This document shows, in pieces, positions 1 to 64,000 of a stretch of DNA of 64,000 bases (positions are counted from its first letter, which is position 1; each line of letters opens with the position of its first letter). The DNA lies in NCBI RefSeq assembly GCF_001194135.2, contig NC_069006.1:18978538-19042537 (forward strand), given 5' to 3'. This DNA is from Octopus bimaculoides. Lineage: Eukaryota. A model generated the notes under the pieces. That model was not told where the DNA came from. It did no database searches and saw only the letters and a program-made list of their open reading frames with translations. The translations under genes were made by a program, and so were the position numbers.

Positions 1-355
1 TTCCGTCTTCCAGATCTAGAGCACAGTGCTATACAGGCTTTTAATAAGCTCTACACCTCCATGCTTCCAGATTTCAGTGGGTATTCAACATCTATCAGGT
101 GCTTTACTTTCTTTCATGTGTTTGATTGCACCATTGAATTCATTGTAAACAGGTTTGTCATCTAATGATTGGATGATTAGCTGTTGTGTCACCTTCTTGA
201 GGGTGTCATAGTCCATGACACCGGGGATATTAAGTAGGCTAACAAAGTGATTGGCAAATCTATCAAGAATCTCCAGTTTTTCCTGGAATACTGCTTGGCC
301 ACCAAGACCAATGAGTTTTGTTGCACCTCTACTCTGTGGCTCGCATACCATTCAA
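1..355 (-). mobile_element. Non-LTR retrotransposon (LINE) fragment, region just upstream of the RT domain
   Basis: ORF 85-351 ...RFANHFVSLLNIP...EFNGAIKHMKESKAPDRC resembles the 'F..+F..L.N...E+..AIK.+K..KAPG.D' segment of LINE ORF2. Confidence 0.6.
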
Positions 356-479
356 AGTCCTGAATAAAATGTTTTCATATCATTTTATCAGCATAATGCT
401 GTAGCTCTTCAGGGTATTTGTGAACTAAACCCCCATACTTTGTGTGTGTGTATATATATATATATATATAAAGAGTAAA

Positions 480-805
480 GGGTAAAGACCCCTTCAGTCA
501 TGAATGATCATGGGATTGCACCTAGAAGGTTCCCCTCTGAGGCACAAGTCCGGGTAAGTTTTTTTTGTGGAAAACCAGCAGTCATCCATGCATACCAGCC
601 TCCCCCCTCTCCACACCACCGATGTTGCCCAAGGGAAAGGCAAAGGCCAATACAGCTTGGCACCAGTGATGTCACAACTCATTTCTACAGCTGAGTGAAC
701 TGGAGCAAAGTGAAATAAAATGCCTTGCTCAAGAACACAACACACAGCTAGGTCCAGGAATCGAACTCAGTACCTCATGATTGTGAGCTTGATGCTCTAA
801 CCACT
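480..805 (-). mobile_element. tRNA-derived SINE, family 2 (head + central domain A + tail Z)
   Basis: Minus-strand head with A/B-box-like sequence, then gtgttcttgagcaaggcattttatttcactttgctccagttcactcagctg; shared with copies at 15684, 26330, 27560, 41205, 42425, 44150 and 61090. Confidence 0.7.
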
Positions 806-1059
806 GAGCTACACACACACACACATGCACACAAAACGGGCTTCTTTCAGTTTTTATCTATCAAATCTACTGAAAAGGTTTTGGTTGACCTGGGGCTATG
901 TTAGAAGAGTCTTGACCAAAGTACCTTGCACTGGGATTGAACTTGGGACTATGTGGTTGAGAAGCTAACTTCTTAATACACAGCCATGCCTATGTATGTA
1001 TTATATTCTCAAAAATTTATGCTCTTGTGCTAAGTTAGAATTTTATATATTTATTCTAG

Positions 1060-1182
1060 CGAATATTACTATTGGAACAAGCAATCTATCCATTGGTAAC
1101 TCTAATATCACAAATGTATTCAGCTCAGAACCGAGGAAGATAAAATCCGAGCATCATAGGGAGAAATTCATCAAATATTTCA
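1060..1182 (+). CDS. RHIM/death-domain cassette 1, exon a (RHIM-like motif + linker); internal exon, upstream exons lie outside the window or are unidentified
   Basis: Acceptor ttattctAG|, donor ttca|GTAAGT; 123 nt, phase 1-1. Reads (A)NITIGTSNLSIGNSNITNVFSSEPRKIKSEHHREKFIKYF. Homologous exon at 10597-10698 has the same splice context. Splices in frame to 1691. Confidence 0.85.
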
Positions 1183-1399
1183 GTAAGTAAATGCAGTTTC
1201 TATTTGTTGATTTCATATTAATCTTTTTATTTGTTTCAGTTGTTAGACTGTGACCATGCTGGGGCACTGCCTTGAGGGATTTTAGTCGAACTATTCGACC
1301 CCAGCACTCATTTCCTTTTTAAACCTGGTAGTTATTCTATCAGCTCTCTTTTGTTGAACTTCTAAGTTACAGGGACATAAACACACCAACACTGGTTGC

Positions 1400-1432
<33 letters not shown>

Positions 1433-1690
1433 GTCAGTTGATGGTGGGGGACAAGAGAGAGATGTATGGAATTGGGAGGAGATGATAAGTGAGCATGGCA
1501 CCAGCAAGACTTACATTATTTGGAAAATGCAATGGAAAAAATACAGTGAAATTGTCATGGAGAGTTGAATGTCTAACATTTAAGATAGAGTGTGAAATCT
1601 GATGGCGATTTGACTGTTATTTCTAAACAAAAACGTAAATATCAAACATTTCAATATAAAATCTTAAGAATCATGGAAATATTTTTGCAG

Positions 1691-1765
1691 AGTCTAATAC
1701 AGTACTGACTGAGAAACACCTCAACAAAATAGCCAAATACTTAGGGAATAAATGGAAGTCTGTTG
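1691..1765 (+). CDS. RHIM/death-domain cassette 1, exon b (death domain helix 1-2 start)
   Basis: Acceptor tttttgcAG|, donor gttg|GTAAGT; 75 nt, phase 1-1. Reads KSNTVLTEKHLNKIAKYLGNKWKSVG, the typical death-domain start (L..I...LG..W...GR). Confidence 0.92.
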
Positions 1766-1844
1766 GTAAGTATAAAATATACATTACTTTAGATGTTTGG
1801 CTTCTATCATATCTTTATGTCTTGTCTTTTACTTGTTTTAGTCA

Positions 1845-2205
1845 TTATATTGTTGCCATGCTGGGGCAGCACCTTGAAGAATTTTTAGTTGGATGAATCC
1901 AGTACTTTTTTTTTTTTTTTTTTTAAGCCCGGTGTTTATTCTATCAGTCACTTTTGCTGAACTGCTAAGTGATAAAGATACAAACACACCAACACTGGTT
2001 GTCAAGCAGTGGTGGAAACAAACATGCACACACACACACACGTGTGACAGGCTTCTTTCAGTTTCCATCTACCAAATCCACTCACAAGGTTTTGGTTGGG
2101 CTGGTGCTATAGTAGAAGACACTTGATCAAAGTCCCATGCAGTGGGAATGAACCTGGAATCATGCAGTTGGGAAGCAAATTTTCTTACCACCCAGCCATC
2201 CCTAC
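1845..2205 (-). mobile_element. tRNA-derived SINE, family 1 (about 400 bp, central CA/TA microsatellite), in cassette 1 intron
   Basis: Matches the full-length copies at 26859 and 56996; its 3' half is also present at the equivalent position in cassette 2 (13105-13310). Confidence 0.8.
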
Positions 2206-2311
2206 GCCTATCTAACTACAAAATAATGTTTAGTGAGTGCTAAGATACTTAATGTGATGAAGAAAAAATTTCAGTTGAAGTTGTTTTTGCTAGGAGGAGA
2301 GGAAAAGAATC

Positions 2312-2521
2312 TTAACCCTTTTGCTACCATACTTTTGTTGGAACTCTTCTTTTGTTGTAATTAATGTTGAAAATAATGAATTTATGAATATAACTGTTTT
2401 GAGATTAAGCTAGTGTTTTGAATATAAATTTGCATAAAAATTTGGGTTCAAGATTTTAATTCAAATCACTTAAAAAACAAGAAATTTGTAGCATAGAACC
2501 AAAGTCAGTATTAAAAAGTTA
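2312..2521. mobile_element. piggyBac-like MITE (degenerate)
   Basis: Left end TTAA-CCCTTTTGCTACC; right end degenerate (gtattaaaaagttag). A related left end occurs at about 14665. Confidence 0.45.
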
Positions 2522-3124
2522 GTGTTAACAAAATCTAATTCTAGACGAAGGGAGACAACTTCGAAATTGTAACGAATCAAAGTTTGAAACAATACAATGA
2601 GGAGATAAAGACATTATTAGCTAGAGGCTTAGTGAGTACAGTGGCAGGTGTGGACATATTTTGGATACAACCTTTATGCTAAGTCTCAATCACGTCATCA
2701 TGATCTTCCCTTATTTGGTAATATAGATCTTCTCACTTTACCTACCTTAATTGAATGTGTGAACAAGATGTGGACTTTGCAAGCCACGGATTACTCGTCT
2801 CAGAGATCAGTAACATTTTGACTAAGAAGTGATAAAAAGGGACTCTTTGATCCTCCCCACATGAGACAACCACTCTAGTGTCACCCAGTAAATTCCATGC
2901 TTCCCTATTCTCAATCTTTTGTCTTTTATCTTTTACTTGTTTCAGTCATTCGATTGCAGCCATGCTGGAGCACTGCCTTCAGAAATTTTAGTCAAACAGA
3001 TTGACCCCCCCCCCCCAGTACTTATTTTTCCTTTTAAGCCTGGCACTTATTCTATGATTCTCTTTTGCTGAACTGCTAAGTTACAGGGATGTAAACACAC
3101 CAACACCAGTTGTCAAGTAGTTTA

Positions 3125-3290
3125 TGTGCTTGTCTACATCACTTATAATCATTTCAGTATCACTTATTATTATCTGGATTCTTTCTATTTTCAGTCCCCA
3201 GTTTCTGCTTATCTCCATTTCTAGATCTTCATATCTGGATATTTTTTTTTCATTATCTATTTTTGTCCTTCGGAATCGATACATCATTTG
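3125..3290 (-). mobile_element. Decayed RLE-endonuclease LINE (R2/NeSL/HERO-type) C-terminal fragment
   Basis: ORF 3081-3287 EKKISRYEDLEMEISRNWGLKIERIQIII resembles the 'EK..KY.DL..E+...W......P+++' motif of restriction-like endonuclease domains. Confidence 0.55.
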
Positions 3291-3334
3291 CTATTATTAT
3301 TCTTCTTGTCAATGATATAATATTTTATTTTCAG

Positions 3335-3540
3335 GTCGGGATTTAGAAATTAAAGACGCTATGCTGGAAAACATAGAAGCAAACTACTCAAATAATGTTG
3401 AAGAACAAAGTTTTCAAATGTTAAACAAATGGTTACAGCTTTCCAAGTCGGAGACATGTACAACTAGCAAATTAGCTGAAGCACTCTTTGAGGCTGAATG
3501 TTATGATTCAATTCAATATTTACCATTAGAGGAGGAGTGA
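3335..3540 (+). CDS. RHIM/death-domain cassette 1, terminal exon (rest of death domain, RIPK1/Imd-like)
   Basis: Acceptor ttttattttcAG|, phase 1. Reads GRDLEIKDAMLENIEANYSNNVEEQSFQMLNKWLQLSKSETCTTSKLAEALFEAECYDSIQYLPLEEE*, with the death-domain hallmarks EQ.FQML.KW and T..L..AL. Stop TGA at 3538-3540. Confidence 0.92.
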
Positions 3541-3765
3541 TTATTAAAAAAAAAATGTTCTCCACCATGGTGTATGTCTTGAATAAGAAGAGCATTATTA
3601 CATCATTTAATTTCTAAATATCTGCTTATATCAATATTAATATCTGTTTATACCAGTATTAATATGACATATATTTAAGAACCAAAATCTTTTAAGTGCT
3701 TGGGGTCTCTATGGGTCTTAATCCAGCCTTGCCTACACATATATGTAGTTCAAAATATAAACAAC

Positions 3766-3783
3766 AATAAACCATAAAATAAA
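3766..3783 (+). promoter_or_regulatory. Tandem AATAAA poly(A) signals, cassette 1
   Basis: AATAAA at 3766-3771 and 3778-3783, about 230 nt after the stop; same arrangement in cassette 2. Confidence 0.7.
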
Positions 3784-3800
3784 TTTTTATTTTTCAAAAT

Positions 3801-4800
3801 TGTTGTGGGAGAATTCTGAACACCTACATGCGACTGAAAACGGACTAACAGATTTTCAATAAATAAAGAACTGTGTGAACTATCAGGAAGTTGATAGCAT
3901 TGATTGTCCATATTGGTTACTACGTTAGTTTAATATCATAACTATATTTGGAGTAGTACGGAGTGCATTCTGTGTTAACATAATAATACTGTGATAGGTT
4001 ATTCTAGATAACCATATCCGAGTAATTATTTAGGTAATACTATTCTTACACACACGTCATATTTTTGGTGATGAGGATATTTGAACCCATGCTGGACAGA
4101 TTATTGTTTGAACATGGAAGATTTACTAGCTTTGGTAATTCAATTACAGAAACAGCAGTTGTTGGAATTGCAGAAGCAACAGCAGCTGTTAGTACAACGG
4201 CTTCAGAAGAAAACAGAAAATATATCAAAAGGATGTGTTATAATACTATTCCACAGCCATACCAACAATCCACATATACAACTTTCAAACACATTTACCA
4301 ATGTACAACCATATTGATAAATAAATTCCATAAGTAAATTACAACCACTCCTAAATACGCAACTAAACAGCAACAGCTCTATTAAGTCATACAGAATTAT
4401 AATCCCAACCATCTTCCATAGTGTAATATAAAAGTAAAAGCTTAATGACCACATTATTTCAATCAATCAGTATATAGACAGGATGTGTAGTTCATTCTGA
4501 CATGGTCACAAACTCCATCTGAGAGTTTGCATATAATCCAGAGGAGGGTACAACTTTTCCTGCTTACTTTAGAAGGTATGAAGAAATTTTTAAAGAAGAG
4601 TGCTCTGACTAGCAAGATGAAAAATCATACCCGACTTTTGTTGAGAAAGTTGGCATCAGCCAAGCATGAGAAATATTGAAATTACATATTACCAAAGAGA
4701 CCAGGTTTTGAAGAAGATGTGAATATTTTGTCAAAGATTTTCGGCGGAAAACCTCTTTATTTAATATGCATTGGTAATGCATGAATATTACAGAAAAATA
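3801..4800 (+). mobile_element. 3'-truncated Ty3/Gypsy (Mag / K02A2.6-like clade) LTR retrotransposon: 5' LTR, PBS and decayed gag
   Basis: UTR homology with cassette 2 stops at 3800 and TGTTG begins at 3801; putative LTR to about 4059 with internal AATAAA. PBS TGGTGATGAGGAT at 4066-4078. Gag starts at 4114 (MEDLLALVIQLQKQQ); 4502-4800 reads NSI*EFAYNPEEGTTFPAYFRRYEEIF...TRLLLRKL...HEKY*NYILPK...LSKIFG..SLFN with stops and frameshifts. Confidence 0.8.
4066..4078 (+). promoter_or_regulatory. Primer-binding site complementary to tRNA-Ser(GCU) 3' end
   Basis: TGGTGATGAGGAT versus expected TGGCGACGAGGAT (11/13; both mismatches are CpG>TpG), based on the tRNA-Ser(GCU) 3' end ATCCTCGTCGCCA recalled from eukaryotic tRNAs. 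Confidence 0.65.
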
Positions 4801-5023
4801 AGATGTATATTTTATTATATATACTGGAATTGTTAATAGGGATAGGGAATGTAAGAGATTTAAAATTAATGAACTAACACCAGATATGTTTAAATAATCA
4901 ATTTTTGTGAAAGGTTTAATAGCAAAGAAAAATGTGGAAATTCATAACCAAATTCTGACTAAATTAGAGCAGAATCAGAAGTATTAGTGAGTAAAAAGAG
5001 AGAAAAATGACTGACAGCAAATA

Positions 5024-5312
5024 TACTAATTACAGGGTGGCAGCGCTAAGCAGTGATGTATGTAAATAGAAGGTTATTAGCAGCTCAAATATGCTAGAAG
5101 CATATTCCAAACCATAAAAATGCTGTTCACTGTGTTTTGCCACAGAGAAAACTTCTTGCTGTAACAAATGGTGTAAATAAACCAGCATCAGCTCACAGTG
5201 TGACAAAACACAGCAAATGGCTTTCTTATGGGTTCAAATATGCTTGAGACATATTTGAACTGATATAACCTTGGACTTCCACTAATATCCACTGAAACAA
5301 GGTATCAACTAA
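5024..5312. repeat. Downstream block shared by both cassettes (copy 1), with twin AATATGC-N5-GCATATT dyads
   Basis: Colinear with 14982-15265 (roughly 80% by eye); dyads at 5088-5106 and 5232-5260. Confidence 0.8.
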
Positions 5313-5838
5313 GGTAGACACATGTCTAATATTATATATTATAAATAATGTTATACATTATAACATCATATATCAATATGTATTGCCTTTTGGGCAAGAT
5401 CGAAATGTAGTGCATATGTGTGTGTGCAAGAGTTCCCTAGCTTGCATATTAAATATTCTGTCAGTTAAATCTGGTCTGTCAGCTAGTGTCTGTCCTGGAT
5501 AAACTTTGTGATACTGGTCGAGCAATGAAAATTAAATTATGGAGATGTATTTGCATAGCAAGTGACTTGATCTGAGATCCTGTGCTGAAACAAAATCAAT
5601 TGCAGCATGGAAGATGACTGTAAGCCATTTAAGAATGCACAAAAAACTGTTAGATTCACTTCTACATTTAAATTTTAATTTGTGCCAAAATATTTTCGTC
5701 ACTCTGAAACCATGACCGATTCACTGACAAAACTTTGTGCTGCATCTAGATATTCTTAAATGGCTTCTATAATGCAATTGTTTTTGAAAATGTTGAAGTG
5801 AATCTAATGGTTTTTTGTTTTCCTTGAAGCTGCAATTG

Positions 5839-5887
<49 letters not shown>

Positions 5888-6227
5888 TATAATGTAAAGA
5901 AACCACAAAAAGAAAAAAAGACCCTAGTGAAAAACAGCAACCCAGGATTTCGTGGATGAGATACATAAATATATTACTAATGATCCGATAAAGCAGAGAC
6001 CTAGAAGATGAAATACGACAAAGCAGTTATTAACAGAACTTTTTTATTTTTATGAATTTTCACAAATCTTTTTCAATTCTGTCTTCTGCAATATGGAGTT
6101 AATAAGATGATGCAAAAAGAAAAAAAATTTTTTTAAATCCCCAACCCCTCAATTTTTTTTCGGACAGTCCGAATCTACCATTTGTTTCTCTTTATAATTT
6201 CCAAATAATTTTTTAATATATTTTTGG

Positions 6228-6725
6228 AAAAAAGTCAATTGACAGTCTTCACACTTTTTCACATAATCCTGGACTTTATGTGAAATGCCAGTGTCTGCTG
6301 CATGTCCATCAACGATATTATTTTCTACTCTAGGCATAAGGCCTGAAATTTTGTGGGAGGGAACAGTTGATTAGATTGACTAATAGTACACAACTGGTAC
6401 TTAATTCATCAACCTTGAAAGGATGAATGGCAGAGTCGATTTCGGCAGAATTTGAACTCAGAATGTAAAGACATGAAATACCGCTAAGCATTTTGCCCGG
6501 CATGCTAACGATTCTGCCAGCTCGCCATCTTCAAGAAACATCTTTTCTACTCAAGGTGCTAGTTTCAAAATGTTTTTTGCATAATCATATCAATTCCATT
6601 ATGCAGAGGACAGAATCGAAAAAGTTATGAGAGGTTTTAGTAGGTCAATTGACAGTCTTGACACTTTCACACATAATCTTGGACATAATGTGAAATGCCA
6701 GTGACATGCTGCATGTCCATCAACA
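6228..6725 (-). mobile_element. Two decayed Gypsy/Ginger-type integrase zinc-finger (H2C2) fragments
   Basis: 6228-6322 reads VDGHAADTGISHKVQDYVKKCEDCQL; about 6600-6725 reads GISHYVQDYV*KCQDCQL...GIDM. The two share about 85 nt of direct repeat and are separated by a SINE. Confidence 0.5.
6340..6535 (-). mobile_element. tRNA-derived SINE, family 3 (central gactttgcctttcatcctttc domain)
   Basis: Shares sequence with copies at 18700-18845, 18865-18990, 55230-55420 and 55770-55895. Confidence 0.65.
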
Positions 6726-7199
6726 AGATTAGCAGACAGCCAGCCATACAGTGGTACGACATATAGTCTAAGTAGAAGAAAACCTTTTTAAGAGGAAAAA
6801 TGAAGTTGGAAGAGTGGTGAAAAAGTTTTAGGTACTTGTGGTCGCTGTAACCGATGGTGTGCCAGTTCTTCTATGTGTGTATAAAGATATAATTAAAACA
6901 ATATGTATACACCCACATAAATACACACACACATATACAACAAAGCCTAATGGTGTGAGTTTTCTAAAACTCCTTTAGGCACAAATGGTTTTCACAATAT
7001 GCAAACCCAATTGTATGAATGGATCATAAGATTGAACTGCAAAGTAAAAATTTGAAATGGCGTTGACAATAATTTTTGTTTCCATGGATGCGCATAAACA
7101 TGTACTCCAGCCTGGAAAACGCTATAACTGGTTAATGTGTATGACTGGGCATGCATAACAGGACATACAGAGAAACTCCTTTTCTTTTAAATATATTAC

Positions 7200-7995
7200 T
7201 AATGATCCAATACGACAGGCTTCTTTCAGTTTCTGTCTACCAAATCTGCTCACAAGGCTTTGGTTGGCCAAAGGCTATGGTAGAAGACACTTACCCAAGG
7301 TGCCATGCAGTGGGACTGTACCTGAAAAGTATGTGGTTGGCAAGCAAGCTTCTTACCACACAGTCACTCCAATCATTCACATAACCTATTTACATAATGT
7401 GAATGATAATATTTTGAAAACAAAAATGTTTAATATTTAATTTCATATGTAGGAGTAGCTGTGTGGTAAGAAACTCGCTTCCCAACCACATGGTTTTGGG
7501 TTCAGTCTCACTGCATGGCACCTTGGGCAAGTGTCTTCTACTATAGCCTCAGGCCGACCAAGTCTTTTTGAGTGCATTTGGTAGATGGAAACTGAAAAAA
7601 GCCCGTCGTATATGTGTGAAATTTATACCCCTTTATTTGTTTCAGTCATTTGACTGTGGCCATGCTGGAGCACCGCCTTTAGTTGAGCAAATCGACCCCA
7701 GAACTTATTCTTTGTAAGCCTAGTACTTATTCTATTGGTCTGTTTTGCTGAACCGCTAAGTTACGGAGATGTAAACACCAGTATCGTTTGTCAAGTGATC
7801 TTAGGGGGACAAACACAGACACACACATATATATAAGACGGGCTTCTTTCAGTTTCCATCTACCAAATCCACTCACAAGGCTTTGGTAGGCCCGAGGCTA
7901 TAGTAAAAGACTCTTGCCCAAGGTGCCATGCAGTGGGACTGAATCCGGAACCATGTGGTTCGTAAGCTAGCTACTTACCACACAGCCACTCCTAC
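7200..7995. mobile_element. Cluster of family-1 SINEs in alternating orientation (- 7200-7375, + 7450-7610, - 7625-7995)
   Basis: Direct match to the family-1 consensus; 7625-7995 is essentially full length. Confidence 0.8.
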
Positions 7996-9169
7996 GCCTA
8001 TAAAAAACAAAAGATGAAGACAGATGTATGAACAACAAGTAAGTGTATTAGTTTCACGCTTAGGAAAATGAAGAAGTCTTTTACGTTTCAAGCCTATGCT
8101 CTTCATCAGAAAGGAATAAAAGAAAATAAACAAAGAGAGAACTTGTAGAGTTTAGCAGTCCAACATGGTGAATATATGTATGTATTTGTGTGTCTGTGTC
8201 CCCACCACCATCGCTTGTCAACAGATGTTGGTGTGTTTACGTCCCTGTAAGTTAGCGGTTCGGCCCAAAAGACTGATAAAATAAGTACTAGGCTTACAAA
8301 GAATATATCTTGGGGTTGATTTGTTCGACCAAAGGCAATGCTCCAGCATGGCTGCAGTCAAAAGTATAACAGAATAATTGTGCATGCATGCATGGGAGAG
8401 AGAGAGAGAGAGAAACTGATAAACTAAATACAATTTTGTAATTGAAATACCAGTGACTTTAAAATTATGTCCCTTGCGTCTGTGACTGCCACTACCACCC
8501 ACTCCCACTTCATCTTGCTGTTTCACTTTCTTTTCCTCACCTTCGTGGGCAGCCACATATCGTGTTTCTTGTGCTCTAACTTCTTGTTGAACATCATTCA
8601 TAGAAAATAGTAGCGACCACCATAAAGAAATACAAAGGTTAGTTAACTTTTCAAATATGTTTTGGTTTTAAATAACCTCATTCTTTTTGTTAGTTTTTAT
8701 TTTATGCTTGTTAGATCTCTATCAAATCCTGAAACTTTCTTTAACTTAGAATAAACTATCTTAATACTGTGCTGCCAACCAGGAAGTACCTGCACTACAT
8801 AAAACCACTTATAACTTTGTGTTTGTTTGGAATTTTCAGAAAATGTTTGTGAATCTGTGTTCTATACACATGAATTCATATGTGTTCTATACACAGGAAT
8901 TCATATGATTATGAAAACTAAAATATTTGGTGTGCGTTTAAGGCAATATAACTTTATTTTAGCACAGCTCACAAATACCTCATGCCTTCCTTGCACTGAT
9001 ATTTATTGATATTTTTCAACGTTTTTCTCCCCATAAACTCATTTAATGGAATGATGATGCACTCAAGGGCAGTCAATTGCTGGGATTTATTAATAAGGAA
9101 AAATTTGAAAATTAGGGGTAGAGTTTAAAAAATTAAGAAAAGAAATGTTTTTTTCATAATCATATGTGG

Positions 9170-9545
9170 AGGCATGGCTGTGTGGTGAGAAGCCTACTTC
9201 CCAATCACATGGTTCTGGGTTCAGTCCCATTTCATGGCATCTCAGCCAAGTGTTTTCTACTATATTCGCAGGCCAACCAAAAACTCGAGAGTGAATTTGG
9301 TAGATGAAAACTGAAAGAAGCCCACATATATATGGCTATTTATATATGTATATAGCCATAAGTGTGTGTCTTTGTGTCTATGTTTGTCCACACATCATCA
9401 CTTGACAACGGGTGTTGGTGTGATTATGTCCCTGTAACTTTGCAGTCCAGCAAAAGTGACTGATAGAATAAATGCCAGGTTTAAAAATAAGCCCTGGAAT
9501 TGATTTGTTTGATTAAAACCCCTTCAAGGTGATGCTCTAGTATGG
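9170..9545 (+). mobile_element. Family-1 SINE
   Basis: Head ggaggcatggctgtgtggtgagaagc, central TA repeat and 3' body match the consensus. Confidence 0.75.
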
Positions 9546-9886
9546 GCTCACAACTTTTTTAGTACAATTTTTTGTTGCATGGGATCAAAACTATGAAATT
9601 CTTCACACATTCTCCTATCATTGAATCTAAGATAAAATAATATATTTTGTTTTTAAAATATAAATGTTATTTAGATCTAAATTTGACTGGTGGCGTTAGT
9701 TACTCTCCTATAACGTTGCTACAAATTTTGATGTAAACCTTTTTCTACTGGATCAAATCTCAAATTTTTTTTATGCCAAAATGTAGCTAGAGACCAGCCC
9801 TCTTCCAAAATGTTATCAGTTTTCAATTTGATTAAGAACTGAATTAACGACAAGTTCTGAAATATACTGCGTATGAGTAAATTGAA

Positions 9887-9924
<38 letters not shown>

Positions 9925-10596
9925 GAAGGTTTGAAAATGCACTTATTTTTTAAAAATATTTATTTACTTAACCGGTTTCACTTTTTTAGAAAAAGATTAT
10001 CAAAAGTCTTTTGAGAATAATAAAAAATGTTAAAAAACAGTCTGAGTATTAAAATGCATATATACATTCTTTGATGATAAAATATATTTAAAGTATAAAG
10101 CTTTGTATGAACTTTGTAGTGTTACATACTGATTGTCACACATTCTCTGATATATACTGCGTATGAGTATATATGTATGTATGTATGTATGTATATGTCA
10201 GAAAAAATATATTCAAGTAGAACAATTCAATCTTTTTGAGGAGTCCAAAAGGAGAGAAAAATAATATGAAAATGAAGAAAGTTTGCCAATGTGAGGACTA
10301 AAAGTATTTTGGATTACAAGACAGTGATTGAAACCTTTGGCATTATGCTGTGCTTGAGAAGAAGACCCATCAAGCTAAGTGAAACTATAGTCTCAATATA
10401 TACGACAGGCTTCTTTAAGTTTCCATCTATCAAATCCACTCAGTTTGGTTTGCCTCAGGATTTATTAGAAGACACTTGGTCCATGATGTCACTTTGCGAA
10501 GCAAACTTCTTAACACACAGCAATGCCTATGTATGTATTATATTCTCAAAAATGTATGATCTTGATGCTATGTTAGAAATTTTATATTCATTTCAG

Positions 10597-10698
10597 CAAA
10601 TATTAGTATTGGAACGAATGTTGTAGTCATGGGTGACTCTAGCATTGCAGAAAAGCCAAAATGTGAGAGTGATAACGATCAATTCAGCTGCTATCTCA
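10597..10698 (+). CDS. RHIM/death-domain cassette 2, exon a (RHIM-like motif + linker)
   Basis: Acceptor cattTCAG|, donor ctca|GTAAGT; 102 nt, phase 1-1. Reads (A)NISIGTNVVVMGDSSIAEKPKCESDNDQFSCYL; an in-frame 21-nt difference from cassette 1. Confidence 0.82.
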
Positions 10699-10734
10699 GT
10701 AAGTAAAAGTAGTTTCTATTTGTTTACTCTTTTT

Positions 10735-11110
10735 ACTCTTTTACTTGTTTCAGTCATTTGACTGCAGCCATGCTGGAGCACCGCCTTTAGTCGAACAAAT
10801 TGACCCCAGGACTTATTTTTTGTAAGCCTAGTACTTATTCTATTGGTCTCTTTTGCCGAACTGCAAAGTTATGGGGACGTAAACACACCAGCATCGGTTG
10901 TCAAGCGATGTTGGGGGGACAAACACAGACACACAAACACACACACATATATATATATATATATACATATATACGACGGGCTTCTTTCAGTTTCCGTCTA
11001 CCAAATCCACTCACAAGGCTTTGGTCGGCCCGAGGCTATAGGAGAAAACACTTGCCCAAGGTGCCATGCATGTGGTTGGTAAGCAAGCTACTTACCACAC
11101 AGCCACTCCA
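10735..11110 (-). mobile_element. Family-1 SINE, young full-length copy in cassette 2 intron
   Basis: Near-identical (reverse complement) to 56996-57402, with tail (gtaaaaga)n. Confidence 0.8.
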
Positions 11111-11217
11111 ACCTTTTACTTGTATCAGTCATTAGAAGGAGGCCATGCATATATATATGTATGCACATATATATATATGTGTCTGTACATATATATATGT
11201 ATGCACATATGTATATG

Positions 11218-11267
<50 letters not shown>

Positions 11268-11339
11268 TCTATAAATATATACATTGGGTTATCCCTGTAA
11301 ACAATGCATTTTTTTATACTTCTTTTATTTTCCAAAATT

Positions 11340-12060
11340 AAGATAAACAAAGTTCTTTTCTAATCTAAAATATACTCTCCTTCGTTTTCTACAATGCTCT
11401 TCTGTCTATCTGGTAGACTTGCAAGGCCCCTCTTCCAAAATTCTCTTGTCCGTGACGAAAAATACTCCTCCAGTACTGTTCTGACCTCGTCTACAGAATT
11501 CATATTTTTTCCATCCAAATGATTTTGAAGACTGCGGAATAAATGATAATCCGATGGGACAATGTCCAGCGAATATGGTGGGTGGGGCAAAAAAGGTTCA
11601 TTCATGAGATGTGACAGCAAAGAAGAGCACACATTCACTTGCAGCACGTGATTAGACTCGGAAAGTTTGTGAGCAACCTATTGACCCAATTTGCTTACTT
11701 TTCCGATGGCACACAGGTGTCAATGAATGGGTGAATGACCAAATCCAAGCTTTTCTGCTAGTTCCTCAACACTTACAATGGGATTTTGTTCCACTAGGGT
11801 TTGCAGGATGTCCTAATTGAGCGCTACAAATCTTCCAGGATGAGGCTCGTCTTCTAGTCTAATTTCCGTCTTGGAATTTCCGGAACCACTGTTGACACTG
11901 GCTTACAGTTATTGTCGAATCCCAATATACTACATTAATATTCCTCACACTTTCTGTTGCGTTGTTGCCTTTATTGAAATCATAAAGCAAAATAGCTTTG
12001 AAAAAATAACTGTTAAAATCAAACAGCACTCTTTAAAATTTGCAGTAAGAACAATCACAA
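11340..12060 (-). mobile_element. Internally deleted, decayed mariner transposase
   Basis: Minus strand reads LLYDFNKGNNATES...QWFRKFQDGN...KLGQ*VAHKLS...CSSLLSHLMNEPFL, joined directly to PHPPYSLDIVPSDYHLFRSLQNHLDGK...GEYILD* (WVPHEL- and YSPDL-type motifs; DD core deleted). Confidence 0.88.
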
Positions 12061-12967
12061 GGTGAACTTACTACCTGCTTTTATAGTAAGTGAATACAGG
12101 TAGTTTATCCTGTTCCCCTGTGACTTTTAGTTCATGCAATTGATAAAAACTGCATTATTTATGAGATGACCCTTATAAATGAGTAACAGTAGAGAACTAC
12201 AGGTGTCACTTCATGATGACCATTTCAAACAACTCGTTTAGTTAATTAACAAAAACATTACATCATTGTAAAGAAACCGTTTTCATCAGATAAATTCATG
12301 AACTTCAAAATATAGCACATTCAATATGATTTGACATAGTTTACAATCTATACAACAAAAATATTTCTAGAAATAGCAGCAGAAACAATATAAATGTTTT
12401 TGCTCTGTGGATTGTAAACTATGTTAAATCATTTTGAATGTCCTTTATTTTGAAGTTCATGAATTCGTCTGAGGAAAACTGTTTTTTTTCACAATGATGT
12501 AATGTCTTCATTAATCAATTAAAGGGTTCATTAGAAACAGTCATAATTGATTGACACCTGTACCTCTGCAGTTACTCGTTTACATTTTATTCACCTGTCT
12601 CGAAATCTGCTCTTCATAAATATTATGGACCATATATTTAATATAATGTACATGTCAAGAGTGGATTTCTTCATTCAGCTTGGTTTAATAGTCTACATAC
12701 ACTGCAAGAATATCATTTGGCTGGTATTTATGTAGCAAGTTTGATGTTTACATAATATTGTTGTGTGTGTGTGTGTGTGTGTAAGTTGCCAACTAAGGAT
12801 TACAAGGATTTAAAAGATTTGGGGATGACAAAACACCCCATGTGACTAACACAGGGTTAAGATAGAGTGTGAAATTTGATGGCGATTTAATTGTTATTTC
12901 TAAACAAAAAAGTAAATATGAAACATTTCAATATAAAATCTTAAGAATCATGGAAATATTTTTGCAG

Positions 12968-13042
12968 AGTCTAATACAGTACTGACTGAGAAACACCTCA
13001 CCAAAATAGCCAAATACTTAGCGAAAAAATGGAAGTCTGTTG
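12968..13042 (+). CDS. RHIM/death-domain cassette 2, exon b
   Basis: Acceptor tttttgcAG|, donor gttg|GTAAGT; 75 nt, phase 1-1. Reads KSNTVLTEKHLTKIAKYLAKKWKSVG; only 3 nt differ from 1691-1765. Confidence 0.9.
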
Positions 13043-13384
13043 GTAAGTATAAAATATCCATTACTTCAGATGTTTTGCTTCTATCATATCTTTGTTTTAT
13101 CTTTGACTTGTTTCAGTCATTAGACTGTGGCCATGCTGGTGCACCACCTTGAAGAATTTTTAGTCAGATGAATTCAGTACTTTTTTTTTTTTTTTTTTGA
13201 AGCCAGGTGTTTATTCTATCAGTCACTTTTGCTGAACTGCTAAGTTACAGAGATGCGAACACACCAACCCTGGTTGTCAAGCAGTGGTGGAAACAAACAC
13301 ACACATACACACGTGCACATAGGTTTGAAATAAGGTGGAAAAAGTAGTACTTGAATACCAAAGGTAGAAAAAAATGTTCTTTTA

Positions 13385-13522
13385 TTGAAGCTGGAAAAAC
13401 CTTCACAAGCTGTTACTCAGATTTTTATGTAACCTATCATCAGACAGTTGTGATACTGAATTATCAAATATTTCTGATGAAACTCTGAGTAAGAGTTTGT
13501 GGAGGATTTTTTCCAGCTTCAA
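13385..13522. repeat. Long imperfect foldback (hairpin) element
   Basis: Nested arms ttgaagctggaaaaa/ttttttccagcttcaa, ccttcacaagctgttactcaga/tctgagtaagagtttgtggagg (19/22), tcatcaga/tctgatga, tgata/tatca. Confidence 0.75.
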
Positions 13523-13534
13523 AAAATTAGTTCA

Positions 13535-13770
13535 TCATTTCTTTGGTGACATCCCTCCAGGATCAGGTCATGAATTTTCATGATGCTTTCATTCGTTTGG
13601 GAGGTCGACGGTCGCCTTGCATGAGGTTGGTCTTCAAATGACTAGTGACCCTTCCTACAGCATGGAAACCACTCATAAACTTGTGCTTCGCTTATGGCAG
13701 CATCCTTGTAAGCTGCTTGAAGTTTGACAACTGTTTCAGCGACCATTTTTCCCTAGTATAAATTTTTTCA
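13535..13770 (-). mobile_element. Mariner transposase N-terminal (HTH) fragment
   Basis: AETVVKLQAAYKDAAISEAQVYEWF...SFEDQPHARRPSTSQTNESIMKIHDLIL matches the mariner HTH-SGRP region. Confidence 0.75.
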
Positions 13771-13847
13771 TTATGTATCCCTCGAAATCGATACATTATT
13801 TACTATTATTATTGTTGTTGTCAATGATATAATATTTTTATTTTCAG

Positions 13848-14053
13848 GTCGAAATTTAGGGATTGAAAATGCTGACATAGATATAATACAAAGTGACAAC
13901 GTACTTAATACTGAAGAACAGAGTTTTCAAATGTTGAACAAATGGTTGAAGATGTCCAAGCCAGAGAAAGGTACAACTGGCAATTTAGCTAAAGCTCTCA
14001 TTGATGCTGATTGTCATGGTGCGATTCCATATTTACCATTAGATGAAGAGTGA
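13848..14053 (+). CDS. RHIM/death-domain cassette 2, terminal exon
   Basis: Acceptor tttttattttcAG|, phase 1. Reads GRNLGIENADIDIIQSDNVLNTEEQSFQMLNKWLKMSKPEKGTTGNLAKALIDADCHGAIPYLPLDEE*; same length as the cassette 1 exon, no stops or frameshifts. Confidence 0.9.
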
Positions 14054-14259
14054 TTAGCAGAAAAAAATTTCTCCACCGTGGTATGTTTTGAATAAGAAGA
14101 CCATTATTATATCATTTAATTTCTAAATATCTGCTTATATCTGTATTAATATTTGATTATACCAGTACTGATATGACATATATTGAAGTACCAAAATATT
14201 TTAAGTGTTTAGGGTCTTAATCCTGCCTACATATATATGTTATTCGAAATATGAACAAT

Positions 14260-14277
14260 AATAAACCATAAAATAAA
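14260..14277 (+). promoter_or_regulatory. Tandem AATAAA poly(A) signals, cassette 2
   Basis: AATAAA at 14260-14265 and 14272-14277, within a 3' UTR clearly homologous to 3541-3800. Confidence 0.7.
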
Positions 14278-14981
14278 TTTTTATTTTTCAAAATGAAAAA
14301 AAAACTAACAGTAAGATGGAAATTGTTCATTTTTGTATTCTTCTAGTTTCTTTATTTTGGAAAAGTTTTCTCCTCCTTTTTTAATTGCAAAGTCTTTGAT
14401 CAGATCCCTAAAATTAGTTTTACGTAACACATCTACGTTTATAATTAGTATAGATAAAGTATCCTGAATATTATCTTACCAAGTTTAAAGTGATTTCTTT
14501 TGTGCCGTAAACCATTTACCATTTCTCAGATTCCCTGCTTCTCTTGATGCACTAAGCATGTATTTATTTTGTATAATGATTAATCCAATGTTGTATGTAG
14601 GTATTCAGGATGTGCATCAGTTGTTAGCTGAACACTTTTAATTTTCAAATGTACCTTGCCTGCTTAACCCTTTTAATACCAACCTGCCTGAAACTACCCC
14701 TGGCTCTATGATAACAACCCATGTTTTCATATTACTAACTACTAAGTCAAAAGAAATTCAATTTATTGCATCTTTAGCGACTTCAGATATTGCTTAATCG
14801 ACAATGTATTATTTGAAAAGTGAATAAAACAAATTCTCATACTGAGGAGGGATGGGGGCTGAGATTCTAACTAGGGGTGCTGAGCACCCCATAGCCCGCC
14901 CACCCCCCGTGGCTACGTGTCTGTGAGAGGACAGACTACTTCTACCCGAAATTCATTCAACTAGCAGAGCCTGAATACTTT

Positions 14982-15265
14982 TACTAATTACAGGGTGGCA
15001 GCAATAAGCAGTGACGTGTACAAATAGAAAGTTATTAACAGCTCAAATATGCTAGGAGCATATTCAAAACCGTAAAAATGTCATTAAGTGTGTTTTTGCC
15101 ACTGAGAAAATTTCTTGCGATGGTGTTAATACACCAACATCAGCTCCCAGCGTCACAAAACACAGTGAACTGCTTTCTTACTGGTTCAAATATGCCTCGA
15201 GCATATTTGAACTGGTAATAACCTTGGACTTGCACTAATGTCCACTGAAACGGGGTATCAACTAA
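14982..15265. repeat. Downstream block shared by both cassettes (copy 2)
   Basis: Homologous to 5024-5312; dyads at 15046-15064 and 15184-15212 (12-bp perfect arms GTTCAAATATGC/GCATATTTGAAC). Confidence 0.8.
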
Positions 15266-15299
15266 AAAAAGAACATTTGTCTTCGAGAAAACGCCAGAA

Positions 15300-15683
15300 C
15301 GCACAAGGGGGAGGTAAAAGAACAAAGTGAAATGAGAAAAAAGAGAGTTGTGTCCCTTTGACCTCTTCCACATCTGGTGCACGTTTTTCTTTAAGGATAT
15401 TTTTCATATAAAGGACAAAAAACAAGTTACAGGGAGTAGCATCGGGTGAATGGGGGTGGTGAAGGTAAGTGGAGTCATGCCATTTTTGGTCAAAAACTGT
15501 CTTACACTCCAGACGGTGCGCGCAGGCGCATTGTCGTGATAAAACCACCACTCTCCACTTCGCCACAGGTCATGCATTTTCGTCTTTGCCGCGTCTTGCA
15601 AATGCTTCAGAACTGCCAAGTGAAATGTCTGGTTAACAGTTTGGCCTGGAGGAATAAATTCTGTGTGGGTAATTCCTTTTGTG
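15300..15683 (-). mobile_element. Mariner transposase catalytic-domain fragment
   Basis: KGITHTEFIPPGQTVNQ...WWFYHDNAPART...FLTKNGM and, after a frameshift, HHPHSPDATPCNLFF (HDNA and YSPDL-type motifs). Confidence 0.85.
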
Positions 15684-15853
15684 AAGGCGCATAGCTCAGT
15701 GGTTAGAGCGTCGAACTTACGATCGTGGGTTGTGAGTTTGAATCCCGAACCGGGCTGCGTGTTGAGTTCTTGAGCAAGACACTTTATTTCACGTTGCTCC
15801 AGTTTCACTCCGCTGTAGAAATGAGTTGCAATGTCACTGGTGCCAAGCTGTAT
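15684..15853 (+). mobile_element. Family-2 SINE 5' part (tRNA-like head + central domain A), fused to the CRE LINE
   Basis: ggcgcaTAGCTCAGTGGttagagc...GTTTGAATCC A/B boxes; follows the 480-805 consensus up to ggtgccaagctgtat. Confidence 0.8.
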
Positions 15854-17495
15854 AGACCCTCCTACCTCTCTTTCAGTAACCAAATCATCGTCTCTGCCTC
15901 AGGAGTCAAACAAGGCGATCCACTCGGGCCTGCTCTGTTCGCATTGGGCATTGATGGCATCACTAAGATGGGGCTCAAGCTAGACCTTAATATCTGGTAT
16001 CTTGACGATGCTTCTTTGGAGGGGGAGGGACATCTAGACAGGGTTCTTGCCATTGCAAACAAAATGGTTAAGGAGCTTGGTCGTAGGGTCCCCAAGTAAA
16101 TAGCGCTAAATGTGAGCTCTGGATCCTCAACCACCTGGCTTCTCAACATCAACAATCTATAGACCTATTTGTAGAGCCTTTCCCTTCCATTGCAGTTCCT
16201 CCCTCATCGGTGTGGTGCTCCTTAGGAGCCCCAATTACTGACCTTGATTCTATATTTGCTTAAAGTCAGCTCCTCTGAGTAATTCCCATCTTGCCTCCAT
16301 TGCTTCAACAACCTAATTTTTGAGAGGTTTGAATACTTGGTCAATGTCAGGTTCTCTCCAGCGTGCTATGATCAGGCTGCATTGTACAAGCAATTTGGGG
16401 GTCTTGGTCTTTGTAAGTTTACATCCCTCTCTCTCCCCTCCTTCTGTTCCTCTATTCACGCCTGCTCCATCCTGGTGAGCAACATCTTCTCCTCTCCAAC
16501 ATGGACCAGTTCCAACAGGGAGTTCGATGAAGTTCTCCAACACAGTAGTGAATTGGGCTTGTCTGCTCCTGAGAAGGCGGAGGACTGTCGGAGTCAGAGA
16601 GCTTGGGACAATATAATTTCAAATGCCACCTTCAACTCATTCTTCATCCAGTTGGACCAGTTTCCAAGGTGCTGCTTACTATCTGCTTGCACCAAATACT
16701 CAGGTGACTGGTTTGATGCCATTCCTGTGGCTAACATCAGTGGCCCACTCAGCTTGGACGAACTTTGTGTTTCTATTGCCCTCAGAGTGGGAGCTGATGT
16801 CTGCATGAGTTTCAGTTATTGTTGTGTCAAGCTCCTTGACTTCACAGGCCTCCATGGTTTTTCTACCCGCCTGAATGCCGATCACTTCAAGCATCATACG
16901 GAATTAAACCTTACACTCGAGAGGAGTTTGGCCTGGGAAAACATCCCCTCCATCATGGAACCATCTGGGTTGTCCACATGTGATGGGAAAAGACCCGACA
17001 GCCTCACCCTGTACCCCTTGTTGAGAGGCAGATGCTTTGTCTGGGACATCACAGTTAGTGACTCCTTTGCTTCTTCTCACATCCTGGATGCTGTGGCCAG
17101 GGTGAGATCCACAGCTTCTGTGGCTGAGTGGAACAAAATCCTAAAGTACTACGATCTGTCAGCCAACTACATTTTCCATCTTGTGGCGCTTGAGATTTTT
17201 GGTGGGGTTGGACCACTGACTGCAAGATTCCTGTCTTTACTGGCAGATCTCCAAGCAGAGGTAACTGGTGAATCTTATAAGGGTGCTTGGTTGTTCCAGC
17301 GCATCAGCCTTCCCATCACCCGCAGCACCGCTACAAGTGTGGTGTGCCTCAATAGTCATTAGAGAAGTTTTCCCAGCACCCCAAAATGTTCAACCTAAGG
17401 TGGTGAATTGTTTTTGTTTTTTGTTTTGTTGTTTTTCTTCTTCTCACTCTTATGTATATATTTAATAAAGGGTTTACTAACCATGTAATATATCT
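15854..17495 (+). mobile_element. 5'-truncated CRE-clade non-LTR retrotransposon (RT C-terminal half + zinc knuckle + RLE endonuclease), frameshifted
   Basis: GVKQGDPLGPALF and WYLDD (RT); frameshift near 16095 (VNSAKCELW); 341-aa ORF 16337-17362 with QFGGLG, SQRAWD, degenerate C.C..D..G.H knuckle, DGKRPD, WDITV, E..K..KY, LFQRIS; 3' UTR with AATAAA near 17463. Confidence 0.85.
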
Positions 17496-18231
17496 TTAAA
17501 TAAGCATTACATTTGACAGAGTAATCTGAACGCTAAAGGGTCAATACTTTAGTATTTAAACCTGCCGTATCTGGTCCAGATATTCTATCAGTTTTATGTT
17601 TAAATCAGCCACATTTAGCTATTCGTACCCACCCTCCAATGTCATTCTAGAAATAAACGTCATTAAAATCTTGAAGGCGCACGCGCACACACAATCACAC
17701 GCATGCCCGCACACACACACACATCTCAGGCTTTGGTTAGCTGGAATCAGCACCGAAAACGAAATAAACTATGTTAAATGAAAACAGTTTCAGACTGTTT
17801 TGTCACAAATATTTTATTAAGCGTTCCTTATATGTAAAGTAAGGGACATCACTCTTGAGAGAACTAATTTAGTAAGGGAAATAACTCGAACTTCTGGACG
17901 AGCGAGCAGAAGATAGACGTCTGTCGAGATTAATTGCTAAGAAAATGCAATGAAGAGATTTAAGCAAGAGTCAGGCCATCACACTGGCATTGGTACAAAT
18001 TCTTCTATACTAATAATTCCTGTATTTACTCACAGTTTGTAAATTTAGAGTTGATACAAAGCAAACATTCTATTGCTGAGATTGTTGGTTCTCAACTTCG
18101 GACGATATGACTATTGAGGCTCTATATATGATTTTGTTGTTTATGTGCAAGAAACTGGTTGTATTTATACAATACTCAAAATATTTTAACTTTTTCCTAC
18201 AATTCCCAATAATAATTAGTTATAAAATATA

Positions 18232-18590
18232 CCTGTGCCCAGCGTTGCCTTTCTGGCGCTTGTGCCCGTGGCATGTGTAAGGACTTTCGAGCGACATCGT
18301 TGCCAGTGCCCCTGGACTGGCCCTTGTGCGGGTGGCACATAAAATACACCATTTCGAGCGTGGTCGTTGCCAGTACCGCCTGACTGGCATTCGTGCCAGT
18401 GGCACGTAAAATCACCTACTACACTCTCGGAATGGTTGGCGTTAGGAAGGGCATCCAGCTGTAGAAACTCTGCCAAATTAGATTGGAGCCTGGTGTAGCC
18501 ATCTGTTTTCACCAGTCCTCAGTCAAATCGTCCAACCCATGCTAGCATGGAAAGCGGACGTTAAACGACGACGATGATGATGATGATGAT
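18232..18590 (+). mobile_element. RTE-LINE 3' end / RTE-tailed element ending in (GAT)n
   Basis: Same sequence as the 3' UTR of the RTE at 46935-48134; other copies at 28370-28690 (+), 29620-29950 (-), 45309-45530 (-) and short tails at 32410-32530 and 55560-55690. Confidence 0.8.
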
Positions 18591-18699
18591 TAGTAGGATA
18601 TTTTAAATGTTGAATGGCTATACGGGTCCACCCATGCAAATTAGGAATCAAAGTGGTCCACAGGTAAAAAGGGTTGAGAACCACTGGTCTAGATTAATG

Positions 18700-18990
18700 G
18701 CAGTATCATACAAATTATATTACCAAAAGAGAACCCTGAAAGGATGAAAGGCAAAGTCGATGGCAGTGGAATTACAGCTCAGATCATAAAGATGGACAAA
18801 AAGGCTGCTAAGCATTTTACCCTGTGCAATAATGATTCTATATACCATTCAGTATCCTGTACTGAGTCTGCCAAGGTCGACTTTGCCTTTCATCCTTTCG
18901 GGGTCGATAAATTAAGTGTCAGTTGCGTACTGAGGTCGATCTAATCGACTGCCACCCCCCCTCCCACAACATTTTGGACCGTGTGATTAG
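18700..18990. mobile_element. Head-to-head pair of family-3 SINEs
   Basis: gaaaggatgaaaggcaaagtcga (near 18737-18760) is the reverse complement of tcgactttgcctttcatcctttc (near 18877-18899). Confidence 0.7.
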
Positions 18991-20028
18991 AATAGAAAAG
19001 AATATCCTTTATTGAGTAACAGACCCTGTTTTTGAAGGTGGTTAATTTGCATATAGTGTATCAAAAATAGTTTGGTTCTTTACTTTTTCTTTGTGGATTG
19101 GTAAAGATTAAACATACTCTGCTTGAGAAGTGTATTAATCTGTACTTGTATCTGTAAAATAAAATCATGTTCCTTACTTTTCTTTGCTTACTTGTCATCC
19201 TATAAACATTATACTCTATTCATGGTACAATATGGTATCTTTTAAGTAGATTCAGAAATACCAAACAGATTGCTTTTGAAGTGTATTACTTTTAATCTGT
19301 TAAATATATAAAGTATGACTGATAAATTTGTCATTGCTTGAAGTTCTTTTATCATGGATTTAAGACTATCAAACCTTAGATTAACTCTTACTCTCATGTA
19401 GTTCTCTGTGTTTTAACTCCTTGTTCATATAAGGATTGGCAAAAGAGACTTAAAACTACGTTTAGAATGTAATAACTTTAATGCAGCCTTCTGTGTGCAT
19501 ACGTGATCTTGCAATGTTACAGGTCATATCCTGTGCAACCCATTTGTGTACCTAGTGAGGAAGCATGTTTTCAAGCAGTTCATGAATGAGTGTCCACTGC
19601 GGATTGGAGTGGTCTATGATGTCAAGAGTTAAACAACAACAGGTTATATAATGAAATAGGCTGGACAGTTGAGCTAGTGAATGTTCCTGCCATCACACTG
19701 TACCCAACAAGACAAACCGCAGCATGTCAACTTGATTGGTGTAGTTATCAACCTGCCACAGCCAAGGTAAATCTGGAAAAATACTGTGGCTGACTACCTA
19801 TCTGCCATAATAATCTGCCGGGTCATACAATAACAACAACAACAACAATAATGATGATGACAATGCTAAATAAAATCACTTTGTGTGTATAACAGAGTTT
19901 ATAAAATCATTTATTTATTATCAGATTAAAATTAAAATTTAAATATTCATGCTGAATAACAATTCTTGTTTTCACAAACCTAATAATGATGACTTGTTAT
20001 TTATATACATACTTGCACGTGTGTGTGT

Positions 20029-20090
<62 letters not shown>

Positions 20091-20732
20091 TTACAAATAT
20101 ATACATATACATACATATCTATATAAATATACATACATATATATATACATATACACACACATACATACATGTGTGTGTATATATATATATATAGTGTCAA
20201 TTATAGTTTTCCTATTCGGTAAAACATTGCACATGGCTATCTGTATTAAATTATTATTATTATTACACACATGCATGCACACACACACATGAACACACAC
20301 ATACACAGACACACTCATGCACCCATATTTGTGATCAGCTAAGGGGGAAACTCAGTGAGTAAACTGTCATTTTATGATATTACAAACAAATATACACGTA
20401 CACACACCCACACACATGTAGTCGACATAATAGCCATAATAAAAAATATTCAGTTTTAGATGAAATGTGTGATGTAACTGACGGAAGCAGAGTTGTAATC
20501 TTATACTAAAGGTAGTCATATTAAGCTGATATTAGTGCTAGGCTTACTGATTAGTTAATTAGCAAGTTAAAGGTGCGGAATTGTAATGATCTTTTGGACA
20601 TTGACTGATGAGGAATTAGCTACAAATTTTGTGTTTGTAGTGTGTTTGTAAAATTTTCTTTTTGTTGTATTTTTATTAAATTTTTGAAATATATATATAC
20701 ATGTGTGTATTTGTGTGTGTGTGTGCGTGTGT

Positions 20733-20872
20733 ACAAGGGGGTGCTGAGAAATTCCCGGTTTAGGGTGAAAGAAAATACAGGAGGTTCAGTTAATTATGAT
20801 TTTATTCAACATAACCCCTTCTCAGATTCACACACTTGTTGCAGCGGTTCTTCAGTTTTTCTAGGTTCTGTA
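20733..20872 (-). mobile_element. Mariner 3' end with TIR
   Basis: TIR-like tacaagggggtgctgagaaattcc; minus strand reads ...EKLKNRCNKCVNLR.GYVE*, a typical mariner C-terminus. Confidence 0.6.
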
Positions 20873-21439
20873 TACATGCTGGTCTAAAGTGTCATCTATG
20901 ATCACACAAGAACAATATTAAACCCTAATACCATCATTTTATGCAAGAAAATGCTCTTCAGTGTGTTATTTTTGTCAAAAGGTGTGTAAATCTTCTGGAG
21001 GCCTAAAGAGACACCCAAACATGCACAAAAATTGCAATGGAATAACAGATTCAGAACCAAGACACATTTGCAATATAAGTGGAAAGATTTTTAAGAAAGT
21101 CTCTGGGCTCAAAACCATTATCTTCTCACTTGAGGAGCTAATGCTGTATTTGTGCAGGAAGTGGTAAAACTTTCCTTCAGAGCAAACTGCCTTCGCACAT
21201 ACATACATACATACATACACCTCAAAAGTAAATTGACACCTCTCACTGCACTGCTTTGTCTGTGCAGATACTACTTAGTACTTCAAACTTGTTAGTGTGT
21301 TTATGCACAGGGCATGTTAGGATGTTGCACTAACAATTGTGAAATCGTGGTTTCAATTCCTGCACAGATCTGTGGCAGGCTGTAAAAGGGCACCCAGATC
21401 TGTGGCAGGCTGTAAAAGTGGGGAGTAAGTCACGCCTTT

Positions 21440-21825
21440 CATCTATAGACATGTATGGCACCTTGGGCTAGTGCCAGTGACCCTTTAACGTCTTGTACCA
21501 GGGATACAGTGAAGACGTTGGCAGCAGTATGTTGGATAACCAACAAAGTGGAAGAATCCTGGACCAATAGTTTGAAGGTTATTGCAGCCAAGAAGAAGAT
21601 CTGTACCATCAGACAACAGCCGGGCATCAAATAGCAAGTGAGCTGCTATTGTAGGGAAGCAGCATCCTTCACCATGTTCGTTGCACTCTTGTACAAAGCT
21701 GAAATCTGGCATGGGGGTCCAGCAAGGCAGTCTAGTAGGTAGACTGTGCCAGCAGCTACCTTACTTACTTTCCAAATGCATCTTGTTCGTTCCTGAAGAG
21801 AACAGTCAAAATTGACCAGCGAAAG
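21440..21825 (-). mobile_element. Decayed LINE apurinic-endonuclease fragment (RTE-like)
   Basis: LSLVNFDCSLQERTRCIWKVSKVAAGTVYLL and DLLLGCNNLQTIGPG resemble APE motifs; several frameshifts. Confidence 0.45.
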
Positions 21826-21866
21826 ACACAATATATACACACATATATACATACATATACATATAC

Positions 21867-21921
<55 letters not shown>

Positions 21922-23104
21922 TATATATATNNNNNNNNNNNNNNNNNNNNNNNNNNNNNNNNNNNNNNNNNNNNNNNNNNNNNNNNNNNNNNNNNNNNNN
22001 NNNNNNNNNNNNNNNNNNNNNNNNNNNNNNNNNNNNNNNNNNNNNNNNNNNNNNNNNNNNNNNNNNNNNNNNNNNNNNNNNNNNNNNNNNNNNNNNNNNN
22101 NNNNNNNNNNNNNNNNNNNNNNNNNNNNNNNNNNNNNNNNNNNNNNNNNNNNNNNNNNNNNNNNNNNNNNNNNNNNNNNNNNNNNNNNNNNNNNNNNNNN
22201 NNNNNNNNNNNNNNNNNNNNNNNNNNNNNNNNNNNNNNNNNNNNNNNNNNNNNNNNNNNNNNNNNNNNNNNNNNNNNNNNNNNNNNNNNNNNNNNNNNNN
22301 NNNNNNNNNNNNNNNNNNNNNNNNNNNNNNNNNNNNNNNNNNNNNNNNNNNNNNNNNNNNNNNNNNNNNNNNNNNNNNNNNNNNNNNNNNNNNNNNNNNN
22401 NNNNNNNNNNNNNNNNNNNNNNNNNNNNNNNNNNNNNNNNNNNNNNNNNNNNNNNNNNNNNNNNNNNNNNNNNNNNNNNNNNNNNNNNNNNNNNNNNNNN
22501 NNNNNNNNNNNNNNNNNNNNNNNNNNNNNNNNNNNNNNNNNNNNNNNNNNNNNNNNNNNNNNNNNNNNNNNNNNNNNNNNNNNNNNNNNNNNNNNNNNNN
22601 NNNNNNNNNNNNNNNNNNNNNNNNNNATATATATATATATATACACATATATACACATGTATATAAATGTATATATATATCTATCTCTATTTATAAATTT
22701 TTTAATATATGTATTGAAACATATTCAAGATGGTTGGGAGTACACCTTTTGAGGAAATCTGTATGCCATGTTTTTCTCTTTCTCACTTCCTCTTTTTCTT
22801 TCTTGCCTCCTTTCCCCCTCTCTCTTCATACGTACATACATACATACATACATATATCCGTATGTATATGTATATATATATATCTATATCTATATATATA
22901 TATATTTGTCTCTCTCACAACTGTAAGTGAAAAGTTCATTGAGATTTTTTGTATTTGATTTATCAACAAATTTTATGTTTGATGAGCATAATATACTTGG
23001 AAACTTCTTCTGGCCAATATAAGCTAAGCTTCCCCATGTAGTCCAACAGAAAACACTTCAAGACACATAAAACAGACAGATGGAAGACATCAGATCGACA
23101 TTAA

Positions 23105-25051
23105 TCAAGGGTAATAGCCTAATGATTTCTCAAAGTTCATGTTATCATGTCGATTGTAGTTTGACTGTATGTGCTGTCTGTCAATTTCAATATTTTGAAA
23201 CATAGAAGCAATTTCTGCCTCTTTACTGCCAATGTTTAGATGTGGGTTACTAGCAGCATACTGCTTATAATTATGACTGTATTCTTGCCTTCGCATTGCA
23301 TCTTCATTTGCTTGTGAACGTCTGTCTTGTTCAACAGACATATCTGGTTTGTATTGCCTGTCCCCTACAGCTGGGTTGTAATTTGGGTTCAACTGGTTAG
23401 GGTAGTTGTTTGTCTGGTATTGCCTGTAGATGTCATGCTGTGACATTGTAGGTATTTGACTTTTGTAATAATCATTAGCTGTAGCCATTGACATAGGTCT
23501 TGGTTCACTAGCTGACAATGAAGTACGAAGATAATTTCTACTACCTTCATCAGACTTTGAATCAAAGGCGTAGACATTTGAATAACGGTTGTTAGCCGTT
23601 CGATTGTCATGACTGCTGTGTCTATATTGCACGTCTGCCTTATCCCAGTTGGTCCCATTGGAAGAAAGTTTGGCACTGTTATCATATTCCTGATGAGATG
23701 GTTTAGGTGAAATTGGTCTTTTAGGTAATTCAAATGCTGTTGGCAACACTTTTACTCCAGCTATTTTGTGGGGTGGTACTTTTGCGACGGGTTTGTTGCG
23801 TGCTGCTTCAAATGACTGACCAGTATCGTTTCTGTCAAACTGCTGCCGGCTTTCAAGGTTTGAGAGTGAATACATAGGCCCAGAATGGTTCAATGGCTGT
23901 GAAGTAAATGAATTTTGCTGATACTGTTGTGAGTGTGGCATTTTTGGAGAGTATGGCTCACTGGCATTTGTTTTCTGTGCCATTGGGTGTAATTCACCTG
24001 CCTGTCTCTGTTGTTCATCATAATTTGGATATTGCCCATAGCCTCGGATATTTTCGCTCATTGGACGACCATACTTTGAAGGAAACCTTTGGCGGTTTTC
24101 TTGATTATGAGGATAATTAGATTGGCCTTCTTGATTGGCAACAGGTCTTTCATAGTAAGAATGTCCTCTAGAGAGTTGCACATGTCTGTTTTGGTGGGGT
24201 GAACCAGGAAATGGTGGTTGCTGATTATAAGGCTGTGGTTGCCCGTATGGATGTTGGCTGCGGACATCAGGAAACCTGTCATTTCTATCTAAGGCCCAGT
24301 CATCATGCACTTGGTGTCGGAAGTATTCATCTCGCAGTTGGTAGCCTTCATTAGGATGAGATGGCGGGTATTGTCCAGATGCCATGGCATTACTACCAAC
24401 AGCTTGATTTTCTGGCGATCTAGGAAGAGAGTGGTAGTTCATTTCATTTGTTCTGGGGTCTTTGGGGTCGGGATTTTGTGAAGCAGCACCAAAGTCACCA
24501 ATGTATTCTTTTTGCATGGATTTTTGTTGCATGAAATTAAAACTCTCCACAATTTTAGTAGCATCTGTCGTTGACAAAGAAAGAAAAACATGGCAGTCCA
24601 AAGCTTTTAAACCTGCCTGGCGCCTTAATAAACAGACAACAATAGGCTGATGAGAGATTTTCAGCAGATAATTGTTTTTCTTTTCCAGAGTAGAAAAGAG
24701 TTTGTCTGGAGACCTAACAATACGTTTCTCATCAAGAGGCATAAATGCAAACTGGGTTTTCCGCGTGTTGTTCTTGTTTATTGTAAACTGAACTGCTTCC
24801 ATGTAATTAATCATATTAAATTCATAATGAGTATTTTTTAAGTAGGTTCCACTACCAGATCCATTTGAAGTTAATATGTCTAATCCTTCGTAGGTGATTT
24901 GCATGTAGACTTCAGCTGGGGATTTGGTGACTTTCTTGTGGAAGTTGAAGTAATGCTCTTTTAGAGGTTTCTGTATTGATCCCAGTCCGGTGGTTCCTTT
25001 CGACAAAGTGGAACAGCCCAGGTAATGTAGGGTGTAGGTTAGATCCGACAT
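23105..25051 (-). CDS. 648-aa protein, N-terminal PTB/PID (phosphotyrosine-binding fold) domain and long Q/N/P/Y/S-rich low-complexity tail; whole CDS in one exon
   Basis: Uninterrupted 1947-nt non-repetitive ORF. PTB-like N-terminal strand TYTLHYLG and C-terminal LDCHVFLSLSTTDATKIVESF. A splice acceptor (ttttatttttattttccAG) lies 6 nt upstream of the ATG (exon starts 25057), so there is an upstream exon. Confidence 0.9.
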   Translation of the reverse strand: MSDLTYTLHYLGCSTLSKGTTGLGSIQKPLKEHYFNFHKKVTKSPAEVYMQITYEGLDILTSNGSGSGTYLKNTHYEFNMINYMEAVQFTINKNNTRKTQFAFMPLDEKRIVRSPDKLFSTLEKKNNYLLKISHQPIVVCLLRRQAGLKALDCHVFLSLSTTDATKIVESFNFMQQKSMQKEYIGDFGAASQNPDPKDPRTNEMNYHSLPRSPENQAVGSNAMASGQYPPSHPNEGYQLRDEYFRHQVHDDWALDRNDRFPDVRSQHPYGQPQPYNQQPPFPGSPHQNRHVQLSRGHSYYERPVANQEGQSNYPHNQENRQRFPSKYGRPMSENIRGYGQYPNYDEQQRQAGELHPMAQKTNASEPYSPKMPHSQQYQQNSFTSQPLNHSGPMYSLSNLESRQQFDRNDTGQSFEAARNKPVAKVPPHKIAGVKVLPTAFELPKRPISPKPSHQEYDNSAKLSSNGTNWDKADVQYRHSSHDNRTANNRYSNVYAFDSKSDEGSRNYLRTSLSASEPRPMSMATANDYYKSQIPTMSQHDIYRQYQTNNYPNQLNPNYNPAVGDRQYKPDMSVEQDRRSQANEDAMRRQEYSHNYKQYAASNPHLNIGSKEAEIASMFQNIEIDRQHIQSNYNRHDNMNFEKSLGYYP

Positions 25052-25423
25052 TGTGCTCTGGAAAATAAAAATAAAACTGAATTAGTGACATCCATTTCTG
25101 AATATAACAAAGAAAAAAATAAACCAACATCAACAACAATGGCACTAGAGATGATTACAATGGTGATGACATTATACCCCTTTCTTATTTTTCTGACCAG
25201 GCTCCCGTGGCTTTTGTGGGTTTTTCCATGTGTGACCTTTTATTTTTCGAAGCGCCTCCCCCTATTGAGAGTTTTATTTGTTATATATCTTTCTCCGTTT
25301 TTCCTCTGTTTAAATGAACGTTTTTCTACTTTTCGGACAAAACCCTATGTAACCTTCGTCTTGTCTTTGTCCTTACATGTTTTTGATTTATATTAGCCCT
25401 TGTGGCCAATAAAACGAATTAAT

Positions 25424-25424
25424 T

Positions 25425-25480
<56 letters not shown>

Positions 25481-25630
25481 AGTGATCATGATGATGGTAG
25501 CGATGATGATAATAATGATGATGATGATGATGATGTTGATAACGATGATGGTGATCATGATGATGGTAGTGATGACGACAACGATGATGACAATAACTAT
25601 GAGGGTGACGATACTGATGACGATAATGGT
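25424..25630 (+). repeat. (GAT)n / degenerate GAY trinucleotide tract, intronic or upstream of the PTB gene
   Basis: Direct reading; the poly-D and poly-M ORFs are by-products. Confidence 0.9.
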
Positions 25631-25724
25631 GCTGGGATACTCAGTTTGATAATCTTAAAAGTACATGTGTCATAAACTTTTATACTGCCTGCATGTGTGT
25701 GCATGTTTTATGCATGTGCATGTC

Positions 25725-25780
<56 letters not shown>

Positions 25781-26858
25781 NNNNNNNNNNNNNNNNNNNN
25801 NNNNNNNNNNNNNNNNNNNNNNNNNNNNNNNNNNNNNNNNNNNNNNNNNNNNNNNNNNNNNNNNNNNNNNNNNNNNNNNNNNNNNNNNNNNNNNNNNNNN
25901 NNNNNNNNNNNNNNNNNNNNNNNNNNNNNNNNNNNNNNNNNNNNNNNNNNNNNNNNNNNNNNNNNNNNNNNNNNNNNNNNNNNNNNNNNNNNNNNNNNNN
26001 NNNNNNNNNNNNNNNNNNNNNNNNNNNNNNNNNNNNNNNNNNNNNNNNNNNNNNNNNNNNNNNNNNNNNNNNNNNNNNNNNNNNCCCTGAACATGCTGCC
26101 TTGTGCTGAAATTTGAAATCAATATCTATTAACCCTCTAGTATTCAGATTACTCTCTCAAATGTGATGCTTATTTATTTACATATTTTGAATTGCTCATG
26201 CATCGTCTTGTGCCTTTAAGATTTCAATGATATGATTGTATATTTTTAGAATGACATTGTAGGGTAGGTATGCAATGCCAGATCTGGCCATCTTGACCAA
26301 AAAAAAAAGGTCGAATATCAGTCAAGGCAGATATACCTTGGCACTAGTCAGTGACCCGGAGCAACATGAAATAAAGTGTTTTGCTCAAGAACACAACACA
26401 CAGCCTGGTCAGAGAATTGAACTCACTACCTCTAGCCACAGAGCCCGATGCTCTAACCGTCGAGCCATGCATCTTCACTATTTTTTATCTTTTTTACTTC
26501 TGTTACATGTTTCACTCATTAGACTGCGGCCATACTGGGGCACCACCTTGAATATTTTGTCGAATGAATCAACCCCAGTACTTATGTTTTAAGCCTGGTA
26601 CTTATTCTATAGGTCTCTTTTGCTGACCTACTAAGTTATGGGGACATAAAAATACTATCACTGGTTATCAAGTGGTGATGGGCGGACAAACACAGATGCA
26701 AACACACACACACACACACACATACACATATATATATGTGGGAAGCACCTGCACCTCATACACAGCACCTCTTGTGCCTTATACTATATATAACAATATA
26801 ATATTGAGCTCTCATATTAGGCAAATTACCAGTTGGTTTTGTATCAGAAGTTGAGAAT

Positions 26859-27254
26859 AGGCGCAGGAGTGGCTGTGTGGTAAGTAGCTTGCTTACCAAC
26901 CACATGGTTCCGAGTTCAGTCACACTGCGTGACACCTTGGGCAAGTGTCTTCTCCTATAGCATTGGGCCAACCAAAGCCTTGTGAGTGGATTTTGGTAGA
27001 CGGAAACTGAAAGAAGCCCATTGTATATATGTATATATATATGTTTGTGTGTCTGTGTTTGTCCCCTCAACATCGCTTGACAACTGATGCTGGTGTGTTT
27101 ACATCCCCATAACTTAGCGGTTCGGCAAAAGAGACCGATAGAATAAGTACTAGGCCTCCAAAGAATAAGTCCTGGGGTCAATTTGGTTGACTAAAGGCGG
27201 TGTTCCAGCATGGCCACAGTCAAATAACTGAAACAAGTAAAAGAGTAAAAGAGT
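26859..27254 (+). mobile_element. Full-length family-1 tRNA-derived SINE
   Basis: aggcgcaggagTGGCTGTGTGG...GTTCAGTC head, central (TA)/(TG) tract, 3' tail gtaaaagagtaaaagagta. Confidence 0.85.
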
Positions 27255-27324
27255 AACCAATTTCACCATCATCAGAAATGGGTGAAAGGAATAGTAGCAT
27301 GTGGGCTCTTTGTTACTAGAGCAA

Positions 27325-27426
<102 letters not shown>

Positions 27427-29964
27427 GCATATAGATATCACATGAACAACCAGACTACCGGATGTATATATACATCGCTGGTTACAATATGCTTTGCATT
27501 GTTTTAGCTTTTAAATGATGCCACCCAGTTAGGTGAGTAGGCTAACACTGCAACATTGCTCTTGATCGGAAAGGCTGGTCCATCACAAGATTACCCATTC
27601 ACAGATGGGTGGACTGTAGCAACATGAAATGAAGTGTTTTGCTCAAGAACACAGCACACAGCCGGTATGGAATTCAAAACCACAATCTCATGGTTGTGAG
27701 TGCAATACACCTAATTGCTAAGCCATGTGCCTTTACAGACAGACAGACTGACAGACATATCTCACAAAATGTAGACCAACATGTTCGCATGCCATTAGGG
27801 CCAAATTGGCTAATAATGAGGTCAAACGAAAGAGTATTAGAGAGAGGGAAAGAGAAAGAGAGAGAAGGGGGATAATGAATGAAAGAAAGACATACGGTAA
27901 GAAAAAAGAAATTGTGTGACTGAGACAAATTTCTTAGGTTAAAATAGAGGATAAAGTTTGCTTCTTTTTTGTTGTATTTTGCAAGAATGACTGCTTGTAT
28001 AATGTATAAATGTTTCTTTGTTGTAACAGAAGACAGAAATTAATCCACTGAGGTTCCTATCTATAACCAGCAGTGTGTAAATATCAACAGGCTTCTTACC
28101 AACAACTATTGTCACCTTTGAGTGACAATTACAATCTAGGAAAGAACAAAAGCATTGTGAACATTCTAGGGAAATGTCAGTCACCCAGCCACAAAGGTGC
28201 CAAGCTAAGCCAGCCAGCCTAATGGTCAGGCCCTGTCATCTTTTACTTGCTTCAGTCATTAGCCTTTGGCCATGCTGGGGCACTGCCTTGAAGAAATTTT
28301 AATTGAATTAATTGACCTCAGTAGTTTTTTTTAAGCCTGGTACTTATTTTATTAATCTCTTTTGTTGATGAATGACCGAGGCCTTTGGCATTATGTTGTG
28401 TTTGAGAAGAAGACCCATCAAGTCAAGTATAATTGCAGCCATGGCAGATACTGGTGTCATGCAAATGGTACCCATGCTGGTGGCACATAAAAGCACCCAT
28501 TACACTCTTGGAGTGGTTAGCATTAGGAAGGGCATCCAGCAGTAGAAACCCTACCAAATTAGTCTGGAGCCTGGTGCAGCCTTCAAGTTTGCCAGCCCTG
28601 GTCAAACTGTCCAATTCATGCCAGCATGGACAACAGCTGTTACATGATGATGACGACGACGACGATGATGATGATGTTGATGATGACAGACTTCTTTGGT
28701 AGAAGTACTTGCCCAAGGTGTCATGCAGTGGGACTGAACCTGGAACCATGTGGTTGGAAAGCAAGCTTCTTACCACACAACCATGCCTGTGCCCATATAG
28801 GATTTTTTCCCCTCTAAACCAAAGGATTTATTGCACTGGGTGTAATATTTTCTAAAATATTTACACCGGGTGTAAAATTTTGCTGAAATTAGCAATGTGG
28901 ACATAAGCGTCATCATACATGCCCCAAAAGGACCTTACTATTCAGCAAGGGTTCAATCTAGGTTAATCAGACTGACCTAAAGTTTCCTTCAGTGCTGTAA
29001 TGGAAATGTTTGATAGTGTAACATTATGCAACGTTATTGGTATTTCTATTCTAGATTTGCTTGATAAGAAATTTCCCTTGATAGTTTTGGTCTGTATAGG
29101 GATGATGTTTTGCCACTACTGAGAGGGATAATGCATATTTATATATACACACTTGAAGGTATTGGTAGCTATTGAGATGATTGTTATATCTGTACTGACA
29201 CTGGTGGTTGTTATAGTAGTATTGATAGTTAGGGTTAGGGTAGTGGCAGTGGTGGTTGCTGTGATTATGAGTCATCAAGGTAGCCTACTGCTTGGCTTTG
29301 GAATGCTGTCAAACAAGGTGTGAAAATAACAATCTATTTATGTGTGTTTATATGTAATTGTGTGCTTGTGTTTATTTGTTTGCTTCTATTTGTATGACAT
29401 ATATGTAGGCGTGTATGTGTGCACATGTGTTTACATGTATGTTTACATGTTTATTATTGATGTATGCTGGCATGGCTTAGTGGTTAAGAAGTTTATTTTG
29501 CGATCCTAAGGACACGGGTTTGATCCTACCACATAGATTCTTGTGTCAGTGAAGGATATACCTTTTACCACAATCTCAGATCAGTGCTACTCTAGCTTGC
29601 AGTCTCCATATCGTTCGTTCGTTCATCATCATCGTTTAACGTCCGCTTTCCATGCTAGCATGGGTTGGACGATTTGACTGAGGACTGGTGAAACCAGATG
29701 GCTACACCAGGCTCCAATCTGATTTGGCAGAGTTTCTACAGCTGGATGCCCTTCCTAACGCCAACCACTCAGAGAGTGTAGTGGGTGCTTTTACGTGTTG
29801 CCTGCACAAAGGCCAGTCAGGCGGTACTGGCAACAGCCACGCTCAAAATGGTGTATTTTATGCACCACCTGCACAAGAGCCAGTCCAGGGGCACTGGCAA
29901 TGATTTCGCTCGAAAATCCTTACACATGTCACGGGCACAAGTGCCAGCTGAGAAATGACCTGAT

Positions 29965-30065
29965 CTAGATTAGGTTTAGGATTAGCATTTAGGTTTGGGA
30001 TTAGGGTTTAGATTTAGGATTAGGGTTTGAGGTTAAGGTTTGTGGTCAAGGTTTGGGATAGAATT
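29965..30065 (+). repeat. Degenerate TTAGGG/TTTAGG-like array
   Basis: ttaggtttaggattagcatttaggtttgggattagggtttagatttaggattagggtttgagg; similar words at about 29228 and 30195. Confidence 0.6.
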
Positions 30066-30364
30066 AAGGTAGACTGCATGTTCAAGTTTAAATGAAATTG
30101 GTTTGAGGGTAACAGTGTGGAAGTGCACTGGATGGATGGTACTCACCTCACCTTGTTATATATTGTGTCATTTTGATTCAGCATGAGCGTCAGGGTGTAG
30201 GGTTAGAGTTAGATTTGCACACACACACTCACACACAAATGTATACATATTAGCATACTCACAGTTTTCATCTATCAAGTTCACTCACAAGAAATACACA
30301 TATGTCAGTACTCATACATACATCCATTGATACATACATACATTGATATATATATCATCATCAT

Positions 30365-30405
<41 letters not shown>

Positions 30406-30920
30406 NNNNNNNNNNNNNNNNNNNNNNNNNNNNNNNNNNNNNNNNNNNNNNNNNNNNNNNNNNNNNNNNNNNNNNNNNNNNNNNNNNNNNNNNNNNNNNN
30501 NNNNNNNNNNNNNNNNNNNNNNNNNNNNNNNNNNNNNNNNNNNNNNNNNNNNNNNNNNNNNNNNNNNNNNNNNNNNNNNNNNNNNNNNNNNNNNNNNNNN
30601 NNNNNNNNNNNNNNNNNNNNNNGGAATATACAATATATAATATGATATACAATATACAATATAAAATAAAATAACATAAAAATGGATGGCACCATGAAAG
30701 AAAGTATTGAATGTAGATGAAATATTGAGTGTTCAATATAAAGGATCAAATATATAAATATATAAATATAAATATATATATATAAAGGCGACTCGAGTTT
30801 CAGGGCTATTTCCCTTCGTCATGGCCGGTATGACAATATATATATATAATACTAATATATACTTTTGTTATTTACACCACCTGTCCTCGTCTGTTGTTAT
30901 TTTTTGTATATTCTCCCTCC

Positions 30921-30951
<31 letters not shown>

Positions 30952-31190
30952 ATAAAATTAGTGTACATTTCTACACAAAAGAGATGACCCCTAACAGGAC
31001 ACCTTACATGCTAGAACGAACAGTCAAAATCCAAACTACGGTTAAGAGCAATTTCGAAGAGGATGGAAAATAAAAACATTTTCAATAGTTACTATATATA
31101 TAGAGAGAGAGAGTGAAATATATACATGTATGCATACACATACGGGACAGTCAATTAATGAAAGAGATCAGATAATATTCACTTTAAAAT

Positions 31191-31420
31191 TTAACCCATT
31201 AGCATTGAAACCAGCCATATTTGGCCCAAATAGTTTACATGTTTCATGTTCAAATGGCCTAAACTCAGTCCCTCACACCAATCATACAATGTCATTCTTA
31301 AAACTTAAACAATCACATCATTGAAAGCTAGAAGCAGCGAGATAATGCATGATTAATTCAAACCGTTTTGAATAAACAAGCACTATGCTTAACAGAACAA
31401 TCTGAATGCTAAAGGGTTAA
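31191..31420. mobile_element. piggyBac-like MITE with TTAA target-site duplication
   Basis: TTAA-CCCATTTAGCATT ... AATGCTAAAGGG-TTAA; family members at about 17497-17680, 26130-26250, 38260-38400, 40245-40775 and 40860-41050. Confidence 0.75.
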
Positions 31421-31434
31421 TCCATAAATAGGCT

Positions 31435-31870
31435 TAGGCATACCTGTGTGGTAAGAAGCTTGCTTCCCAACCACATGGTTTCGAGTTCAGTCCCACTTTG
31501 TAGCACCTTGGGCAAGTGTCTTCCACTATAATATTGGGTTGACCAAAGCCTTGTGGCTGGATTTGGTAGATGGACACTGAAAGAAACTCATTGTACATCT
31601 CTCTCTCTCTTTCCCTCTCTCTTTCTCTTTATGTGTGTGTGTGTGTGTCAGTGTCTGTTTTCGTCCCCCACCACCACTTCACAACTGGTGTTGGTGTATT
31701 TTCATCCCTGTAACTTAGAGGTTCAGCAAAAGAAATCAAAAGAATATGTACCAGGCTAATAAAAGATTAAAAATAAGTGTTGGGGTCAATTTATTTGACT
31801 AAAAATTCTTCAAGCCAGTGCCCCAGGATAGCCACAGTCTAATGACTGAAACAAGCAAAAGATAAAAGAC
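31435..31870 (+). mobile_element. Family-1 SINE
   Basis: Head, central microsatellite and tail match the consensus. Confidence 0.8.
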
Positions 31871-32939
31871 TTGTCCCATCAGAGTAAATAAAAGCAAAAT
31901 CCACAAGAATATTCAATAAGTGGATTTTATGGAAATATGGAAGCATCATATACTCTTTCACTCATAGAAAAAGAGACCTCCCAAGATAAAGGAAGGAAAG
32001 AAAAAACCCCAAAGCTAAGATACAAACCCTGAAGCAGTTCTCTCCCCTTAAGAAGACTATTCAGCCTCTCTGTCATCTCATGATAATCACTCTTTCTGTC
32101 TCTCTCTCTCTTTCTCCCTTACTCTGTAAGCAAATTTAAGCAGCAGCAGCCATCGTTTCCCAGTTAAGTAACCATTTGGATAGTAAACGCTATTCAAGTT
32201 TTTGTAAAATTCAATATTTAAGTATTTACTGGGGTTATTCGGCATAGTCCACATATAGAAACCAGCTCCTAGCAATTCCCTTCTTCATAGGGAAAATGTT
32301 AATAAACTAAAACCAATGTATATATGTGTGTGTGTGTGTGTGTGTATAAGCATACTTATATATATATATTATGTGTATATATAACTACATACAAGAGAAA
32401 TCATACCAAAGCTGACATTGGAGTCCCATGCAGAGCTACTGGATCCACGTAGGTCACTGGATCCCGTCAAACTATCCAACCCATGCCAGCATGGAAAATG
32501 ACTGTTAAATGCTGCTGCTGCTGATGATGATATATGTACATATATANNNNNNNNNNNNNNNNNNNNNNNNNNNNNNNNNNNNNNNNNNNNNNNNNNNNNN
32601 NNNNNNNNNNNNNNNNNNNNNNNNNNNNNNNNNNNNNNNNNNNNNNNNNNNNNNNNNNNNNNNNNNNNNNNNNNNNNNNNNNNNNNNNNNNNNNNNNNNN
32701 NNNNNNNNNNNNNNNNNTATATATATTCACATGCATATATATGCAGATATACATAAAGACACATATGCATAACACATAAGCATGTATATATATAGTTCTG
32801 TATACAACCAGACATATGAGCACAGCTATACACACTCATATATATATATACATACATTCATCAGCTAAGTTGACTATATTGAGATTAGTAGGTCAAAAGA
32901 ATATTGGTGGAAATTAAAAATTAAAACAGCCATCAAGTT

Positions 32940-33200
32940 AAAACACAGCTGGCCTGATATTGTTGTGTGGAAGCAAATATGAAAAAAAAAATGCTCTGTC
33001 TTGGAAATCAGCTTCTTTCTGAACACCAGTGTGGTTGGAAAAGAGAAATAAAGTATTTATGAACGATTGATAAGGAGTTTGAAGATCCAGTACCCAAGAT
33101 ACATTTTCAGCTTTATACCTATTATTATTGGAGCAACGGGTATGAACCAACCTGGCGCAAAGTATGGTCAAACTTGGGTTCTTGGGGAGAGAATGCAACA
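32940..33200 (+). mobile_element. Decayed RLE-endonuclease LINE fragment
   Basis: + strand reads SWPDIVVW...CSVLEISF...KEK*SIYERLIRSLKIQYPRYIFSFIPIIIGATG (PD..E..K..Y and PIIIGA.G motifs). Confidence 0.65.
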
Positions 33201-33350
33201 TCTTAATTCATATGCTGTAAATGATCTTCATATCTAAGACAATAAAAACATGTGAGACCTTCTTAAGATTTAAAGGCTGATGAACAAAGCAAGATGCTTT
33301 TCATAACAACCTTGCTATCAAGCAGGTGGCTTGGTCAAAATCATCTCTAC

Positions 33351-33392
<42 letters not shown>

Positions 33393-33440
33393 CATACATA
33401 AATATATAAATATACATACATATGTATGTGTATATATATC

Positions 33441-33504
<64 letters not shown>

Positions 33505-33690
33505 CATACATATACATATACACACATGTATGTGTGTGTTGTGAACACCCTACCTCGAGGTGCTCTTATAGTGGGGATGTTGATAATACATGCATACACA
33601 CACATGCATACATACATACATACATACATACATACATACATGCATACATGTGTGAGTGAGTGTATATATGTATATATGCATCAATATATA

Positions 33691-33729
<39 letters not shown>

Positions 33730-34600
33730 GTATACACACACATGCACACACACACATGCTCACACATACATATAGATGCGTGCTTGTGCATGTACACACA
33801 CCGCTATATAAGACATGAAAAAGCTGTACCTTACCTGTCAACTAAGTAGACATTCTCAAAATATTTTCTTAAGAAACAAAACAATGACAAGATGGAAACT
33901 TATATCTTTTTATTTTCATTTATAATTATCTTTTCTCGTTCTTTTTTTCACCTCAAGCTCCACCCATTCCATTCACCCCTCTGTCCCTCCCCTTCTAAGC
34001 ACAGATAGAGGATTGAAGCACAATGGGCGGTGGTTGTGGGGGGAAGAAGTAGTAATAAAACAAAGTGTGATATAAAGAGAAAGTGTGGGTGTTGTTATAA
34101 AGGTGTGAATTTAGAGAAGTGGCATTTGTTGATGTTGTTTAGTACACCCCACCTTTAATTCCTGTTAGACCAGACCTATAAAAGTAAATGTATTCACAAC
34201 CAGCTATGACCTTCCCAAATTCTATTTAAATCTTGTGTATCTGGAAATATTTCATCAGATGTTTTTTTCTTTTCAATTCAAGATAATGCGATGTGATTTG
34301 GATGGTATTTTTGTTAACCTTGAGCAGGCCTACTGCAACACAATGCTGTCCAGTAATCAGACTTCAAGAACTGTATTGCACGAAGATTTTTGTAAATTGC
34401 ATTTTCTAAATCTGAGGGTGTACCATTGAATAGTGAGGAGGTTGTGCCATTCAGTGCATCCCCCACTTCCTTAGTGACTGGCATGGCTCTGAGTGATCCC
34501 ATAAAGACTCCTTTGTTTATTTTAAATCTATACTATAGGCGCAAACATGGCATTGGTGCAGGTGTGGGTTTGTGGTAAGTAGCTTGCTTCCCAACCACAT

Positions 34601-35070
34601 CAGTCCCACTGCATGGAATCAGTCCCACTGCATGGAATCAGTCCCACTGCATGGAATCAGTCCCACTGCATGGAATCAGTCCCACTGCATGGAATCAGTC
34701 CCACTGCATGGAATCAGTCCCACTGCATGGAANNNNNNNNNNNNNNNNNNNNNNNNNNNNNNNNNNNNNNNNNNNNNNNNNNNNNNNNNNNNNNNNNNNN
34801 NNNNNNNNNNNNNNNNNNNNNNNNNNNNNNNNNNNNNNNNNNNNNNNNNNNNNNNNNNNNNNNNNNNNNNNNNNNNNNNNNNNNNNNNNNNNNNNNNNNN
34901 NNNNNNNNNNNNNNNNNNNNNNNNNNNNNNNNNNNNNNNNNNNNNNNNNNNNNNNNNAGTCCCACTGCATGGAATCAGTCCCACTGCATGGAATCAGTCC
35001 CACTGCATGGAATCAGTCCCACTGCATGGAATCAGTCCCACTGCATGGAATCAGTCCCACTGCATGGAAC
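34601..35070 (+). repeat. 19-bp minisatellite (CAGTCCCACTGCATGGAAT)n inside a family-1 SINE head
   Basis: 7 units left of and 6 units right of a 225-N gap; flanked by SINE 5' (34560-34600) and 3' (35075-35470) parts. Confidence 0.92.
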
Positions 35071-35499
35071 CATGTGTAAGGATCTTCCACTATAGCCTCA
35101 GGCTCACCAAAGCCTTGTGAGTGGATTTAGTAGTTGGAAACTGAAAGAAGCCTGTTGTATACATACATACACACACACACATACACACACACACACACAT
35201 ACACACACACACACACACACACAATCACACAAACATGTGTGTGTATAAATATCTATGTGTGTGTGTCTTTGTGTCTGTGTTTGCCCCCAGCCAATGCTTG
35301 GCAACTGATGTTGGTGTGTTTACAGCCCTGTAACTTAGCGGTTTGGCAAAAGAGACCAGTACAATAAGTACCAGGCTTAAAATAAAAATAAGTCTTGGGG
35401 TCAGTCCATTCAATTAAAAGTTCTTCATGGCATTGCCCCAGCCTGGCCATATCCTAATGAACGAAATAAGTAAAACATATGTGAGTGTGTGTGTATGTA

Positions 35500-35535
<36 letters not shown>

Positions 35536-36853
35536 TTTGACTCTGTGTGTGTGTGTGTAAACATGCTTTCTTGAAGAGATCAGCCAAACCATTGTTTTTT
35601 TTTTCCAGCACATACATTCATGAACGCTGAATTAGATCTGTCCAGTTATTTTATCAGTTAATACATACATATATCATTTAAAATTCTGTAATAAAACCAT
35701 CATGAGAATGGCTGATATATGTGTTGCAAAAAAGAAATTTGACATTGGCATTGTGAAGAGATATGTAATCTTACCTTTGTGGGAAAACAATAAACTCTAT
35801 TTGTGCATGTGCATGTGTATGTATACGTGAATATATGCTCTCTTTCTCTCTTCAATTTAGGATAAATTGGTAGTAAAGATGTGAAGGAAAGTATCTTGCT
35901 TTAAGCATCATCCTTTAAATCTTAAGAAAATCATGCAGATTTTTATTGTCCCAAATATTGTGATCATTTGTAGCATATGAATTATGGCTGTATGTATGTA
36001 TGTATGCATGTATGCATGTATGTATGTATGTGTATGTATGTATGTATGTGTGTGTGTATGTATGTATGTATGTGTGTATATATATATATATATATANNNN
36101 NNNNNNNNNNNNNNNNNNNNNNNNNNNNNNNNNNNNNNNNNNNNNNNNNNNNNNNNNNNNNNNNNNNNNNNNNNNNNNNNNNNNNNNNNNNNNNNNNNNN
36201 NNNNNNNNNNNNNNNNNNNNNNNNNNNNNNNNNNNNNNNNNNNNNNNNNNNNNNNNNNNNNNNNNNNNNNNNNNNNNNNNNNNNNNNNNNNNNNNNNNNN
36301 NNNNNNNNNNNNNNNNNNNNNNNNNNNNNNNNNNNNNNNNNNNNNNNNNNNNNNNNNNNNNNNNNNNNNNNNNNNNNNNNNNNNNNNNNNNNNNNNNNNN
36401 NNNNNNNNNNNNNNNNNNNNNNNNNNNNNNNNNNNNNNNNNNNNNNNNNNNNNNNNNNNNNNNNNNNNNNNNNNNNNNNNNNNNNNNNNNNNNNNNNNNN
36501 NNNNNNNNNNNNNNNNNNNNNNNNNNNNNNNNNNNNNNNNNNNNNNNNNNNNNNNNNNNNNNNNNNNNNNNNNNNNNNNNNNNNNNNNNNNNNNNNNNNN
36601 NNNNNNNNNNNNNNNNNNNNNNNNNNNNNNNNNNNNNNNNNNNNNNNNNNNNNNNNNNNNNNNNNNNNNNNNNNNNNNNNNNNNNNNNNNNNNNNNNNNN
36701 NNNNNNNNNNNNNNCAGAGGGACTGAAACTGCAACAATGTGGTTGGGTAGCAAGCCTCTTACCACAAAGCCACACCTTATATATTACCTATGAGTGTGCA
36801 TGCGTACGTGTGCGTGTGTGTGAAGAGATTGAGAAAGAAATAGTAAGATAGAA

Positions 36854-36899
<46 letters not shown>

Positions 36900-37387
36900 G
36901 CACACACAAACACACACACACACACACACAAAGAAACACATCACCTCTCTCCTCCTCCTCTGCCTCTTCATCTAATACTTAATGGTCAGTCAGACACTGA
37001 GAGGCGTCACTGATACATTCACAAGATATGAAAATCAGTTTTATCTATTCATATAATTTTTCAAAGTTAACACAGTCAGGTGTGATTTTGATGGTGGTCA
37101 TGGCCAGAGAGGCTGTATTATTCAGTCTTTAAATATAAATGTGGGTCTTTACCATTGTTTCTTTTATCTCTGTTGGCGAAATGTTCAATGTCATGCAAAG
37201 TATTCTTTTGTGATTACAGGAAATAGATTTGTTATAAAAAAATTAAATGTACCATTCTTTTGAATATATATATATATATCTATATATATATATATATATC
37301 TTTCTCTTTTTATATATGTATACATACACACACACAGACAGACACACACACATACATGTAAACATACATCCATACATACATACATAA

Positions 37388-37418
<31 letters not shown>

Positions 37419-37548
37419 GATATGCAGGGCAGGGAATCGTCAATTAGTAATAAAATTAATAATTAACAATTTTGCCGGGTAGCTCAGTATGAAAAAACCT
37501 TTTCGGTAAAAATCATTTATAATCATAAATATATAGGGATTGACAGTA

Positions 37549-37782
37549 ACCTGCTTCTCCAACATACTGAGAATTCAGAAATAGCAGCCAAAGAACTACT
37601 GATTCCAAAACTACAAATTATTACTCTAAATTGATAGCGATATTTTTGATGCACACAGAACAAAAAACAGTAGAGAAGAGTAAAAAAAATATCGCTATCA
37701 ATTTAGAGTAATAATTTGTAGTTTTGGAATCAGTAGTTCTTTGGCTGCTATTTCTGAATTCTCAGTATGTTGGAGAAGCAGG

Positions 37783-37783
<1 letters not shown>
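37549..37783. repeat. Perfect 99-bp inverted repeat with 37-nt spacer
   Basis: 37549-37647 is the exact reverse complement of 37685-37783 (checked base by base). Confidence 0.95.
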
Positions 37784-37814
<31 letters not shown>

Positions 37815-37923
37815 TATGTATATGTGTGTATACACACACACACACATACACACAGACATATATATATATACAAATTGGTGGACAAACGAAAGAAAAGGAC
37901 TTCAATACATTTAAAAGGAGTTA

Positions 37924-38131
37924 CGTGTATTATTTAAAACAGTTTGATTCAGTTCCAAGTGACTTAAATTTTCATAGGCCTCTAACAGAAGCCTATCTTC
38001 TGGTAACCATTTTGAACCTCTTGTATCTCTCCATTCAGTAATCTAAACCCTGGAATAGATGAACTTCTGTTAGAGGCATGCAAAACTTTAAATTGCATGG
38101 AACCAAATCAAACTATTTTAAATAACACACG
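37924..38131. mobile_element. Foldback MITE-like element, about 80-bp imperfect arms
   Basis: cgtgtattatttaaaacagtttgatt...cctctaacagaag versus cttctgttagagg...aatcaaactattttaaataacacacg. Confidence 0.65.
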
Positions 38132-38999
38132 CACGCATGCACGCACACATGTCATTTATAATCAAGTGGACAATCATAGAAAAATGCATGTTATGTATGA
38201 ATGGATAAGAAAAATCCAAGTTATACATAGCTGAATTAATAATGTATTATCTCATAGCTTAAAGATTTCGACTATGTAATTATCTATTTTTAGAATGACA
38301 TTATAGGGTAGGTGTGAGAGTCCAGAGCTGGCCAGTTTGAACATTAAACAGATAGAATATTTTGGCCAGATGTGGCTGGTTTAAATACTAAAGGATTAAA
38401 TAAAGAAGGGCCACATTTATTGATATTGTTCTGGATATCTCTAAAAAGACAGAATGGTCAAGGGTGGAATGTCTTTGAGGATAAGGCAACTTGATTATGG
38501 TTGATGTGAAGATAAGCAACTTCTGTTATTGATCGCTTTGTAACTTTATACAACAAGCATTCTCTGTTCTCAGGGAAAGGTCGAGACTTGTTACCCTCTT
38601 CACAACCATATAAAACTTATCTTGTTTCATAAATTTTATGAAGTGCTTATATTTCGTGACACAAACCATAACTAATTTCTCGTATGTGTGTGTGTGTGCA
38701 TGCATGTAAGTGCATGTGGGTGTGTGAGTGTGTGTTGTGTATGTGAGTGTTTGTGTGTGAGTGCATGTGTGTGTGAGTATGTGTTGTGTGTGTGTATGTT
38801 TGTGAATGTGTGTGTGATTGTACATGTGAGTGAGTGTGTGTATGCTTGTCTGTGTTTGTGTATATATGTGTATATATATATATATATATTCATGTGAATG
38901 TATGTGTGTGGGTGCATGTGCATGTGTGTGTGAATATGTGTTATGTGTATGTGTGTGTGTGTGAGAGAGAGAGAGAGGTTTTGAGTGTGTGAATGTTTG

Positions 39000-39034
<35 letters not shown>

Positions 39035-40405
39035 AAATCTCTTGAGTGTTATTACAAGTGACGCACATTATATTACAAAGTGAAGAGTACTCAATACTTG
39101 AAGTAGAGTAAAAATTTATTATTGTATTGCTAGTTAAGTTGGCCATATTTACATTACTTCAAATTTCATGGCCTCAAACAATAGTAGATATGTATATGTG
39201 TGAGTGTGTATATCATTGGATTGATCTAGAAGTAGATCAATCCAAACATTGTTTACATTCCCCTAGAAATACACGCATATACACATACATACTTGATGTG
39301 TGTGTGTGTGTGTGTGTGCTTGTGTTTATGTTTGTCCCCACCCACGCCACTTAACAACTGGTGTTGGTTTGTTTACATCCCTGAAATTTAACAATAGAAT
39401 AAGTACTGGACTTTAGAGAAAAAGAAATACTAGAAGCAATGTATTTAGCTAAAAACCTTTCAAGGCAATGCTCCAGCATGGCCTTAATTCAATGACTGAA
39501 GCAAGTAAAAGAAGATAAAAGAAGACCCAGTACATTCAGTAAAGTGGCTGGTGTTATGTCGAGCTTCCAACCATGACAACCAAAAGGAAATATATGAGTG
39601 AGGCCTGGTAGGACGGGCAGTGAATGTCTATTTTGGATTGTCAATACAAGCTGGAAGAAACTATTTTGTTGTTTAACTTGTTAATCTGTCATGCTGGAGC
39701 AGACCTATATTCGTTTATAGACATAGTGTTGGTCTTTATACAGGCATTGTGTATCTAGGACTGCATTGTTCAATGTGTCCTTTCCTGCTGCTGCTGCTGT
39801 TGTTGTTGTTGTTGTTGTTGTTTGGCTCCTGGTTATTCCTGATCCATCAGACCCAAAATGAAATAATGTTCCAATTCTAACAATCTCATCTCTGCTTTTT
39901 TCAGACAGTGTATCTAGGTGTACATTATCCCTCATATCACACCCTCATATCCAGTGGGGCGCGATATGAGGGAGATGTAGCTGTTATTTCAAGCAGGTCA
40001 GTTTACCTGCTAGAAATAAAAGAGGCTCTCAAACAGCATCTTATTTGTTTTTTATGGAGTCACCCTTAATGAGAAGTCTGCTTAAAGTCTGTCTGAAAAG
40101 GTGTTCATGGTAACGAGAAGCCTGTTTTTAATGACTGTTCACGTTAATGAGGTCCCATTTACATGGTGTTCACTTTAATGAGAAGTCTGATTGAAATGAT
40201 GTTCACTTTAATGAGAAGTCTGTTTGCTCTAATTCTATTTTAACCCTTTGGTATTCAAACCAGCCATATCCTGCCCAAATAGTCCACATCTTATATGTTT
40301 GAAATGGCTGGATCCAGCCTCTCACACATTGTTTTTTTAAAAATAAACAATCACATCATTGAAATCTCAGAGCTATGAGATAATGTATGATTAATTCAAA
40401 ACAAT

Positions 40406-40712
40406 AGTGGAGGTACATGGCTTAGTGGTTAGAGCAGTGGACTCACAGCTGAGGGATCATGGGTTTGAGTCACAGACCGGGCTATGTGTTCATTTATGAG
40501 TGAAACACCTAAGCTCCAGGCAGCTCTGCCTGAAGGTAAAGGCAAACTTCTGCTGACTCTTTCACCACAACATTCTCTCACTCTTTCCCCTTGCATCTAG
40601 CAGCTCACCTGTGATGGACTGGCATCCTGTCCAGGTGGAGAACCTATAGGCCAATGAAACCAGGAAACTGTTTCTTATGAACCAGGCATTGCTTGAGAAG
40701 GAACAAACAACA
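40406..40712 (+). mobile_element. SINE (central domain B + tail Y) nested in a piggyBac-like MITE (40245-40775)
   Basis: 13-bp TSD AATTCAAAACAAT at 40393-40405 and 40713-40725; the MITE resumes after it. Confidence 0.85.
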
Positions 40713-41204
40713 AATTCAAAACAATGTAAATAAGCATTGCATTTGACAGAGTAATCTGAATGGTAAAGGGTCAGAGGAGATTTGGCTACTACTTTTAGCT
40801 ATGTTTAGCCAGTTAAATGAATGCGTAGTGGCTTCTTCATATTGACTGGTTTTATGGACTTCTCTTCTTAATTGTTTTATGTTCAATTGAACAGATCCAG
40901 CTTCTCACACTGATCCTACAATGTCATTATAAAAATAAACAAGTTCATCATTGAAATCTTAAAGCTACAAGATAATACATGATGAATTCAAAACAATGTG
41001 AATAAATAAGCATTACATTTGGCAGAGTAATCCGAACGCTAAAGGATCAAATACTGTTGACTGCAACGTGAAGTCTGTTTCATGAAACTCAGGATTAAAG
41101 GCAAGGATAAGTATTACAGGATTTGATTTGAGAATGTCAACGGTTGTAAGTAAATCTGGTTTCAGCAATCCTTTTTTGCATGATCCTTTTGATAGTGAAG
41201 ATAC

Positions 41205-41460
41205 CTAGCTTAGTGGTTAAGATATTTGGTTCATTCTAACCTCTAACAAGACACTTTATTTCACATTGCACCAGTCCACTCAGCTGGCAAAAATGAGTAG
41301 TACCTGTATTTCAAACGGCCGGCCTTGTTACATTCTGTGTCATGCTGAATCTCCCCAAGATTTAGGGTCTGCTTATCTGTGGAGTGCTCAACCACTTGCA
41401 CATTAATTTCATGAGCAGTCTGATTGGACCAACTTAAACCCTCAACATTGTAACTGATGG
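41205..41460 (+). mobile_element. SINE (central domain A + tail X)
   Basis: aacaagacactttatttcacattgcaccagtccactcagctgg followed by the tail shared with 54681-54860. Confidence 0.7.
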
Positions 41461-42424
41461 TCTTTTTTTTTTCTCTCCTTTGATATATAAAAAGTTAGGA
41501 TATTATATACCCCTAATCTAAATTTCAAGGATTTTTGTTGAAGGTAGGGTTATGACCAGTATAGTCCTCACAAAGATTGATCTCATATTCTTTATTACAC
41601 TTGCTTGCTTTCTCTTTAGAATCATACCTCAATCTGATTCATTCTCACTTGAATGACTGGTTTGTCATGAATTTTTATTACAGCTCAAATCATTTATTTG
41701 ACACTGCTACATTGAGTCAGTTCACTCCCTAAAGTCCAACAGTGCAACTACAACTCTGACAATGACTAGCATAACACTTATATAACTATCTGCGTAACAT
41801 ATCTCTGAAGAACAAAACAAAATCCAGAAATACTGTGACAAAAACTGAATATTCAAGTTAGTGGACATTTTCTATTTAAAGACATTTTCTTGTTTTATTT
41901 TTATGGCTTACTCAGAGGACGGAAGTAATGTCTTTTATATTTTGGGAGCTAATACAGTTTTATACCTTACTTAATGGATTTGCTTTGCACATGCTGTCTA
42001 ACAATTTTTTTTTTCAGCAAAGCACTTTCACACCTTATCCATATTCCACTTTGTGCCCATCTACAGTAGTCTATGTGGTTGCATAACCTGCTAGAAATGG
42101 TAACCAAATCTCCTTCAACAAAGGGTAAAAAAATAATCAAATCAATTATTAATTTATTCCCTGTCTATTTCTTTTGTTTTTTCGAACTTTAATTTTCGGT
42201 TCCTATTTGATCATCCAATTTCACAACTTCTGAGATGAGCCAGTCCCTGCCCAACACAAATAGGGTTGACCAAGGGTTTGTAGTACTAGCTTGGATTCAT
42301 ATAAATGTACAACAATCTTAACTATATTTGATTGAATTCTTCTCTATTTGGCTGCCATCTACACCTTTAGTATTTCCTACTTCTTTTATCATTTGTCTTT
42401 TACTTGTTTCATACAAATAGGTTA

Positions 42425-42675
42425 TACAAGGTAAAAGTAAAGTTACCTACTCGAGTCATACTGACTCATAAGAGCCAGTTTCCTAGTTTCATGGCGTATA
42501 TATTCCCCAACTGGACAGGACACCAGTCCCTCACAGGATTATTCATTTTTGCCAGCTGAGTGGACTGGAGTAATGTGAAATGAAGTGTTTTGTTCAAGAA
42601 CACAGCATGTCACATGGTCCAGGAATTGAAACCACTCAATCTTGTGATCATGAGTCCAACAGCCTAAGCCATCCA
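42425..42675 (-). mobile_element. SINE (central domain A + tail Y)
   Basis: Minus strand ...ttcacattactccagtccactcagctggcaaaaatga then cctgtgagggactggtgtcctgtccag...gaaactaggaaactggctcttatgag, the tail shared with 40610-40690. Confidence 0.7.
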
Positions 42676-44006
42676 CAAAATAGGTTATATGGTACTATAA
42701 CAATTATTTAATTTGGCATCCTAATTGTGAAATACCATAATGCAATTAGTTAGACTGCATAAAATGTTACATAACTCCCAACACAACAGGAATCTAAATA
42801 AACTAGTGAGCAGAGACTTGTTCATTAATCAACAGATCATCAACAAGTGAAATTCTTAATCAGAAATACCAACTTTAAGATATTTAAACCGGGTGTGTCC
42901 TCAGGCTGTCCATCTAGAAGGGTGGATAGTAGAATAAGAATGTAAATAAACTGACATTAAAGGTATTAATATCCCAAAGAAGTCATTAATCCTAGCAACC
43001 ACACTAGTAAAAGCCAGTAGTAGCAGAATTTAATCAAATATAACAGATATTCAGTGCAAAGATATGACATTTAACCCTATCAAAAATATTCAAAGGCTTT
43101 TGCTGGTGTTGTTCAAAAACCCTTTATTATACTATATTACTTTAGATTTAGCATTAGTTGCTTGTTTACTTAATTAATCAGGATAAAAGTGTTCTGAAAG
43201 AAAAATACTGAATCAATAGAATATTAACATCAGTTAATGGAGATTCAGCTAATTATAATATAACGAGAATAATTTAGGGTAGAAACAGCTGACTAAATAG
43301 GTTTAGTGCAAATGTTAAGGTGATGGAGGGAAAACAAAGATGGGAAGAAAAGGAAAAAAAAAGTAATGGAAACAATCAGATAAAGTAAGTAGAGAGACAA
43401 AAAATCAGAAAGAACGTGATCCATGCAATAACAAGAAGCTGGTATTTGGCATTTTTAGTTTTATAGTTTTTATGCCTGTACCAAACACATCCATTTTAAA
43501 TTTCTTAAATGTTGATATTTCTGATTATAAGTTTCATTTGCTGATGTTCTGTTGATTAATTGTCAAATCACTCCTCACTTATTTATTTGGTGGCCTGATG
43601 AGTTGGGAGCTCTGTAACATTTTATGCAATCTAACTAATTGTTTTATGCTTATGTCACAATAAAGACTTCTAATGAAACAATTGTAGTAAAAGCAGATAA
43701 CCCACTGGTTTGTTTCCATTATATTCTTATGGCACACTTAAGTTTCGATTCATCATTGGATAACTTTGGATAATTTTGGATAAATCTGGAATTCTGAATC
43801 ACCTAACAACAGTGAACTGTCTTTATTGATGCGTTCTGTGCTAAGATTGGATTACTTATCTGACTGTCTGGCATCATCCTGTGTAATTAATTTGTCGTTT
43901 GCCTCAATTTGATATGCTTTGGCTCTTTATATATCTTTTGTAATCAAAATTAGCTAGCGGTGTGTGCATATGTGTGTGTGTGTATGTATATATGTATATA
44001 CATACA

Positions 44007-44042
<36 letters not shown>

Positions 44043-46060
44043 TGATGGACTCTCCCATCGTTAGATGACATATGAGGGTTCAATAATTTCTTATTGAACA
44101 ACTACACAGATGATTTGTTTATAGTGATCAAATGTTTGTGGACACATAAGCACACTCCCTTCCTCAAATCAACATTACCTGTACAGGTGCACTGGGTGCC
44201 ACATGTCAGATGATGAAAACGATTGCAGTGCAACATGAAATGAAGTGCTTTGCTTAAGAGCACAACACAATGCCTGGTCTGGGAATTGAAACCACGATCT
44301 TGAAATCATGAGTACAATACCTTAACCAGTCACCATTTTTCATTCCATATCAGCTATCTGATGAGCATAGGGTTACATAACCAGATTGTTACCCAACACT
44401 CCATTGAATCCTGAGTGCAAAACTGATTGGTAAGATCTACTATAGATTTGGCTGACGGAAAATGAAAGACAGAAACTGAAAGAAACCTGTAGTTATATAT
44501 ATATATATATATATATATATATNNNNNNNNNNNNNNNNNNNNNNNNNNNNNNNNNNNNNNNNNNNNNNNNNNNNNNNNNNNNNNNNNNNNNNNNNNNNNN
44601 NNNNNNNNNNNNNNNNNNNNNNNNNNNNNNNNNNNNNNNNNNNNNNNNNNNNNNNNNNNNNNNNNNNNNNNNNNNNNNNNNNNNNNNNNNNNNNNNNNNN
44701 NNNNNNNNNNNNNNNNNNNNNNNNNNNNNNNNNNNNNNNNNNNNNNNNNNNNNNNNNNNNNNNNNNNNNNNNNNNNNNNNNNNNNNNNNNNNNNNNNNNN
44801 NNNNNNNNNNNNNNNNNNNNNNNNNNNNNNNNNNNNNNNNNNNNNNNNNNNNNNNNNNNNNNNNNNNNNNNNNNNNNNNNNNNNNNNNNNNNNNNNNNNN
44901 NNNNNNNNNNNNNNNNNNNNNNNNNNNNNNNNNNNNNNNNNNNNNNNNNNNNNNNNNNNNNNNNNNNNNNNNNNNNNNNNNNNNNNNNNNNNNNNNNNNN
45001 NNNNNNNNNNNNNNNNNNNNNNNNNNNNNNNNNNNNNNNNNNNNNNNNNNNNNNNNNNNNNNNNNNNNNNNNNNNNNNNNNNNNNNNNNNNNNNNNNNNN
45101 NNNNNNNNNNNNNNNNNNNNNNNNNNNNNNNNNNNNNNNNNNNNNNNNNNNNNNNNNNNNNNNNNNNNNNNNNNNNNNNNNNNNNNNNNNNNNNNNNNNN
45201 NNNNNNNNNNNNNNNNNNNNNNNNNNNNNNNNNNNNNNNNNNNNNNNNNNNNNNNNNNNNNNNNNNNNNNNNNNNNNNNNNNNNNNNNNNNNNNNNNNNN
45301 NNNNNNNAGTGGGTGCTTTTACGTGTCACCCGCACGAAAACGGCCACGCTCGAAATGGTGTCTTTTATGTGCCACCCGCACAAGCCAGTCCAGGGGCACT
45401 GGCAACGATCTCGCTCGAAAATCCTACAGGAGCCAGTCAGGCGGTACTGGCAACGGCCACGCTCAAAATGGTGCATCTCATGTGCCACCCGCACAAGAAC
45501 CAGTCCAGGGGCACTGGCAACGATCTTACATGTATACATGTATATATATTCTTTGTATTATATATATATATATATATATATATCTGTGTGTGTGTGTAAG
45601 TTTATATCTACATCTATATCAACTTACAGACATAGATGCTTGCATGTATGAATTTATGTATCTCTCTCCAAGTATATACAAAATATAAATATGCATACAT
45701 ATACACACACACATATATACATATTTATGTAGGTATGTATATGTATTTATATATGCACACACGCTTACATTGTATCTATTATGTATATATACACATGCGT
45801 GCATTGTATCTTTTATATAACAGAGTATATCCAGAATGTCGTATATCAAGTTCGTTGTATGTCTAACCAACAGCAACAGCAACGGCAGCAGCTGCTCAAA
45901 ACATTATATATACATGTTCCTAACACCTAATAGTGCTCAAACCATATATATATATATCCATATTTCAGACATTTAAAAGCAACAGCTGTCCAAACCATAC
46001 ATACACTACATATACACGTTCCCTGAATCTAATAGCAGTAACTACCTTAACCACACGCAC

Positions 46061-46114
<54 letters not shown>

Positions 46115-46817
46115 NNNNNNNNNNNNNNNNNNNNNNNNNNNNNNNNNNNNNNNNNNNNNNNNNNNNNNNNNNNNNNNNNNNNNNNNNNNNNNNNNNNNNN
46201 NNNNNNNNNNNNNNNNNNNNNNNNNNNNNNNNNNNNNNNNNNNNNNNNNNNNNNNNNNNNNNNNNNNNNNNNNNNNNNNNNNNNNNNNNNNNNNNNNNNN
46301 NNNNNNNNNNNNNNNNNNNNNNNNNNNNNNNNNNNNNNNNNNNNNNNNNNNNNNNNNNNNNNNNNNNNNNNNNNNNNNNNNNNNNNNNNNNNNNNNNNNN
46401 NNNNNNNNNNNNNNNNNNNNNNNNNNNNNNNNNNNNNNNNNNNNNNNNNNNNNNNNNNNNNNNNNNNNNNNNNNNNNNNNNNNNNNNNNNNNNNNNNNNN
46501 NNNNNNNNNNNNNNNNNNNNNNNNNNNNNNNNNNNNNNNNNNNNNNNNNNNNNNNNNNNNNNNNNNNNNNNNNNNNNNNNNNNNNNNNNNNNNNNNNNNN
46601 NNNNNNNNNNNNNNNNNNNNNNNNNNNNNNNNNNNNNNNNNNNNNNNNNNNNNNNNNNNNNNNNNNNNNNNNNNNNNNNNNNNNNNNNNNNNNNNNNNNN
46701 NNNNNNNNNNNNNNNNNNNNNNNNNNNNNNNNNNNNNNNNNNNNNNNNNNNNNNNNNNNNNNNNNNNNNNNNNNNNNNNNNNNNNNNNNNNNNNNNNNNN
46801 NNNNNNNNNNNNNNNNN

Positions 46818-46852
<35 letters not shown>

Positions 46853-46934
46853 AACATATATGTTTATATATATATTGTAGGTAGAAACTCTAAGATGTAC
46901 CCAGTGTAAGCTATGGACACATAAGAGATGCAGT

Positions 46935-60777: not shown

Positions 60778-61320
60778 TACATGCAGAACGGGAGAAAGCA
60801 ATAAGTGGAAAATTTCAGAATATGGATTTTTGTGTATAAATATATAGATATTTATATTAGTAGGTCCAACTTACACAGAGTACAAATAGCAGAAAAAAAT
60901 TAAAGGGGTGGAAGAAAAGTGTTATTAATCCAATAGCTGTTTCTGGGAGTTTCATGATCCATAATCAATGATGGTAGATTTAGTTCATCACAATATGGGG
61001 GCCCTATGGATGCAGTCAGTATAGGGTAAGATGTGACTATGTCATCAGGGTAGAGAAGATCTTACATTTCAGATCTTAATGCAGAGAAGTTGGAAGATGG
61101 ATGTTGTTATACACCATTAGTCACAGTGTGCTTACTCACATCGGTTTAGCTTTTGAATGGTGCCACTCCAGCGGCTAGGTAGGAAGGGGAACATTCCTGA
61201 TGAACAGAATGCTATTACGTCAAAAGGTCACGCATTTGCAGCTGAGTGGACTGGAATAATGTGAAATGAAGTATTTTTGCAATTTTGAGTGCAACACCTT
61301 AATAACTGGACTATATGCTT

Positions 61321-61367
<47 letters not shown>

Positions 61368-61425
61368 TGCACATGCACATTCATGTGTGTGTGCATATAC
61401 ACATGTCTGCATGTGTTTGTGTGCT

Positions 61426-61456
<31 letters not shown>

Positions 61457-61483
61457 TGATAGATACACAGACAGCAGACAGGC

Positions 61484-61520
<37 letters not shown>

Positions 61521-61973
61521 GCTAGATAGATAGATTTAATATAAGACAATTTTAATTATGACCTCTGCAAATTTCATTTTATGAAAACATGCAGCATACT
61601 CCACTTCCTGAAGTATTGAGTACTTTGTTTGGTAACTGCAAGACTTAATGATTATGAACAAACAGAGACACACAAACATACATATATATANNNNNNNNNN
61701 NNNNNNNNNNNNNNNNNNNNNNNNNNNNNNNNNNNNNNNNNNNNNNNNNNNNNNNNNNNNNNNNNNNNNNNNNNNNNNNNNNNNNNNNNNNNNNNNNNNN
61801 NNNNNNNNNNNNNNNNNNNNNNNNNNNNNNNNNNNNNNNNNNNNNNNNNNNNNNNNNNNNNNNNNNNNNNNNNNNNNNNNNNNNNNNNNNNNNNNNNNNN
61901 NNNNNNNNNNNNNNNNNNNNNNNNNNNNNNNNNNNNNNNNNNNNNNNNNNNNNNNNNNNNNNNNNNNNNNNNN

Positions 61974-62012
<39 letters not shown>

Positions 62013-62049
62013 TATACATATACATATATATATATATATTCTTTTACTT

Positions 62050-62425
62050 TTTCTCTTTTACTTGTTTAAGTCATTTGACTGCAGCCATACTGGAGCACTG
62101 CTTTTAGTCGAAGAAATTGACCCCAGGACTTATTCTTTGTAAGCCTAGTACTTATTGTATCGGTCTTTTTTGCTGAATTGTTAAGTTACAGCAACATAAA
62201 CACACTAACATCAGTTGTCAGGCGATGGTGGGGGGGGGGACAAACACAGACATACAAATACATATATATATATGATGACCATCTTTCAGTTTCTGTCTAC
62301 CAAATCACAGCACTTTGATTGGCCTGAGGCTATAGTAGAAGGCACTTACACAAGGTGCTACGCAGTGGGACTGAACCCAGAAGCATGTGGTTGGGAAGCA
62401 AGCTTCTTACCACACAGCCATTCCT
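62050..62425 (-). mobile_element. Family-1 SINE
   Basis: Reverse-complement match to the consensus. Confidence 0.75.
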
Positions 62426-62499
62426 GCACCTACATATATATATATATATGTATATACATATATACATATATATATATATCAATTAGAAAATGGAGGATA

Positions 62500-62530
<31 letters not shown>

Positions 62531-62630
62531 TATTGACAGGAAGGACAACAAAAGAAAGAAGGAGACCTCGATATTATGTAAATAGAGGAATTTATCTGTA
62601 TATATATATATATATACATATATACATATA

Positions 62631-62687
<57 letters not shown>

Positions 62688-62884
62688 ATATATACATATT
62701 GGTACATATATATGTGTAAGTGTGTGTATATATTACCCGCACTCATTTATTACACTCGGTAAAAACACTATTGTAATAGTAATTGGGTATCCCTCCAGCA
62801 GTATATTGGATCGATATTATACCTTAGTGGGTTGGATTCACAACCCCTAACTTTCTTGGAGTATATATATATATATATATATAT

Positions 62885-62928
<44 letters not shown>

Positions 62929-63346
62929 GCAGTGCAATAAATGGACAATCAGATGAACAGGTAGATAGTAGGTAAGGCAAATTGAAACAAACAGTGTTTG
63001 TGTAAACGTATATGAAGGTAGATATACAGATAGATAGACAGAAAAATAGATTAATAAACAGACACAAAGAAACATAAACTTGCTAGCGGGCTAGTTTGGT
63101 AGATAGAAGTATGTAGATAGATATGTAGATAGACAGACGGACTTCCAACAAAATTAAACAGGAAGAAAAGATTAATCATAATATCTTAAGAAATCGTTAG
63201 TTTATGTCGTTATGTGTTAGTGTTAGAAAACTATTAAACTAAACTTACCTGGCTATAGTGAAGTCCTCATATATAATATGTATTTGTGTATCTGTACCTA
63301 CATATATACATACCTACTTGTATTCATGTCTCTTTATATGTGTGTG

Positions 63347-63379
<33 letters not shown>

Positions 63380-63790
63380 TAATATATATANNNNNNNNNN
63401 CTATTAAACTAAACTTACCTGGCTATAGTGAAGTCCTCATATATAATATGTATTTGTGTATCTGTACCTACATATATACATACCTACTTGTATTCATGTC
63501 TCTTTATATGTGTGTGTATATATATATATGTATATATATAGAGAGAGAGAGAGATATGTATTATAATAGGTGTGTATGTACGTCACGGATGCACGTCTTA
63601 GATATTTACTTCCCTCCACCTCTCCCTCTTCTCTCACTCTGTCCTCCTCTCTTTCTCTGTTTTTTTCCCTTGTATATGTGCGTATGTGTGTGACTATAAC
63701 ACATTCTCTGCCTGAACAAAGCAGTGACAGAGAGACAACAGCAGCAGCTGGAGTAGTGGCTATCACATTCACACACACACACTCATGCAT

Positions 63791-63839
<49 letters not shown>

Positions 63840-63961
63840 TCCACAAAAACATATCCGCATACACACACCCCTAACTACCTGAGAGTTGTCTGAAGCAACA
63901 GTTTGTTTTAAGGTGTGTGTGTGTGTATTTATGCTAGATTTTGTCAGTCTTTTTTATGTGC

Positions 63962-64000
<39 letters not shown>

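What the first reader, a model, noticed from the sequence alone, without database searches (positions are those of the whole stretch)
1060..1125. Non-canonical RHIM-like core (ITIG / ISIG) differing between the two copies
Seen: copy 1 ITIG-TSN-LSIG-NSN and copy 2 (10597-10650) ISIG-TNV-VVMG-DSS: two beta-prone phi-x-phi-G units in a N/S/T-rich context. Established: RHIMs have an (I/V)Q(I/V/L)G core and form functional amyloids; RIPK1 has IQIG..N..xIG, and Drosophila Imd/PGRP-LC use cryptic RHIMs. Inference: these are cryptic RHIMs with Q replaced by T/S, and the two variants might seed different amyloid partners. The N-terminal half of the motif would be on an upstream exon not seen here.
Basis: partly seen in the sequence, partly recalled or inferred. 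Interest (0 to 1): 0.7.

Follow-up and report, generated by a model that had tools for sequence, protein, structure and literature searches.

The report
RHIM-like motif in octopus death-domain adaptor
The flagged peptide is real and sits just before a RIPK1-type death domain in an octopus immune-adaptor-like gene, where vertebrate RIPK1 carries its amyloid-forming RHIM; only the first of the two tandem gene copies appears able to translate it.

Summary
Window 1060-1182 (+) is a 123-nt phase 1-1 exon encoding NITIGTSNLSIGNSNITNVF... Window 10597-10698 is its diverged paralogue, NISIGTNVVVMGDSS...

The window is Octopus bimaculoides. Each exon is followed by two exons that encode a C-terminal death domain, whose best solved relative by far is the RIPK1 death domain.

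Copy 1 is an intact 300/302-aa protein that NCBI names "RIPK1". It has no kinase. It consists of a disordered N-terminus with DEID|AVPL-type motifs, then the motif, then the death domain. That is the architecture of the fly adaptor IMD.

A profile-profile alignment with vertebrate RIPK1 runs from the death domain back into the motif and pairs LSIGNSNITNV with IQIGPHNSMTI. An annelid kinase+death-domain protein (VMVGSSNVMNV) and a related transcript (VQFGGHNTMHI) carry the motif at the same place. RHIM homology is therefore well supported, but Pfam's RHIM model does not match, and which tetrad is the core is ambiguous.

The exon evolves three times faster than its flanking introns. Copy 2's upstream coding exon is broken, and its annotated protein starts at the Met inside VVMG, so "two variants, two partners" is not supported. 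Amyloid formation is untested.

Verdict: new member of a known kind, moderate interest.

The parts
1060..1182 (+). Copy 1 exon A, which holds the motif and a linker. It encodes (S)NITIGTSNLSIGNSNITNVFSSEPRKIKSEHHREKFIKYF. Acceptor AG at 1058-1059, donor GT at 1183-1184, phase 1-1.
   Evidence: Contained in P0004/P0151; tblastn 100%.
1062..1121 (+). RHIM-like segment NITIGTSNLSIGNSNITNVF. It reads as three 7-residue units, ITIGTSN | LSIGNSN | ITNVFSS. ITIG is at 1065-1076 and LSIG at 1086-1097.
1691..1765 (+). Copy 1 exon B, the start of the death domain. It encodes (K)SNTVLTEKHLNKIAKYLGNKWKSV. Phase 1-1.
3335..3540 (+). Copy 1 exon C, the rest of the death domain plus the TGA stop at 3538-3540. 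AATAAA signals follow at about 3760.
10597..10698 (+). Copy 2 exon A. It encodes NISIGTNVVVMGDSSIAEKPKCESDNDQFSCYL. ISIG is at 10602-10613 and VVMG at 10623-10634. The annotated start codon of P0001 is the ATG at 10629-10631, inside VVMG.
12968..13042 (+). Copy 2 exon B, the start of the death domain. It differs from copy 1's exon B at 3 of 72 compared bases (about 96% identical).
13848..14053 (+). Copy 2 exon C, the rest of the death domain plus the stop codon.
4666..4704 (+). First coding exon of the copy-2 gene, MRNIEITYYQRDQ. It matches exon 1 of O. sinensis LOC115224809 (P0003). Donor GT at 4705-4706.
8580..8637 (+). Decayed second coding exon of the copy-2 gene. Compared with O. vulgaris, the acceptor TAG has become TAA, there is an in-frame TAG at 8601-8603, and 10 nt are deleted.

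Best explanation
Exon A encodes the RHIM-type interaction motif and the linker of a kinase-less RIPK1/IMD-like death-domain adaptor.

Shown:
- The window holds two tandem paralogues of this gene in Octopus bimaculoides.
- Copy 1 is intact (300/302 aa). It has a disordered acidic N-terminus with DEID|AVPL, NKTD|AVPQ and K-AVPI motifs, then a 31-residue uncharged beta-prone island (ITIGTSN|LSIGNSN|ITNVFSS), then about 25 linker residues, then a RIPK1-type death domain.
- The island is positionally homologous to the RHIM of vertebrate RIPK1 and to the same motif in an annelid kinase+death-domain protein.

Inferred mechanism, by analogy with RIPK1 and Drosophila IMD:
1. On activation the island stacks with identical or related motifs into a cross-beta (amyloid-like) oligomer.
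2. This clusters the death domains, which recruit FADD and a caspase-8-like protease.
3. The caspase cuts after DEID and exposes an AVPL N-terminus that binds an IAP.
4. The IAP ubiquitinates the adaptor and switches on TAK1/IKK/NF-kB.

The residue at the 'Gln' position and the outward-facing positions change fast (T, S, N, F, V, Y, M, Q across relatives), while the phi-x-phi-G/N skeleton is kept. This fits a rapidly evolving immune interface.

Copy 2 in this genome has lost its N-terminal reading frame. It most likely makes only a 116-aa death-domain protein without the motif.
For: Gene structure and identity; P0001 maps at 100% to the window; P0004/P0151 contain exon A.

Death domain: Pfam Death at 28.8-40.5 bits, above the 22.6 cutoff. 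In the PDB search the RIPK1 death domain scores E=9e-12, against TRADD 2e-4 and FADD 3e-4. That alignment already includes the pre-domain stretch EKFIKYFKSNTVLTEKHL ~ AKYQAIFDNTTSLTDKHL.

No kinase: Death is the only Pfam family above its cutoff in P0151.

Positional homology: right-anchored comparison. hhalign of cephalopod alignment A6 against vertebrate RIPK1 alignment A7 gives probability 99.6%, E=3e-24, 125 columns, and pairs LSIGNSNITNV with IQIGPHNSMTI. Owenia P0099 is kinase + VMVGSSNVMNV + Death. A vertebrate-RHIM HMM finds P0076 VQFGGHNTMHI as its best non-self hit.

Other support:
- Charge-free island and pattern count.
- Skeleton conserved in O. vulgaris and Argonauta.
- Exon divergence 18.7% against 6.2% in flanking introns, p=8e-4; dN 0.25 against dS 0.07.
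- P0076 is an intron-less RNA contig carrying motif and death domain in one ORF.
- The IMD mechanism and the cRHIM definition come from PMC9496462, PMC13506858 and PMC9387487.
- Copy 2 decay.
Against: - Pfam's RHIM model does not match octopus or Owenia at E<=10 or 0.1, although it does match gecko RIPK1 at 21.3 bits.
- phmmer and a profile of the invertebrate motifs find no RHIM chain in the PDB.
- The vertebrate-RHIM HMM gives octopus only about 1 bit.
- The canonical Gln is absent.
- The register is ambiguous (against 87).
- The hhalign score is driven by the death domain.
- Faster-than-neutral change could also mean the motif is no longer constrained.
- In the O. vulgaris assembly a 1-nt deletion separates the N-terminal exon frame from the motif.
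- There are no expression data for O. bimaculoides and no biochemical data.
- Orthology to arthropod Imd was not tested by phylogeny.
Confidence: 0.55

Rival explanations
1. Vestigial RHIM. The segment descends from the RIPK1-type RHIM but no longer forms amyloid in octopus. It now serves only as an uncharged linker before the death domain, and its fast change reflects relaxed constraint.
For: The Gln is lost and no RHIM model matches. The exon changes faster than its introns. Copy 2 lost 7 codons and its N-terminal frame. O. sinensis P0003 has charged residues inside the motif, GKNVAVGGE. The O. vulgaris upstream exon is frameshifted.
Against: Relaxed constraint predicts divergence equal to the introns, not three times higher. 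dN exceeds dS. The phi-x-phi-G/N skeleton and the charge-free island persist in copy 1, O. vulgaris and Argonauta. Fly cRHIMs also lack Gln and still form amyloid (PMC9496462).
Confidence: 0.25
2. Chance resemblance. This is an N/S/T-rich low-complexity stretch that happens to contain two phi-x-phi-G units and is unrelated to RHIM.
For: phi-x-phi-G is a weak pattern: 30 of 237 death-domain instances have one within the 60 residues upstream. Sequence models do not detect RHIM.
Against: The position relative to the death domain is the same in RIPK1, Owenia, P0076 and Argonauta. hhalign extends into the motif. The extended pattern is found only at this site among 73,000 residues. The 31-residue charge-free run stands in a protein that is 28% charged.
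Confidence: 0.1
3. Another kind of element: an N-glycosylated linker (sequons NIT, NLS, NIT) or a single LRR-like unit.
For: Copy 1 has three N-x-S/T sequons. The motif profile's only PDB hit is an internalin LRR, NLYIGTNKITDI, at E=0.073.
Against: By inspection of P0151 (MDGSSGLHREDEID...) there is no sign of a signal peptide (no predictor was run), and the protein is a death-domain adaptor, so it should be cytosolic. The sequons are not kept in O. vulgaris or copy 2. There is one unit, not an LRR array, and both flanks are disordered.
Confidence: 0.03

Closest known systems
Drosophila IMD (immune deficiency adaptor) and its cryptic RHIM
   Same: Both are about 270-300 aa with no kinase. Both have a disordered N-terminus with a caspase site followed by an Ala-x-Pro IAP-binding-type neo-N-terminus (octopus DEID|AVPL), a Gln-less RHIM-like motif in the middle, and a C-terminal RIPK1-like death domain. 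Imd genes also evolve fast, with positive selection reported in Hemiptera (PMC12137711).
   Different: Orthology was not shown here: no fly sequence was compared and no tree was built. The octopus has several AVP motifs and a tandem three-unit motif. The upstream receptors are unknown. The literature says the Imd adaptor has not been found in molluscs (PMC9835746).
Vertebrate RIPK1 C-terminal half (RHIM plus death domain)
   Same: The death domain is the best PDB match (E=9e-12). The pre-domain stretch K(Y/F)xxxFxxxTxLTxKHL is shared. The motif lies at the same distance from the domain, and hhalign pairs LSIGNSNITNV with IQIGPHNSMTI. NCBI already names the gene RIPK1.
   Different: There is no kinase domain. 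The core Gln is replaced by T or S. Pfam's RHIM model is not matched. The protein is 300 aa, against about 670-790 aa.
Owenia fusiformis CAH1778590.1 (P0099), an annelid kinase + motif + death-domain protein
   Same: It is a spiralian. Its motif CNNVMVGSSNVMNV lies in a 39-residue charge-free island at the same place before the death domain. The core Gln is also replaced, by Met.
   Different: It keeps the kinase domain, so it has the RIPK1 layout, whereas the octopus genes have the IMD layout.
Lineus ruber Imd (first spiralian imd reported, PMC9835746)
   Same: It is a spiralian death-domain-only adaptor assigned to the Imd pathway.
   Different: That paper reports no RHIM motifs in nemertean data. 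Its sequence was not compared here.

Membership tests
Canonical RHIM (Pfam PF12721) | Core tetrad (V/I)-Q-(V/I/L/C)-G | tested here: not met
   The tetrads are ITIG and LSIG in copy 1 and ISIG and VVMG in copy 2. Positions 3 and 4 fit in copy 1 and in ISIG; the Gln is absent in all four, and VVMG has Met at position 3. The definition is from PMC13506858.
Canonical RHIM (Pfam PF12721) | Match to the curated RHIM profile | tested here: not met
   No Pfam family at E<=10 for the three exon-A peptides, and none for P0151, P0076, P0016 or P0099 at E<=0.1. Gecko RIPK1 scores 21.3 bits against a cutoff of 20.
Canonical RHIM (Pfam PF12721) | An 18-20-residue uncharged beta-prone segment flanked by disordered sequence | tested here: met
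   A 31-residue charge-free island; the RHIMs of gecko, lungfish and Owenia sit in islands of 23, 22 and 39 residues.
Canonical RHIM (Pfam PF12721) | Forms cross-beta fibrils and mediates homotypic binding | not testable with these tools
   This needs peptide biochemistry.
Cryptic RHIM (IMD-pathway type) | RHIM-like motif that lacks the conserved Gln but keeps (V/I)xxG | tested here: met
   ITIG, ISIG and VVMG fit; LSIG has Leu at the first position. Definitions are from PMC9496462, PMC13506858 and PMC9387487. This criterion is weak.
Cryptic RHIM (IMD-pathway type) | Positional homology to the RIPK1/IMD RHIM upstream of the death domain | tested here: met
   (hhalign probability 99.6%, with the alignment reaching into the motif).
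IMD adaptor | C-terminal RIPK1-like death domain and no kinase domain | tested here: met
IMD adaptor | N-terminal caspase site that exposes an IAP-binding motif | tested here: inconclusive
   The sequence pattern is present and conserved. O. bimaculoides has DEID|AVPL and NKTD|AVPQ, O. vulgaris has DETD|AVPL, and P0076 has KID|AMPV and KPD|AMPI. Neither cleavage nor IAP binding was tested.
IMD adaptor | Orthology to arthropod Imd by phylogeny | not tested
   There is only similarity evidence. Starting from P0001, the leafhopper protein P0072 scores E=5.7e-7 and the RIPK1s score 1e-6 to 2e-5.
RIPK1 | N-terminal Ser/Thr kinase domain | tested here: not met
   P0151 matches only Death above the Pfam cutoff. 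The upstream exon encodes a disordered acidic segment. The NCBI name reflects the death domain only.

The most novel reading that the evidence does not exclude
Octopuses have a working IMD-type adaptor: a caspase-exposed AVPx IAP-binding motif, a Gln-less RHIM that signals by amyloid assembly, and a RIPK1-type death domain. It is encoded in a tandem, positively selected, birth-and-death gene cluster. Together with the annelid kinase+motif+death-domain protein, this would place the RHIM-death-domain module, and amyloid-based NF-kB signalling, in the last common ancestor of bilaterians. It would also overturn the published statement that molluscs lack the Imd adaptor.
Probability: 0.35. Interest if true: 0.65.

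Novelty: new member of a known kind. Interest (0 to 1): 0.5.

Why it matters
RHIM and cRHIM amyloids are the switch for necroptosis in vertebrates and for the IMD antibacterial pathway in insects. How old that switch is, and whether lophotrochozoans use it, remains open. A 2023 survey states that the Imd adaptor and RHIM-bearing receptors have not been found in molluscs (PMC9835746).

The octopus locus offers a concrete, testable candidate with all three IMD hallmarks, and it carries natural variants at the 'Gln' position (T, S, N, F, V, Y, M, Q across relatives). It also shows that the database name 'RIPK1' is misleading for this gene. In addition, the second copy is a natural motif-less, death-domain-only version that could act as a decoy.

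Tried and rejected
- The search for homologous proteins with the 41-aa exon peptide found nothing. With alignments A1 and A4 it returned only P0001, P0002, P0003 and a sea-cucumber CRADD-like protein. The word index missed P0004, P0016 and P0076, which the exhaustive search did find.
- Pfam scans of the exon peptides found no family, including RHIM, at E<=10.
- phmmer of the motif against the PDB found nothing. The profile of invertebrate motifs hit only an internalin LRR. The LRR reading was rejected because there is one unit, not an array.
- The N-glycosylation reading was rejected: the protein is a cytosolic adaptor and the sequons are not conserved.
- TE-derived exon was rejected: the exon lies between two SINEs, but 993-1224 has no copy in the window other than the paralogue, and homologues exist in Argonauta and other species.
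- A six-frame scan of 3800-10596 for kinase or other exons of copy 2 found none. Exon 3 of the O. sinensis orthologue was not found in the window.
- Literature searches for RHIM in octopus or molluscs found nothing relevant. Kleino et al. 2017 and the 2019 review are not held, so the fly Imd cRHIM sequence itself was not compared.
- No structure prediction was run. It cannot model amyloid, and the death domain was already settled by sequence.

Full report
**What is at the coordinates**

Window 1060-1182 (+) is bounded by a pyrimidine tract with an AG acceptor (1058-1059) and by a GTAAGT donor (1183). It is 123 nt long, with one frame open, and encodes NITIGTSNLSIGNSNITNVFSSEPRKIKSEHHREKFIKYF. 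Window 10597-10698 has the same signals. It is 102 nt long and encodes NISIGTNVVVMGDSSIAEKPKCESDNDQFSCYL. Both exons are phase 1-1.

A self-comparison shows a colinear duplication, 957-5312 <-> 10494-15265, at 74-92% identity.

**The gene**

Two further exons follow each copy.
- Exon B (1691-1765 and 12968-13042) encodes SNTVLTEKHL(N/T)KIAKYL(G/A)(N/K)KWKSV.
- Exon C (3335-3540 and 13848-14053) encodes the rest of a death domain and the stop codon.

Pfam's Death model is matched above its cutoff.

The window is Octopus bimaculoides chromosome CM046626.1. P0001 (116 aa, NCBI 'RIPK1') maps at 100% to copy 2. P0004/P0151 (300/302 aa, 'RIPK1 isoforms X2/X1') are copy 1 and include exon A in frame...GEKILSMFSQC|S|NITIGTSNLSIGNSNITNVFSS....

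The large upstream exon of copy 1 is a continuous ORF lying 1.6-2.1 kb before window position 1.

**What kind of protein**

P0151 has no kinase domain; Death is the only Pfam family above its cutoff. Against all PDB sequences, the death domain matches the RIPK1 death domain at E=9e-12. The next matches are TRADD at 2e-4 and FADD at 3e-4. The alignment already includes the pre-domain stretch EKFIKYFKSNTVLTEKHL ~ AKYQAIFDNTTSLTDKHL.

The N-terminal 165 residues are acidic and disordered-looking. They carry HREDEID|AVPL, NKTD|AVPQ and K-AVPI. The same motifs are kept in O. vulgaris (DETD|AVPL) and in a related transcript, P0076 (KID|AMPV, KTD|ANPI, KPD|AMPI).

A DExD-type caspase site followed by Ala-Val-Pro is the form of an IAP-binding motif that caspase cleavage exposes; that this form marks such a motif is established knowledge. 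In Drosophila IMD the Dredd caspase exposes such a motif (PMC9496462).

The layout is therefore that of IMD (disordered N-terminus with caspase/IAP motif, cRHIM, RIPK1-like death domain). It is not that of RIPK1.

**Is the motif a RHIM relative?**

Evidence for:
1. When sequences are right-anchored on the conserved Trp of the death domain, the phi-x-phi-G cores lie 47-62 residues upstream in octopus copy 1, O. vulgaris, Argonauta (P0016: NINSIGSVSHYVGNNNTFNIG), P0076 (LKIGNITASNVQFGGHNTMHI), the annelid Owenia (P0099: CNNVMVGSSNVMNV) and RIPK1 of cow, gecko and lungfish.
2. Owenia P0099 has a kinase domain, this motif and a death domain. A spiralian RIPK1-layout protein thus carries a Gln-less motif at the RHIM position.
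3. hhalign of a cephalopod alignment (A6) against a vertebrate RIPK1 alignment (A7) gives probability 99.6%, E=3e-24 and 125 columns. The alignment runs from the death domain through the linker, with one 4-residue gap, into the motif. It pairs LSIGNSNITNV with IQIGPHNSMTI.
4. An HMM built only from three vertebrate RHIMs finds P0076's SNVQFGGHNTMHI as its best non-self hit among 179 death-domain relatives (E=0.002 for that small set). The family therefore includes a member with a Gln-containing core.
5. The motif is a 31-residue charge-free island in a protein that is 28% charged. RHIMs of RIPK1 and Owenia sit in similar islands.
6. The pattern [IVLM]x[IVLMF]GxxNxxx[IVLM] occurs 11 times in the 73,000 residues of these relatives, always at this site. 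Shuffles predict 3.0+-1.8 occurrences anywhere. The pattern was chosen after seeing the sequences.

Evidence against:
- Pfam's RHIM model does not match any invertebrate member, while it does match gecko RIPK1.
- phmmer and a profile of the invertebrate motifs find no RHIM chain in the PDB.
- Octopus scores about 1 bit with the vertebrate HMM.
- The Gln of the tetrad is absent.

By the literature's definition, a RHIM that lacks the Gln is a 'cryptic RHIM' (PMC9496462, PMC13506858). Divergent RHIMs in invertebrate immune proteins have been reported before (PMC4262963).

**Which tetrad is the core?**

The segment reads as three 7-residue units: ITIGTSN | LSIGNSN | ITNVFSS. hhalign pairs the second unit with IQIG. 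MAFFT pairs the first unit with IQIG and LSIG with the MEIG of cow RIPK1 (IQIGDSNYMEIGG). The data do not decide between them. Mutating each tetrad would.

**Evolution**

Between copy 1 and its O. vulgaris counterpart, exon A differs at 18.7% of sites, against 6.2% in the flanking intron (Fisher p=8e-4). Between the two copies the figures are 33% against 15% (p=8e-4). For exon A dN=0.25 and dS=0.07. Exon B shows 7 non-synonymous and 0 synonymous changes.

The changes fall on T3, T6, L9, S10, S14, N15 and I16. N-I-x-I-G-x-S-N-phi-x-I-G-N is kept. Divergence faster than the introns together with a kept skeleton points to diversifying selection on a translated interface, as reported for hemipteran Imd (PMC12137711).

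The cluster is also mosaic. Exon B and its surroundings are 92% identical between the copies, which suggests gene conversion. O. vulgaris exon C has dS=0.73 to copy 1 but 0.27 to copy 2.

**Copy 2**

Its orthologue in O. sinensis (P0003, 205 aa) is intact and carries ...GEANIGNGKNVAVGGESNVTN....

In the window, P0003's first coding exon is present at 4666-4704. The second exon (8580-8637) is broken relative to O. vulgaris: it has lost its acceptor (TAG->TAA), has an in-frame TAG at 8601-8603 and has a 10-nt deletion. Direct splicing of exon 1 to exon A2 would be out of frame.

NCBI's protein for copy 2 starts at the ATG at 10629, the Met of VVMG. ISIG is therefore most likely not translated in O. 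bimaculoides, and copy 2 makes at most a death-domain-only protein. The idea that the two variants seed different partners has no support in this genome.

**Caveat on O. vulgaris**

The O. vulgaris assembly has a 1-nt deletion in the upstream exon of the copy-1 orthologue. It puts the AVP-bearing part and the motif in different frames. The annotation there splits the locus into a 453-aa and an 84-aa product. This is either a real disruption or an assembly error. I could not tell which.

**Verdict**

This is a RHIM-homologous, Gln-less motif in an IMD-like (not RIPK1) adaptor, intact in copy 1 only.
- The amyloid function and the IMD-like signalling steps are inferred.
- The literature I could search does not describe this motif in cephalopods. 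It states that molluscs lack the Imd adaptor (PMC9835746), although 'RIP1-like' hits are listed in mollusc transcriptomes (PMC4199593, PMC4892480).
- I rate it a new member of a known kind, interest 0.5.

Noticed in passing
L004:5636-6115 (1.6-2.1 kb upstream of window position 1); L001:6469-6950; P0076: The N-terminal exon of copy 1 carries repeated caspase-site plus Ala-Val-Pro motifs (DEID|AVPL, K-AVPI, NKTD|AVPQ). They are conserved in O. vulgaris and, as D|AMPV, D|ANPI and D|AMPI, in a related transcript. They look like IAP-binding motifs of the IMD/Smac type.
   Followed up: partly
window 8580-8637 and 4666-4704: The copy-2 gene keeps its first coding exon, but its second coding exon is decayed: lost acceptor, in-frame TAG and a 10-nt deletion relative to O. 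vulgaris. Copy 2 is N-terminally truncated in O. bimaculoides.
   Followed up: yes
L001:6765-6775 (O. vulgaris OX597839.1): There is a 1-nt deletion relative to O. bimaculoides in the upstream exon of the copy-1 orthologue. The annotation splits the locus into a 453-aa and an 84-aa protein. This is either a real frameshift or an assembly error.
   Followed up: partly
window 1580-2044 vs 12857-13315: The block around exon B is 92% identical between the copies (exon B itself differs at 3 of 72 bases), against 74-84% for the other duplicated blocks. This looks like a gene-conversion tract.
   Followed up: partly
L001:16364-16567 vs window 3335-3540 and 13848-14053: Exon C of the O. vulgaris gene that carries the copy-1-type exon A has dS=0.73 to copy 1 and 0.27 to copy 2. 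The tandem paralogues have exchanged parts, so the genes are mosaic.
   Followed up: partly
window exons A, B, C of both copies: All three exons are phase 1-1, so skipping exon A or exon B keeps the frame. The O. vulgaris model P0002 skips exon B. Isoforms with and without the motif are possible, as described for a Rhodnius PGRP (PMC9387487).
   Followed up: no
proteins P0007, P0009, P0013, P0015, P0022, P0029 (octopus paralogues): After the cephalopod paralogues, the nearest death domains belong to a large octopus family of ankyrin-repeat + RING ('MIB2-like') + death-domain proteins with no motif. The death domain seems to have been shuffled and expanded in octopus.
   Followed up: no
window 23105-25051 (-): A 648-aa ORF, annotated as a 653-aa gene, rich in Q, N and P. 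It has no Pfam match at E<=0.01.
   Followed up: partly
window 811-992, 1225-1409, 10405-10478, 10740-10911 and many others; 11360-11647 (-), 15404-15883 (-), 15725-17362 (+): Both motif exons lie between two families of abundant SINE-like repeats. Transposase remnants (weak Transposase_1 match for 15404-15883; the 11360-11647 ORF resembles one by eye only, no Pfam hit) and a long unclassified ORF (16337-17362, no Pfam hit) lie between and after the copies. The window also has many N gaps and CA/TA microsatellites.
   Followed up: partly
P0110 (Elysia crispata), P0072 (Macrosteles), P0134 (unknown source): Short death-domain-only proteins from a sea slug, a leafhopper and an unnamed source carry other beta-prone motifs at the same pre-domain position: PTIVVHNANLVTSGDITIHN, KVHIGDEIVQTYNI and VVQGDLVLGTQI. 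IMD-like adaptors may be wider spread than reported.
   Followed up: no

What the first reader, a model, noticed from the sequence alone, without database searches (positions are those of the whole stretch)
3541..10596. Cassette 2 has no visible start or kinase exon: alternative 3' tails of one gene, or a kinase-less Imd-like paralog
Seen: the 7 kb between cassette 1's stop and cassette 2's first exon is mostly LTR, SINE and MITE sequence; I found no kinase motifs (HRD/DFG) and no convincing ATG-bearing exon with a phase-1 donor. Every intron in both cassettes is phase 1, so any upstream phase-1 donor can join either cassette in frame, and mixed paths (e.g. 1060 to 1691 to 13848) are also in frame. 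Inference, two models: (a) one RIPK1-like gene whose upstream exons lie before the window and choose between two RHIM-death-domain tails by alternative splicing and polyadenylation; (b) a separate short Imd-like adaptor with a small first exon I could not recognise.
Basis: inference. Interest (0 to 1): 0.7.

Follow-up and report, generated by a model that had tools for sequence, protein, structure and literature searches.

The report
Beheaded duplicate of an Imd-like gene
The 7 kb stretch is the spacer between two tandem copies of a small, kinase-less RIPK1/Imd-like death-domain adaptor gene of Octopus bimaculoides, and the second copy has no visible start because its own first two coding exons have been destroyed or deleted in this species.

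Summary
Window 3541-10596 (Octopus bimaculoides chromosome CM046626.1) has no kinase exon and no credible ATG exon that joins cassette 2 in frame. All cassette introns are phase 1.

- **Cassette 1** is the 3' end of a 302-aa protein that has only a death domain (RefSeq XP_014771875.1). Its two 5' exons lie 1.6 and 4.4 kb before the window, and none encodes a kinase.
- **Cassette 2** is a separate gene from a whole-gene tandem duplication (XP_014771873.1, 116 aa).
- **In sister species**, O. sinensis and O. vulgaris, cassette 2 keeps its own first exon (MDESREMHR) and a large N-terminal exon. Both are paralogous to cassette 1's exons.
- **In O. bimaculoides**, the first exon survives as a relic at 8580-8637. 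A 10-bp deletion removed its ATG.
- **The N-terminal exon is gone.** 0.84 kb at 9550-10392 replaces 3.8 kb of O. sinensis sequence.
- **What remains** can encode only a death-domain-only protein from ATG 10629, downstream of the RHIM-like core.

I could not test whether cassette 2 is expressed, decaying, or rescued as an alternative tail.

In passing: the cassette 1 protein carries Imd-like caspase-site/IAP-binding motifs (DEID|AVPL).

The parts
1060..1182 (+). Cassette 1, RHIM-like exon (exon 3 of the 302-aa gene XP_014771875.1). It encodes NITIGTSNLSIGNSN... and is phase 1 at both ends.
   Evidence: Translation and splice sites. 100% match to P0151/P0004.
1691..1765 (+). Cassette 1, first death-domain exon (SNTVLTEKHLNKIAKYLGNKWKSV).
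   Evidence: The exon lies in a block (1580-2044) that is 92% identical to 12857-13315.
3335..3540 (+). Cassette 1, last death-domain exon, including the stop codon.
   Evidence: The end of the called 302-aa gene falls here (L001 2912 = window 3540).
3541..3800 (+). Cassette 1 3'UTR, with AATAAA at 3766 and 3778. It is duplicated after cassette 2 (14054-14294, AATAAA at 14260 and 14272).
   Evidence: Block 3245-3800 aligns to 13763-14294 at 80.6%. Signal positions.
4114..4704 (+). Gag-like retroelement fragment. It holds the counterparts of the 5' exons that sister-species annotations attach to cassette 2: MEDLLALV... from 4114 (O. vulgaris model) and MRNIEITYYQRDQ at 4666-4704 (O. sinensis model). 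Their donors are phase 2 and phase 0, so neither can join 10597 in frame.
   Evidence: tblastn of P0002. P0163 sequence. Weak DUF7083 hit (E 0.0055, below the Pfam cut-off). Coordinates. Phases were read from the sequence.
8580..8637 (+). Relic of cassette 2's own first coding exon, the paralogue of cassette 1's MDGSSGLHR exon and orthologue of the O. sinensis MDESREMHR exon. A 10-bp deletion after 8623 removes the ATG. The AG used as acceptor in the O. sinensis model is AA here. The GTTAGT donor at 8638 is intact.
   Evidence: Three-way alignments. Coordinates. The block 8562-8890 is 88-95% identical to O. sinensis, against 50-80% just upstream.
9550..10392 (.). Site where cassette 2's large N-terminal exon is missing. 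This 0.84 kb of AT-rich sequence, unrelated to O. sinensis, stands where O. sinensis has 3.8 kb (L002 20376-24206) containing that exon (L002 22855-22948, with homology running to about 23100).
   Evidence: Synteny breakpoints. No DNA or protein remnant of the exon anywhere in the spacer or window.
10597..10698 (+). Cassette 2, RHIM-like exon (NISIGTNVVVMGDSS...). The ATG at 10629-10631 (context GTCATGG) is the start of the 116-aa RefSeq model, downstream of the ISIG core. A two-codon upstream ORF (ATG TTG TAG) precedes it.
   Evidence: Gene start L001 10001 = window 10629.
12968..13042 (+). Cassette 2, first death-domain exon.
13848..14053 (+). Cassette 2, last death-domain exon, including the stop codon.

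Best explanation
The interval is the spacer between two tandem paralogues of a kinase-less RIPK1/Imd-like adaptor gene.

**Ancestral gene layout**
1. A short first exon: 5'UTR plus MD.S...HR, with a phase-2 donor.
2. A large exon encoding a disordered N-terminus, with a phase-1 donor.
3. A RHIM-like exon.
4. Two death-domain exons.

**Copy 1** keeps this layout. Its first two coding exons lie before the window.

**Copy 2 (cassette 2)** was duplicated whole and still has all parts in O. sinensis and O. vulgaris. In O. bimaculoides it has been beheaded.
- The first exon is a relic at 8580-8637. A 10-bp deletion removed its ATG.
- The N-terminal exon was lost in a deletion or replacement at 9550-10392.

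**Inferred consequence.** If the promoter at about 8.5 kb still fires, the relic exon acts as a non-coding leader spliced from 8637 to 10597. Translation would then start at ATG 10629 and give a 116-aa protein that is only a death domain. It would lack both the N-terminal signalling region and the RHIM-like core. Such a protein would most plausibly act as a decoy or modulator of copy 1's death-domain interactions, or it is on the way to becoming a pseudogene.

**Shown:** the gene structures, the paralogy, the two lesions and the absence of a kinase. **Inferred:** transcription, the leader splice and the decoy role.
For: **Separate genes**
- The window lies on O. bimaculoides chromosome CM046626.1, with a 302-aa and a 116-aa Death-only gene called separately.
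- The same pair is present in O. sinensis (311 and 205 aa) and O. vulgaris.
- The spacer is collinear with O. sinensis and O. vulgaris.

**Copy 1 structure**
- P0151 maps to L004 10331-10356, about 12638-13116, and then the three cassette 1 exons.
- Death is its only Pfam domain.
- No RIPK1-kinase tblastn hit anywhere in 78.7 kb (window plus the 14.7 kb upstream of it) of O. bimaculoides sequence.

**Whole-gene duplication**
- Cassette 1's N-terminal exon aligns to the O. sinensis cassette 2 exon region: P0004 residues 55-123 against L002 22899-23093, E 4e-10.
- L002 22775-23321 is collinear with L003 6399-7098.
- The first exons align three ways.

**Lesions in O. bimaculoides**
- The ATG-removing 10-bp deletion.
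- No remnant of the N-terminal exon.
- No assembly gap in the interval.

**Remaining reading frame**
- XP_014771873.1 and UniProt A0A0L8HKK4 both start at MGDSS.
- The death domain is nearly full length (Pfam positions 2-78 of 86).
- Block 8562-8890 is unusually conserved with O. sinensis.
Against: - No transcript data could be consulted, so expression, the transcription start and the 8637-to-10597 splice are inferred.
- dN/dS of cassette 2 between O. bimaculoides and O. sinensis is 1.02 (40 non-synonymous against 10 synonymous changes). Exon divergence is about the same as intron divergence. This fits neutral decay as well as a fast-evolving immune gene.
- The intact copy 1 also shows dN/dS of 1 or more, so this test has little power.
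- Loss of the N-terminal exon rests on one assembly.
- The O. sinensis and O. vulgaris 5' models disagree with each other upstream of the shared exons.
Confidence: 0.72

Rival explanations
1. Cassette 2 is an unexpressed or decaying partial pseudogene in O. bimaculoides. Having lost its start and N-terminal exon, it has no function, and its open frame persists only by chance.
For: - dN/dS is 1.02 against O. sinensis, and exon divergence (about 18%) matches intron divergence (13-17%).
- Two independent 5' lesions.
- The RHIM-like core lies upstream of the only usable ATG.
Against: - All three exons keep open frames, splice sites and the polyadenylation signal.
- Length differences in the RHIM-like exon among copies (102, 123 and 129 nt) are all multiples of three.
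- The region around the relic exon is more conserved than its surroundings.
- The certainly intact copy 1 also has dN/dS of 1 or more, so a neutral-looking ratio does not indicate decay in this family.
Confidence: 0.3
2. Cassette 2 is used as an alternative 3' tail of copy 1. Transcripts read through the polyadenylation site at 3766-3783 and splice from copy 1's phase-1 donor (before the window, or 1182 or 1765) to 10597, 12968 or 13848.
For: - All junctions are phase 1, so every such path is in frame.
- Cassette 2 has no start of its own upstream of the RHIM-like core in this species, yet it keeps an intact acceptor and open frame.
- The ISIG core would be translated only in this way.
Against: - RefSeq gives copy 1 two isoforms, both ending in cassette 1, and gives cassette 2 its own gene.
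- Cassette 2 was born with its own promoter-proximal exon, which is still conserved.
- Each cassette has its own conserved polyadenylation signals.
- No chimeric copy 1 N-terminus with cassette 2 tail was found in the 5.8-billion-protein collection. That test is weak, because no transcript-derived copy of either gene was found there either.
Confidence: 0.12
3. Cassette 2 is an intact short Imd-like adaptor in O. bimaculoides, with a small ATG-bearing first exon somewhere in 3800-10596.
For: - This is the structure of the orthologue in O. sinensis and O. vulgaris.
- Five ATG-to-phase-1-donor candidates exist in the spacer.
Against: - The orthologous first exon has lost its ATG, and its donor is phase 2.
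- The exon it should join is absent.
- The five candidates are about what shuffled sequence gives. Three lie in SINEs, and none is conserved as an exon.
Confidence: 0.06

Closest known systems
Insect IMD (immune deficiency adaptor)
   Same: - Copy 1 is a roughly 300-aa protein without a kinase and with a C-terminal RIP-type death domain.
- It has an amyloid-motif-like stretch just before the death domain.
- It has a caspase-type site followed by Ala-x-Pro near the N-terminus: DEID14|A15VPL. Compare LEKD|A in Drosophila and LTTD|A in Tenebrio, as described in PMC6626034.
- A leafhopper 268-aa death-domain protein (P0072) matches at E 4e-13.
   Different: - Orthology was not tested by phylogeny.
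- The D|A-x-P motif occurs up to three times.
- Cassette 2 in O. bimaculoides lacks this whole N-terminal part.
- Cassette 2 in O. sinensis and O. vulgaris has lost the Asp before the A/V-x-P motifs.
- Molluscs were reported not to have an Imd adaptor (PMC9835746).
Vertebrate RIPK1 (C-terminal RHIM plus death domain)
   Same: - The death domain's best solved-structure matches are RIPK1 death domains (E 2e-12, against 6e-5 for TRADD). It is 33% identical to a gecko RIPK1.
- I-x-I-G..N..I-G lies 34-38 residues before the aligned death-domain start. The RHIM of RIPK1 lies 31 residues before it.
- NCBI names both genes RIPK1.
   Different: - No kinase domain in the protein or in 78.7 kb of genomic sequence.
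- The protein is 302 or 116 aa, against about 670-790 aa.
- The core tetrad has T, N or S where RIPK1 has Q.
- The Pfam RHIM model is not matched.
Death-domain-only regulators and truncated duplicates of immune adaptors
   Same: The 116-aa product of cassette 2 would be a bare death domain next to its full-length paralogue. This is the usual layout of decoy or dominant-negative duplicates (my own knowledge, not tested here).
   Different: No evidence here that it is expressed or that it binds copy 1.

Membership tests
RIPK1 (receptor-interacting serine/threonine kinase 1) | N-terminal protein kinase domain | tested here: not met
   Pfam finds only Death in P0151, P0004, P0002 and P0001. tblastn with two RIPK1 proteins finds only the death-domain exons in the window, L004, L002 and L003.
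RIPK1 (receptor-interacting serine/threonine kinase 1) | RIPK1-type C-terminal death domain | tested here: met
   The top four solved-structure hits are RIPK1 death domains, E 2e-12 to 2e-11. The next is TRADD at 6e-5.
RIPK1 (receptor-interacting serine/threonine kinase 1) | RHIM (I/V-Q-I/V-G core) between the kinase and the death domain | tested here: inconclusive
   ITIGTSNLSIG (copy 1) and ISIGTNVVVMG (cassette 2) sit at the RHIM's position relative to the death domain. Among 154 related proteins the strict pattern is found only in copy 1 and a bovine RIPK1. Pfam RHIM is not hit at E up to 1.
Imd-type adaptor | Small (about 240-300 aa) kinase-less protein with a C-terminal RIP-like death domain | tested here: met
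   Copy 1 is 302 aa with the death domain at residues 218-294. The size range for insect IMD is from PMC6626034. Cassette 2 in O. bimaculoides is only 116 aa.
Imd-type adaptor | N-terminal caspase cleavage site (x-x-x-D|A) exposing an IAP-binding motif | tested here: inconclusive
   At sequence level copy 1 has DEID|AVPL. O. sinensis has DETD|AVPL, and transcript P0076 has KID|AMPV, aligned at the same place. Cleavage and IAP binding were not tested. Cassette 2 lacks the exon in O. bimaculoides and lacks the Asp in the sister species.
Imd-type adaptor | Orthology with arthropod Imd by phylogeny, and a role upstream of Relish/NF-kB | not tested
   No tree was built. Only pairwise similarity to one insect protein, E 4e-13. 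Function cannot be tested with these tools.
Death domain superfamily (Pfam PF00531) | Match above the Pfam gathering score | tested here: met
   48.4 and 43.1 bits against a cut-off of 22.6.

The most novel reading that the evidence does not exclude
Cephalopods have true Imd-type adaptors: a caspase-cleavable N-terminus exposing A-V/M-P IAP-binding motifs, a RHIM-like amyloid motif and a RIP-type death domain. This component has been reported as not found in molluscs. The O. bimaculoides locus would then capture one tandem copy being converted, by loss of its 5' exons, into a death-domain-only decoy that damps the pathway.
Probability: 0.25. Interest if true: 0.65.

Novelty: new member of a known kind. 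Interest (0 to 1): 0.4.

Why it matters
For genome annotation, this explains why the RefSeq model of cassette 2 is a 116-aa stub named RIPK1. It also shows that neither gene is a kinase, so the name is misleading.

For evolution, the locus is a dated, step-by-step example of 5' decay of a tandem immune-gene duplicate:
- loss of the ATG by a 10-bp deletion;
- deletion of an exon;
- gene conversion over the middle exon;
- a chimeric tail in O. vulgaris.

For immunology, the more interesting point lies in the parent gene. It combines an Imd-like caspase/IAP-binding motif, a RHIM-like motif and a RIP-type death domain in a mollusc. If this is functional, it would extend the Imd-type adaptor beyond arthropods and nemerteans, and would make the origin of the RIPK1/Imd split testable.

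Tried and rejected
- **Protein searches with spliced tails.** Searches with the spliced cassette tails did not return copy 1's full protein. It came only from the HMMER scan of representatives and a cluster look-up.
- The spliced tail could not be handed to the representative search, so P0001 was used instead.
- **Missing record.** P0004 has no encoding record. P0151 did, and gave the upstream DNA.
- **Search for the lost exon.** I looked for any remnant of the missing N-terminal exon in the spacer with blastn (word sizes 7 and 9) and tblastn at E up to 50. Only microsatellite or chance hits came back.
- **Enumeration of candidate first exons.** The count is near the chance level.
- **Sister-species 5' exons as starts.** MEDLLALV... 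and MRNIEITYYQRDQ were considered as possible O. bimaculoides starts. I rejected them because their donors are phase 2 and phase 0, they lie in a gag-like retroelement fragment, and they differ between annotations.
- **Pfam RHIM.** Never hit.
- **dN/dS as a test of function.** Uninformative, because the intact paralogue also has a ratio of 1 or more.
- **Literature.** Searches found no description of this octopus gene pair.


Full report
**Identity of the window.** The cassette 2 tail is 100% identical to XP_014771873.1 / A0A0L8HKK4 of Octopus bimaculoides, a 116-aa protein. Its gene lies on chromosome CM046626.1 of assembly GCA_001194135.2. Window position equals L001 position plus 628, and equals L004 position minus 14725.

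**Check of the observation.**
- Cassette 1 exons are 1060-1182, 1691-1765 and 3335-3540.
- Cassette 2 exons are 10597-10698, 12968-13042 and 13848-14053.
- All have canonical splice sites.
- Both tails contain a death domain above the Pfam threshold.
- The duplicated blocks are 957-1409 / 10494-10911 (74%), 1580-2044 / 12857-13315 (92%) and 3245-3800 / 13763-14294 (81%).
- The spacer has no gap. 37% of it is repeated elsewhere in the window, mainly SINEs. It also holds a gag-like fragment (weak DUF7083 hit).
- There is no long open frame on either strand, and no kinase similarity.
- ATG-to-phase-1-donor candidates number 5, against 2.3 +/- 1.4 in shuffles. Three are in SINEs.
- The negative observation is therefore correct.

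**What cassette 1 belongs to.** The gene call ending at 3540 is a 302-aa protein. I recovered it as P0151 (XP_014771875.1, isoform X1), with a 300-aa isoform X2, P0004.
- On L004 it maps to a first coding exon at 10331-10356 (MDGSSGLHR, phase-2 donor).
- A single large exon follows at about 12638-13116 (160 residues, phase-1 donor), then the three cassette 1 exons.
- These upstream exons lie about 4.4 and 1.6-2.1 kb before the window.
- Death is the only Pfam domain.
- No kinase exon appears in the 14.7 kb upstream of the window, and no gene is called on L004 upstream of copy 1's first coding exon.
- The kinase half of model (a) is therefore refuted.

**Cassette 2 is a whole-gene duplicate.**
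- The O. sinensis locus (L002) and the O. vulgaris locus (L003) are collinear with window 1-15000.
- Both carry two separately called death-domain genes.
- The O. sinensis cassette 2 protein (P0002, 205 aa) has exons upstream of the RHIM-like exon at L002 17113-17183 (...MDESREMHR) and 22855-22948 (KNETVMPSS...VVPKPTGE).
- The first of these aligns base for base with copy 1's MDGSSGLHR exon, including about 45 nt of leader and the donor.
- The second, with its flanks, is paralogous to copy 1's large N-terminal exon. P0004 residues 55-123 match L002 22899-23093 at E 4e-10. L002 22775-23321 is collinear with L003 6399-7098.
- The O. vulgaris cassette 2 model (P0163, 292 aa) reads that exon at nearly full length.
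- The ancestral duplication therefore copied the complete gene.

**What happened in O. bimaculoides.**
- The orthologue of the first exon is at 8580-8637.
  - O. sinensis reads ACCACCATGGATGAATCCAGAGAAATGCATCG|gttagt.
  - O. bimaculoides reads ACCACCAT----------AAAGAAATACAAAG|gttagt.
  - The ATG is gone and the donor is kept.
- Between the syntenic anchors 9550 (= L002 20376) and 10392 (= L002 24206), the window has 0.84 kb of unrelated AT-rich sequence where O. sinensis has 3.8 kb that includes the N-terminal exon.
- No trace of that exon is found in the spacer or the window.
- The 5' exons that sister-species annotations add further upstream have counterparts at 4114 and 4666. They lie in the gag-like fragment, differ between annotations, and have phase-2 and phase-0 donors. 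They cannot start an in-frame cassette 2 protein here.
- The longest reading frame left to cassette 2 on its own starts at ATG 10629 (GTCATGG), as in the RefSeq and UniProt models. This lies downstream of the ISIG core.

**Functional state, inferred.**
- dN/dS for cassette 2 between O. bimaculoides and O. sinensis is 1.02.
- The intact copy 1 is even higher: 27.5 non-synonymous against 1.5 synonymous changes over two exons compared with O. vulgaris. The ratio therefore does not separate decay from fast immune-gene evolution.
- In favour of residual function:
  - the frames, splice sites and polyadenylation signals are intact;
  - length changes in the RHIM-like exon are in multiples of three;
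  - the block 8562-8890 around the relic exon is 88-95% conserved.
- I rank the possibilities as follows:
  1. a death-domain-only product from a transcript with a non-coding leader;
  2. a pseudogene;
  3. occasional use as an alternative tail of copy 1.

**Comparison with known families.**
- The death domain is closest to RIPK1 among solved structures. It is about equally similar to a reptile RIPK1 and to an insect 268-aa death-domain protein.
- The I-x-I-G..N..I-G motif sits where RIPK1 has its RHIM, but the Pfam RHIM model is not matched.
- Copy 1's N-terminus carries DEID|AVPL, ETK-AVPI and KTD|AVPQ.
  - O. sinensis has DETD|AVPL.
  - A 299-aa protein (P0076) of the same architecture, from a 1.1-kb Logan contig of unnamed species, has KID|AMPV, KTD|ANPI and KPD|AMPI, aligned at the same N-terminal place.
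- This resembles the conserved caspase site and IAP-binding motif of insect IMD, as described in PMC6626034.
- PMC9835746 states that the Imd adaptor had not been found in molluscs.
- In function, copy 1 therefore looks Imd-like. Membership by orthology was not tested.
- Cassette 2 lacks this module in all three species.

**Verdict.**
- The missing start is explained by two lineage-specific lesions.
- Both gene models are already in RefSeq, so novelty is modest.
- The Imd-like features of the parent gene are the most interesting lead.

Noticed in passing
L004 12638-13116 (about 1.6-2.1 kb before the window); proteins P0151, P0162, P0076: Copy 1's N-terminal exon carries caspase-site plus IAP-binding-like motifs: DEID|AVPL, ETK-AVPI and KTD|AVPQ. 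They are conserved in O. sinensis, and appear as D|AMPV, D|ANPI and D|AMPI in a 299-aa protein of the same architecture from a short Logan contig of unnamed species. This is the hallmark of insect IMD activation.
   Followed up: partly
L003 9926-21000 compared with L002 1-9000 and 27593-31147: In O. vulgaris the copy 1-type gene ends in a cassette 2-type last exon with its downstream flank (L003 15981-18372, 95% identical to O. sinensis cassette 2). Copy 1's own last exon has no counterpart. The array has undergone unequal crossing-over or conversion. The 84-aa O. vulgaris model also skips the middle exon.
   Followed up: partly
window 1580-2044 and 12857-13315: This block holds the middle exon plus a shared SINE. 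It is 92% identical between the two cassettes, while the other duplicated blocks are 74-81% identical. It is also equally close to both O. sinensis copies. This looks like a gene-conversion tract.
   Followed up: partly
window 1060-1765 compared with L003 9926-15097: Copy 1 shows 27.5 non-synonymous against 1.5 synonymous differences between O. bimaculoides and O. vulgaris over the RHIM-like and middle exons (dN/dS about 5). This suggests positive selection or conversion.
   Followed up: partly
window 4050-5000: This is a gag-like retroelement fragment (weak DUF7083 hit). Out-of-frame pieces of it are used as first exons in the O. sinensis (MRNIEITYYQRDQ) and O. vulgaris (MEDLLALV...) gene models of cassette 2. 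These are probably annotation artefacts.
   Followed up: partly
window 8562-8890: This block around and downstream of the relic first exon is 88-95% identical to O. sinensis, against 50-80% just upstream. It is also recognisable next to copy 1's first exon (L004 10383-10471). It may be a promoter-proximal regulatory element.
   Followed up: no
window 1-360 (minus strand), 15850-16400, and N runs from 21931: LINE reverse-transcriptase fragments flank the cassettes. The window contains 14 assembly gaps totalling 5040 N, all downstream of the finding.
   Followed up: no
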